Source: Trichinella spiralis
Lineage: Eukaryota
Reading direction: 5' to 3'
Assembly (NCBI RefSeq): GCF_000181795.1
Contig: NW_003526941.1
Location: 8,486,495 to 8,543,085, forward strand
Length of the DNA: 56,591 nt
Part shown: one piece after another, positions 1 through 56,591 of the stretch
How the letters are laid out: each line of letters starts with the position of its first letter
Position numbering within the stretch: the stretch's first letter is position 1
Made by a program: the position numbers and the translations under genes
Notes under the pieces: model-generated
Databases searched by the model: none
What the model was told of the DNA's origin: nothing
What the model saw: the letters and a program-made list of their open reading frames with translations, nothing else

Positions 1-968
1 TAAATATCAATTAGCATCCAATGTTTTCAGAACAAAGCGTTGTGATTGCAGACGGTTTTTGATGTTCTTCCACATTGTGTTGTAGATTTTTTCATAAATA
101 GGAAAGGAACTGTTCGTTGTTGAACATTTTAATACTACTTTTGAATATTTTACTTTTCAAAATAATGTACCACTTGTTTCATATTATTTGGTTGAAATAG
201 TTGCTACGCCTATTATTTTTACTTCAATTTATGCAGTTTTCAAATAAATAATATCTTCTGTTTTCATAATAATGTGAACGTTACGTCAAGTTCAAGCTGT
301 CACACAGTTTCTGTCTCACGTAAATCACATGTTTTAATTGAAATCAACAGTAGTGGTTAATTGTCCATGACCTAATATTTGAAATGCAAATTTTTTCAAT
401 GAAACACAATGGCCATTTTACGGTATAAAGGATTGATTTTCAGGTATCTTTCATAGATTTTCTTTTTACTTTTTGTTAAGATTTTTTTTGTTTTACAAAA
501 TATTTCCTTCAGAAAATTAATGCTCATACATAACTTGATGTATGTTCATTTCAGTTATGAATATCTTTCACTTTCGATTTAGTAAAAAACATACACTATC
601 AAAATGCATGGATGTTCATTCTCGCACAAAGTGCGCATGCAGACATGTCAATAAATAAGAATTTTCATTTTTTTGCAATGAATAAGGTGCAAATGAAATG
701 TGAATTGTATACACTGGCGCCACGCATGCATTGTATTTGACCTGCTTTGCATTGCTTGTTCTGACCTTCAAAATTTTCCCATTCTTTTCCCTCATAGATT
801 CTCGTCAACTCAAGGCAAAGCATATAATATAAATTTTACTATTTTAAAGCTGAATTCACAGAGCCACTTTCAGTTGAAAAATTCCAAATGATAGTCGAAA
901 CGAGCACAAAATTCTGAGTGTAAAGTTAACACAGTGATAACGTTGTACATGAGAATGAAAACAAATAA

Positions 969-2273
969 CTATGCCCCGTAATCTTTCGCGATCATTCTTG
1001 AAACAATACTGTCATCAATGGAACTGAAGTTCAATTCTGGTTCTTTTAAATGATAAACCTATAATCGAAAATAAATTGACAGTTTTTAATATCTAATTGA
1101 TAAGTTTAAGATTTTTCTTCACTTTTTTACCTCTTTTATTTTAGATACGTTAGTTACATTTTTCAGTTCTTTCAGTGGTACACTTTTTCCCTTTATCACT
1201 TTAAGCAATTTGGTCAAACAGTCGCCGCTCGAGTCGCCTACCAGAGCCGCAATAATGTCCGTAGTGTTTTCGCTGATTCCGAACGTTAGCAAAGAGTCGC
1301 TGATCTAAAAATAAATTATTTTTCAATTTAAACACTAAATTTCTGCTCAATATAATATTCTTATTAATTTTTTTAAAAGTAATAACTAACTGAAACGTGC
1401 AAAAAGCAAAATGTGCTAGCTGTTATTTCAATGAAATTAGAATTCGTTTGTTATTTAAGAGTGTATTTTTTCGCAGTGATTGATTTCTAAGCTAAAACGT
1501 TCCTCAGAGGGTCTTCAATAAAGTTGGATTAAATCGTTTGTAATACTTCAGTTACTTGTGATGTTGGTCTGAATTAAATTTCGAAGTAAATCGATTTATT
1601 CAAAGATTTCCCTAGAGAGTCAAAAATAGAGTGGTGGATTTTTCAAATAACCATGACTGACATTCTAATTTATAATGAGCAGCAGCAGCACCAAGTCAGT
1701 GGTTCACTCATTAAATAACTTCTCAAGTGCGCGCTATTATAAATACAAAATAAGACTAGAATGCAAAAATCAATTTCTACCCTGACAGTTGCTTTCTGAA
1801 CATTTTACAACAGGCCTCATTTTACATTTTAACAAATGTTAACTTTAATGTCAGTTACTGACAAACGCGTACGTAGTATTGAAAATTGTATGCTCGCGAT
1901 GCAAGTGAAAAACATCTCTTACAGATGTAGTAGGAGAAAGGGAATATATCAGTTCTGTGTGCACGTTTTTTGTGATCATCTTTTCATGTTTGCTTGCGTG
2001 CAATGCTCGATTTGCAGCGGCAAGTAGCTGAAACGTAGAATGAACCTAAAAATCTCTGCAACATTACATGCCACCTTTTCGTCATGAAAACAGTTTTACC
2101 AGTTCAGCTTTAATCAGACTGCCAGTAATTTTTCCGCTTCGCAACTCTGTCAACAAGTGATCTGCATTTTTCACTTCGCGAAAAAGGCAAATACGTAGCG
2201 CTACCTTTTTCGAACCTGTGCCATCATCAAATGGGTCTGGGTATATGTAAAATACTTCGCTGTATCTGCCCAT
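969..2273 (-). CDS. TPRKB: EKC/KEOPS complex subunit TPRKB / CGI-121 (4 exons: 2273-2100, 2045-1923, 1304-1131, 1058-969)
   Basis: Spliced translation in frame with GT-AG junctions: MGRY...LRICLFREVKNADHL...GSLIKAEL|VHSTFQLLAAANRALH...KMITKNVHTELIYSLSPTS|ISDSLLTFGISENTTDII...|VYHLKEPE...IDDSIVSRMIAKDYGA*. This matches CGI-121 family motifs throughout. Confidence 0.9.
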
Positions 2274-3374
2274 CTCAAAGAAAAATTACCAAATTGTTAA
2301 ATTTCATGTGATAAAATAGGTGAACTGATGAATGTAATAGAAATAAAATAGACCACGAATGTTCTGAAATTCTTCAAAAGCAAATAATACCAATAACTGG
2401 CGTACTGTGCTTACAAATAAAAATCGTAAAAATCTGGAAGTTATGTTCTTCCAATGTGACGAACAATATTACTTATATTTTGATATTGAAACGAAAATTA
2501 TCATTATCAGCACTGTTGGAAGTTTAATGTATTAAAGTATAATCGAATTTAAAAAGAATTGGAGATGATTAATACAGTAATTTTAATGCAAGTGTAAGTT
2601 CCAATTATTCGTACTGTAGTTTTTTGTTATTTTTTGTTTTTGATTTTTTAATGAAAACTTACAGCTGAAAATTCTGTATAGCTTTAATATAAATAATGAT
2701 GCTGTGTAAAGTAATTTCGACATATTATACATTGAGAAAAATGACTGAGCTTGAAATGCTTCAGCAAAAATTATTTCGTAAATTTTCTGTGTATTTTTTT
2801 TCAAAATTAGAGGTGTATTCTAATTTATAATCATTGCTTATTTATTTTTACATTTAAATTTTGCTGTGAATGAAAATGTCTAATGAAATAATGCTACTGT
2901 AGATGAATAGTCTATATAACTTAAGTTTTGGTGGTTAGTGCTGTTTAATGTTGCAGAGTTTGATGTTTGCAGTGTGACTTAAAAGTTACACATTTTTCCT
3001 GAATTTTAAAAATATTATTATAAGTTTTAATAATTGCTCTAAAAATGAACAAATTTAGTGCCTTAATTATTTAACACACTGTATTTGTTTTTATTTAAAG
3101 TTTTTTTCTTTATCCATATTGCACAGAAACATGCGTAACAGTGACAATAGAATACAAATCAAATTCTACATATGTGAAGATGATTTTATTTGCTATTTTT
3201 GAAATTAGCGTACTGTTCAGTGTTTGGGCTATTATGGTTTTTTTCAAAGATTTATAAAATAAACATGAATTTCATGATAGAATAATTTTTATTTTAAATT
3301 TCAAGTTTTAGCCACAATAGTTGTTTTGATTTCACAGTTTATTTTGTATTAATAAATTGTTTCATGCAGAGTTT

Positions 3375-5445
3375 ATGTCAGTGAGCACCCATTCTCAAAA
3401 TGCTACTATGAAGACGGATGTTAAGTCAGCAATATACGCATTCGAAAACAAAAAGAAGGTATGCGTTATATTTTAGTTGTTGTGATTGCATAGATGTTTG
3501 TGATAATTTTGCAAAGACTGCAAGTTAATGTTTCTGATTTTCTACATTTATTTGTGATTATAAATGTCGACAATATTTTACTTCTAGCAAGTGCTTGCTC
3601 ATGAATTTGGTTTCGGCTCTCCGTGTAGAAAATGTGGTGAAAAGTGTCCAGGTTTGGAATTGCATTTCTGGAGGTAAATAACAAAATGTATAGTTTCATT
3701 TAATCAAATGCGCGCATATTATCAAAAAAATTTTTTTCTGAAAGTATGAATTATATTTTCAGATTTGTTGTTTAGGATATTTAAGATTGCATTTGTTCAC
3801 CATCTACTGAAAATCTGTGTTTGTAAATTTTGAAGTTCAGTCGTTTGTTGTGAACGTTAATTTTTTATTTTTATGTTAAACTTTGATGAATGAAAAGAGT
3901 AAGCCTCTCGTGAATAAGTACACAGATGGCGATAAATTGAGTAAATGTTGAAGTTTTTGAATTAATTGATTATATTTTGCGTAATTGTTCGGATGTTATT
4001 ATTTCCAGTGTATTGAAGATAAAAGATAATTGAACTTTGTTGAACAGGAAGATTTGTATGCAGTGCAAATGTGGCAAAGAAGATCATGATATTGTTATAG
4101 AGAACGTCGATCCCGGCCAATTTCGAATTGGTCGTCTGTTTCAGAAGCAGGCGGATGCCAGTAACAATAATGGAAGACTTTTGCAGCAGTTAAATTCATC
4201 TTCAGCAGCGCTTGAAAATTTCGAATGGACACCACCCAGCAGCGTATCCGCGTCACTTGTAAACTTTTGTTTCATATTCGCATTGTCGTTGTTGGTTGAG
4301 CTTTTATTGGAATTGCGTTATTATCAATATACGATGAAAATTTGGAAAGCATATTTTCAGTCGGAGAAATTTCTGTTCACATTGCCGAAAGAGTTTCGAC
4401 CGATCAGAGGTACGGAAGGTGCAATTCGCAGACGTCAAGCTTTGGAAAGGCAGCTTCCTTTGCACGATTTGGATATAAATGCGGCAAGTCATCCTGTTGA
4501 TCAGTGTGAAAGGGTGAATATGGAAAAATTTTTGACCACCATGAAGCTTCGCAACGTCGGCCAAGGTGCGGTGAAGGAAGTTGAACACGAAATGCCGTTC
4601 CACAAGTTTGAGGTTATTGTAGAAAAATATTCTTCTTCTAATTCTTGCAATTGATGTTGAAAAAATTGTAGAATTGTTTCTCTTGCAACAGTGTTGCCAC
4701 GCCCGGAGAGGTGATCGTTGTCGCAGATCGATTTGGACCAAATGTAAATTTTGGTTCCACTTTTTTGCGGTATTATTTTGTAGTTTTGTGAATCTTAGGT
4801 ATTTTGGCATCCGATGTGTTTTCGGTGTTCTGTCTGTAATGAATACCTAGTTGATTTGATCTATTTTTACAAGAATAGTAAAATATTTTGCGGACGTCAC
4901 TTCGGCGAATCCCTGTGCCCACGTTGTGCCGGCTGTGATGAGGTATCCATGGTTTGCTGTGGTTTTCGTTGGCTTATTATATTTTTTTGCTTTTTTTAAT
5001 TTAGCTGATTTTCACTGACAAATATACCGTTGCCGAAAACTGTACTTGGCATGTGGAACATTTTTGTTGTTTCAGTTGTGAGAAAAGTTTAGGCGGGCAT
5101 CGTTATTATTTCAAAAATAATCAGCCCTACTGTCTGGATTGCTATGAAAATTATTGGGCAAAAGTTGCTTGCAATATATATATATAAATATGGGGAAAAT
5201 TTCGTAATTATTAATTCATAATTTTTCAGACATGCCATAAGTGTGGAAAGAAGATCGCAGCCGACGCCAATCGCACTGAATTCGCCGGCATCTACTGGCA
5301 TGCTAACGACGAATGTTTTTCCTGTTCCACGTGTAGAAAAGGCCTGGTCCGATGTCGATTTCTACTCGCTGCCGGCGCTGTGTTTTGTTCTACAGCTTGC
5401 AAAATTGCTTCAAAAGAAGTTCAATTGACGAACCAGGTTGAATGA
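3375..5445 (+). CDS. TES: Testin-like PET + 3 LIM domain protein (multi-exon; first exons 3375-3458, 3588-3673, 4048-...)
   Basis: N-terminal Cys-rich motif [37 protein letters not shown] domain ([30 protein letters not shown]), then three LIM domains ([52 protein letters not shown]). Stop TGA at 5443-5445. The start ATG is a best guess. Confidence 0.88.
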
Positions 5446-6004
5446 GGTGTGAAACAAGGTGAAAAAATTATTCCTTTTTTCTTTTTAATTCACTTTCAAC
5501 TTCCAATTCATTATTATCGTTGTTTCAATTTGATAAGTTGTTTATTTAAAAATACAAATGAAAGTGCAAAATTTAAAAATACAAAATTCGGTGCTCACCG
5601 CATGCATATGATTAGCAAATATTTTTTTCTTACTCTTCTACCTGCAGATCAGTTTCTCCGTTTTGATTTTATTATCGTTGAATGTATTTTTTTCAACTGA
5701 TTTTTACATATTATGTTTTTTAAAAAACTTTTCAAAGTTCATTTAATATTTATAAATGTAAATGTACTTGCTTGTTACTGATCTGAATTAATTTTGTTGA
5801 CGCTTTGTTTTTTGTTTAGTAAAAAAATTTCTTTAACAGAAAGTAAAATAATTTTAATTCATTTCCAATTACTGACTTCAATTAGGAAATCGTCTTAAAT
5901 TTGTTCAGCTTTGGCTTACAATTTTTTTGAAAAACTTGAATTTTTTTAATATGTTGTGTACTGTAGTTTTTTGTTCACTTTCACTATTTGAAGTGGGTTC
6001 GAAA

Positions 6005-9000
6005 ATGAAAATGTATACCCGTGTTTTGATTGAATTGTGGCTTTTATGGCGACTGTTTTACGTCAACGCTACCGAGAAGCACTGCGTTCCTAAGAGGTAT
6101 TTGATGTACCCGTACATTGGCGATAAGCGTACTGATGCGACTGGACAAAAATGCCTCTACTGGGGAAGCCAACAAGGCTTACCGACCGACGCTGAAATAG
6201 AACTGGAAGATCGATGCACAAATAAGTGCTTTATAGGAGACAATATTTTTACAAGTTGTTCTCATGATTACAAGCTTCAAATGCCCATTTGTACAGTCAG
6301 CAATTATCATGGTGGTTTTATGGCGAGTCCTTGCTTTTTTGCCTGCGAAGATATAGATGAAAAATGTATTCCAATGGTAAAACGTTCCCCTTGGTCGTAT
6401 GCAGGAAACGCCAATGCCCCGATTCCAATAGATTGTTATTCCCACGGAGGCACAAAGTGTTTGTTTGAATACAAGTTCTGTTATAATAGTGTTGGCCATT
6501 TAGTCACTTGTAGCAATCGTTTCGGCTTCTTTCCTCCTTGCTTGTTTGTATGTGAGCATTATCACTGGAGCTGTTCGCCCACTTTCTATGGATTGACGAA
6601 CTTCCGGCCTTTCATGTATTATGCAAGTGGAGAATATGGATTGGTAACCAAATTTTCACAGCAGTGTTGGGGTTTAAAGGACGCGAGACCAAGAGGTACC
6701 GCGGAAGACTGTATGGAATTTAATCTTTGGGATAAACCAACGAAACACCCAAAGTGGAGATGTGTGGAAAATTGTGCATTCCCATTCAGCAGGGGTCCAA
6801 CTGGAAGTGTACCGGAGCCATACCCTGTATTTCAGCCGAATTGTATAAGTGAAGATGCGGTTGCATATTATTTCAGAAAAATGATGATTAGAAGAGCGAA
6901 AACTATTCAGTTTCCAAAAGCTACAACTGTTACTGGCGAGCCTTGCGTTTCAGAAGGAATCCGAGGAATATGCTCGATGAGTGTTGTATTTTATTCAAGT
7001 ATGTTTTCCGTACCTTGGTGCTTTACCATCGAAAAGAAAGTAGAAATGTGCTATTCAATCTGTCAGCACGATATGATATCTTGCATCACGTCTTCTGGAT
7101 TTGCTTACACCGAAGCTGATGATTATATACAGAATTGGGCAGATACCGGTGAAATTGATCAATTAACCGACGATGAAAGGCGAAATGCATCGGCGAATGA
7201 ATTTTTGATTGAAAAAAGACCAGCTATTTGGTACAGTGGCTTGAAGAATACCACATACAATGGAATATCTTGCGAACCGTGGCGTGATGTTTTAGCGAAT
7301 TTTGCAGAGGATCCTAATTTTGACGCTAAAAATATTGACAGCAGTACTATAGCTATTCTGTATAATTCGTTGGGAAATCGTTGCGCTCAAATTCATCATT
7401 ATAACACTCTTGGCAACCATGTCGCCTATTTACGAAGTTCTCTGGGTCCATTTTGTTATGTAAAACTTGATTCCAATTTTAAAACGAACATTCAGTATGT
7501 ACCGTTGCCGTGTTTCCCGGTCTGTGGACAGACTAATTCCTCGAACATTATGAGCTTTGCTGAAATGCACGCTTTGCGTACTCTGTTTGAAAAGCACAAA
7601 GGCGAAGAGGCGCTCATTTATCTTCAGTTTTCCAAAAGGTAATTATTAATTAATTTCTTGAAGTAATTTTACATGAATTGCGAGATGATAAAACCATCAC
7701 ATAAGATCATTATGAAAATGCAAAAGAAATCTTTCAAGAAACTAATTATATAATTAAATGTGAAATGTAAAATTGTCTTATTTCAATAATTTTTGCATGA
7801 CGCTTCCACTGAAAATGTTCATTTTGAATGACTGTTGATTTGATTTGATTGGATTGGATTGGAATCAAATGAAGAGATCAGTGAAAAAAAAATTTTTTTT
7901 TTCATATGTATCGAAAATTGAAATCTCACCAGATCGTTATTTCAGAACTACAATTGATGGAGAACCATGCAGTGAATTGTGCCACTTCTCAGGTCTTCAA
8001 GCTGGTGTACGGGAAAATCGTCACCTGAGTGCTGAAACAGCTGAAGCTTACTGCCGTGTTGGAATGAAAATGAAGCTGTGCTTGCTGGGCATAGATCATC
8101 CTCTGGCGCAAACCTATGCAACAAAAGGAAAATCGAAGAGCACAGCTTATTTGAAAAAGCTTTACAACGTTACGACGGAATTGAAATTTGAAAACTTCAA
8201 TGCTTCCAAAAGTCACGCATCATTCAAAATTGGTATTTCTCTTGTTTTCATAATTTTAAGCTTTGTTCAATTAAAGATTATTGAAAATAATAAATAATGT
8301 TGTGATTTTGACAGGTAACAAGTCTCGTTTGATACAAAAAATGGATCTTATACAGGATGGTGAAAATATGATTTTCTGTCGCAGTGCGAATGACTTGATG
8401 AGCGAGTATCGTGGCAAAATTGCCGTCACAGTGAACGGGCACAGTTGCCAACCCTGGGCTGCAAAGTATCCTCACAGACATCAGTATGGCGCGGGACATT
8501 TTGGCGATGAGACCATTGCAGAAGTGATGAATTATTGTCGAAATCCGGACAAGTCCAGTTGCGGTCCTTGGTGCTTTACGACGGATCCAACAGTGATACG
8601 AGAGCCGTGCTTTCACATTTGTGCAAGCAAGCCAGAAGAGGAGCATACGGGATGTTTGCCGAAGCATTTGTTGTACAAGAAGAGTTTGAGTTTTGTTTGG
8701 CAGCATAACAAAAAGGTGACTGTGTCCAACAAGCCGTGCAATTTTTCCACCATCATTACCAACGAGCATGACATTTTTGCTCGGAAAATGTGCACTGTAA
8801 GTTTTTATCGTATATTTTATAGGCAAATTTATTTATTTTACTCTTCAATAATGTTCTTTATTTTTTTATTTAACATTTTAGTTTCCATTAGGTTAGAACA
8901 GTGGTTTCCAAAGTTGAACTGGCCATGGACCCCTTACAGTTCATTTGATGTGCAGGGAAAAGGAGGGAGTACGGTAAGGGGACTTGGAGCCAGAGTAGTT

Positions 9001-9262
9001 TGGATAGAATATTGGCTACTAACTGTTGGATAGAATGATCAGTCTAAGAATGATAATCAGTCAAAGAATGAACTGAATGTGTAAATGAAGCATCGACGTG
9101 GCGCGTTATGTCTGACAGTTCTTAGCAGTTTCAGTTGAAATTAAATAAAATGAAGGAGTGTACATCTGAAAATGTTTCCGTGGACCCCACTTTTGGGAGC
9201 CACTGGTTTAGAATACAATGTTCACAGCGATGCAGTTTTTAATCTTATTCCTCATACTGTGC

Positions 9263-9324
<62 letters not shown>

Positions 9325-10668
9325 ATTGATCGAGCTTTTTTGTTGGTTGGAGGTGGGACTGAGATGGGAGCAAAAATGATTTGATTTGATTTTTAAAATG
9401 GCTCATATAATTTAAGAAAAAACTGTTCTAGATTAATGAAAAGTTGGAAATTGGACCGGTGTGTCAGCCTGAAGATAGTTCACTTTTGGAACGGTGCTTC
9501 ATTGCTTGCGAAGATGCCGACTTGGAGTGCATACCGAGAAATGAGATGCTTGTTTATGATTACAAGGGCAATCGCAAGGTGTCGCTGTCAGGCAGTCCTT
9601 GCTTGGATTGGAATTATATTTACAACGTTTACGCCCAGTTGCCTGAAACCACTTCTGCTGAGCTGAAGCATTTTTGGAACAGATTCTTTTATCACAGCAA
9701 TTCATCAGATTTTCGGCGCTGGTTGGACATGTTTTCCACCGTTTCTTATGTGGGATGTTTGAATTTGTTGACCAGAATTTCCAGTGCCAAGGATTTGATG
9801 AAGCATTTTCCGGAAAATGTGGATACGGTCATCTTCAAGGGACCGATCTGCTTTACCAACAAGGCCGACTTTTTAGTACCGGAGCCTTGTTTCAAGACGT
9901 GCGAAGATGACTGGGTGGACAAGAAGGACTGTTTGCCGAAGCATAAAAAGCAGTGAGTGCAGTCAGCAGTGCAAAAAAAAATGATTTGAATTTTGATCAA
10001 ATTCTGCTTCTCTGATTCATGTTAATTTTGGAGGAAAAGCTTTTTATCTTTCCGTTTTCAAAATTGATCCTTTCTCTCATTCTTGTTATCTCATTTATTG
10101 TGGCGTTCAGTTTGCAGTTGTATTATATATATGCAAGTGTATTTTTTATTTTCAGAGATTTTATATACTTTGGTTATAAAAACACAACTGTCAGTGGAAG
10201 ACCGTGTCGGATGTGGGACAAAGGTAGACTTGATATTCTTCTGCCGTGGGAACTTACCGGTCCGCATCATAATTACTGCAGAAATTATGGGAAAGAAAAA
10301 ATGGGCCCGTGGTGTTACGTTGAAGATAGGAATGTTGTTCGTGAAGCATGCTTTAAAACTTGCGCTGACAAGAAGATTACTGAAGAAATGATGACTTCTT
10401 ACAGTGTTCGATCTTGGAAAAGGAATCCCTGTGATGTTAATTCTGAAATCAGAAGTTTTTGTTGTTCTTATGCAGGTAGGTTCAGTTCACTTGTGCAGTA
10501 ATTAAGTAATGTGTTACAATTTCTGCAGTTTTCGTTCTCCAAGCAAAGGTTGTTGCTATTTATTACTTTGCAAAAGCTGATAAATATTAGCAACGCATTT
10601 TATTCGAAATGTTAATTCACTGAATAATTGCGCTTTGTATCATTGATTAGATGAATTTTATAGATTTA

Positions 10669-10721
<53 letters not shown>

Positions 10722-11379
10722 AATGATATGATAATTTTGTGATTGAAAGGATTTCTTTTCATTAGCTATCCCAAAAAGCACTGAAGATGAGAAAAATGCC
10801 ACCTCTAATGGAACTGAAGGTAAGATTGTGTAGTTGAAATGAGGACGGCTGTTATGGTAAGAAATATGCACTGTTGGAATTTTTTCAGCATTTTCGCTTG
10901 CAACACAAGAACCTCCAAAGCAAAAGCCTGATCAACTGCTTGAGGAAGATGAAAAAATTTTAGATGCTTTGAATCTCGTATGGGACGATCCATCAGAGGC
11001 AATTGAAGATGCCGTCCATACTAGCGCCAAATCGTCCAATTTGCCAATGATTGCTTTCATCATGTACTATTTTGCACACTGGATGATTTTTCTGCTGCAC
11101 GTGATGTATCTGAGCAATGAACCGGATGTGGCGCAGATACGGATGAAAGCGGCAGTTCGAGAGGAAAAGAAGGCGCTTAAGATTGAACAAGAGAAATTCG
11201 AGAAAGGTGGTTCGACAGTCAAGGAAAAGAAAAGACGTAGGCGTAGCGGTGAACGCCGAGGACGAAGCCGAGGAAGTCGTCATGGGAAGCAGGAACGAAG
11301 AAAGAAAGACAGTAGACGGAAAAAACTGAAAGAGAGATTCAAACGACGATCACGATCTAAAAGCCACAGAAAACATTAA
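6005..11379 (+). CDS. Predicted type I membrane protein with ~10 kringle/kringle-like modules, no protease domain, and an Arg/Lys/Ser-rich tail (exons approx. 6005-7638, 7933-8232, ~8315-8796, ~9433-9953, 10156-10475, 10766-10819, 10889-11379)
   Basis: Signal-peptide-like N-terminus (MKMYTRVLIELWLLWRLFYVNA). Two canonical kringles (YRG..TVNGHSCQPW..NYCRNPD..GPWCFT; YFG..TVSGRPCRMW..NYCRN..GPWCYV) plus degenerate repeats ending PCFxxC. Hydrophobic segment LPMIAFIMYYFAHWMIFLLHVMYL before a basic tail. Some internal junctions are uncertain. Confidence 0.75.
8899..9205. mobile_element. Non-autonomous hAT (Charlie/Buster-like) MITE in an intron of the kringle gene
   Basis: TIRs CAGTGGTTTCCAAAGT (8899) and ACTTTTGGGAGCCACTG (ends 9205). 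8-bp TSD GGTTAGAA (8891-8898) versus GTTTAGAA (9206-9213), 7/8 identical. Subterminal TGGACCCC motif near both ends. Confidence 0.8.
9266..9323. repeat. (TG)n microsatellite
   Basis: Perfect TG dinucleotide run. Confidence 0.97.
10672..10717. repeat. (AT)n microsatellite
   Basis: Perfect AT dinucleotide run. Confidence 0.97.
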
Positions 11380-13105
11380 ACAAATGTATGCAAATGTAGT
11401 ATTGTTATTTTCTTTTGAAAATTAGTCAATTAATTAATGTATACGTTTCAAGCAGGTACCACCTCGATCTGATGCACATCGTTGAAACGTTTGCTCGGTT
11501 ATATTTTAAAAATAAAGTTCTGAGACAAATGAATGTTCATTCATTTTGCAGAATTTTAAATACGTTGCGGAGCAAATGCAAATTCTGAGAAATTTCACTT
11601 CCTTCTTTATCATAAATTTTATAATATTGTGTTATATGAAGAATTGAAAATGGAAACACAACAGTTTTAGTGATGTTTATTATGGAAAAGATTACATTTG
11701 TGACATCGGTCATGTTGTAATTGAAAAACTCAAATATTTTCCATTTCAGTTGAAATAATTCAGGAAAATCAATTTGTACTTAACATTTTCTATAATCTAC
11801 AGTAAGTATACTAATGACATTTATCGCCCAATTAGCGAATCGGTTAAGAAAAAGCACAAAATAGTTGTGCAGTTATAGTTGCAGTCGTTGACAAATAGTG
11901 AGAAGTTAAAACAGTAGGTGAGCATAACCAAAGTTTCACAGTTGTATGAGTTGTTTTGTGTATCTTTGTGTATCAGTTCCTGTTTATTCAAAGCCACTCA
12001 TAAATTTCATCTTATCTGCTGTTTGATGACCAGCTTGAAGCGGAATATGATAAACATATTTATTGATAATTTAAAGCTACATTTTTTACAAAACAGTAAA
12101 TCCAACATTTGGTTTTTAGGTTCACTTTTCATTTTTCGCGCTTCACTTCAACAAATAATACTACGTGAACAATAGACTGAAAATACGATCAGTCACAAAC
12201 AATTTCACATTTTTGCGGCTCTACATCCCCACCATACTGCATCACCGGCGTGTGTTGAGCTAGATATGAATTTAAACAAATTACCTGCTTTTTTTGAGTT
12301 GTCTTTCTTTATTTCATTACACACATTACACTGTAGATGGCCAGTTTTACTAATAATAAATCAAAGAAAAGCCTTTGAAGTGAAAATGAAAACGGTAAAG
12401 CATTGTTTTGCATGTAATTAAAGGTTTTTCATTTTTGAACATTTCAAAAATCAAAGTGACCACTTCAGTTGAGCTTTCACTGTTGATAAAGCATTTGATT
12501 ATTCAATGTGAAAATATATTAAACTTTTCTTCACAGGACAAGTCTGAAATGAAAAACTTAATTGTATTCATTATAGCTTGCAGTGCATTGCGTATTTGTA
12601 AACATAGTAATCAAAAACATTGAAATTTCTTCATTTTGTCACGTATTATGCAGATTATTGAATTACTATGCCAGAAATATGCAAAAAGAAACGTGACAAT
12701 GATTTGCTGTTACACAATTTGTTTCAAGTTTTCTATGTTCAAAAGATTACAATCTCTTTTCAACTTATACTTTCAATTTTAGTTTTCGATAAATGAGTAA
12801 ACACTAATGCAATAATACAATGACGTAATTTCAAACGGTTCATCTATTATACAATAATGATGCATCGAAAATTTTCATAAATGATCCACGTACATGCATT
12901 GCTTTATCCATTTGAATAATCAATAACAGACATTGTTTTGACTTTCAACTAGCAAATTTTTCAACGAATGCGTTCTCTCCAAAGGGATTATTATTTTCAA
13001 TATATTACAGGGTATTATTCTATTCAGCTCAATTCGTATATACGTTTCACCATTGACCAGTGTGCTGCGCAGCATTGAATGCCAGCATGCTTTCGCTTTT
13101 CACTT

Positions 13106-14203
13106 GCAAATTAGCATAGTTTGACAATCAGTGAATAGTGCGCTTCTCTACTTCACTTTGTTGGCATCTGTGTGGATATGCGCCTCTATTCCGCTTTTAT
13201 TACTTGCTATTTTATTATTTTTTATACACTTTTATTATTTTTCACAATTATCAAACACTCAATATGTGAAATATGGAAAAGTGAAAATTTTTCTTCAGCA
13301 TTCAGTTAAAATGCAATTTAAAATTAAAATCATGAAAATGTAATTAATAATTAAAAATACCGTAATATACAGTATACTTATTGCCAAATCACCGAGAAAA
13401 GGTTACAAAATAGCAGACCAATCAGAACAAGACGAAAGTCCTCACAATAGTTCATATTTTAATTCAGTCATTTTCAATTAATTGCGTTGCGGTGCGTACC
13501 AAATTGTTCAAGTAAAGAAAATAGTATCAAGGTATCAATTGAATATTGACATACACATTTTCTTGATGTTTTTACATGTTCGTGTGTCTACGTTTAAGTA
13601 TTTGATTACTTTTAATATACATAGAAATTCAAAAAAACTAACTACATATTCTCAGTTTTATAAAGTTAATTTAGTTGTTCAAAAATATTCATGTTTCAAT
13701 TTGTTATTAAGCGCATACGTCTAGATATAAACGTGTAGAATACGTTCAATTTTTGAATTTACACTTGCTTGTGGCATTGAATAGGTCGAATATCAATCAT
13801 TAATCGCTTAGTATTTTCTATTATGCCAAACAACGAAATACCATTTGTCGTACAGAGAATCATCAAACCTTATGTTATAACTTTATATTATATTTTCAAA
13901 ATGTAGATGATCACAGACATTTGGTAAATTAAATTTTTTTTCTGCTTAATTTAGTTTAGTGTGCTTATGTTTTGCTGAAAAGCATTTTGCCATGAGTTCC
14001 ATTTATGTAGGACATTTTTGAATTTCCAAATTTCAAATCCAGAAATGCGGAGGCGTGTTTTGACTATGTCAATGTTTTTGTTATGGTGTTCTCTGTCAGA
14101 TAGTTTATATTTTGACTGAATTTTAAAAATAAAGGTCATTTTTGAATTTTCAAATAACTGCCATTGATTGTTTAATTTTTCAATTTGCTTGAATTGCTTC
14201 TAC
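13106..14203 (+). repeat. Dispersed repeat, direct copy of ~48418-49495
   Basis: Collinear high similarity, e.g. AATAGTGCGCTTC..ACTTCACTTTGTTGGCATC, GTGGCATTGAATAGGTCGAATATCAATCA and TGTCAGATAGTTTATATTTTGACTGAATTT occur in both copies. Confidence 0.92.
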
Positions 14204-14213
14204 NNNNNNNNNN
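14204..14213. other. Assembly gap (10 N)
   Basis: Run of N. Confidence 1.
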
Positions 14214-14355
14214 GTATTTAAAAGTGGGTATAAGGGCCGATACAAAAATTTTATGAAGACGAGACATCACCTACTCTCAACATAATATGAAAAAAGTCTT
14301 AGTTTTACAGAAAAAATATCTTACTAATCTATTGCTTACTACAAACATAGGGTAA

Positions 14356-15772
14356 TTTAATTAAACTAAGGAATCACTTCACCCTTTCGAAGTACCCTAA
14401 GCCATTGCAAACAGAGACAGCACACACAAGAAATCACATTTACCTCCTGCCTTCTCTTGTTCTGCGTTGTGCCGTCCGTGATTTGGTTCGTGTCGTCCGC
14501 ATTTTCACTTTCGATCTACTTTATTAATTTTACCTGCAAAAATGATATATTAAATCAAAACTGCTCTCATTTCATTACAAAGTAGACTTACGACAAATAT
14601 AATAATTAAGTGCTTTTCAATTAAAAGATAACTATTTTAAAAATGAGTATTCAAATGTTTCGAAAAAAAGTAACACAAGTAGAAAAAAAGAGGAATTACT
14701 TTTCAGCAATTTAAAATAGACGTCAGCAAAAACTATTCAGCGTCATAAACTCAGAGAACGTTTTTCAACGCTACCACTTGCCACGTAAGTCAAACGAACG
14801 AGTGCGCCCTAACTGACGATTATACACCTTAATGCGATCGTTATTTGCATAGCGCAGCGTTCAAAACCGGTTTTTGTGCGTTGGAACTTCTTACTGAGGA
14901 TAAATTCTAACCTATGCCTCAATACAGTATGAACAGAATAAATAATATGCACTGCTCAATTCTACCAATAAAAACCATTTGAAAATTCAAAAATGACCTT
15001 GATATTTACAATTCAGTCAAAAAACACTATCTGGCAGAAAACTCCATACCGAAAAAACTGACTGAAACATAACCCACCTACGTATAACTGAAAATTTTCT
15101 TAAGTCAGAAAACCAAGTAGTTAAAATGGAGATAATTTTATATGAGCAACTTTCTGGCAAAAGCTTGTTTATAGTTAGTTGAACGTACATGTTAGCTATT
15201 GAAAATTCTTATTCTATTTCGAAAGACTATATTCTAATAATAGATAAACAATGTGCACAGGGTGTTATTTAATGAAACTTAATTGTACGGAAATTTGATG
15301 CTCATTAAGTCACTTATCATCTCATATTGAGAAATCATAGAGAATATACTGAGAATTTATGTTTTATATTGCTATGTGATTACGGCTTGAAAATGAAAAA
15401 ACTGCCACTTACTGTCAAATGCGTCATCTTCTCTTTGTTGATTTTCATGCTCTTTTCATGTTAATTGAAAAATTATTTTTCAGAAATTTTTCCAAAAATT
15501 AATAATGAAAATAAAAAGCAAATCTAGTGTTTGGCGTTCAAAGTTGGTCTTCAGTCGATTTTCCAAACAAAACGCAGTGCTTCCATCCACGGACGACGTA
15601 AAACTAAAATTATTTCCAATATGTCAATAATGGAAAGGAAATCGCATGCAAATTTTTATTTTATTCATTTCTCCTGATAAATATCACTAGCCCACTGTTT
15701 TCATTGCGTTTTATTTACTTAAGTAATGCACTGCGTTTGAGAGAAAATTTAATTGTAACCGTGTCAAACGTA
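14356..15772 (-). repeat. Dispersed repeat, inverted copy of ~49646-51064
   Basis: Reverse-complement match including an identical >100 bp stretch (~15521-15635 vs ~49785-49900). The 14356-14750 part is more diverged. Confidence 0.92.
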
Positions 15773-16958
15773 TTTTTTTTATTCTTTTCTGCTTTTTTTA
15801 TTTATTTTATTTTATTTTATTCTTTTCTGCTGATAATCGTGATTGCGTTTTATTTACTTAACTAGGGCTAACCGCGCCATAATGTTCAATTAATGTTGAG
15901 AGATGTCTTGTAGGATGATAGTGAAAATCAAGCTTTGAAGAAGCAATTCACTAGAACAGACAAACTGAACCAATAAAACAATCATTTGAGAATTACAAAA
16001 TGACCTGGCTAGATGGAAGTCATCACCAAAAACTTCCCGTCAAAATATATACACATTGTGCGGTTGCTCTAACAAAAAAACTCAAGCAGACAGGATTATA
16101 TACAATTTGCTTATTGTCTGTGTTCTTCGAAAAATATGATAAACATAATAGGAAGTTATAATAAATTAAATCAATTTCTGTGCAAAAAATGATATTTTTC
16201 AATTTGCATATTAGAAAACACGGCGATTTTAATAATACTAGGCTTGCTTAATAGAACGCTTAAATATACTGACAATCGTGTGAAAACATCAAAAATATAT
16301 TCTGTAATATCAAATGCTTACCTTGATGCAATTTCTTCAACATCGAACAGTGCCTGTCGCTAGCTTACAGTAAACGCAAAGTAAGATTGAATTATTGGGT
16401 ATGGTCAATAGTATTACAATAAACAGTTGGCCAACAGAACATTCATGCGTGAGCCTCAATCAGGAAGCTCCTGAGGGAGTCTTTATTGAAGCTCAGCAAA
16501 CACTTGTTTTCGTTCTACCCCATAATGAAAAAGCGGAATTCCAATTAGACAACTTTTTCACTTCTTTGCCTCTGGCTACGATCATAGTACCCTGCGTGAT
16601 CTCTGTAAATAGCAATATTTCCATTTTAACTGAACGTTCATGGAAATCCAATTCATTTTTCAGTTAGCCCACTCACTTTATTGCAATCATGACATGAAAT
16701 TGTTTGTTATAATTAATGTTTGTACACGTCTTACTTAATTATAATTTTCAATTTACAATATATAAGTGAATTTCAGTGATGCTCAAGTACAAAAGGCAAC
16801 GATAAACTGTGAGAATTGGCCGCCTTCATATGCATTGATTGATTTCTTTATAATATTTGCAACTGGTCGATTCATATTTGGTAAGAACAAATGATAAAGT
16901 GATGTTCGTTCTACAACGGCTCAAAAAAATATCGACCAATGACAAAGATTTCAACTGG

Positions 16959-19900
16959 TCACATATATTGGACATTATTATGATTTGCCGCTAAACGACG
17001 GAACTTGGAATTCGGACAGCTGAGCAATTGGGCAGGATTTCCTTGTTCGACGAGTTGACCATTTTCCATTACAATAATTCTGTCAGAATCCATGACCGTG
17101 CAAAGTCGGTGAGCTATTGTCAGAACCGTCGACTGGGCAAAGCGTCTCCTCAGCAGCCTCTGCAAACGCGCGTCGGTTTCAACGTCCACGTGGGCAGTGG
17201 CTTCGTCAATGCAAATTATCTTGAAGATGCAGGCAAAGGAGAAATGCCACAAGAGATGTTGAACGTGCAATTTACCTTTTTTTCCAAAATCGAAGCCCGA
17301 ATGAGACATATCAACTGCCGTTGGCCGACGGAAACGTTGCTGCCGCCTTCTTTGATTTCCGCTTCCAGTCCACCAAGTTGATGGACAAATTCCTCTTCAA
17401 CAATAGTGGAAATTCAAGAGCTTCATTCAGTGGACAACTGCAACGCTAGCTACCTAATTCGCAAGCTCGGATCGCTTGTTCAAGCTGGTCGCGTTCCAAG
17501 ACGCGTCGGATGTCCAAATTTTCCGCCAACGAACCGCTGAACAAAAATGGATTCTGAGGAATAATGCAGACGGCATTTCTACAAATTCAACAACACCAAC
17601 AACAACAATAATAATTAATAATAATGAAAGTAAGAACATCATCACTTACCTGAGCTCGTATAAATCAACACTAGCAATGTCGATGGAATCGATCAATATT
17701 TGACCACTTTCCAAAGAATACATACGGAACAACGCGTTCAACAAGCTCGACTTTCCTGATCCTGCGAAAGGGAACAATTCAACGTTCTCGTGGAAAGCTT
17801 CATTATATATGAGATAAAGCATCATCATGACAGTCCACCTGTTCGTCCGACGATGGCAACTTTTTCACCAGCATTGACATCAAACGTGACAGCATCCAAA
17901 GCTAACTTGCAATTGGCAGAATAACGCAGACAAACTTGACGAAATTGCAAATGGCCGGCACTGGGCCAACACCCAGCAGCAGGCCTGTTGGTCGAGCGAT
18001 CCTCGGCTTGACGTTCCGAAGCCACGCCCCTAATGTAGTCGAACAGTCGTTCGGTCGAGACGAAGTCGCGTTCAGTGTCCGCCAACGAGTTGGTCAACTC
18101 GGCAAGCAAATTCACGGCCAACAACACGTACGTCAACGCCAAGCCGATCATTTCTGCGAAAATATGCAACAGTAACAAACAAACAAACAAACAAACGAAA
18201 TTCCACTGACCAGAATGAACTCGGCTCAGACGATGTTGCACCAAAGCGACCACGCCCACGGCGGTGATTGTAGTCACGGCGATGATGTTCAAACGGAATG
18301 AAAACCACAAACTCGAAGCCAACAAACTGTATTCACATTTCAAATAATTCGTCAACAGTTGTTCAAATTCATCTACGAATCTACAATTTGAAATTTGAAA
18401 TAAATAAATAAATAATACTTTCAAATCGAATTATTCATTATTCACAAGTCGAAAGTGGCCAACGCGCGCACAGTGACCACGCCCCGTACCGTGTCCGCAA
18501 AATGAGCGTAAATCGGTGACAAGCTGACACTGGACAATCGTCTCAATGGGCAACGTGTCATTCTGTACTGATGCTACAATTTTGCAATCAATCGAATAAT
18601 ATTCAAATAAGGTAAAATTTAAATAAAAAATTGTTTTGTCCCAAGATTCTCACTTGAATATACCAGTAGAATAAGCACAACGGCGCGACGACCACAACGC
18701 ACCACGGTAAACTGTAGAGCACAAGAACCACGGCTCCGAGAAGTTCGAAGGTAAATTTCGCCAGACGATTCGCCTGAGAGGGTAGTGATTCATCTGTGGA
18801 AAACATGTCGGTCGAGATACGATTCAAAATTCGTCCTTTTGGTGTAGCGAGGAAGAAGCTCAGCGGTGCCTGAAGACAAAAAATGCGTTCACAACTTGGA
18901 ACATTCATCATGTTGAAGGGAAAGTTATTAAAAAACCAATCCTCCCTCACACGAAACAATTTGTTCATTAATAAACTGTGAATACGTTCCGACGCTCGCA
19001 AACATCCGTAAGCGTAGACGAAAGCTCTGATTAGCACAAAGATACTGTTAGCAACGGCCAGACTGGAGTAAACTGTCAAAAAGTATAGTTGAGAATTATC
19101 GTTGAGATGATTCATCTCTTCAACAAGATCACTCCGCTGTTGAACTGTAAATATGAGAAAATAAAAAAAAGAAATAAACGATATAAGCATACTTACTTGC
19201 ACCAATGTTGCTGATGTTATTGCTGTTCGTGTTGTTAGCATGTTTCAGCCAGTACGAAAGCCACCAATCACTGGCGTTTCTGCTTGCTAAATTGAACGTG
19301 AAAAGTGAAGCAACAATTCCAACAGCCATTCTAATAGCAAACCTTGCATTGAAAACAGTGACAACAAAATTGCCAAACAAAATCCATAACCCATAATACG
19401 ACAGTAAGTTTTATAAATGGAAAATTTTACCAAACCGATCTGCAAACAACATGAATTTTAAAAGTTGTGGCAATAGTTATGATGATTCATTTGAATTTAT
19501 GCTATATGACGAAAATGTATGACGAATTTTCAAATTTCATTGTGCAAACCTCTTGCGCTTCACAATTTTCCATCTGCATTTGCTTGTCAGCGTTGATTTC
19601 GGTGGGATGTTTCAGCTCAAATTCGGCACAATCATCTCCTTTGAAAGCAGTATCATTTGAAACTGCCAATTCTTTCTTCTCACTGATCTGTGGCACCGTT
19701 TGGGGAGGGCCTGAAGCAAAATAATCAAAAACAAACAAACTGCTTGCCAATTTTTGATCACAATTTTGGCCACTTACTGAAACTGACAATACGACCATGA
19801 TTCAGAGTTAAAATTCGGTCGGTTTTAATTAAATATTCAGAACGATGAGTGACCAAAAGTACAGTCTTGTCACGCAGCATGCCTCGTATGCACCGGTCGA

Positions 19901-22277
19901 ACAACGCCTCGGCAATCAACGCATCCACCGCAGAAAGAGGATCATCCAAAAGATAAATATCCAGGTCCTGGATGGTTTTATGTTTTCAATTTGAAAAACT
20001 GAAAATCACAGAACGCAAACACAAAAGCATTGTTCACCTGATATACGGTCCGAGCTAATGCAACGCGGGCTCGTTGACCACCGCTTAACGCTTGTCCTTC
20101 TTCGCCAACCGTTGTCTGATCACCCATACTCAGTTGCTTTAAACAACACGAATGTTATTTATATCAACTTTTTGAAATAATTCAAAGAAATTCAAACAAC
20201 CACCAACAATAAACAGCCTTTCCTTACTTGAAAATCCTCTGCCAGACAGCACGCGTCCACAACATTCCAATACCAGTCATTTTGAAATGGCTTGCCAAAG
20301 GTGATGTTTTCCCTTATAGTGCCACTTCTCAGCCAAACATCTTGACAAGCGTAGCCCACGCCTTCTCCAGCGCGACGTTGTAAAAATACTGAACCTTCGC
20401 AAAGGTGCAACTCTTGCAAAATGGTATAAAATAGCGACGATTTGCCCGAACCAACAGAACCACAAATGCCGATCAATTCTCCCTGAATGAATTGAAAAAA
20501 AAACACAACATTTATAATTTCAAAATTTACGCAGCACTTCAAAGAGTAAACCCGAACGAATGAACCTTTTGTACAGTTAAATTGATGTTTCTCAACGTTG
20601 GCGATTCAGTTTCGCCTTGCCAACTGGAAGTTACATTGTCCAGTTTCAGTGCAACGGACGACGACAAATTCAGTGAAGCATCCGGTGAAACAGAGTTGTC
20701 AAGCAAAGAGTTAAGATTCAAAAATGCCGACAGTCTGTTTTTGGATACGCAGGCTTCGATCGCAGCGCTAAGAATCCATGGTAAATTTATCAACGGTGCA
20801 ATGAGAACATTGAGAAGAGACAAGCTGGTGAAAACCTTAAACAACAAAATGAAATAATTTTCGACTGCAATCAATATTAAAATAAAAAAACAACAACAAA
20901 CCAAAAAACATCGAAATTGAATCAACTATTGAACAAATTTCATACCTGATTATCATCAACTGGATACAAAAGAAATATTTTTTTAAAATACAGTATACAG
21001 CTAAAAGAAATCAAGTATTTCTTTTCAATTCAATAACTCTTTTCTACCTTGGAAGCAGTCAAATGGCCGCCCAACAGAACGTAAGTAAGAAACGTAAGCG
21101 TGCTCATGAGCAAACTGGTGGCAGCCCAGATGTAAACCGAAACAGCGTCCAAATATTTCCGACGCTTCAAGTATTTCAACTCTTCCCGCCTCATCAATTC
21201 AACACGCTTTTCGAAATCAGCTTCAAACGCGCCAAATTTCACCGTCGCCACGCCTGACAAAATTTCGTTGACGAACTAAAAAAACAAGATGAACAGTGCA
21301 AGTGAATAAATAAAACAAGTTTTAAATTATTTAATAAGAAATAAAAGGGAAAAAAACTGTAACCAATTAATAACTGATTGATCGTACACGAACTCGACAA
21401 TCTTTCTTTTCCATCATTCGATGAAACAGTGTGCCCATCTTGGACGACAGGCAACGGACCAACGGCAAAAAAGCCAACGCGATCCCAATGCCGGCAACGA
21501 ATGCAATGCCAACCTGAAAATCATTAAACATCGACAAAATGGATTTGAACATGGAAAAACAAAATACAGTTGTCAAACCTCTCTGTAGAGGAGAAAAAAT
21601 GCAACGCCGATTTGCAACGGCACACTCCAGACGTCGTGCAAGCAGCGGCAAAATGCGAGCAGTCGTTCCGTGTCGGTGGACAGCAGATTCACCAACTCGC
21701 CAACGCTGAAATGACTCAGCTGGCAAGCTGCCAAGTCCAGCAGTCGCCTGTAGACGGACATGGTCACTAGAGCGCGGACTTTCAGTTCCACCAAGCCGAG
21801 CCGATGCCTGTAGTGAGTGGTCAGCAGGGCGTTGGCCAAATTGGCACCGAACAATCCCAAAGCGATGTACAAGCCGTGATGCTCGAATGAAGAAGAAGCG
21901 TTCGGGTTGTCGACAAATCGGAGCAAACATCCCAACAAGAGTGGATTTGCAAACGCCAGCATATCGCCGAGCAATTTCAGCAATGCCAGGGGATAAAACT
22001 CAACCGCCAAACGCCGGTGCAGCTTACTTGCCCAACCGGTGGGGCTTCTTCTCGTCCGACTTTGGTGAAATGCTTGTTCAAGTGCCGATAATCGACATGC
22101 ATCCGGAAGAGCAAGCAGATCGTCGCAACTGGTCAACTCCCCTCGGACACCTTTGCCAACGAGGCTGTTTGTCCAGCAGAAGAACAATCTGGAAAAGATA
22201 TTCCCACTCTCTTCTTGTCCTACAGTCGCTGTCAGACTTTCCCCATCGATCACCAGCACTTCATCAGCGTCATTCAT
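16959..22277 (-). CDS. ABCC10: ABCC10/MRP7-like ABC transporter (TMD1-NBD1-TMD2-NBD2), multi-exon
   Basis: Lasso motif [17 protein letters not shown]1 has Walker [10 protein letters not shown], signature LSGGQRAR and [12 protein letters not shown]2 has [27 protein letters not shown] and [12 protein letters not shown]10-typical stretches include [12 protein letters not shown] and [13 protein letters not shown]. Confidence 0.85.
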
Positions 22278-22700
22278 CACAGCTGTTCAACAAGTCAGTA
22301 GTTTTCCTTCAACAGTATCCTTTTGTAGTGATATTTTCTGAAAATTTCAAAACAAACTATGCACTAAAGAATTTGTTTGAAATCAACAAAAATATCCATC
22401 AAACATTCATCACAAACAAACAAATGAAATTTATTTGAATCAACATTAAAAATTTATAACACGTTCTGAAAAAAAAATTAATGCTTTCAAAATAGTTTAA
22501 TCAAGAAGAAAAGACGATATACTTTTGTCGTGGAAAAGTAACAATTTGAAACACCACACAACAATACTAGCAACGTATTATTTTGTGTGAGCAGAACAAA
22601 CAGAAAAGTAAACAACAACAAAAATCCAGCATCAAAGAAGCTAGCAGTGACGAGAATCGTGAATTATTACATCACGGTGCAAGAATTCCATTTTTCTTCT

Positions 22701-23764
22701 TCAATCGATTAGTTTTTTCGCTCTGAAAAATCTGCGCAAGTATAACACTTGCCAAGAAGCCAGGAGAAGCAAACAGCTGACAGAAAAAAGAGTCAAATAT
22801 AATACTCGAGAATTTGTCGACTCTAAGATGAAAATTAATCAGCATCAAAACATACTGCCTGATTAAATTATCCAACTGATCACTAATTACCGTTTGTATT
22901 TCTTATATCCTCTTCGTACAAATTTACGGCGGCAAAATCTTGCAAAAGACTTTCACCAAGATCTTCCAAGCGTCTCAGTTCCATTTCAACCGGAAGCAAA
23001 TGTTCTGCTTTAGCAATCTGAAACGGTAAATTTGCATTTAGCAAATAAAAATAATAAAATAAATATTCTGCAAACAATTTCAATAAGTAAGAAAATGCTA
23101 GTTACTTCATGCATTAAAAAAATGAAAAATTTACATGCAACAAAAATACACTTGAAAACAATAATTACTGACCTGTTCATAATCTTTAGCTTCGAGTCCA
23201 TGTCTGATGTTCAATTCAACTTCACGCAGCATTCCCGCTTGTGCACCACCTTGAAAAATATTTGAAAATGAAAAATTGTGTAAAGTGCAAAATGAAACCA
23301 TTTCCATTTCAAAAACAATGCTTACTATGCTGAGGTTTCGTGCTTACGCAAATTTCAAACAAATCTGATTTGTCTGTAGTGAAAGCAAATTTTCCAGTAA
23401 GATCAGTAAAATCTTGTCGTTTGAAAAGAATGTGGTTTTGAAAATCAGTCACCTAAAACAATTTTTTAATTACCAAACAAAAAATTTATTTAAATTATAC
23501 AATTCAAAAGTCAAACTGAACTGCCTGTTCACAGGTTCACAAAAATGTTTCCTAAACAATCTGCAATGTTATACTTACAATTATGTTGCTCAACTGAGCT
23601 GGTCCCTCGGTAAACGAATAATCGCCCGTGACTACAACACCTTTCGCGGCTTCTTCTTTCACACATACCGGACGTCCCGGTCTCACCAAAAATCGCAACG
23701 CATTTATTTCAGTAAAAACTGTGAGGCATAGAAAGAAAACACAAATGCATTCTGCACAACCCAT
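22701..23764 (-). CDS. TMED10: p24 delta / TMED10 (Tmp21) GOLD-domain cargo receptor, 5 exons
   Basis: Signal peptide, GOLD domain ([24 protein letters not shown]), coiled coil ([29 protein letters not shown]), [11 protein letters not shown] segment, and tail [13 protein letters not shown] typical of TMED10. Confidence 0.93.
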
Positions 23765-24837
23765 TTCACCGTTAAATGTTTCCTTTCAAAAATCAAGCGC
23801 TGAAGAAATATATCTACCTAGAATATTTCAATTAAAAATTGAAATAATTTAAAAATTCAACAACTCAAAAACATCTGTCAGCTAATTTTATTAACTGGTG
23901 GAGTTCAGTCAAATATTTCTCCTCATCTATAATAGACATATTTCGTTTAAAATATTTTTCGCTGTATTTGGACTGTTATATACACAATTTTCAATTTCAA
24001 TTCATATGAAAATTATAACAAAAACACAAAAATCCACTTACAATTTACAAAATTAATGGCAATGTACAAAAGAATCGAGGAAATTAGCAAGTAGCAGAAA
24101 CAACTACAAATACAAATTAGGCAACGCCGCACGATACTGACACGTCTTTAAGTGTGTACTGTAGATAATCAAGTTCAATTTATATTACTCTTTTCAAAAT
24201 AAAAATATGAGATGAAGCAGTTGGATAGAGAGAATCATTTAAATATATATAATTGTTAATTTAAAAACAATTACATGATGCTACATTTCGATTTAATGAA
24301 TGACAAATTGCCTGTGAAAAAATATAACCAGATGTTGACTATTATTATACAATTAAAACTTACTTTTCTTTTTTCTGGGTGAGAATGATCAAAATTAGTT
24401 GAAGAAGTCGATTTGGTCTAGAAATTTTTACTTTGAGGTCTTTATCATTTCATTGATTATATATATATACAGCCCATCAGTTGTTCTCAACATTGTTCAA
24501 CTGCACGCAATGTCGAAAGTCAAAATGATCAAATTCGTCGTAGAATTATTCATTTCATGAATAAGAAAAAGAAAAAATAATAAGTAATAATAAATCATAG
24601 CATGTATACTGGCATACAGATATCATAAATAAATAAATAAATAAATAAATAAACACACATATCTGTGAATATGCATATTAGCAAACAGATAACAAGATTA
24701 TCACTTCTGAAAAAAATATTAAAATAAGTTTAGTCCCTGACCCCAGCTCAGGAAATTTCAAAGTTATGATCAACGAAAAAGATAAGTAAAAAAACAACAA
24801 CAAATAATAACAATAATCAGAACAACAACAGCACCGT

Positions 24838-27800
24838 TCAGACGACGGTGGCCGCTTTGAGCGGCGAGCCAGTCGAAGAAGCACCATTACTTTTGTTCGC
24901 TGCCTTTGCATTTGTAACAGTACCAGCTGAGGCTGAGATACAAACGTCAGAACAGGATGCATTTGTGCGCGCAACACCCAAGGGCTTGGATTCGTCATAC
25001 CAAGAAAGCACATCCTGCACGTCGTGAGCAATCATTGCTTTGGGACCAGTGCGTTGATGGACCATGGCTGAATGCTGCGGCGAGCTGAACGTCGGAGGCA
25101 AATTAACTTCGTGTTGCACACGTCTAGCTGGCGCTACAGCAGGTTGTCGGTTTGTATATTTCAAATAATCATCATTACTGTATGGTCGAACGGCCTCTAG
25201 AGCAGGCTGACAAGCAACCATTGCTGACGAACCACGACTCGGATAACGTGGAGGAGAATGATCCATTGATGCATATGATTCTTGATATTGTTGTTGTTGT
25301 TGTTGCTGCTGCTGCTGCTGCTGTTGACGACCAATTACTGTATATTTTTCAGACAATCGCTTCAGCAAACCCGTTGCACCAGTACCTCGATTCTTCAACT
25401 GCCTCCTATCCAAACTGCCGACGTAATTAACCATTCCAGGAAACTGCCCACTGCATCCTGGAATTGCCGCCTTTGCACCTGCACTGCTAGAAATACTGCG
25501 ATGCGTCAAGCCAGAATTAACCGACTCTGAGCTGCCGAGAACAGCATGGTTCATCCGTTCCAGACAATCCTGATCCCAGCTGGTCCTCTGCTGCGGTACA
25601 TTGTATGAACCGAGGGCGTGATCAACCGCGTCCACTTTTGGAAAAAACCTCAACGGACTGAGCACATCTCGCTCGTCGTTTTGCAATGACTGCGATGACA
25701 GACTGCGACTGCAGCCAACGCTAACGTTCGGCCGGTCCAACAAAGTCGGATAGTTCTGCTGTCTGTACTTGCTTTGATAAGAAACAAATGGACGGTAGCC
25801 GACCGCAGACGACGACGACGACGACTGTCTCATGTTCAACTCTAATAAGCCACTACTACAAGGCACTGAATCCTCAGCACATCGTAAACCAAGATTCGGT
25901 GAATTGGGAATGGAAGCCTAAAATCAGCAATACACTTCTGCAACAATTAGCAACAAAAACAATAAACAATCAAACCTAACTACTACTGAATAAAATGGCA
26001 ATAAACTGTGCATATATTTTATATTGATGTATTACCGATCTCAGTCGACTGTTCGATGCAGACGTCGAAGGGGCTTGTGCATAGTAAGGCAAAGCATCGC
26101 GTCCACGAAGCGGTGACAAACGGCTACTCGAAGCCATGCCACTAGCAGCGTTACGACAACTCTGCAAACGTCCCAACGAGTTGCAAGCAAACGGAGAAGG
26201 TTGTCCGCGGATTACCGAATTCGTTTTGTCACTTTTGTAAGGCGAATGGGAATAATTTATACAGTGCATATCTGCAAGAGAAAAAACATCAATGCAATTG
26301 TGCCAATGCATTTGAAAAAGGTTTTCAAAAATCATCTTACTGTATTTAGTAGCAGTCAGGCACAGTTGTTCCAGTTGATTTTCCAACTGCTTCAACTGTT
26401 GTATTGCTTGTTTGAGATCTTGACGGCGACGCCTGCGTACCACGCTCGACACGCTCGGGTCGTTCACCAACTTCTCATGACCAGCGACAATTTTTCGCTT
26501 AATCTCCACATCTGCTTCCAATTTTGAAATATGATCAATCTGAAACAAAAAACAACAACAACAGTACACTTCGAAGTGTATATTCCAACAATATGTGAAA
26601 AAAATCTTCCAACTGACTGACTGACTGTACGTGCAATTTAAAAATCCCATGCTTCAAGAAAGAAGAAAAGTATACTGTAAAACTGCAAAACACATTCGGT
26701 TGATCAATTTACAAAATAAAAACACATACCGTGACCAATTTGTTGACTAAATCCGGTGAAATACTGAACGAAGTGCCCACACGTCGTTTGATCTTCGGCT
26801 CTGCTTCGCCTGGTGCCAAAGCGCTGTACAATTCAGATGGTATTTCGCCCGTAATATTCTAATGCATGGATAATATTAATAATTAATAAAAACTGGCAAT
26901 TAAAAAATTTTCCTTAAACTTTCCAATAATTTACCCCTTCCTGAATGCAGACGTCTTTCAATTCTTTGAGCTTTTCGATGAGAAGAAGTTCCAGCGCTTG
27001 CTTGCGGCTTTGCAACTGCTTGTAAAATTCCGAATCTCTAGCTTGTTCTTCATCTGATGAGTAAAAAAAATGTATCTCTCAGTAAGTGAAAGAAAAGAAA
27101 AATTCCACAAATACCAGCATAGCACATGTTGGGCAACGAACGAAGACTCTGCGACGAAACGGACGAGCCCAGATCTGAGGTACTGTTGTTCGACGTGTCT
27201 GTGTGCATGCGTATCGCAGAAAAGGGAAGCTTATTCAAATTGTCCAACAGTTCGTTGATGTGCCTGATTTGTACGTTTTTATCTTTCTAGAAGAAGTGCT
27301 TGGATGAAAAAGAAAAAAACTTTTGCGCAAAAATTAATCATTTAAATTACTCTGCTGATGGCTTTGTTGTCCAAATAGAATTGGTGCTGCGATATGGCCA
27401 ACGACCAAATATTTTTACACAACTGCGGCGATTCGCATAAGTAGACAAGCACGTGCACGTTGCTCGGTACGAACGTTCGTCGACTTAGCGAAACCCTGGG
27501 ATGATTTTTAAAAAAAAGTATATAAAACACCACGTGATTAACTTTAGAATAACGTCTGAAAATTCATGCAGTAGCTCTCTATTGGCAGTCAAAGCATAAG
27601 AAAATAAAAACATCTAGATCTATCACCGTTAAATGAATTCAAAGCAACGTACTGAGTTGTAGGATCGCCAATAGCGGCGATCAAATTATCACCAGGAACT
27701 GTGGAAGATTGGAATGCGTCCTCAAGAGGATTGAAAGAACTTAACACGTGTACAACACTAGAAACAGAATACGTATACGCCACTACAATTCACAACAACA

Positions 27801-29597
27801 ACAACAACAACAACATGCACATGATGTGATTTGAAACAAAACCAGAAGACTAATGCTAATTTCCACATTGACTTACCGTCTCGGATCGTGCACTTCTACG
27901 GAAAATTTTTTATCCCGGTAGTATAAATTTTCCAACTGATTCCAGCCAAAACTCTGAACCAAATTTAGCTGACGACGTGAGTTCAAATTGCCAGCACAAA
28001 AACCAACTTACCCGCAAAGCACTGCTTTTGTCGTTGCTGTTAAACTGAAATATACCACGACTGGAAAATCCCAGCACAAACGGTGAACCAACTTTGTCCT
28101 TTTGAAATGAATGAAAAAAAAAATTTTTTTTTAAAGCTGTTTCTCTCATTACAACATTAGTCATCAGTATTCACAAATTCTCACTTTCACTTCGTAGAAA
28201 TGCATGCCATAAGTTTCTAACCGTTCGACCAAAGTCAAATATCTAGGTAGAATGGATGTGGATTTTTGTTGAACAATAATAATATTAAGTTTTCCAGAAA
28301 AAAAAGAACTAAAACATACTTTACAACAGCACTGCCTCGACTCATACCCGTCAAATTCTTGTGTATTTCAATAACTTGATCCTCGCTGAAACAACGCTGC
28401 GTATTATTCAATTGGACACATGAAAAACAATGTTCAACATTACCATTCCAAAGGAGAATAGTAGTATCTGAGCACGCTTTCTGGAAATACCGGCAATTTT
28501 TTGATCGCATTTCTCGTCGCATTCTCGCTAAAAAAAGAAAATCGATTGATAGATATAAGAAAAAGAAGCAAGTAATCAAATGAAAATCAAAGAGAACGTA
28601 CTTTCTGAAGTCGCCGTAGTAAGCTTGGACCAACAGAGCACCCAGTTGGAATATGGTATCGTGATCGGCATTGATGACATTCTGAAAAAATAATTGAAGC
28701 AAATATGAAAATTGTTTTTGCAATTTGCACACTATTTCAATGAAAGAATAAATTCAAAAAAATGATTTGCAGGTAGCATAACTTTTACAGTGTAAAAACT
28801 ACAGTAAGCAACCGGACAAAGTGTGCTTTTACGTCGAACATTTGCAACACTTGGAAAAGTATTGAAGAAATGAAATAAAATGAAATGAAATGAAATAAAA
28901 TACAGTTCATATTTCTGATAAAAGTTGAATGACATTCAATAGAACTGATTTTGTTCATGACTGAAATTTCGGCAGAGCAATTTGGAGGCTATAAACTAAT
29001 TTTATGATCAAATTGTTCTCAATTTTGTAAGAATATGCCTGAAAATTTGCTAAATTTACCCGATAGATTTGATTTCGAACTTGCAAAAATAACAATTCCA
29101 CCGATGCAGCGTTGGCAAATCGCATGAACGAGTCGACATAAAATCTTTAAAATAAAATAAATATATATAAATATATATATATATATAAACAATAATTCCA
29201 CAAAAAGCTGCATTCTGTACAAATAAATGATCGCTTGATTTACTTGACTAAATGGTGAAGCGTCAATACGGCACTGGAAGGGGCTAACTTTTTTGGAAAC
29301 TCGTGATCGAGCACCCGTCTGTCATCGTGCAACCAAAACAGCTGTTGCCTTGTATGGAAAAAAAAACACTCACAAACAATATTATGAATAGCATAATCGA
29401 AGCAAATGAGTATTAAAGAATTTTTTTTACTTGTCGTCTTGAAATGCGAGACCAAAATACTGTCTGTCTGGATCTTTCAAATGGCAATGCGAGGCGACGA
29501 TGTTCATCAGCTCAGCCACAGTCAAACGGGTCTGCACGACAATCTCCAAACGACGGTCATCGAGCAGCACTACCTGAGTCCGCCGACCTTCGGTCAT
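24838..29597 (-). CDS. FRMD4: FERM domain-containing protein 4 (FRMD4A/B-like)
   Basis: MTEGRRTQVVLLDDRRLEIVVQ..LVASH, WLHDDRRVLDHEFPKK, FERM-C (SIW..AISQHQFYLD), cytohesin-binding coiled coil (EG|LTGE.P..VKRRVGTSF; RRRRRQD), low-complexity tail with polyQ ending KAATVV*. Probable upstream exons at ~31620-31665 and ~34469-34640. Confidence 0.88.
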
Positions 29598-32500
29598 CTG
29601 AAACACCAGCTCTGAGAAAAAGAAGAAGCAAACACAATCGACAATTGAACAGCTAGCAGAAGCAGCAACAGCAAGCAAGCAAGCAAGTAATATTAGCAAA
29701 ATTAGCAAAAATTGGAAGAAGCCGCCAGAAAGAGCAGAGAATTGTGTATCATTGAACGTAAAGTGAAAAGTCGTTAACGCTTATTTTTACGACTTGCCCA
29801 TTCGACAACCTTTTCGCGCGCTGCATCTAGCATCATTATATAACAACAATGGCAATAAATTAAAAAGCAGCTAAAGCAGGTGTTGTTCACTGTGCTGTGA
29901 CCAAACGCAACAACAACAACAACACCAAGCAATGATCAATCAATCGACATCCTGAACAAATGCATTTTGTACATGCAAAAACAAAAAATCAAAAAATTAA
30001 TACAATACCAATCAACTGCGCTGTATGCTAAAATGGTAAAACTGCTAATATTGGTCCACCTCTTCCTCCTCAGTGTGTGCAATTGTTGCACGAGATACTA
30101 CTGTAACTTGCAGCAACTGAACATGGATTTTCCATTTTTTTTCTCTTCACATTTACAAAACAGGGTCAAGGTTTCAAAACTGCACAAATAATGGAAATGG
30201 GTGAAAAGCAGTTTATCAAAACCAATTTTCAAAAAATTACCCTCTCGGCGGCATATTTTTATTGATAAGCAATTGCAAATGTTTAAGAGCTTATTTGTCC
30301 TTTGATTGAAAAACAAAAAAGTTCACAACTTCTGCTCTAACATTTAAATAATTTACCAGTGTGCTAAATTGGAAGAGAAAAAAAATGCACGCGAAACCAC
30401 AAAACAGCACCTGGCTAACAGTGACACTTGAAGGTCATTTTTTTCAGCTTGCTAATAATTACACTTGACATTGTGAAATGCACACCAACATGAAAATTGC
30501 AAAAAAAAACCAACATAACACAGAAGAAAAAAAATTAATTTTCAAAATAAAAAGTAAACTGATGATGAATCATCAGACGAATAAACAAATGTGATCAAGC
30601 GAAATTAAACAGAATAATAATGATGAAGGTATAATAGAACAGAAACAAGCAGGATGCAACACACAGTGCAGCTATTTGAATTAAACTGCAAACAAGGGTG
30701 GTGCAAGAAAAGAAGAACAACGCTCGATTTATTGCGCCGGCCGAGCGTGGTGGGTGGATGTAGATTATTCAGTCAAGGACTGGTGAAAAAGCCATTCCAC
30801 CCCAATGTCGCCTACACGCTTCCAAATCAACCCCGTTCTCTTGGAGAAAATGATGCAAAAATCGACACGCAACAACATTTTCAAGTCACGGCGATCCACA
30901 GGGGAAAAAACATTTTTATCACCCAAATCAGCAAAATTTATAATTTCGTGAAAATTTTGAAACAACACAATCACAAAACAAAATACCAATTCACGACAAA
31001 TAATTTTTGATTATCAAAAGCAGTGCACAACGAAATCCACATCTGTAAACTGCTTTTTTTCAATTTGCATAAAAAAACACCACCAATACACGCGTGACTG
31101 GTACTGAATAGAATGGAATAGAGTTGAAAGTTTCACCATCAACACCTTCAAGCAAGCCTTCGCACAGATATCACACCGATTGGCAGCAGACACATACACA
31201 CACACACACACACATATATATATACATATATCACTTTGCCTGGGCCATGTGCATTAGCATGAAATTGAAACTGGTTGCCAATCTCGATACAATTAAATTC
31301 AACTTTCGTCTATTGTATGCATTATCATCGCGGAAACGAGAAAGCCACTTTTTCAGTAAAGAAGTTTATTCGCCTGGTTGTTCAAATTCAATCAATCAAC
31401 CAACCTGTATGCACACAAATTCCATCAACTATGATTCATTGGAAATGTGAGCAATAGCACAATCAAACTTAATAATCAACCTGTTCCAGGGATGAATATT
31501 TATTTGGTCCAATTGAATTGCAAATTTACAATAACGATAAGAATTTTTGATCAAAACTAAGAACACAGATTGGAAAAATTATAAAAAAAAAACAACATCA
31601 ACAACAAAAATTAAACATACCTTCTTCATTGACGTCATTTAGGTCGTCATCCCATCAGTCAACGCCTAAAAAGAATTTACATTTTTCAATAACTGACAAT
31701 TCATGCAGATTTTAAAAAAATGCGCAAACTTCTCCTTCAGAATAATTTTTAAAAAAAACAAAAAGTTGCATCGTAGCAAAGCATCACAGTGAACAAAAAA
31801 GTAATTTTAAAATATGCTGCTCTTTCTCTTCCCCCCCCCCCCCATTTTTTTTCTAAATTCCCTTGCAAATTGTTTGAACAATCGATGAAAATGACCGCAC
31901 GCACTTTTGAGCGCGCAATTCTGAAGGCCAATGTTCCATATTAATCGCGTGAGAGAATCGTGTTCAAATTGTACAACATCGACCCTGGAAAAAAAGACAT
32001 CAACACAGATAATATCAGAGGATGCATCCAGTGAACGGAAGAATACTGAACATCACAACTTCAATCCTGACAACAAAGAAAATGGACGGCAAACATGTTC
32101 CCATGCATAAATAACCAGCGTTGTTGAACGACACTGACAAGCATGACTCATCGCTTTCACAATTTTACACCCAGACAAAGTCAATATTGCTTTTTCACCG
32201 TTGAGCAAATGTCTTCTTCAGCTTCGCACCTCGGCGATCAACAGAGTGGCCAATAAACAAACAATTACTACCAACCACAGTTTCGGTCAACCACCAGCAG
32301 CAAACCGTATGTGACCTCCCCAGATGAAAAGAGGCAAGAAGCTTTCTTTTTTCGTGCATATTTAAATCGCACAAAGCACCAACCATTTGCCTATATCAAC
32401 CGTTGCCATAAAAACAAAAAAAAATCCAACGCGACAATTATTCAATGATTCATAAGCTGATGAACAAGACAACGCCACTGGCAATAATACATACATCCAC

Positions 32501-35189
32501 CCTCATCAAGTCGATCGATTCAAAAGCAGAAAGATTCAGCTAGTCAACTAACTGAAAATGATGTTGTCGCAGCATTCGTATCGTCAAATCCAATAATAAA
32601 TCTGCCGCGCTAGATTCAAATGATCAACCAAAAACAAACATGGATCGATTTCCATAATTATAAAAGAAGAAGAAGACAAAATAATGTACTGATGAAGATA
32701 CAAAAAAAACCATGCATATCGCATAAACAACCCAATAACAGCCATATGAGCAAAATAAAAATGACAACCACTTTCCAACCAGTGCAATTGACATTCTTTT
32801 AGCAAAATTGTCAAAACTGCAAACTTTACAACAAGAAAACTGTTGCTTGAACGACGACAGAGCCACCGCTTCTATTTTCTCGTCCACGATAAAGCGCCCT
32901 TTTAAATTTCAAGTGCATCAAGTCGTAGTGCAAACCGGATCGCATGGTTCGTGCTTGTGCGAGTAACTCAATTAGCGCCAAATCGACTTTAACGAATTCC
33001 TACTTTAGTGGCAATTTGTCATTGCTAATTTCGAAACTAATGCAAGCGAATCAACAGCAAATAAGGAAGGAGGGCTAAGGCACAATTACCACACTCTCCT
33101 ACAAATAGCCAGGCTAATTTTACTAGTATGCATTCCTTTTCGTCGACTGAAATAGAACAAGCAAATTTGGTAAAACAGAAACAAACCAACTCTTTGACAG
33201 AACTGACCGTGATCAATTAATACTACCGTGGATCAAATAAAAACGAATCAATGCGGATTGAGAAATGAAAAAAAACAGCACTTAAAAGTTCATACTTTCA
33301 TTTTCATGCATAAAGTTATCGTGTGACGATCAGTGCAACAACATCGATCAAATTGTCAGATTATATTTCAAATTGAAAAACAATAGAACGAAAACAATAA
33401 CTACGCCAAAGCCAAATGGTACCAAGTCACAGTATACCTATTTGCAGGTAAGTTCAAATTCAAAATTCATTACAGTCAGCTGGAATAATACAAATGTTAG
33501 TTCAATCATGCTGACATTTATTTTATTAAAAACGTAAAATATTTACAAAATTATAAAAATTTATATAATATATTTTAAAAAAGCAATTTCAAATGTCCAA
33601 TCATTTCCTAATCGAAATGTTCTATCATTACTTTTTTATATTATAGTTTTACATTGATCATTTTATTCAAAATTTGTTTAACAATAATAAATATAGTCCT
33701 TGAAATAAATTTTAATTGCAAAAAATGTTTTAATCGTGTTTTATAATGAAAAAAACTATACCTGCATTAACAATGGGAATATATTTTAAAAATAACTGAA
33801 TTTATTAAACGAAAGCATAAAATTGAGCGAATCAATAGAGTAAACTAAATTAGTACGGTAAAAACAAAAGAAAATACTGCACAAAGATAAAAGATGAAGC
33901 GGTATTTTCGTAGCAGTTGCATCAAATATTAAAAAGCAATTATTGATATGAAAAAAAATTCAATATTACTACCAATTGAATGTTTCAAGGACTTTAGGAA
34001 AAGCATTCAAATGTGCGTTGAAACAATCATTTAACTTTGCCTGAAATCTAAAGAAATTTCAAAATGACATCATCATTTCCTCGTCTTTGGAATGGATTTT
34101 CTCCAAAGGAAAATCTGCTGAACAATTGTATTTGTTAAGCGACACACTGAGATAGTTCGTTCAAAAGAAACAGAAAAAAACTTCAAAGTATTCAGATAAT
34201 GAAATTCTTGTTAGTTGTTGTTTCTGTTTGTTTTCTTGCTTTTTGAAAGCTTTCCGTTGAACAAACAAACTACCGGCAAAAAATCAACCGTGAACAGTAA
34301 AAATTTAAATTTCGTCGGTTCGCTTTCGCAAATATGATATGAAAAAGTATCTTAAAGTATTAACCTGAAACTTTAGAAAAAAAAACAAAAAATTAAATTA
34401 AAACCTGACACACTGACCTGGATATTGAAATTTACGCTTGCTTTTCCAGTTTCAAAAAACAAAACTTACCAAAAAAAACACTCTGGATCAATTGATGAAA
34501 ACTCTGCTCGTTGGGTAGATGTCAAAGAGGAGGTGAAACCTACGATTGAGGAGGATAGAGAATATGAATTCAGTGGTCGAATGGTGGTGGTGTAGAGGTT
34601 GGTCGACGACGTTCGACTGACTGGCTATCCAAAAAGACCAACTGACTCTTTTGATTGATGCTCAATTGAACCCGAAGAAGCATCACCACTTTGGCCAGTT
34701 GTGCACTGATTTGATCAAAGTGTGCGCAATGTTGAACTGCTTACTGATAAACGCATCCCCTGGCCCCTCTATGCTCGAATTTGAATTCAGCATCAATTGG
34801 AAAAATGATAATTATGATGTTGATGATGACTGCCTGAATAATATTTGCTTCTCTTCACCTGATGACTTGGACCACAACAAACTTTAGTGTAAAAACCAGA
34901 CCGCCACCTCAATTCTCAAGTACAAATATTTATTCATTAATATCAAGTAGTTGTGGGGGTAGCATATATATATATGTAAGTTACATTCTCGAAATAGCAG
35001 AGTAGGGCAGGAAAGTAAAAAAGAGAAGAAATTTCATTTTCAAATATTGTGAGAATAGATTTTCTCCACTGAGTTATTATTCTAGTTAACAATCGTTATC
35101 CAAGCTGAATTTTTTCGATTTATCGGCAATGATTATTGTCAAATGGAATTACGCTACGTAAATTTTGCACAATGCATTTGTCGAGGTAA

Positions 35190-38100
35190 TTATTTACCGG
35201 TCGAGAAAAAGTCGTTAAAGTTGATTCTCAACACCAAATGACTGAAATCTAAATCTTTCAAATGCTTACGAGTACCAATCAATTCTGCAATATGTATATA
35301 CATATATATTAAAATTAACAATAACAAAATCCACAACTGACCGGTGCAAATCTTCTTCATCTGCAATTGAGCATGTTTGGCATAGTAGATGGCCAAATCA
35401 TAACTGCCATACTGTATTGAACGACAGAATTTAACAACGCTCACCAGAAGCAGATTGATGATTTGACGACCAGGTAAGCAGCTCTCTTCCAAAAGGCAAA
35501 TTCGAAAAGCGTCATCGGCAAAATTTACCACTGCTTGACGGAGCTGAGCCAACGACTGCGCTTTGCAGCTACGCTGCTTGAAAGCGGAATAACAATCATT
35601 TATCAAACGATGCATCCAAAATGCCAATATTTCGTTGATCGCATTTTTCAATTGGAAAAAATAAACATGCAATCTAAAAAGTAGAAGCATGAAATTGAAA
35701 TATAATAATTTAAATTTATTTATGTTTAACGTCTGTAACGCAACGACGAAATGATGAAATAATTGTTTTAAAAGAAATGCTTTAATTGCATGCGAACATT
35801 GATAAAATAAAACTGAAATTACAATACAAATGATAATTTGAAAAAAATATACTCACTGATGATTGGATGCAAGATGTTTGTCATCCAGATGTACGAAAGA
35901 AGAAAATGCTGAATGAAGCATCCATCGAACAAAATGAATGTACATGACAAAAGTCCACAAGTGTTCGAAACACTGAATAACGTGCTCAGTGATGAGCTGA
36001 CGCAGTGGCCAGTTGAGGTAAAGACAAGGCTTCAAACAGGAAAAAAGTCTGACATCGTTGAGGGTAAATTCTTCTGGAATAAAAACCACCTGGAAAGTAA
36101 ATGAGCATGGCTTAAACTTCTTCAACAAGTGATCAAACGACTCCTCCAATATTGGAAGAAGCACTGTTGGACGAAGTACAGAACTCGGCTTCACTGATTC
36201 CGAAATACATGGAAACAGACAATCACATAAAGTGCCCATCGCTTTTGCATCACCGCATAAAAAAACGTTCTTTAACAATGCGCAAGCATTATCGATGTGA
36301 GCTTCTTGGCGGAAATAATCCAACAAGCATTCGTCGCTTTGACTCAGTCTAAACTATTAACGTTTCAATTAAACAAAATCACTTTTTTCAAGTTTATAAT
36401 TTAATCAACATAACAGTTTATAATGATACCTAATAATCTTTTATTTACAGTATGTATTATTTGCAACTATTTTAAAGGCATTTTTTCAAATTAAATATTT
36501 CACATCAAATCAATAATAAAATACGAAATGAAAATAAGTTAAAATTACAAGTTAAGTAAATATATCACTGAAAATACATACTTTTCAACTATGAAATTTT
36601 CCGTTAAAAAATTCTTCACTCGTAAACATTGCGGAAGATCGAAGTTCGCAAAAATGTTTGACATTTGATCCGATTTCGCCATGATTTCAGAATTATCTTT
36701 CATCCATTCTTCTACCTAAAAGTATCAGTTACGAGATGAAAAAATTGCCTTGAACAAAAGTTAAACGACAGTAATACTTGGAATTTTTGTGAGTAATTTC
36801 TTAAAAGAAAAATATCCAAATGACGATCCAGCAGCAATGAAAGTGGATCTTCAAGAGATGCAGGAAAGCTATTAGGAAGCCCATCGTAGACAATCATCGT
36901 ATCTTGGAAATGTGTCTCAAAACCATAATCTTGAAACAATTAATACATTTACGCGCACGTTCTACCCTAATTTACTGTAACAGTTTAATGCTTACCACAT
37001 TGAATAACAGGTATTTCTTTCATCAGTGGAAATTCATCATGATTGTCCCACCAAATACCATCTTTCCACAAGAATTCAACTGTACTACAAAACAGAAGCA
37101 AATATTTCAAAGAAATTAAAAACATCTGTTCTGCATAAATTATGAAGCTGAAATTTTTACTTTCCGCGATGAGTTTTCTGATACTTACTTTCTCAATGGA
37201 ATGAAAGATCTCTCTAGAAGATGAGCGAATGCATTCGGATAAAGTGAGTTTCCTGAAGTCAGCTCACAATATTCAAAAAGTGTATTCCAAAGCCAACCTA
37301 CCTGTAAATTTAATAACAATTTGTTATAAAATTAAATTACATACCAATACTTTTTCACCGCTCTTTTTCCAGTTTGACAAACTTCAAGCCGGTTCAAAAC
37401 TTCGTCGCATAAATTTCCCAAACACCTACAGTTTGCTATTTTCAGAATAAATTTTCATAAATTGAAAAAGAAAAAATATATATATATAATGAGAAAACGC
37501 CGAAAATATGTATAACCTCATAAATGAGAAGAAATGATTGAAACCAGTCACAATTTGAGCAAAATCTTTGCCACTTCTGACAACCGTTTGAACATCCCTC
37601 ACGTAAGTGAAATAAATCTTGGAAAGTGCTAGTTGAAAGCTTTGCATTGTGCGGCACAATGATGATTCATAATGGACCAACGTAGAAACACACCTTGCAC
37701 TGCAATTTAAATAGAACCTTAAATAAAAAATGACTTGGGTAGAAATTTCAACCTGGTGCCAGTTTCCAAAAATTGCTCTAGACACATTTCAAACGTTTCC
37801 CAAACGATTCCTTCAACACAAATCTTCAAAGGCATAAAAAATTTTGTGGTTTTCTAAAAAGAATACCATGAAAAGAAAACATAATGTCAGCTAGCTCATC
37901 AACTGTCTTCACACTTGCCTCATTCAAGCGGAAAAAGTCCGTCTCATGGCCAAGCATTAGACCAGTGATGTTGTATTTGAACGTTTCCAAAGACAATATT
38001 CTCGGATGCGAAGGCTTCGAACCAACGTTCATCCACAAATAGGCGTAATCCATCGCGTCTTGATGTATAATGGTTAAATGCTTCTCAGAAAGTTCGCTCA

Positions 38101-38885
38101 GCATTTGGCTTGAATTTTCCGTGTGCTTGTTCCGTTGCATCAAATCAGTCAAAGTAACTGGTGAATTGGATAAATTCTTTTTTGTACTATTAATTGTGGA
38201 TAATATTTCATTCAATTTGTCTTCTGAAATCAAATACAGTATTAATAATAAGAAAATGGCATTGAAACGATATTATGCAAAGAACCTCGAAAAAGCAAGT
38301 CGGAACAGTGCATTCCACAAGCTTCATCAAAATGAATAGGAAATTTCGGCTGCTTTCGCTGATGAAATAATTTCATCATACAAATTCAAAAATGAAAAAC
38401 AACAAGTTATTACTATCATACCTGAAATTGAAGACATGATGAATCGTCGGATAGTGTCATAGAAAATGAAATGAACTTTTCGGCGACGACCTTGTTGTTT
38501 AAATCCAATGAGAAAAGAAAAGCAAATATGGATATTTTAAGATCATCATCTTCAATCAGTCCTTCAAGTTCATCTAAAATATAAAATTAACCACCCTGAA
38601 ATGTTTTCTTTTTTGTGATCAAAAAACTGCAAGATTACCAAATAATCGCTTGAATTTTTCCGCCCTATGCGCATTCGTTTTGCATTTTCGATAAAAAAAT
38701 TCTTTTTTCCGTTGGCAAGTACGAGTGCGCAAATCTGCAAGCATGCTGCAATGTTTATCTGGTGGCTGCAGCAGTACTGAAAAACCTACAAAGCGATCTC
38801 TTCTGGAAACTGCATGCTGAGATGAAGCAGCGCAATTTCTCAGACGAGCCACCAACAGTGGAATATTTTCTTCAACGATAACCAT
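35190..38885 (-). CDS. Gamma-tubulin complex component (Spc97/Spc98 family), most like GCP6
   Basis: C-terminal GRIP2-like motifs LDYFRQEAHI..LKNVFLCGD..MGTLCDCLF, LYLNWPLRQLIT..FEHLWTF, and terminal SHLVLRINFNDFF. The internal exon structure is only partly resolved. Confidence 0.7.
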
Positions 38886-41539
38886 TTCTGTAATTACAAT
38901 AAATAATTCGCGATATACAAATGATGTTGCTCTTTTCCAAAATTTCCCTCAAAAAACACTCAAATCAATTTTGTTATTCAAACAGTAAATCATTGACTAA
39001 TAAAATTACAGTTCTCATTTACACGCAAACTGATAATTAAATGGAAGACCTGAGAAATTAAACATCAAGGAAAGTTTTAAATTATCTCCATGCTTTTATA
39101 TTTTGTAAACTTACAGGTTTGTCTGAAATAGTCAATTATGGAAACTGTAAAGCAAACTACGAAAAATCATTTCTAAAGTGAAATGGATATTTTAAAATTA
39201 TACTTGATCAATTTAATAATAATTACACGCCGGTTAACTTGTTTGCGATATAAAAACACATGAAAAGTAATTTAATGTAAAGTGAAAATAAGGTAATATT
39301 TTTGATTACGGTGCTTATCATTAAATGATGTTGCCAAATTGCACTTCATAAAAAACAAAATATTTATTAAATTGATTTTTCAAATATTTTTTATGAATTT
39401 ATTATTAAATTAAATATTTGATCACAAGTAAAATTTTTACATAAGTTTGGAAAAATGGAAAAGATAATTAAGGTTTAATATTTCAAGATTCAAATTTGAA
39501 CAACTGTTATAATTAAGGAAATGAAAATTCAGGGTATTTTGAAAAGAAATAAGAATGAAACTTCAAATAAATGTTTCAAATGAACAAAATTAAAACTAAA
39601 AAAGCATTGGATTGCAGTTTTGTAATCATGTTTCTTGATTATTGTTGCTGACAGTAATAAGTATTGAATGACTTGTCATTAGTTGAACGTGAACTTCTCT
39701 AGGAAAAGTATCAAAAACTGTAAAACAAAAAAAAATTTCATTTTTTGCATAATATTTAATCAACATGAAAGCAGTCTGCTAAGAAGTGCTTCAGGCATAA
39801 GAAAAAATTTCCAGCGAAAATGTTTTCGGTTGAAATTTTGTTAATTGGGTAAGTATTCGTTAAAAATTGTTGGTTAAATGGAATCATTTGATCTGCACCA
39901 AGTAACTGGTGTAGAATTCAACACAAAATTAGTCGGAATGATAGAAAATTCTTTAACGCAATTAAAATATCATTGAAAAATATGACGATTTACATATATA
40001 AGCAACTTTCATTTATATATTTTCACAATATGTGATGAGATTTAAGTAAATGATGCAAAACAATTTTAATTTATGCATGTAAAACATATAAATGCTATAT
40101 TTTACTTAGAAAAGTAGTTTGTGTTGAATTTTCATTTTCACGATTATCAGTAATCACGTAATCAACTTTCATGGACAAGAGTGTCATAACTTTTTAATTT
40201 TATGCGTTAATGTAATGAAATAGGAATAATTTAGCATGCTTTTTCAATGAAAGAAAGAATTTTGAAAATGAGCATTGAGCTATTAGCCATTTATTGAGAC
40301 TACGTGTTTGAATAACTTATAATTTTTTCTGTTTATTACACACTTTTTGGAAGTGCTGATTATCTTTGATATGAGAATAGCCATTATTTATTTTATCAAA
40401 CGATAAATCGAGTAAAATAAATGTCTGATGTAATTGCATAAGTGAAATATTAGTTTGTATAATAATTCTTCTTCCAAATAAATGTTACGGTTAATTTTAT
40501 ATTTAACTATAGCCTTTTTGTGTCTCTTTTAAGAGTCTTGCATGATTTGATTGGCGCCGTTGTGTCATTTTGTCATTAGTACTAAAATAGAAATTAAGGA
40601 ATTTTTAAGAATAGAAAGAATTTGTCTTTTGAAAGTCCAGTTTTAAGCTGTTTGCATATTGATAAATCGCTTCCAAAATTTGAATATGATTCCGTTCACT
40701 TTTTGCCTGCTGATGAAAATTTGTATTTGTTGTTCACGTTGGCAAACTTTATTTATATTCGAAGGTAATTTCGTTGTTTTTTTTAATTGAAAAGTAAGCA
40801 ATCTGAAAATTTTGATGTGTAGTAAGTTAATCTGAAACAGCTGACTGTATGGATGAAAGGAAAAAAACCGAAAATATGTCGATTTAAAATATTGAAAAAT
40901 TCGTGATTAATCTTTGTTCATTTTGTCGTTGATGTTCAGATTTTTTTAATCATTTATTCGTCGTCGCATTTTTATTTAAAATATTGTATTTCCCAGTGTT
41001 CAGGTATGCGATTATTGTAATTTGAAATTTTCATTTCTAGAAATTTTGTCTTTTGATCAAGTTTTATAAGTTCACACAATTGCGATAATGGTTTAAATTA
41101 TAAATAAAATTTAAAATGAATCTATGGAAAATAGCTGATATATTAGATGTTCAGGTATAAAATTTCTTTTTCTGACTTGATCTGTTCATGACATTACCAT
41201 GAAAAGAAATGATTTTAAATAGAAATTGAAGGATTTTTCAACTTATTTATTATTTTAATAATTTATATTTTTAGCTATTTTAACTTTAATTCCCATGTCA
41301 TGATATACAAACTTGAATACATATCATCGTTTACAGTGTTTGTGATAGTCATGCGGTGATTGTGATTGGTCAGTAAAAGTTTAAATTAGGGCGTTACTTA
41401 TTAAAGTGTTTTTTCCTCGAGGTTCATTCTTGCGTATTTTTTTCACCTTGTGCTTTTGGTTTGCAACGGTTGTTTACTCTTTAGCTTTCGAACAGGTTTT
41501 ATCATTTACTTTGCTGCGTTGAATTTTTCCTCAGTGGTG

Positions 41540-42484
41540 ATGAGTTCCGCTAACAAGAATAGAATTCGACGCATTCATTCGAAAGATTCGCATTTAGAAA
41601 ATGGTTCTGATAATGGAGTCACTGCCAAAGGGGTGCTGAAATTTGAAATTCACGAAGAATTTGTCATACACAAAGTGCACGATGCAGTTACGAATACAGT
41701 TGAAGTTTTCAACATTTGGATGTTAGAACGGTATTTGTTTGATTGTGTGGATTTGGGCGTACTTCTTGGTGGTAGGAAGTGTTCGAATTTGAAGGCGATT
41801 AAAAAGAAATTCAAATGCGTCATTGAATGTGGTGAGAGTGGCTACGCGATGGAGCCAGGTCAAGAGAGAAGAATGGCGATTTTTGTTGATTTCAAATGTA
41901 AGCATGAAGAATATGAAGCGGTGTATGATGGCATACGTTCTTCGTTTGCGACATTTTTGAAGGATGCAATTCAGGAAGCAATTTTTCGTCCGAAAGACAT
42001 CAAAGGACGAAAGAAAGCGACTAAATTTCATAAGAAAAGGACTATCCCAGATGAAGTATTAATCACTTACGATATGTATGAAAAAGTTCCAATGCTTAAT
42101 GGAGATGGTATGTATCGATTGATTGGCTCAGACTGGCGAATGGGTCCGGCAGAGGTGAAAGATGATGGTAATGGTAGCGATTTAGTTTACCTGATTTCTA
42201 TTATGGCAGTGAGAAAACATAACAATAGAAGGCAAAAAGTTGGAAATCTTTCGATAGTGTATCCTTCAACTTCTAAAGCAGAGCCTAAATGTGTGGATAA
42301 AAGAGTGTTGTTGATTCAGAAGAGTGATGATGAAGAATGTGAAGAAACGTTGAAAGTACCACACGAACCACCAAAGGAACACAGTGAATTTCCTTGTTGT
42401 TGTGCATTTTGCAAGGAGACGCTTCTTTGTTCCCTTTCTGATGGAACGGAAATTCAAAGATGCTGTCGAAAAAACGACGAATGA
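41540..42484 (+). CDS. Intronless ~314-aa protein of unknown function with a degenerate KH (STAR/maxi-KH-like) domain and a Cys-rich C-terminus
   Basis: Long uninterrupted ORF in AT-rich DNA, with ATG just after a TTTTCCTCAG acceptor-like site. VDLGVLLGGRKCSNLKAIKKKFKCVIECG resembles KH helix-GxxG-helix-strand with a broken GxxG. C-terminus CCCAFC..C..CC. Confidence 0.7.
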   Translation: MSSANKNRIRRIHSKDSHLENGSDNGVTAKGVLKFEIHEEFVIHKVHDAVTNTVEVFNIWMLERYLFDCVDLGVLLGGRKCSNLKAIKKKFKCVIECGESGYAMEPGQERRMAIFVDFKCKHEEYEAVYDGIRSSFATFLKDAIQEAIFRPKDIKGRKKATKFHKKRTIPDEVLITYDMYEKVPMLNGDGMYRLIGSDWRMGPAEVKDDGNGSDLVYLISIMAVRKHNNRRQKVGNLSIVYPSTSKAEPKCVDKRVLLIQKSDDEECEETLKVPHEPPKEHSEFPCCCAFCKETLLCSLSDGTEIQRCCRKNDE

Positions 42485-42523
42485 GATGATCTCTTCAACA
42501 GTATTAAGTTAAGCAATGATTTT

Positions 42524-42551
42524 AACCCAACGGCCCTCCTGAGGGCCACTA
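42524..42551 (+). promoter_or_regulatory. Histone-type 3' UTR stem-loop (SLBP/CDL-1 site-like)
   Basis: AACCCAAC-GGCCCT-CCTG-AGGGCC-ACTA: 6-bp stem (42532-42537/42542-42547), 4-nt loop with C at position 1 and U at position 3, CCAAC 5' flank and AC 3' flank, 47 nt after a stop codon. Confidence 0.72.
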
Positions 42552-43879
42552 CTTTACAAATTCCATTATTGATTGTGCAGAGTGAAATAATTGTAGTGAA
42601 ATTATTGAAAATATTATGAAAGTTCAAAGAAAAGATATATAACATCATCTGTGAAAATTACAAATCTTGTTTAAACTGATTTTGACTGTTTCGATAACGA
42701 AACCGACAATTTAGAATTTTTTGTTGTTTCAGAATTAATTTGGTAGAAAAATTTCATGAAAAAATACAGGTATATTTGGAGTTTGATCGGTGATGAATTT
42801 CGAGAAAGGTTTTTTATTATCAATGAAAAAGCCTGTTTTTTACACTTCTTTCTTCTTGAGCACAATCTGAATTTATCAGAAATTGTACAACGGTTTTGTC
42901 ATTCAAAAAGAAAGCATTTACTTCAAATGTAAAGTCGACATTTTTTATCTGAAAGTTCGCGTATCCCAGGGATGGCAGATTCAGCATTTGAAAATGATTG
43001 TCTTGAATCTATTTTTCCCTTTCACCGCATTTCAGCATGAGGTTCAGGAGAAAATCTACTGTCAAACTTGTAGAAGATATTAACAGGGTTGATACCTATT
43101 TTATCAGATTTGCTTGCCATCGTATTTCTGTTCATTTCTCAAGCAAAGACATTACCCTGCTTCAAAAATTTGATACATAATCAACATTTTCGGTTGTACC
43201 TTTTATGTAAATATTGTACGCAGATACAATATTCTTGACTATTCTAGCCATATCGTGATGTGTAAAGTGGAGAACTTTCAAATTGGAGTGTCCCCCCCCC
43301 CTCCGATGACTACATAATCATTGTATCCATTCAGGAATCAGTACGTGATGAGACTTTCATTAGTGAGAAATTTAAAATTTCTTTTATAATCTGTTTTTCA
43401 GTTGTAACGATTAAGTAAATATTCATTCTGAACATATGCAAAATAGCTTTCTTCCATTTTCTTACATTACATTCAACTATAATTAAGGTTAAAAAAGCAT
43501 TTCAAACTTTTGCAAACATTACGTCTTTAAAAACAGAAAAGAATATTTATGTGATAAGAATTAATAATTTGATGATGGCATGACAGAGTTTAATGATTGT
43601 CAAGTATGGTAATAATCAATATTAAAACAAGAAATTATTTTATAACAATACAAACATAAAAATAAAATATTGGAATAAATATTTTAAATTTTTTATATGT
43701 TATGCTATTAAATATCAAGTCATTTTTAATTTAATAATATATCCATTGTAAAATTTTACTTGCATTTCATGTTTTGTAATACAGTAATGTTAAGTTGCTA
43801 TTGAAAATGCTGATTGGAAATGAATTGTCGACTTTGCACTGGATAAATTGTACCGTTGTAGGAAATTGTTTGCTCAACA

Positions 43880-44374
43880 ATGACAACAAGACTGCATCGT
43901 CTTCTTCCCGAGGGTGTGAAAAAGACACGCGTGTTTCTACCTGACACGTGGATGAAAGTGTTGAAGCCTGAAAAAAATGAGCACTTGCCAAAATACATGG
44001 TAAAATTTGCAGTATCTCCAGAAATGAATGCAGACGACGTGAGGGAATATTTGAAAAAGATATACCAGCTGCCAGTGCGGGAGGTGCGCTTGGAAATTCG
44101 GCAGGGCAAAATGATTCGTCACTTTGACGAATACAAGGAGCCATCTCGAATGGCCGGAGAATTTGGCAAAGTGATCGACAAGCAGCCGGACGAGACGGTA
44201 GCATATGTCACGATGCGCAAGGATTTCAATTTCGAATTCCCCGAATTATTTCCAGAAATAACTTTTGAACGAGAAATGAAGCAGCTGAAACGGCTGCAAC
44301 AGTCTGTCGATAAAGCGAACGAGCTTGCTGAAACGCAGTGGCATCGTAAAGGCATTCCTGCTTGGTTCAATTAA
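43880..44374 (+). CDS. MRPL23: Mitochondrial ribosomal protein L23 (uL23m), intronless CDS
   Basis: RVFLPDTWMKVLKP..LP..VKFAVSPEM..DVREYLKKIYQLPVREVR..QGK..KQPD..VAYVTM..FEFPELF matches metazoan MRPL23. Confidence 0.92.
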   Translation: MTTRLHRLLPEGVKKTRVFLPDTWMKVLKPEKNEHLPKYMVKFAVSPEMNADDVREYLKKIYQLPVREVRLEIRQGKMIRHFDEYKEPSRMAGEFGKVIDKQPDETVAYVTMRKDFNFEFPELFPEITFEREMKQLKRLQQSVDKANELAETQWHRKGIPAWFN

Positions 44375-45354
44375 GCTCATGCCAATAGTTTACTGAATAA
44401 ATTGACATAATTCATAATTTTATTCTGTACGTTTGTCTTTATCAATTTTAATTTACAAGTACTATTGTTTATTTATGCATTTTTAAAGATTCTCTAGTTT
44501 AAAATCGGTTTACCACTGAATGCCATCTGATGTTTTTTTTCATTTACTATTTTTGACTTGAAAATAACTGTGCGCTCCTTGAAATGTTTTCCACAATAGA
44601 TTGATCATATACGTAAATTGAATTTCTATTCAGTTAATTTCTATTTCTTTTTGATTTCGTGATAATTGCTTAATAAATGATTTATTCTTTTGTTTATCAT
44701 AGTTATATTTTATCCTGTCTTAAATAAATTATGTTTTTGTAGGACTTTGTTTTTAAAAAGAATGTGATTAATCAGCTTGTTTCTGGTGAAAGTATAATTA
44801 GTGAAGAAATGTAAATGGAAAGTAAGTTCAATTTGCGATAAATTATATCATAAAATTTGTTAATTTTTCTTTTCATTATTCAGTACACATTTTCACTGAA
44901 AAGTTCAGTATTGCGAAACAGTTCTACTTTTGTGTGCGTGATCATTATTTAAAGTAATGATTTATTAATTAGTTAATTTACATAAAGGAACTCATAATAA
45001 TAATAATATGTGAAATGTGTGTAGCTCTGTTGGAGAGAATTCTTATTGGCATTGCACACAGTTTATAATTTTTATTTTTCGCTTATCGTTGATTGGTATC
45101 TGGATGAGAAAGAGCTCGAATGTTATATGAATATGGAGAAAGACGCATGGCCTAGTGGAATGAGAAATTTTCTGGCAGACAGACTGTCGGCACGGGGCAA
45201 GATAGGTTACGTTTGATAAATTCGACGTCTGAGATTGGCCGATGACCATTGGTCATTGTTAGTTTGCAGAAGTTTTTAGCTCACAAACGTCGAGAGTGCT
45301 GAGATTTTATTGCCGACGTGAATTTTTAACAAAACTGAAGCTACTACGAGTAGG

Positions 45355-46915
45355 ATGGAAACGTGCAGCAAGCCTTCAAGTAAATCTTTGTTTCAGATTG
45401 TTGTTGTTGATTGAAAATATTGTTTTATTGAATTATTATTATGGAAATTTTCTCTTTTCAGAAGTTTTGATTAATAATTCCGTTCTTGGTCAGGGTAGGC
45501 TGAATCAGCTTGGTGGAATGTTCATCAACGGACGTCCGTTGCCAGTCTATCTGCGTCTGAGAATTATTCAGCTAGCGTTGGCTGGCGTTCGTCCGTGCGT
45601 CATCAGTAGGCAGTTGAAAATTTCCCACGGTTGCGTGAGTAAAATTTTGGGTCGCTTTGCCGAAACAGGCAGCATAGCACCTGGTCAGGTACATAGTAAT
45701 AATTTTAAATATCATCTTTTGTTTTCACCGTTTTTACCATATTCAGCTTGGTAATAAGCAGAGACAATCAAAAGTGGATAGGAAAGGTTGTTGGAATAGC
45801 GTAGGACCAATTTTGAACGATCGTCCACCAGTATCTGATTACAGCATAAATCGCATTTTGGGTTTGCGTGAAACGAAAGGTATGAATGAAATTTTCCACA
45901 AGCCGGTTCGGCTGTTATTTAAAGTTTATATGAGAAGAGTGAAGTACTGACAGGCAGAGACAGAGTGGTATAAAAGTGACAGCGCGATCGTTGAGATGCA
46001 AATCACTGACCACTTGGTGACAGTTCAATTTGACTGACCACTACTGGTCAGGGCGGCATCGTTTTTACAGCTGATAAGCGAGGCCATGATTGTAGTAGAT
46101 CTGGGTGAGCGATAGGATGCGCTTGAAGGCGTCTGCTTTGGCAGACGGTCCGGCGGCTGCTTGGGAACAGCGGCGGTTCATCGTAGTTCATGCTTTATTG
46201 ATAAAAGTCCAATAATAATTAACGACCACGTCAACAAGTTCTCACTTCGACCTTTGCTCGCGTTGACCGGTCGTTACGCTTAACCTGAAAATTAGCATAA
46301 AATTTTTGTTTGTTCTTTGTATAAAGACTATTCTGAATGTTCAGTTTTCGTAAAACAATATACGCGGTAAAGCAATACTTTGAAAATTTCACTTCGTAAT
46401 GCTATCCTAAAACGTTTTGTGCGGAAATTGTTTTCCAACGTCACATTCTTCAACGCTTTGTAATTTCAATGCATGCAAATTGTATTATCATTGTATCATG
46501 TTTTGTTTTTTAATTAGAAAAGAAAGAAGATCGAAAAAATGCTCGTCGTCAACGATGCCATTTTACCGTAAGCCAAGTAGAACTGTTGGAGCGAGCGTTC
46601 CACGAAAACAATTATCCAGATGCCAAACGTCGCCAGGAACTTGCCGTTGAAGCTTGCATTAGCATTGAAAAAATTCAGGTGAAAAATCTAGCAACCAACG
46701 TCGAAAGTGATTTTCATTTTAGAAATTATCGCTGTTGTTTATAGGTGTGGTTCAGCAATCGCCGTGCTCGATATCGAAAGCAGCTCGCCACCGCTGCTGC
46801 AGCTTATAATAATAATAATAATAATAATAATGCAGGTTCGCCGTATTTCTTTTGGCCATGTTCACTTCCAATTTCTTTGCCATCCGCTGCCGTTGCTTTC
46901 GTTTCACACGTGTGA
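45355..46915 (+). CDS. Pax3/7 (gooseberry/pax-3)-like transcription factor: PAI subdomain + octapeptide + S50 homeodomain (exons 45355-45379, 45462-45688, 45747-45879, 46518-46678, 46745-46915)
   Basis: [51 protein letters not shown], octapeptide YSINRILG, homeodomain [19 protein letters not shown]..|[13 protein letters not shown]. All junctions are GT-AG and in frame. Confidence 0.85.
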
Positions 46916-48417
46916 AGTTTGTGATACAAATAAAACATAATTAAAAAATTAATTAAGCGATAAACAGTTTTTTGTTTCAACATCAACACAAATTATTTTT
47001 ACCATTGAATTTTTCTACTGTTATTTAAAATCTTTTTATTACCTTTTAATCTTTTTCAAATTTTTTTCAACATTCTTACTGTAATTGGGTTGACTATAAC
47101 GAAACACTAAATTTTCAGAGCTACCAACTCCATAAGCGAATTACCATCAGTTTTTTTTGATTATTCTGTTTTTCAAACTTCGTTAGTTGTCAGTTCTGAG
47201 TTGTCAATTCGATCCATTCGAAGAAACAACACAAATTTTCAAAAGCCGCAACTGTGGAAGGATATATAACGCATACATACGATCGTAATTGTTTTCAGTA
47301 TGCAATGGTAAGTGAGTTTGTTCATGTGCATGTATATATATATATACGGGATATTTCATAAACTGTGTAATCAACTGAATAAAGCAAAAAACTTATTTAT
47401 ATACATTTTTTAATCAAATTTTCTAAACAAATGTGGTCAGCAAGCAGTTTATAGAAAGAAAACATAAATTTATTAAAATTAAAAATTGTTATCCAACTTG
47501 AAAAGTTATCATGAAACTGTTTACAATTACCCTGACACGTGACGGCTAATCTGCATAAATAAGTAATAAAAATTTATGCGGTGTCTTCTGTAGCGGTCGT
47601 TTTGTACCAATTTGTGGTTGTGCTTTAATTTTCAGCATTAATACTTTAATCACTTGAATTTACCACTTATTTAACAATAACCTAAATTGCATTAAATTCG
47701 AATGTTTTCTAAATATTACAATTCAAGAAATTCGACTTTCATGTGACGACAGTGGATGATATACAAAGATTTTTCATTAGCAGTTTTCAGAAGCTTTGTA
47801 CACAGTTTCAAATTGTCGATTCTTTCTTGCTTATATTATATCATGTTACAATACTGAGCCTTCAACATTAGCTTATCTTGCCACCGCGTCGATGTTGTTT
47901 GTTGGTTTGGTTACGTGAAGTTTCATTTAAATTATTACAACACGTTGGCTAACATAAAACAAATCAAACAAATCCTGCACAAAGTAAACAAGAGATATGT
48001 GCATTATTTATCAGTCATCAGAGTTGAAATGAAATTACGGGAAAATTGTCGATAAAATTTATTTCTGCTTGTGAGCCACTTTTGCATCACATCCACAATG
48101 CATCGTATATGTCTGATAATGTAGAATATATATAAAAAGAAAAGTAATAAAATGACATTATTCAAGAAAATGTATATATGAATTCAGATTAGCAAAAAAG
48201 TAATTTATCAATAATTTTGCCTTTCGAAAGGGCAGTTTATCTGTTGAAAAAATTTCGATCAACTGCTATAAGATTGAGAAAAAAACTTCCATTTCCTATT
48301 CTAAATTCAGTTTATCAAAAGTGAATAAATAATTGTTTAAAAAAATTAACGTCACAATATTGCTAATTTACTGAGCAAGTGAAAAAATCCACTGCATGTA
48401 AGTAACGGATGAATTGT

Positions 48418-51064
48418 GCAAATTAGAGTAGTTTGAAAATAAGCCTGCCAATCAGTCAATAGTGCGCTTCCTCACTTCACTTTGTTGGCATCCACGTTGA
48501 TTTGCGCCCCTATTCCACTTTTATTACTGGTATATTGCTTTTTCACAGTTATCAAATACTCAATGTGTGTAAACAGTCAAATAATCAAATTGAAAATTTT
48601 TCTTCAGCATTGAATTAAAATACAAAGCAAAAATAAAATCATGGAAATATAATTAATAATTAAAAATACGGTAATATACAGTATACTTATTTCCAAATCA
48701 CCGATAGAAGGTTACAACGTAGCAGACCAATCAGAGAAAAGCAAAGATCCTAACAATAGATCATATTTTCAATAAACTGTTGTGATGCGTAGCAAATGTG
48801 CATGTAAGTGAAGAAAATTGTATCAAGGTATAAATTGAATATTAACACACATATTTTCTTGATATCTTTACATGATCGTGCCTATGTTTAAGTATTTGAT
48901 TACTTTTTATTTTAATATGCACAGAAATTGAAAAAAAATAAATACATATTCTCAGTTTCATGATGTTAATTTAGTTGTTCAAAAACATTCATGTTTCAAT
49001 TTGTTATTAAGCTCAGCCGTCTAGATGTAAACGTAAAATACGTTCACTTGACACTTACATGTGGCATTGAATAGGTCGAATATCAATCACTAAGCGCTTA
49101 GTATTTTCTATTATGCAAAACAACGAAATACCGTTTGTCGTGCAGAGAATCATTTAACTTTATATTATATTTTCAAAATGTAGATCATCAGAGACATTTG
49201 GTAAATTAAGTTTTTTTGTCTGGTTAATTTTGTTTGTCAGTTAGCGCAGTTTAGTGTGCTTATATGTTGGTGAAAAGCGTTTTGCGATGAGTTCCATTTA
49301 TGTAGGGCATTTTTGATTTTTCAAATCTCAAATTCAAACAAGCGAAGGCGTGTTTTGACTAAGTCAATGTTTTTGTTATGGTGTTTTCTGTCAGATAGTT
49401 TATATTTTGACTGAATTTCAAAAGTTAAGGTCATTTTTGAATTTTCAAATAACTGTCATTGTTTGTTTAATTTGCCATTCTGTTTGAATTGCTTCTTCAA
49501 ATTATTTATTACTTTTCTTCTCTTCTTATAACAAGCCAGTATTTAATATAAAATGAGCATGCATTTCATTTTTTGATTGCTTTTAATATTTAAAAGGTGG
49601 TTTAGTAATAGAGATGAAATTATTGTTTCCGCAATGAGAATTGCTTTTACGTTTAACACGGTTACAGTTAAATTTTTTCTCAAATACAATGCATTAGTTA
49701 AGTAAATAAAGCGCAATGAAAACAGTGGAATAGTGATATTTATCAGCAGAAATGAATAAAATAAAAATTTGCATGCGAGTTCGTTTCCATTATTGACATA
49801 TTGGAAATAATTTTAGTTTTACGTCGTCCGTGGATGGAAGCACTGCGTTTTGTTTGGAAAATCGACTGAAGACCAACTTTGAACGCCAAACACTAGATTT
49901 GCTTTTTATTTTCATTATTATTTTTTGGAAAAAATTCTGAAAAATAATTTTTCAAACAACATCAAAAGAGCATGAACATCAAATATGAGAAAATGATGAA
50001 TTTGGCAGTAAGTGGCAGTTTTTTCATTATTAAGTCGTAATCACATGGCAATATAGAACATAAATTCTCAGTATACTCTCTATGATTTCTCAATATGAGA
50101 TGATAAGTTACTTAATGAACGTCAAATTTCCGTACAATTAAGTTTCATTAAATAGCACCCTGTACACATTGTTTATCCATTATTAGAATATGCTCTTTTG
50201 AAATAGAATAAGAATTTTCAATAGCTAACATGTACGTTCAACTAACTATAAACAAACTTTAGCCAGAAAATTGCTCACTTAAAATTATCTCCATTTGAGC
50301 TACTTGGTTTACTGACTTAAGAAAATTTTCAGATATACACAGGTGGGTTATGTTTCGGAATTGTAAATATCAATGTCATTTTTGAATTTTCAAATGGTTT
50401 TTATTGGTAGAATTGAACAGTGCATATTATTTATTTTGTTCATACTGTATTGCGGCATAGGTTAGAATTTATCCTCAGTAAGAAGTTCCAACGCACAAAA
50501 ACCGGTTTTGAACGCTGCGCTATGCAAATAATGATCGCATTAAGGTGTATAATGGTCACTTAGAGCGCACTCGTTCGTTTGACTTACGTGGCAAGCGGTA
50601 GCGTCGTGAAATGTTCTCTGAGTTTATTTACGGCTTTCCGTTTTTAATTCTTGAAAGTATTCCATATTTCTCGTTCTGTTAATTTCTTTTCGAAACTCTC
50701 GTTATAATCATTTCGTTAATGTTATTTTTAATTGAAAATCAGTTACTTCTTCTATTTGAAAATTCATTGTTCAATTTTTCAATTTTGCTATGTGATAAAG
50801 TGGCAAAATTTTTGACTTAACATTTAGCATTCTTATAGATATGAACTATGAAGAAAAGAAAAGGCGAAAACACGGGCGATTCGTAGAGCAAGCAGATCGC
50901 GGACGACACGAAACGGATCACAGAAGACACGAAGCGGATCGCGGACGGCACGAAGCAGAACAAGAAAAGACAAAAGGTATATGTGGTTCCCCGTGGGTCC
51001 CAATTCTGTAGGTCTGGGCTAGGGATTCTTCGAAAGGGTGAAGTTATCCCATAGTTTTAATTAA
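48418..51064 (+). repeat. Continuous ~2.6 kb copy of the dispersed repeat found split at 13.1-15.8 kb
   Basis: 5' part is collinear with 13106-14203 and 3' part is the reverse complement of 14356-15772. Internal repeated motif GTCATTTTTGAATTTTCAAAT at ~49430 and ~50376. Confidence 0.9.
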
Positions 51065-51601
51065 GTTAACGACGAACCTACATGGCTGAGTTTTGAGTTA
51101 ATGCAGTACTTGGTCTTTCACGCAGCAAAATTTACGTATGCAATTGCTTTCCTGTGTCGAAATAATTTTGATTTTTGTTTATTTTGTAATCTTTATTTTT
51201 CTTCTCTTGCATAGTTTGATTTTGAACATTTTCCGAACCAAGTTCTTTTTATTTTTTAAAGTTTTTCTCATTCATTCAAACTTTACATATTTTATTCATT
51301 TTTTAATTTCTCCCATTATTTCTTTTGATTTTTTTATTTTTACTTTTTGTATCTTATATTGTACATTTTATTATTTTTTTTCAATTTATTTTTCCAAATA
51401 TTTTTTCTCTGATTTTTTTACTTTAACTTTAACTTTGTAAAAACTCTGACACATGGAAAGCATCGCATACAAATACGTAAACACGTAATAAACCGTAATG
51501 CACATGGAGAAGAAAGAAGAAAAGTGGAGCAAGCCACGAGCGAGTGAACATGCAAAGCATACATGCATTTCTAGGTCAGAGTAACTTTATGCAAATGTGA
51601 T

Positions 51602-51668
51602 GGTAAGCATTGCCGTTGGCATTCTGCTACGTGCACTTTGTGCTATGCAAATGCCGTAGCAATGTTCC
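51602..51668 (+). ncRNA. Candidate pre-miRNA-like hairpin
   Basis: AGCATTGC/GCAATGTT, TGGCATT/AATGCCG, TGC/GCA and GCAC-ttt-GTGC nest into one ~65 nt stem-loop. No known seed was recognised. Confidence 0.4.
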
Positions 51669-54299
51669 TTATATAAATTTCTGTTTATTGAGAGACTGCA
51701 CTATAGTATAAATGTTCGGTGCTGAAGGGCGGTCTATTTACTTACTGCATTGCGTTATTTGGTCATTTCGATGCTTCACTGCAACAATTACGTTGTGATT
51801 GTTAGACTAAGAATATGAAGAAACCACGAACATCGGTTACAAAATGTATGACTCTACGTTTGCTTCATACGTCATTCCTGACAGGTCTGCTGACAGGTAT
51901 GAATTTTCATATATTTGCTATTTTTCATACAATAATTTCTTTCTTTCTCTTGGCACACTGCACTAAACATGCGCGCTTTTTAAGCTTTTCGTAGTTGTTT
52001 GATTTTAGTCTTTTTGAATGGAAACTAGCGCATTGTTCTTCAGTAATGATGTTCAATTAATATTCGAGACCTTATTACGGCCAAGCCAATACATAATAGT
52101 ACTAATGGTATATTTTGCTATAGTTTTCAATAGTCCTTACAAATCCATTTGTAAAGTAGTACTCTGACATAGCAGTTGATCCCCTCCCGCATTATCTTTA
52201 CTGTCCACTGTAATGTTTATTGCTAAGGTAACATACTTGCCCAATTGTTTAAAGAAAATGTCTGTCACCGGGATACTGCAGTCGCACAATCGCACCCCTA
52301 AATGCTTGTCACTGCTCAAATCGTGAAAAACATTGTTTCAGCATGACATAGGAAAACTGCTGTTACCTAGAGAACACACTTTTATACTACCACCTTTGAT
52401 ACTTTCAGAATGGCAGTAACGTTCCCTTCATTTTTGAAATGACTCCTTAAAGTTTCCATTATGTCATTGTACCGCCAATAGCACTGATATATACAGATGC
52501 ACGTATTTTCTGTCATTGAGAAAATAACTCAATGCCCATAAATGTTGTCAGTATTGATGAATGAAGCAATGCCTGAATATTATACGTGAAGATTGATTGG
52601 AAGAACGCATATGACAACTTCCACCTCCTCCATCCTTCAACTTCTCCCTCATTCCTTCCTGCTATGCTGTCCCACCCTCCTTTCCTTTCTAATGATCCCC
52701 ATCATTGAGCTCGTAATAATACTAAGCTGAACAGAGATCGCATTAAACTGAAAATTCTCCCCACCCTCCCCCCTATATTTCGAGCTGAATGAACAGCACT
52801 TAGCTGTTTTCATTTCATAATAATCTAATTTCTCATAATTGTTATCGACTAGCAATATAACCAAATCCAGGCTACTCGTGATTCTTTTGTTTTATTCTTT
52901 TCATAAAATGCAATGCAGAATTGTCACCCGCATAAGTTTGTTGAATTCATTGCAAATCGCTCAGTTACTGAATTTCTGCGATTAGGGTTTTTCTCACATT
53001 GTATGTGGCGCGCTGATGCAGTGCTCAACCAAGTTTGCAGTCTTACTATAAATCATCATAAGGTTTAAACAAAAGTTTAGTTAAAGCAAAATTTCAATAG
53101 TAAATAAGCTGTCAAGTGGCATACCCACTGGTGCAGCCGCTTACCATCATGTTGTCTATGCTGCGCACTTGTTAAATTCTGTGCTTAGATAAATTGTATA
53201 TTATAAAATTTCTGAAAAAGTATTTTATTTTCGAAACTATTTTCAATGGAAGCTATTTTTTTATTATCCATATAATTTTGATTAGAAGAAAAGCATTGAT
53301 AAAATATAAATTATTGAATCACCTTGTACTTTCAAGCAACTAAATTACACAACATGCATAAATACGCAGTAATAGCATTTCCGTTTATTTTTAGTAATTT
53401 GCGATGCTTCATGTTAATATGTTTCCGTTTTAGGTAATTTTAGGGACAAAATTTGCATAACAATGCAATATTACGTAGTAATAGGAAGTGTGTAAATAAA
53501 AACGTAATAAATTTCATCGTCTCGTTTCATAATGTGGTCGGGGGGGGGTTTATTTTACTGCGCTATTTTCTGATGGAAAATTAGGTCGTTCTTCCTGAGC
53601 AAAGTAAATAGTTATTTGCATAATTTACTTAGTATTATACATCTAATCAGAGAACTTCGATTACATTAGGTTATTCAGTTCAATGCAATGCTATCAATCT
53701 AGCACGTGGTCAACTATAATTCCGCTCTTCAACACCATCCATGAATAACTGGTAAGTTGGATTTGATATTTTGGTGGTGGTATGCTATGCATGTTACTAT
53801 ACTTATATGGTGAATGGAAACTGACGGGTTTCTTTTCTATTGTTGTTATTGCTAACTTTCAGGTACATCAGATGCGGAAGAAGAAGAAGTATCTATTTCT
53901 GTTTTTATTTAGAGATGACTGCATTAATATAATTCACTTTTAGAATTTGCATTATGTTATTTATATTCATATCAGTGAATATGAAACAGCCAAATTCTGA
54001 AAACTAACTGAATATGGTAACTATGCATCATGATGAATATGCCTTGCTTTTTACTTGAATTTTTCTTTTAAATTTAGATTGAAGGTTGCAGTGCCGTTAG
54101 CGCCACATTGCTTTCATTCTAACTGCAGCACTAATGTTAAATTATCATGTATATGATGTCATAGATTAGATGCCCTTGATTCAATTCTTTTAGGAATTGA
54201 AAATTACATTTGCCTTGCTACGTTTTGAAAATGCCCAGATGCAATCTATTATCAGTAAAGGCGGGTAAAAGCTGTTGAACAGTGGTTGTTGGAGTTGCT

Positions 54300-55746
54300 G
54301 ACCTGGCCTTCAAAAAACGTATGACAAAAAACAGTAAGTGTTGAATTTGTTTAATTACATAGCATGACGATAGGCGTATTAGATATAGGTATAATTGGGT
54401 AACTTCTGTAATTACAGATTACGTCATTAGCTGAGTTTTTATGGTGTTCCTTTTGCTCTGGGTAACGTGATACGTCATGTTCACATCATTTCGTTCAATA
54501 TTTGGCATCACAAACATCCGTAAGTATTGAATTTGCTCCTGATTGCAGTTGGATCGTACAGTGTTTTTGTGCAGTGACGTTTCGCAGTTGTTATAGTGTG
54601 GTTTCACTTATCATAAAAGTAAGAAGGATTGGATTGTAATTGTAGCAGATTCCCTGAGTCAGTCGAGCAGCGTTTGTACAAATCCTGACAACGTATTGGT
54701 GCTTGTTGCTGTCAGAGCGTTTCCAGTGTGATATGACAAAAATTAGTGAGTAGCTTTTGTTTATAATAGTTGTGGATGAAAAGCTTGTACCGTTGCAACC
54801 CGTGTTCGCATGGACGTAAAGGCATTTCCTAGCCGTCCCAGTGTGCCTTTGTTTTTCACAAATAGTATCGTTCATCAGTAAGTATTGATTTTGATTAATT
54901 AGATAGCTGGAAGATGCGAGTGTTACATGGATTGAATTTGAATATGTATCTGAATATGAATATGAATATTTATAATAACATATAACATCATTAGCTGAAC
55001 TGTTTTCAAGTTACTTTCGCTCTGGACACCGTGCTTAGTCGTGTTCACATCAGTTTGTTCTAAATGTGGCATCACAAACATCCGTAAGTATTTAACTTGC
55101 TCCTGATTGCAGTTGGATACGTAAAGTGTACACATTTTATCCATGACAGCATTACATTAACATCAAGCGAATTCGATGTTTCTTCTGATGACCCTCTGAG
55201 TTGAAGTTGACGCAGTGACGTTCATCATTGGTACTAATGTGATTTCACTTATCATAAGAGTAAGAAAGAAGTAAATGATTGTAATTCTAGCAGATTACGT
55301 TGAGACAGTCGAGTACCGCTAGTGCCCGTATAGATCTTTTGTCAGTGCGTTTCCAATGTGATATGACATTAGTAAGTAGTTTTTTTATAATAGCTGTGGA
55401 TTATGTCGTCTCATGAAGCCCGTACTGATGCCAACCAGTGTTCACGTGGCGTTTCAATTCCGTTTTCTAGCCGTCCCAGTGTGCCTTTACTTATCACAAA
55501 TAGTAAGAAGGAATTTGATATTATGACAGCAATGAAATATGTTAAATAGAACAGGTCGCTGTACATTTCAGCATTTTGTTCTTGATAGCAATGGATTACG
55601 TCATCATCAGAAAATTTTTGTTTATTCTCAGCCGATGGCACTCTCAAGTTGGGTTTCCTACGGTTCTGATGTTTTTCCTTGTCACACAAGGTAAGGAAGA
55701 ATTGCATTATTTTTGTAGTAAAACTGTTTTGTATTTAAAGTTTTAG
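54300..55746 (+). repeat. Diverged array of ~70-110 nt non-coding units separated by 22-31 nt GT..AG intron-like spacers; includes a tandem duplication 54418-54865 / ~54981-55502
   Basis: Units start with a GATTACGT-like motif and end with (AGTGTG)..AT(C/G)ACAAA followed by GTAAG. Four units (A-D) recur in the same order in two copies. Confidence 0.75.
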
Positions 55747-55939
55747 TGCGTGACTGTGAAGACGCCGCATCTTGAAAGATCTGTATCGAATGACGTCGTT
55801 ATTCTGCTGTTATTCGTCTTCAATTACTTTCTGTAATATGGCTGTAATATGGTATATAACTATATTCAACTATGAATTTTAGAATCATGAAATTCTTCAC
55901 TAAGAGCAGTAGAGCTGTACAAGTACTGGTACGTAGCAT

Positions 55940-56245
55940 CAAAGTAAGTGGATAAAGTAATGCAGGTAAGTAGAATCGAAGCGGATATATTAAAGTGCGT
56001 ACAGGTAAATGGATTGCAGGTAAGTACTGAAGGTAAGTACAATAATGTAAGGTGCAGGTGAGTAAAATGAAAAGGTAAGTTGTGCAGGTAAGTATAAAGA
56101 AGAATGATATCGTAGAGTAAAGTGGATTGAAGTTCGAGGTAAAGGTAAGTATGAGGCGTTACTCAAGGTAAAGGTAAGTATGAGGCGTTACTCAAGGTAA
56201 AGGTAAGTACGAGGCGTTACTGGGTAATTGCAGGACATGTAAGTA
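55940..56245 (+). repeat. Cluster of consensus 5' splice-site motifs, including a 29-bp tandem repeat (~56137-56221, ~3 copies)
   Basis: Ten exact GTAAGT plus one GTGAGT in ~300 bp, all on +. Unit AGGTAAAGGTAAGTATGAGGCGTTACTCA occurs about three times. Confidence 0.85.
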
Positions 56246-56287
56246 TCGAAGAGCCGGGTGATGAATTATGTAAATCTTCGAAAAAAA

Positions 56288-56591
56288 TACCTGAGGGAAT
56301 GCCTTGGGCATAGCCTGAAAATTTGCATATCCTCCTGAAGGCAAATATTGTGCAATAAAATGCTTTCGGCGTAGCCTGCGGTAATATGCAAATTTTTATT
56401 TGCCCTGGGGCATAGCCTGAGGCGACGCCTGCGGCTAAATTTCAAAAAATTTCAAAATTTCCAAAAATTGCCTGAGGCATAGCCCCAGGCATAGCCTGAG
56501 GGCAAATAAAATTTGCATATTACCCTGAGGCGATTAAAAATTTGCATAAAACCTCCCTGAGGGCAAATATTGTGCTATAAATTGCATGGGG
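56288..56591. repeat. Palindromic GCCN3-4GGC / ATTTGCAT motif array with an internal inverted repeat, running off the window end
   Basis: GCCN3-4GGC at 56301, 56402, 56415, 56427, 56470, 56482, 56494. Octamer at 56321, 56386, 56511, 56540. Inverted repeat 56380-56405 / 56500-56524. Confidence 0.85.

What the first reader, a model, noticed from the sequence alone, without database searches (positions are those of the whole stretch)
54300..55746. Non-coding cassette array punctuated by ultra-short (~29 nt) intron-like spacers
Seen: GT..AG segments at 54334-54362 (29 nt), 54389-54417 (29), 54520-54548 (29), 54619-54645/8 (27/30), 54746-54769 (24), 54878-54902/6 (25/29), 55084-55112 (29), 55121-55149 (29), 55260-55290 (31), 55372-55393 (22), 55503-55529 (27) and 55691-55718 (28). 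Most start GTAAG and many carry a TAAT/TGAT branch-like motif before YAG. The protein-gene introns I resolved here are ~58 nt or longer. The intervening 70-110 nt units share ends (GATTACGT-like start; AGTGTG..AT(C/G)ACAAA end) with variable interiors, and splicing them gives no consistent ORF. Inference: either a multi-exon structured lncRNA or small-RNA precursor cut into cassettes by mini-introns or spliceosome-marked sites (a repeat/variable-spacer architecture), or decayed DNA from an organism with tiny introns.
Basis: partly seen in the sequence, partly recalled or inferred. Interest (0 to 1): 0.85.

Follow-up and report, generated by a model that had tools for sequence, protein, structure and literature searches.

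The report
Spliced Trichinella repeat with unspliceable spacers
This is one copy of a many-copy, non-coding repeat of the parasitic worm Trichinella whose RNA is spliced at ordinary 53-104-base introns; the striking 22-31-base intron look-alikes were not seen cut out, likely because they are too short, and half of their ends are used with more distant partners instead.

Summary
The 12 GT..AG segments are there as described and exceed chance (10 GTRAG..YAG of 22-32 nt against 1.27 in shuffles, 0 of 1000). The window is Trichinella, probably T. spiralis. The array belongs to a dispersed element of at least 4.7 kb, present in several copies in 8 Trichinella taxa and annotated there as dozens of frame-inconsistent hypothetical proteins. 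Stranded RNA reads show + strand transcription (94% of depth) and splicing, but the introns removed are 53-104 nt, like those of the neighbouring ABCC10 gene (52-212 nt). No 22-31-nt skip appears in the rows shown, and reads run through the segments. Five segment GTs and five or six segment AGs are used, each with a more distant partner. No ORF, coding constraint, shared fold, Rfam family or spliced leader was found. Best reading: a non-coding repeat built by nested tandem duplication of an exon-plus-intron monomer whose spacers lie below the splicing floor. Caveats: most reads come from other copies (23 of 545 are 99% alike), and tables were cut. Not mini-introns; modest interest.

The parts
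51815..56574 (+). Minimum extent of the dispersed multicopy element (true ends not found; the window ends inside its last part)
   Evidence: Hypothetical proteins from other copies and taxa tile 51815-56574; all 30 bins of 52600-56260 covered by 461-1134 contigs of mixed identity in 3 of 4 runs, 25 bins in the fourth
53604..53669 (+). Upstream intron, 66 nt, GT..AG
   Evidence: Joint 53598>53670 with 6 letters between, run X4 only
54194..54333 (+). Exon Z (5' boundary from sequence only)
   Evidence: Follows TTTTAG; ends at the used donor 54334
54334..54417 (+). Real intron, 84 nt = segment 1 + 26 nt + segment 2
   Evidence: Joint 54333>54418: 4 raw reads X17, contigs X4 (depth 299) and X7
54418..54877 (+). 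Module copy 1 (units A, shortened B, C, D)
   Evidence: Aligns with copy 2; lacks 76 nt of unit B
54470..54548 (+). Alternative intron, 79 nt, in copies that carry GT at 54470; uses the AG of the 54520-54548 segment
   Evidence: X7 contig joint 54469>54565 whose letters between resemble the sequence from 54549; A>G at 54470 in 9 of 34 reads; placement inferred, one contig
54520..54596 (+). Intron, 77 nt, using the GT of the 54520-54548 segment (less certain)
   Evidence: X4 contigs only, depth 139, 'between: not known'; 0 reads in X17
54619..54648 (+). Short GT..AG spacer, read through
   Evidence: 29 minus-mate reads at 54629 against 38 at 54593 and 27 at 54675; X1 and X4 contigs span it
54711..54769 (+). 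Intron of about 56-59 nt that contains the 54746-54769 segment
   Evidence: X4 (depth 233) and X7 joint from 54710, continuing with three extra letters and the start of unit D; acceptor place inferred
54878..54981 (+). Intron, 104 nt here; this copy has AT instead of AG at the acceptor
   Evidence: Joint 54877>54982: 10 reads X17, X4, X7; T>G at 54981 in 14 of 16 reads
54982..55502 (+). Module copy 2 (units A', B', C', D')
55084..55149 (+). Real intron, 66 nt = segment + 8 nt + segment; often retained
   Evidence: Joints 55083>55150 (8 reads) and 55081>55150 (2 reads), X4, X7; 57 reads inside at 55130
55231..55290 (+). Real intron, 60 nt; a weak upstream donor is used instead of GTAAG at 55260
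   Evidence: 17 reads X17, X1 contigs, loose ends in X4 and X7
55341..55393 (+). Intron, 53 nt; contains the 22-nt segment 55372-55393
   Evidence: X1 and X7 joint 55339>55400 with 7 letters between; the variant exon start agrees with P0009; placement inferred
55503..55529 (+). Short GT..AG spacer; other copies continue differently after 55522
   Evidence: Loose end in 11 X17 reads
55589..55690 (+). Unit E, a distant relative of units B and D
   Evidence: Local alignment z 5.2 and 4.9, 0 of 300 shuffles
55691..55746 (+). Intron, 56 nt = segment 55691-55718 + 28 nt
   Evidence: Loose ends at 55690 in X1 and X7 that match from 55747
55944..56260 (+). Cluster of 12 further GTRAG motifs, several as back-to-back CAG|GTAAG, with a 29-bp tandem repeat at 56137-56221
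   Evidence: splicing here not examined with raw reads
56270..56591 (.). Fold-back region with CCTGAGG and TATGCAAAT repeats; 17-bp perfect inverted repeat 56380-56396 / 56508-56524
   Evidence: joined to the array in models from T. spiralis, T9, T. britovi and T. nativa

Best explanation
The array is the middle of a many-copy Trichinella repeat that is transcribed on the + strand and spliced at ordinary 53-104-nt introns into an RNA with no reading frame, and its 22-31-nt GT..AG segments, not seen removed, are likely spacers too short for the spliceosome. Shown: multicopy, + strand RNA, the introns listed under parts, read-through of the short segments, no ORF. Inferred: an ancestral monomer of about 110-140 nt (acceptor, exon, donor, short intron) was duplicated in tandem to give units A-E; four units then became a 560-640-nt module present once, twice or three or more times per element; the element spread through the genome. 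Where donor and acceptor lie under about 52 nt apart they cannot pair, so each pairs with a farther site, or a weak donor about 30 nt upstream takes over; splicing is therefore partial and variable. Most likely the element is a selfish or neutral non-autonomous repeat and its partly spliced RNA would be handled as repeat RNA by the worm's RdRP/Dicer and DNA-methylation pathway (untested).
For: Multicopy: 461-1134 contigs of 88-100% identity per run; 30 of 30 hits are Trichinella hypothetical proteins from 8 taxa, 12 from T. spiralis; 16 more non-bacterial hits, of which the 7 looked up are Trichinella. Module number varies: joint 54614>55274 in X1, X4, X11; three D stretches in P0049. Strand: 94% of raw-read depth from first mates on -; the four GT-starting joints with raw reads have 4, 10, 8, 17 reads on - and 0 on +. 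Introns 53-104 nt match ABCC10 introns of 52-212 nt. GT..AG joints are absent from X11 and X13, which look like DNA. Nearer YAG sites under 50 nt are passed over at 8 of the 10 used donors. Non-coding: 14-23 stops per frame in about 350-370 codons after real splicing; stop-plus-frameshift cost no better than shuffles in 8 of 8 versions; 2 of 21 exon variants synonymous; models read the same units in different frames. Units are related: 5 cross-unit pairs at z over 4 among 78. In C. elegans intervening introns of 14 and 30 nt were never seen excised (PMC4165533, passages).
Against: Only 23 of 545 raw reads are 99% or more alike, so the RNA evidence is for the family, hardly for this copy, which also lacks one acceptor. 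The tables were cut (21 joints, 20 indel rows, 107 loose ends hidden; 34, 76, 304), and the shortest skip listed was 46 nt and the longest 'left out' 4 nt, so a blind spot of the tool for 22-31-nt skips is not excluded. One raw-read run only, total RNA, with much retention even of real introns. The kind of X11 and X13 is not on record. No element ends, target duplications or transposase were found, so the way it spreads is unshown. The higher likeness of the segments between tandem copies (p 0.018) hints at selection, which a neutral repeat does not predict.
Confidence: 0.66

Rival explanations
1. A functional long non-coding RNA family in which the too-short spacers are kept by selection, to force mutually exclusive or combinatorial use of the cassettes, or to keep splicing inefficient as a signal for silencing machinery.
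For: Present in 8 taxa, probably at an orthologous place in T. patagoniensis (P0001 and P0020 both on a 731,028-nt contig); segments 88% against units 77% alike between tandem copies; GT and AG of 54520-54548 are used in two overlapping introns that exclude each other; cryptic introns in S. pombe lncRNAs recruit silencing factors (PMC7229227, abstract and outline); T. spiralis has Dicer-type 23-25-nt RNAs against transposons (PMC4323106, passages).
Against: No shared fold; variant places across copies are not depleted in the segments (8 of 40); no long-range cassette skipping among the 15 joints shown; module number and unit interiors vary freely.
Confidence: 0.15
2. A protein-coding multigene family with many small exons, of which this copy is a pseudogene.
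For: About 46 predicted proteins match; a stop in unit A is a sense codon in 27 of 32 reads; a 48-codon ATG frame in unit D' recurs in many models.
Against: The RNA-supported introns break the frames; models use different frames and junctions; no Pfam family at cut-off; no third-position bias between tandem copies (14, 10, 13). The recurrence of the D' frame is built into the query.
Confidence: 0.07
3. The 22-31-nt segments are true introns, removed rarely, in an unsampled stage, or only in the past (a relic of a gene from an organism with tiny introns).
For: Strong GTAAG..TAAT..YAG form far above chance; their removal in copy 2 gives an 83-codon open stretch across two junctions; tool tables were cut.
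Against: 0 of 12 removed in the rows shown; read depth does not fall across 54619-54648 or 55372-55393; the open stretch is not significant (P 0.11; P 0.20); animal introns under 30 nt are reported only for myxobolids and Dicyema among 51 genomes (PMC13644364, abstract and passages).
Confidence: 0.06
4. A precursor of single-hairpin H/ACA-like small RNAs, each unit ending in ACA or ATA plus three bases, released at the donor by the first splicing step alone.
For: A(C/T)A lies exactly 3 nt before the GT at 5 of the 10 GTRAG donors (54520, 54619, 55084, 55260, 55372); unit C' can pair its two ends.
Against: These five are three independent cases and descend from one motif; no unit folds better than shuffles, no consensus pair, no Rfam match, no pile-up of read ends (weak in a random-primed library); in B' and C' the ACA block lies inside an intron that is removed.
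Confidence: 0.04

Closest known systems
Mutually exclusive exon clusters with too-short intervening introns in C. elegans (egl-15 5B/5A, 14 nt; let-2 9/10, 30 nt; bet-2, gly-5, gly-6; PMC4165533, passages read)
   Same: Duplicated exon-like units separated by GT..AG spacers below the minimal intron size that are not excised; each site is used with another partner.
   Different: Those are single pairs of coding, frame-keeping exons in single-copy genes; here about ten spacers stand in a row in a non-coding multicopy repeat, and neighbouring units are usually still joined through shifted splice sites.
Higher-order tandem repeats (HOR organisation as described in PMC5615363, passage read)
   Same: Diverged monomers (A-E) amplified together as a four-unit module of variable copy number.
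   Different: Only 1 to about 3 modules per element, dispersed, spliced; not a long satellite array. T. spiralis is reported to have few satellites (PMC3634726, passages read).
Repeat-derived lncRNAs with cryptic, inefficiently spliced introns in S. pombe (PMC7229227 abstract and outline; PMC5322907 and PMC11696164 search listing only)
   Same: Repeat RNA with poorly spliced introns in an organism that silences repeats by Dicer-made small RNAs.
   Different: No link to small RNAs, chromatin or centromeres was tested here.
Ultra-short introns of myxobolids and Dicyema (PMC13644364, abstract and passages)
   Same: Length of the GT..AG segments (22-31 nt).
   Different: There they are the normal introns and are removed, with reduced splice motifs; here the genome's introns start near 52 nt and the segments are not seen removed.
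Trichinella spliced-leader RNA genes (Tsp-SL1-15; PMC7668243 supplement 4 part 1, PMC7986045 passages)
   Same: Multicopy non-coding RNA genes with a splice donor after a short block.
   Different: All 15 leaders end in AAG and none resembles the unit ends by eye; no AAG|GT with an Sm site 20-50 nt on lies in 51000-56591.

Membership tests
Ultra-short spliceosomal introns (under 32 nt) | GT..AG segment with branch-like motif | tested here: met
Ultra-short spliceosomal introns (under 32 nt) | Segment is removed from the RNA as a unit | tested here: not met
   0 of 12 in the rows shown, read-through in raw reads; tables cut and tool blind spot not excluded
Ultra-short spliceosomal introns (under 32 nt) | Host genes have introns of this size | tested here: not met
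   ABCC10 introns 52-212 nt (16 of 17 fits; one ambiguous 41); one gene only
Repeat-derived spliced lncRNA | Transcribed from one strand and spliced | tested here: met
   family level
Repeat-derived spliced lncRNA | No coding potential | tested here: met
   this copy only, other copies judged through gene models
Repeat-derived spliced lncRNA | Multicopy in the genome | tested here: met
   copy number not measurable, no genome held
Sterically enforced mutually exclusive exons | Spacer below the minimal intron size and not excised | tested here: met
Sterically enforced mutually exclusive exons | Mature RNAs hold one or the other neighbouring exon, never both | tested here: not met
   Neighbouring units are joined through shifted sites (55230>55291, 55340>55394) or read through
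Non-autonomous DNA transposon (MITE, Helitron, Mutator-like) | Terminal inverted repeats or Helitron ends, and target-site duplication | tested here: inconclusive
   A fold-back lies at the right end but the window stops inside it; no matching left arm among the 25 longest of 64 inverted pairs
H/ACA snoRNA | ACA box 3 nt from the 3' end | tested here: inconclusive
   A(C/T)A 3 nt before 5 of 10 donors; RNA ends unknown
H/ACA snoRNA | Stable hairpin with a guide pocket | tested here: not met
   no Rfam match
H/ACA snoRNA | Complementarity to an rRNA or snRNA target | not tested
   No Trichinella rRNA sequence was fetched
Spliced-leader RNA gene | Leader ending in AAG, donor, Sm site 20-50 nt downstream | tested here: not met
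miRNA or siRNA precursor | Hairpin precursor and mapped 21-25-nt products | not testable with these tools
   No hairpins; no small-RNA run could be laid; supplements of PMC3212509 unreadable

The most novel reading that the evidence does not exclude
A lineage-specific, multicopy long non-coding RNA family in encapsulating Trichinella that keeps a row of strong splice donors and acceptors on purpose too close to pair, so that splicing stalls or is rerouted; this would make splice-site crowding the signal by which a nematode without piRNAs marks repeat RNA for RdRP/Dicer processing and DNA methylation, or a way to build combinatorial non-coding isoforms.
Probability: 0.15. Interest if true: 0.7.

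Novelty: new variant of a known kind. Interest (0 to 1): 0.36.

Why it matters
Removal of 22-31-nt introns in a nematode would have been a major surprise; the RNA evidence speaks against it. What remains is an apparently undescribed, expressed repeat family that offers a natural ruler for the minimal intron size in a basal nematode (nearer acceptors under 50 nt are passed over, introns of 53-60 nt are removed), and that accounts for dozens of doubtful hypothetical proteins in public Trichinella annotations. If the spacers prove to be under selection, it would link splicing to repeat silencing in a worm that lacks piRNAs.

Tried and rejected
No genome held for the window, so copies could not be counted or aligned at DNA level. 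Rfam: 0 matches at gathering score in the window; 6 weak matches at E up to 10 in 53000-56591, none in the array. No tRNA or tmRNA. The run search listed no holder on record as RNA; the raw-read run X17 came in by species label. I laid 6 of the 23 listed runs (X1, X4, X7, X11, X13, X17). Three long hits (P0040, P0047, P0048) are unrelated repeat-rich sequences, two with bacterial-type domains, and were dropped before counting. The one metagenome match to a 19-nt motif (L001) is chance: no alignment to the window. The 139-codon minus-strand frame 54594-55010 has no Pfam family at cut-off and no usable Atlas hit, and the RNA is on the other strand. Hammerhead ribozyme considered for one CTGATGA at about 55186: not kept in other copies (loose ends), no Rfam match. 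The first intron-mapping script broke at the repeated ABC domain and was redone. Earlier findings of this scan: nothing related in 5 look-ups. No description of this element was found in 8 paper searches; older papers on cloned Trichinella repeats (recalled, 1986-1996) did not come up and could not be compared, and the small-RNA tables of PMC3212509 could not be read.

Full report
Observation. All twelve GT..AG segments are at the stated places. In 54300-55750 there are 10 GTRAG..YAG stretches of 22-32 nt on the + strand and none on the - strand; 1000 dinucleotide shuffles give a mean of 1.27 and never reach 10, and 406 stretches of the same length from the rest of the window reach at most 3. 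The count overstates independence: the region is two tandem copies of a four-unit module, 80% alike, the first missing 76 nt of unit B. The units are also distantly related to each other (five cross-unit pairs at z above 4 among 78 pairs, letter shuffles), which points to a monomer that was duplicated long ago and then amplified as a higher-order unit (inference).

Organism. The ribosomal protein gene at 43862-44371 matches Trichinella at 99-100% and an ABCC10 exon matches T. nativa at 98% and T. pseudospiralis at 91%. A T. spiralis gene model (P0008) is identical to the window over 46 and 29 residues of this fast-changing region, so the window is probably T. spiralis. No genome was held. Mapping two ABCC10 proteins onto the window gives introns of 52-212 nt, with one ambiguous 41-nt fit that is 65 nt with the other protein.

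It is a multicopy element. A 51-residue frame of unit D' found 30 proteins among 33 candidates, all hypothetical proteins of Trichinella: 12 T. spiralis, 5 T. patagoniensis, 3 each T. nelsoni, T9 and T. murrelli, 2 T. nativa, 1 each T6 and T. britovi. These are all encapsulating taxa (my knowledge); absence from the others is weak evidence. A full HMMER search gave 33 hits, 14 already seen, 16 new of the same kind (7 looked up, all Trichinella) and 3 unrelated repeat-rich sequences that I dropped. The models tile the window from 51815 to 56574 and read the same units in different frames (unit E: 4 and 6 models in two frames; B': 3 and 2), the mark of gene predictions on non-coding DNA. Laying four runs on 52600-56260 gave 461, 490, 1134 and 87 contigs spread over 88-100% identity. 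A joint that skips one whole module stands in three runs including the DNA-like X11, and a T. nelsoni model holds three D stretches, so module number varies.

It is transcribed and spliced, but not at the short segments. In the one raw-read run (X17; 545 of 11.0 million reads laid) 94% of depth comes from first mates on the - strand, which in the usual stranded library means + strand RNA. Joints with raw reads: 54333>54418 (84 nt, 4 reads), 54877>54982 (104 nt, 10), 55083>55150 (66 nt, 8, plus 2 with a variant end), 55230>55291 (60 nt, 17), all on that strand and each also in contigs of one to three other runs. From contigs only, placed by me from the letters between or loose ends: 53604-53669 (66), 54470-54548 (79), 54520-54596 (77), 54711 to about 54769 (56-59), 55341-55393 (53), 55691-55746 (56). 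None of these GT..AG joints is listed for X11 or X13. No skip of 22-31 nt is among the 15 joints, 12 indels or 24 loose ends shown in either call, although weak rows (single contigs of depth about 18) made the list. Reads run through the segments: 29 at 54629 against 38 and 27 on either side; 21 at 55383 against 28 and 22. Five of the twelve GTs (54334, 54520, 54878, 55084, 55691) and five or six of the twelve AGs (54417, 54548, 55149, 55290, 55393, probably 54769) are used, always with a partner 53 nt or more away. At 8 of the 10 used donors one or more YAG under 50 nt away is passed over; at two donors YAG sites at 55-68 nt are passed over too, so distance is not the only rule. The strong GTAAG/GTGAG at 54746, 55260 and 55372 lie inside introns that start at weak donors 29-35 nt upstream.

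Limits of this evidence. Only 23 of 545 reads are 99% or more alike, so the picture is that of the family; this copy lacks the acceptor at 54981 that 14 of 16 reads carry. Rows were hidden (21 joints, 20 indels, 107 loose ends). The shortest skip the tool listed was 46 nt and the longest deletion 4 nt, so I cannot show that it reports 22-31-nt skips; the unbroken depth is the independent argument. Real introns are also retained often in this total-RNA library (57 reads at 55130).

No coding, no fold. After real splicing every frame holds 14-23 stops and the longest open stretch is 57-76 codons; after removing the short segments the best is 83-89 codons, P 0.11 against shuffles. A stop-plus-frameshift cost is no better than shuffles in 8 of 8 versions (lowest P 0.20). 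Differences between tandem copies show no third-position bias (14, 10, 13); 2 of 21 exon variants from the 40 best-supported are synonymous, though one turns a stop into a sense codon and these variants mostly reflect this copy's own changes. Ten of ten units fold no better than shuffles, eight aligned units give no consensus pair, Rfam and tRNA scans are empty for the array, and no spliced-leader layout is present. The segments are more alike between tandem copies than the units (94 of 107 against 250 of 325, p 0.018), but are not spared among variant places across copies (8 of 40 against 21% expected).

Mechanism. Shown: a dispersed repeat makes + strand RNA that is partly spliced at introns of normal size and has no ORF. 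Inferred: each monomer carries an acceptor and a donor; between neighbours the spacer is 22-31 nt, under the floor of about 52 nt seen in this window, so the two sites cannot pair and are rerouted. This is the steric rule described for five exon clusters of C. elegans, where spacers of 14 and 30 nt were never seen excised (PMC4165533, passages). It works like those clusters but is not one: neighbouring units are still joined. Untested: how the element spreads (a fold-back at the right end is cut by the window edge) and what becomes of the RNA; T. spiralis silences repeats through Dicer-type 23-25-nt RNAs and DNA methylation (PMC4323106, passages), the likeliest fate.

Novelty. Each ingredient is known; a row of about ten unspliceable spacers in a non-coding higher-order repeat is an unusual combination. 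Introns under 30 nt in animals are reported only for myxobolids and Dicyema (PMC13644364, abstract and passages); this is not a further case on present evidence. Verdict: observation confirmed, mini-intron reading not supported, spliced non-coding repeat supported; interest 0.36.

Noticed in passing
window 55944-56260 (+): Twelve GTRAG motifs in about 300 nt, several as CAG|GTAAG back to back like recursive splice sites, with a 29-bp tandem repeat; highest contig depth of run X1 here and tandem expansion in other copies.
   Followed up: partly
window 56270-56591: Fold-back region of CCTGAGG and octamer-like TATGCAAAT repeats with a 17-bp perfect inverted repeat; the same motif recurs at 50521, 51588, 51644, 53451 and 53614.
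   Followed up: partly
window 13122-16339 and 48446-51068: A second repeat family present twice in the window, 75-86% alike and partly inverted, directly upstream of the element.
   Followed up: no
window 51815-56574: At least 37 named hypothetical Trichinella proteins in public sets are built from this element in varying frames and are probably annotation artefacts.
   Followed up: partly
window 55054-55215: Opposite-strand reads peak here (up to 11.5 against 58.5), a possible sign of antisense RNA.
   Followed up: no
window 4034-46937: Ordinary genes: PET/LIM protein (4034-5442), kringle-domain protein (5876-9030 and on), ABCC10 (about 16960-22290, -), FERM protein (28238-29780 and flanks, -), intronless mitochondrial ribosomal protein L23 (43862-44371), paired-box homeodomain gene (45263-46937); an open frame of 359 codons at 41405-42481 has no Pfam family.
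   Followed up: partly
L001:1368-1386: A 19-nt motif of unit D matches a bacterial tRNA-gene-like stretch in a metagenome contig by chance; no other likeness to the window.
   Followed up: yes

What the first reader, a model, noticed from the sequence alone, without database searches (positions are those of the whole stretch)
55940..56245. Dense strand-specific cluster of perfect U1-binding (5' splice site) motifs
Seen: MAG|GTRAGT at GT positions 55966, 56020, 56033, 56058, 56075, 56088, 56145, 56174 and 56203, plus GTAAGT at 55944 and 56239. Four are TGCAG|GTRAGT, an acceptor-like AG fused to a donor as in recursive splice sites but without pyrimidine tracts. Six of the nine lie in non-identical flanks, so simple tandem duplication explains only three. 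Known: U1 binding suppresses polyadenylation and promotes nuclear/chromatin retention of lncRNAs. Inference: a U1 landing pad or sponge, or a battery of alternative donors at the 3' end of the upstream cassette transcript.
Basis: partly seen in the sequence, partly recalled or inferred. Interest (0 to 1): 0.75.

Follow-up and report, generated by a model that had tools for sequence, protein, structure and literature searches.

The report
Splice-donor array in Trichinella repeat RNA
A 300-base patch packed with eleven splice-donor signals sits near the end of a spliced, many-copy repeat element of the parasitic worm Trichinella, where it likely binds the U1 splicing particle without being cut and would hold the element's RNA in the nucleus.

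Summary
The cluster is real: 9 MAG|GTRAGT in 306 nt against 0.1 expected. It is not a one-off locus. It is a recurring 3' part of a multi-copy Trichinella repeat element (at least 51.8-56.6 kb): an array of shuffled ~100-nt cassette exons, the donor cluster, then a palindromic ~220-nt CCTGAGG repeat. Contigs show + strand GT..AG splicing of the cassettes to within 200 nt of the cluster; no splice from a cluster donor was listed. The cluster grew by serial duplication of a ~13-nt GTAAGT..CAG unit, so more than three sites share an origin. The motif still outlasts its spacers (0 of 11 listed substitutions hit it, P about 0.03; some sites are lost). Best reading (0.4): a selected, unspliced U1-binding array that blocks 3'-end formation and keeps the RNA nuclear, like papillomavirus late elements. 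Main rival (0.3): neutral decayed minisatellite. Recursive splicing is not supported. Unexpected: 15 of 16 T. spiralis gene models of this family on megabase scaffolds lie on one scaffold, probably autosomal. U1 binding, strand and retention are untested.

The parts
55940..56245 (+). Donor-motif cluster: 9 MAG|GTRAGT + 2 bare GTAAGT + near-sites (GTAAAT 56005, GTAAGG 56047, GTAAAG 56139/56168/56197)
55908..56150 (+). Decayed ~13-nt tandem (GTAAGT..(TGC)AG units, 6-51 nt long) with nested 28/30- and 55-nt duplications; shared by many genomic copies; other copies carry an extra 49-nt duplication of 56047-56087
   Evidence: TRF permissive; joint 56087->56047 in DNA-type run X10 and in X1, X2, X19
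56137..56221 (+). Young 29-nt x2.9 tandem giving three of the nine sites; appears largely private to this copy (organism C contig skips 56134-56315)
   Evidence: little cover at 56170-56253 in all four runs; joint
56290..56591 (.). Palindromic CCTGAGG/ATTTGCAT repeat, ~220-nt tandem unit running off the window end; strong hairpin (z -6.1); AATAAA at 56354 and 56505
   Evidence: back-joints 56585->56368 and 56554->56333
55883..55943 (+). Predicted last cassette segment (acceptor TTTTAG at 55882, donor 55944); seen only in gene models, not in RNA joints
55747..55800 (+). Exon E start; spliced from exon D (donor 55691) to 55741 or 55747
   Evidence: X13 joint and X19 loose end, coordinates checked
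55807..55843 (.). ~37-nt segment that other contigs carry in unrelated flanks (separate short dispersed repeat)
   Evidence: differing loose ends on both sides in X10, X13, X20
54418..55690 (+). Array of paralogous ~100-nt cassette exons (A 54418-54519, B 54649-54745, C 54771-54877, A' 54982-55083, B' 55291-55371, C' 55393-55502, D 55589-55690); most begin GATTACGTCA-like and end (T)CACAA..|GTRAG; 22-34-nt GTRAG..AG spacers; A confirmed at both ends, others partly predicted
   Evidence: GT..AG joints 54333->54418 (X13, X20), 54519->54597 (X13), 55230->55291 (all four runs, so possibly genomic)
53604..53751 (+). Upstream intron 53604-53669 and exon from 53670 of the same transcript
   Evidence: X13 joint 53598->53670 with exon letters between
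51815..53600 (+). Left part of the same repeat element; left end not found
   Evidence: gene models of other copies match here and continue into the cassettes

Best explanation
The cluster is a recurring part, near the 3' end, of a spliced multi-copy repeat element of Trichinella, and it likely works as an unspliced U1 snRNP-binding array that would block 3'-end formation and keep the element's probably non-coding RNA in the nucleus. Shown: motif excess; multi-copy family; link to the cassette exons and to the palindromic repeat in other copies; + strand splicing to within 200 nt. Inferred: origin by serial duplication of a ~13-nt GTAAGT..CAG unit resembling the spacers between the cassettes, with selection keeping the U1-pairing core while spacers drifted. 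Untested: U1 binding, use of AATAAA 56354, nuclear retention.
For: Motif excess. Best U1 matches of the window are concentrated here, one 11/11. The sites have the same orientation as the donors that the element really uses (GT..AG joints). Contigs of RNA-type runs span several donors uncut (X13 55934-56096, X19 55959-56164, X20 55959-56155 and 55977-56133). 0 of 11 listed substitutions in 55940-56245 fall in the 81 motif positions (P 0.03). In the internal 55-nt duplication 21 of 24 motif positions match against 15 of 28 others (P 0.015). An organism C contig carries another TGCAGGTAAGT in a different flank. A T. britovi gene model reads QVSTEGKY, compatible with sites 56020 and 56033. AATAAA lies 115 nt after the last site. 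Precedent: 5' splice-site motifs upstream of a poly(A) site inhibit polyadenylation in BPV-1 and HPV16 (PMC11240274, PMC5618011, passages) and retain reporter mRNAs through U1-70K/ZFC3H1 in human cells (PMC9074902, abstract).
Against: A tandem origin alone explains the one-strand bias and much of the density, and the motif is most of the 13-nt unit. The variant table showed only 40 of 120 rows, and short repeated motifs attract cross-mapped contigs. Some sites are lost: the organism C loose end behind 56133 reads GGGAAGT where site 56145 stands; one X10 contig has an insertion in GTAAGT 55944; the 55-nt duplication lost its third site; the alignment start of that test was chosen on a motif. 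All runs are contigs whose RNA status is a guess, so strand over the cluster and DNA carry-over are open. The cassette RNA is spliced, and the laid contigs of other copies mostly lack the exon A stop codon of this copy (54463), so some copies may be coding mRNAs, which fits retention poorly. The retention pathway was shown in human cells, not nematodes.
Confidence: 0.4

Rival explanations
1. Neutral decayed minisatellite: a donor-containing 13-nt unit inside the repeat element was duplicated again and again by slippage; U1 may bind it but nothing selects for that.
For: Nested 13, 28/30, 55 and 29-nt periods. Copy-specific duplications still occur (49-nt in other copies, 29-nt x3 here). Some sites lost in other copies. 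It sits beside another tandem repeat at the window end.
Against: Units match only 51% overall yet nine cores are perfect. 0 of 11 listed substitutions in motifs (P 0.03) and 21/24 versus 15/28 in the 55-nt duplication. The cluster is kept in organisms A, B and C.
Confidence: 0.3
2. DNA-level protein-binding repeats: the element is a non-autonomous transposon (or enhancer-like array), and AGGTAAGT is a subterminal binding site for a transposase or transcription factor, next to the palindromic end.
For: Dispersed multi-copy element with shuffled modules. The adjacent 300 nt hold 16 of the window's 24 CCTSNGG and 4 of its 22 ATGCAAAT matches (octamer and AP-2 labels recalled). Two cassettes carry TTACGTCA. 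Conservation of a core motif is also expected of a DNA site.
Against: No matching inverted terminus in the window. No Pfam family in six frames of 52.0-56.6 kb. The conserved core is exactly the U1 complement and lies in the sense of the spliced transcript; no inverted copies, unlike the palindromic sites beside it.
Confidence: 0.15
3. Battery of real alternative donors: transcripts splice from one of these sites to acceptors beyond the window, for example into neighbouring host genes, so each copy donates a 5' exon array and may turn trans-spliced acceptors into cis-spliced ones.
For: The donors are stronger than those the cassettes use. Ab initio gene models use 55944 as a donor. Downstream exons outside the laid stretch would show only as loose ends, of which 24 of 140 were shown.
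Against: No GT..AG joint starts in the cluster among 15 of 18 joints shown. The one loose end at a donor (56087) is a genomic duplication also present in the DNA-type run. Contigs of RNA-type runs read through the donors.
Confidence: 0.12

Closest known systems
Papillomavirus late 3' UTR elements (BPV-1 53-nt element; HPV16 late regulatory element with four weak 5' splice sites). PMC11240274 and PMC5618011, passages read; Cumming 2003 seen only as a title in their reference lists
   Same: 5' splice-site motifs, apparently unspliced, upstream of an AATAAA in the last part of a spliced transcript
   Different: Eleven strong sites built from a tandem unit; cellular multi-copy repeat element, probably non-coding; no U1 binding or inhibition shown here
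5' splice-site-motif nuclear retention by U1-70K and ZFC3H1 (PMC9074902, abstract and outline read)
   Same: Intact donor motifs predicted to remain in a processed RNA
   Different: Known as quality control of misprocessed human RNAs; here the motifs look built-in and amplified; pathway not shown in Trichinella
[quoted passage not shown]
   Same: Dense one-strand donor cluster shortly after an acceptor-like site (55882)
   Different: Host is not a U1 protein gene but a repeat family with no Pfam match; no poison-exon logic shown
Recursive splice sites (AG|GT ratchet points; recalled)
   Same: Four TGCAG|GTRAGT junctions
   Different: No pyrimidine tract, no long intron, units 6-51 nt, no joints seen
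Nematode minisatellites and repeat-borne tandem arrays (PMC3634726, passages read: T. spiralis has few, short satellites of 12-32 nt period)
   Same: Short array under 1 kb with a 13-29 nt period
   Different: Unit equals the U1 complement, core better kept than spacers, embedded in a spliced element

Membership tests
U1-dependent poly(A)-inhibiting / retention element (BPV-1, HPV16 type) | 5' splice-site motifs on the sense strand of a transcribed unit | tested here: inconclusive
   + strand splicing up to 55747 and contig cover across the cluster; contigs give no strand and RNA status is a guess
U1-dependent poly(A)-inhibiting / retention element (BPV-1, HPV16 type) | Sites lie in the terminal exon shortly upstream of a used poly(A) signal | tested here: inconclusive
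   AATAAA at 56354 and 56505; use not testable with contigs
U1-dependent poly(A)-inhibiting / retention element (BPV-1, HPV16 type) | Motifs are not used for splicing | tested here: inconclusive
   0 GT..AG joints from cluster donors among 15 of 18 shown; 24 of 140 loose ends shown
U1-dependent poly(A)-inhibiting / retention element (BPV-1, HPV16 type) | U1 snRNP binds and represses 3' processing or export | not testable with these tools
   needs CLIP, reporter or fractionation
SNRNP70 exon 7a-type autoregulatory switch | Host gene encodes a U1 snRNP or splicing protein | tested here: not met
   0 Pfam families in 6 of 6 frames of 52.0-56.6 kb; relatives are unnamed hypothetical Trichinella models
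Recursive splice sites | Pyrimidine tract before YAG|GT inside a long intron | tested here: not met
   purine-rich units of 6-51 nt
Decayed minisatellite | Detectable short period | tested here: met
   13-nt period, 18.5 copies, 51% matches under permissive TRF settings only; default settings find only the 29-mer
Decayed minisatellite (neutral) | Uniform decay across the unit | tested here: inconclusive
   motif better kept (P 0.03 and 0.015) but tables truncated and some sites lost
Non-autonomous DNA transposon (MITE, Helentron, CACTA type) | Terminal inverted repeats or Helitron ends, target-site duplication | tested here: inconclusive
   no matching terminus in the window; right end runs off the window; no genome held
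snoRNA or miRNA cluster (cassettes) | Rfam match or stable conserved hairpins | tested here: not met
   no Rfam match over the cassettes or cluster at E<=1; folding z between -0.2 and +1.9 for 8 of 8 cassettes, -1.4 for the cluster
Schistosome-type micro-exon genes (recalled) | Symmetric 6-36 nt exons in one open frame encoding a secreted protein | tested here: not met
   exons mostly ~100 nt, stops in this copy, mixed frames among models

The most novel reading that the evidence does not exclude
A family of spliced non-coding RNA genes confined to one Trichinella chromosome, each tethered at its locus by a built-in U1 array, that marks that chromosome (for example for homolog pairing or chromosome-wide regulation), a nematode counterpart of chromosome-coating RNAs but on an autosome.
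Probability: 0.07. Interest if true: 0.9.

Novelty: new variant of a known kind. Interest (0 to 1): 0.55.

Why it matters
If selection on the motif holds, this is a repeat element that has amplified a dedicated U1 array to control the fate of its own RNA, a principle so far described for single viral and splicing-factor genes and for surveillance of misprocessed human RNA. It also exposes an apparently unannotated Trichinella RNA family that gene predictors have filed as over a hundred unrelated hypothetical proteins, and that seems confined to one chromosome. That gives a concrete handle on chromosome-specific repeats and nuclear RNA in a clade I nematode, where piRNAs are absent (PMC9071541, passage). 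If neutral, it is an ordinary minisatellite inside a lineage-specific repeat.

Tried and rejected
No genome was held for the window, so no genome-wide motif count. No RNA holder is on record among 24 runs listed; all laid runs are contigs. Depth ratios against the DNA-type run X10 (intron 0.016/0.007/0.070, exon D 0.056/0.022/0.096, cluster 0.19/0.09/0.12 for X13/X19/X20) lean towards the cluster being exonic, but contig depth cannot rank parts of a gene, so they are not counted. Likewise X10 depth 75 on the copy-specific piece against 2250-3900 on shared positions (30-50-fold) is only a rough sign of tens of copies. An exact 25-nt cluster pattern found nothing in metagenome or viral contigs. 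Rfam, Pfam and folding gave nothing for cassettes or cluster. A read-through translation of the cluster found only two T. spiralis models matching this copy at 96-100%. A U1 snRNA gene on the minus strand was rejected: only the 5' 11-mer matches and Rfam finds no U1. SL RNA, H/ACA and miRNA readings of the cassettes: no support; the T. spiralis miRNA tables (supplements of PMC3212509) are .doc files that could not be read, so a miRNA match is not excluded. X linkage was considered and judged unlikely, not excluded. Telomeric origin of the CCTGAGG repeat: not tested beyond a search listing. Literature searches that found no description of this family or cluster in their listings: Trichinella + micro-exon (15); + repetitive/tandem repeat/satellite DNA (18); + transposable elements/Helitron/repeat family (23); + lncRNA/multi-copy (28); + telomeric repeat (32); + microRNAs (39); transposon + splice donor sites + nematode (45, 0 hits); + X chromosome (61). 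Three papers were not held, and older Trichinella repeat-probe papers are likely outside the library. Earlier findings by sequence or place: none.

Full report
Setting. The window is Trichinella genomic DNA: 43877-44371 encodes mitochondrial uL23 with 99-100% identity to T. patagoniensis and T. spiralis entries, and two T. spiralis gene models match the region around the finding at 96-100%. No genome was held, so relatives came from sequencing-run contigs and predicted proteins.

Observation. Nine MAG|GTRAGT in 306 nt compare with 0.1 expected from shuffles of the region itself (largest 2 of 2000). The rest of the 56.6-kb, intron-rich window has only two such 9-mers. Nine of the 17 best U1 matches among 3006 + strand GT sites lie here, including a perfect CAG|GTAAGTAT at 56085 (the U1 5' end is recalled). 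Beyond the 29-mer x2.9, permissive TRF finds a decayed 13-nt period over 55908-56150 with nested 28/30- and 55-nt periods. Cut at each GT, the cluster is a chain of GTAAGT..(TGC)AG units of 6-51 nt that resemble the 22-34-nt GTRAG..AG spacers between the upstream cassettes.

What it belongs to. Laying four runs on 53400-56591 at 80% likeness placed 531-588 contigs per run with a wide spread of identity: the whole stretch is a repeat family. A read-through translation of one frame hit 65 protein clusters, and a profile hit 136 (120 listed). Nearly all are named hypothetical or conserved hypothetical (one has a stray domain name), from nine encapsulated Trichinella taxa, with none from the non-encapsulated taxa in the list. 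Their pieces map from 51815 to 56451 in shuffled and repeated order. Several continue from the cassettes into the cluster (P0024, P0025, P0044, P0065, P0072) or into the CCTGAGG repeat (P0051, P0072, P0074), so the three parts travel together. Frames are mixed (exon A: 38 models in one frame, 9 in another), but the search was biased to the query frame, and most laid contigs lack this copy's exon A stop. The RNA is therefore probably, not certainly, non-coding. Pfam, Rfam and folding give nothing for cassettes or cluster. The 3' palindrome folds strongly (z -6.1) and is a ~220-nt tandem that runs off the window.

Transcription. No run is on record as RNA. X13 nevertheless shows joints at predicted splice sites (53603->53670, 54333->54418, 54519->54597, 54877->54982, 55690->55741), X20 shares 54333->54418, and an X19 contig joins exon D to 55747; these are not listed for X1, X2 or X10. 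One GT..AG joint (55230->55291) appears in all four runs and may be genomic. The element is thus spliced on + to within 200 nt of the cluster. Contigs of the same runs cross several cluster donors uncut. None of the 15 of 18 joints shown is a GT..AG joint from a cluster donor. The only loose end at a donor (56087) is a 49-nt genomic duplication also present in DNA-type X10. Contigs give neither strand nor level, and DNA carry-over is possible.

Is the motif selected? For: none of the 11 substitutions listed in 55940-56245 falls in the 81 motif positions (P 0.03). The internal 55-nt duplication keeps 21 of 24 motif positions against 15 of 28 others (P 0.015). An organism C contig holds a further TGCAGGTAAGT in another flank, and a T. 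britovi model is compatible with two sites. Against: only 40 of 120 variant rows were shown; site 56145 is destroyed in a major organism C contig; one X10 contig disrupts 55944; the 55-nt duplication lost a third site; and the motif makes up most of the repeat unit. The signal is suggestive, not settled.

Mechanism. Most likely (0.4): serial duplication of a donor-bearing unit produced an array that U1 snRNP binds on the nascent RNA without a usable downstream acceptor. By analogy with BPV-1 and HPV16 late elements (PMC11240274, PMC5618011; passages) and 5'SS-motif retention through U1-70K/ZFC3H1 (PMC9074902; abstract), this would suppress the AATAAA at 56354 and hold the RNA in the nucleus. 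The binding and its consequences are inferred. Rivals: neutral minisatellite (0.3), DNA-level binding sites at a transposon end (0.15), true alternative donors splicing to exons outside the window (0.12). Recursive splicing and an SNRNP70-type switch (PMC3798272; abstract) fail their defining features.

Chromosome bias. Of the 16 T. spiralis models that sit on megabase scaffolds, 15 are on the 11,347,909-nt scaffold and 1 on the 6,373,445-nt one. Taking that scaffold as about 22% of the 11 longest, the binomial P is about 1e-9, but models are not independent and may be regionally clumped. In a second T. spiralis annotation the models lie on seven different contigs over 100 kb. Foth et al. (PMC5012510; passages and Supplementary Table 1a) give a longest scaffold of 12.04 Mb and an N50 of 7.55 Mb at n=3, so 11.35 Mb is the second longest. 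My hand sums of their ortholog counts (about 855, 784, 426, 405, 382) point to GL622785, in autosomal linkage group 2, not X. That table gives no T. spiralis scaffold lengths, and two supplement files were not searched, so this is inference. Intrachromosomal spread is common in nematodes (same paper, passage on rearrangements), so the bias need not be functional; it motivates the novel case at 0.07.

Papers seen: passages of PMC3634726, PMC9071541, PMC3212509 (supplements unreadable; they may bear on a miRNA reading), PMC11240274, PMC5618011, PMC4740406, PMC7846577, PMC9187692, PMC5012510 (plus one supplement part); abstracts of PMC9074902 and PMC3798272. None of these passages describes this family; the searches are named under Tried and rejected.

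Verdict. A real, non-chance donor cluster; a new variant of the unspliced-U1-site kind, carried by an apparently undescribed spliced repeat family of encapsulated Trichinella. Function is inferred, with a substantial neutral alternative. Interest 0.55.

Noticed in passing
window 42527-42571 (+), ORF 41405-42484: Histone-3'-type stem-loop (Rfam Histone3, 28.9 bits, E 1e-4, below gathering 34) 43 nt after the stop of an intronless non-histone ORF with no Pfam match and no Atlas look-alike. Possibly a non-histone gene with a histone-style 3' end.
   Followed up: partly
family of window 51815-56591: 15 of 16 T. spiralis models on megabase scaffolds lie on one 11.35-Mb scaffold, probably autosomal linkage group 2; none of 120 listed hits is from a non-encapsulated taxon.
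   Followed up: partly
window 56290-56591: Palindromic ~220-nt tandem rich in GCC-N3-GGC (AP-2-like, label recalled) and ATGCAAAT (octamer, label recalled) sites: 16 of 24 CCTSNGG and 4 of 22 octamers of the window; could give hairpin RNA or act as a binding array.
   Followed up: partly
window 55807-55843: Short segment found in many contigs with unrelated flanks on both sides, often preceded by GATGCA: a separate small dispersed element or promoter motif.
   Followed up: no
window 13122-15772 and 48446-51064: Second copy of a ~2.6-kb repeat (86-94% alike); the first copy is split by a 10-N gap at 14204-14213 with its two halves in opposite orientation, probably a scaffolding artefact. Whether it belongs to the same element is unknown.
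   Followed up: partly
window 54520-55392: Several GTRAG..AG spacers of 22-34 nt between cassettes look too short to be spliced; the B'-C' spacer is covered unspliced in contigs of all four runs, so unused donors may also decorate the body of the RNA.
   Followed up: partly
window 5876-10500 (+): Long ORFs with kringle-like cysteine patterns (read by eye), possibly a secreted multi-kringle protein gene.
   Followed up: no
window 45460-46920 (+): Paired-box plus homeodomain (Pax-like) gene read by eye.
   Followed up: no
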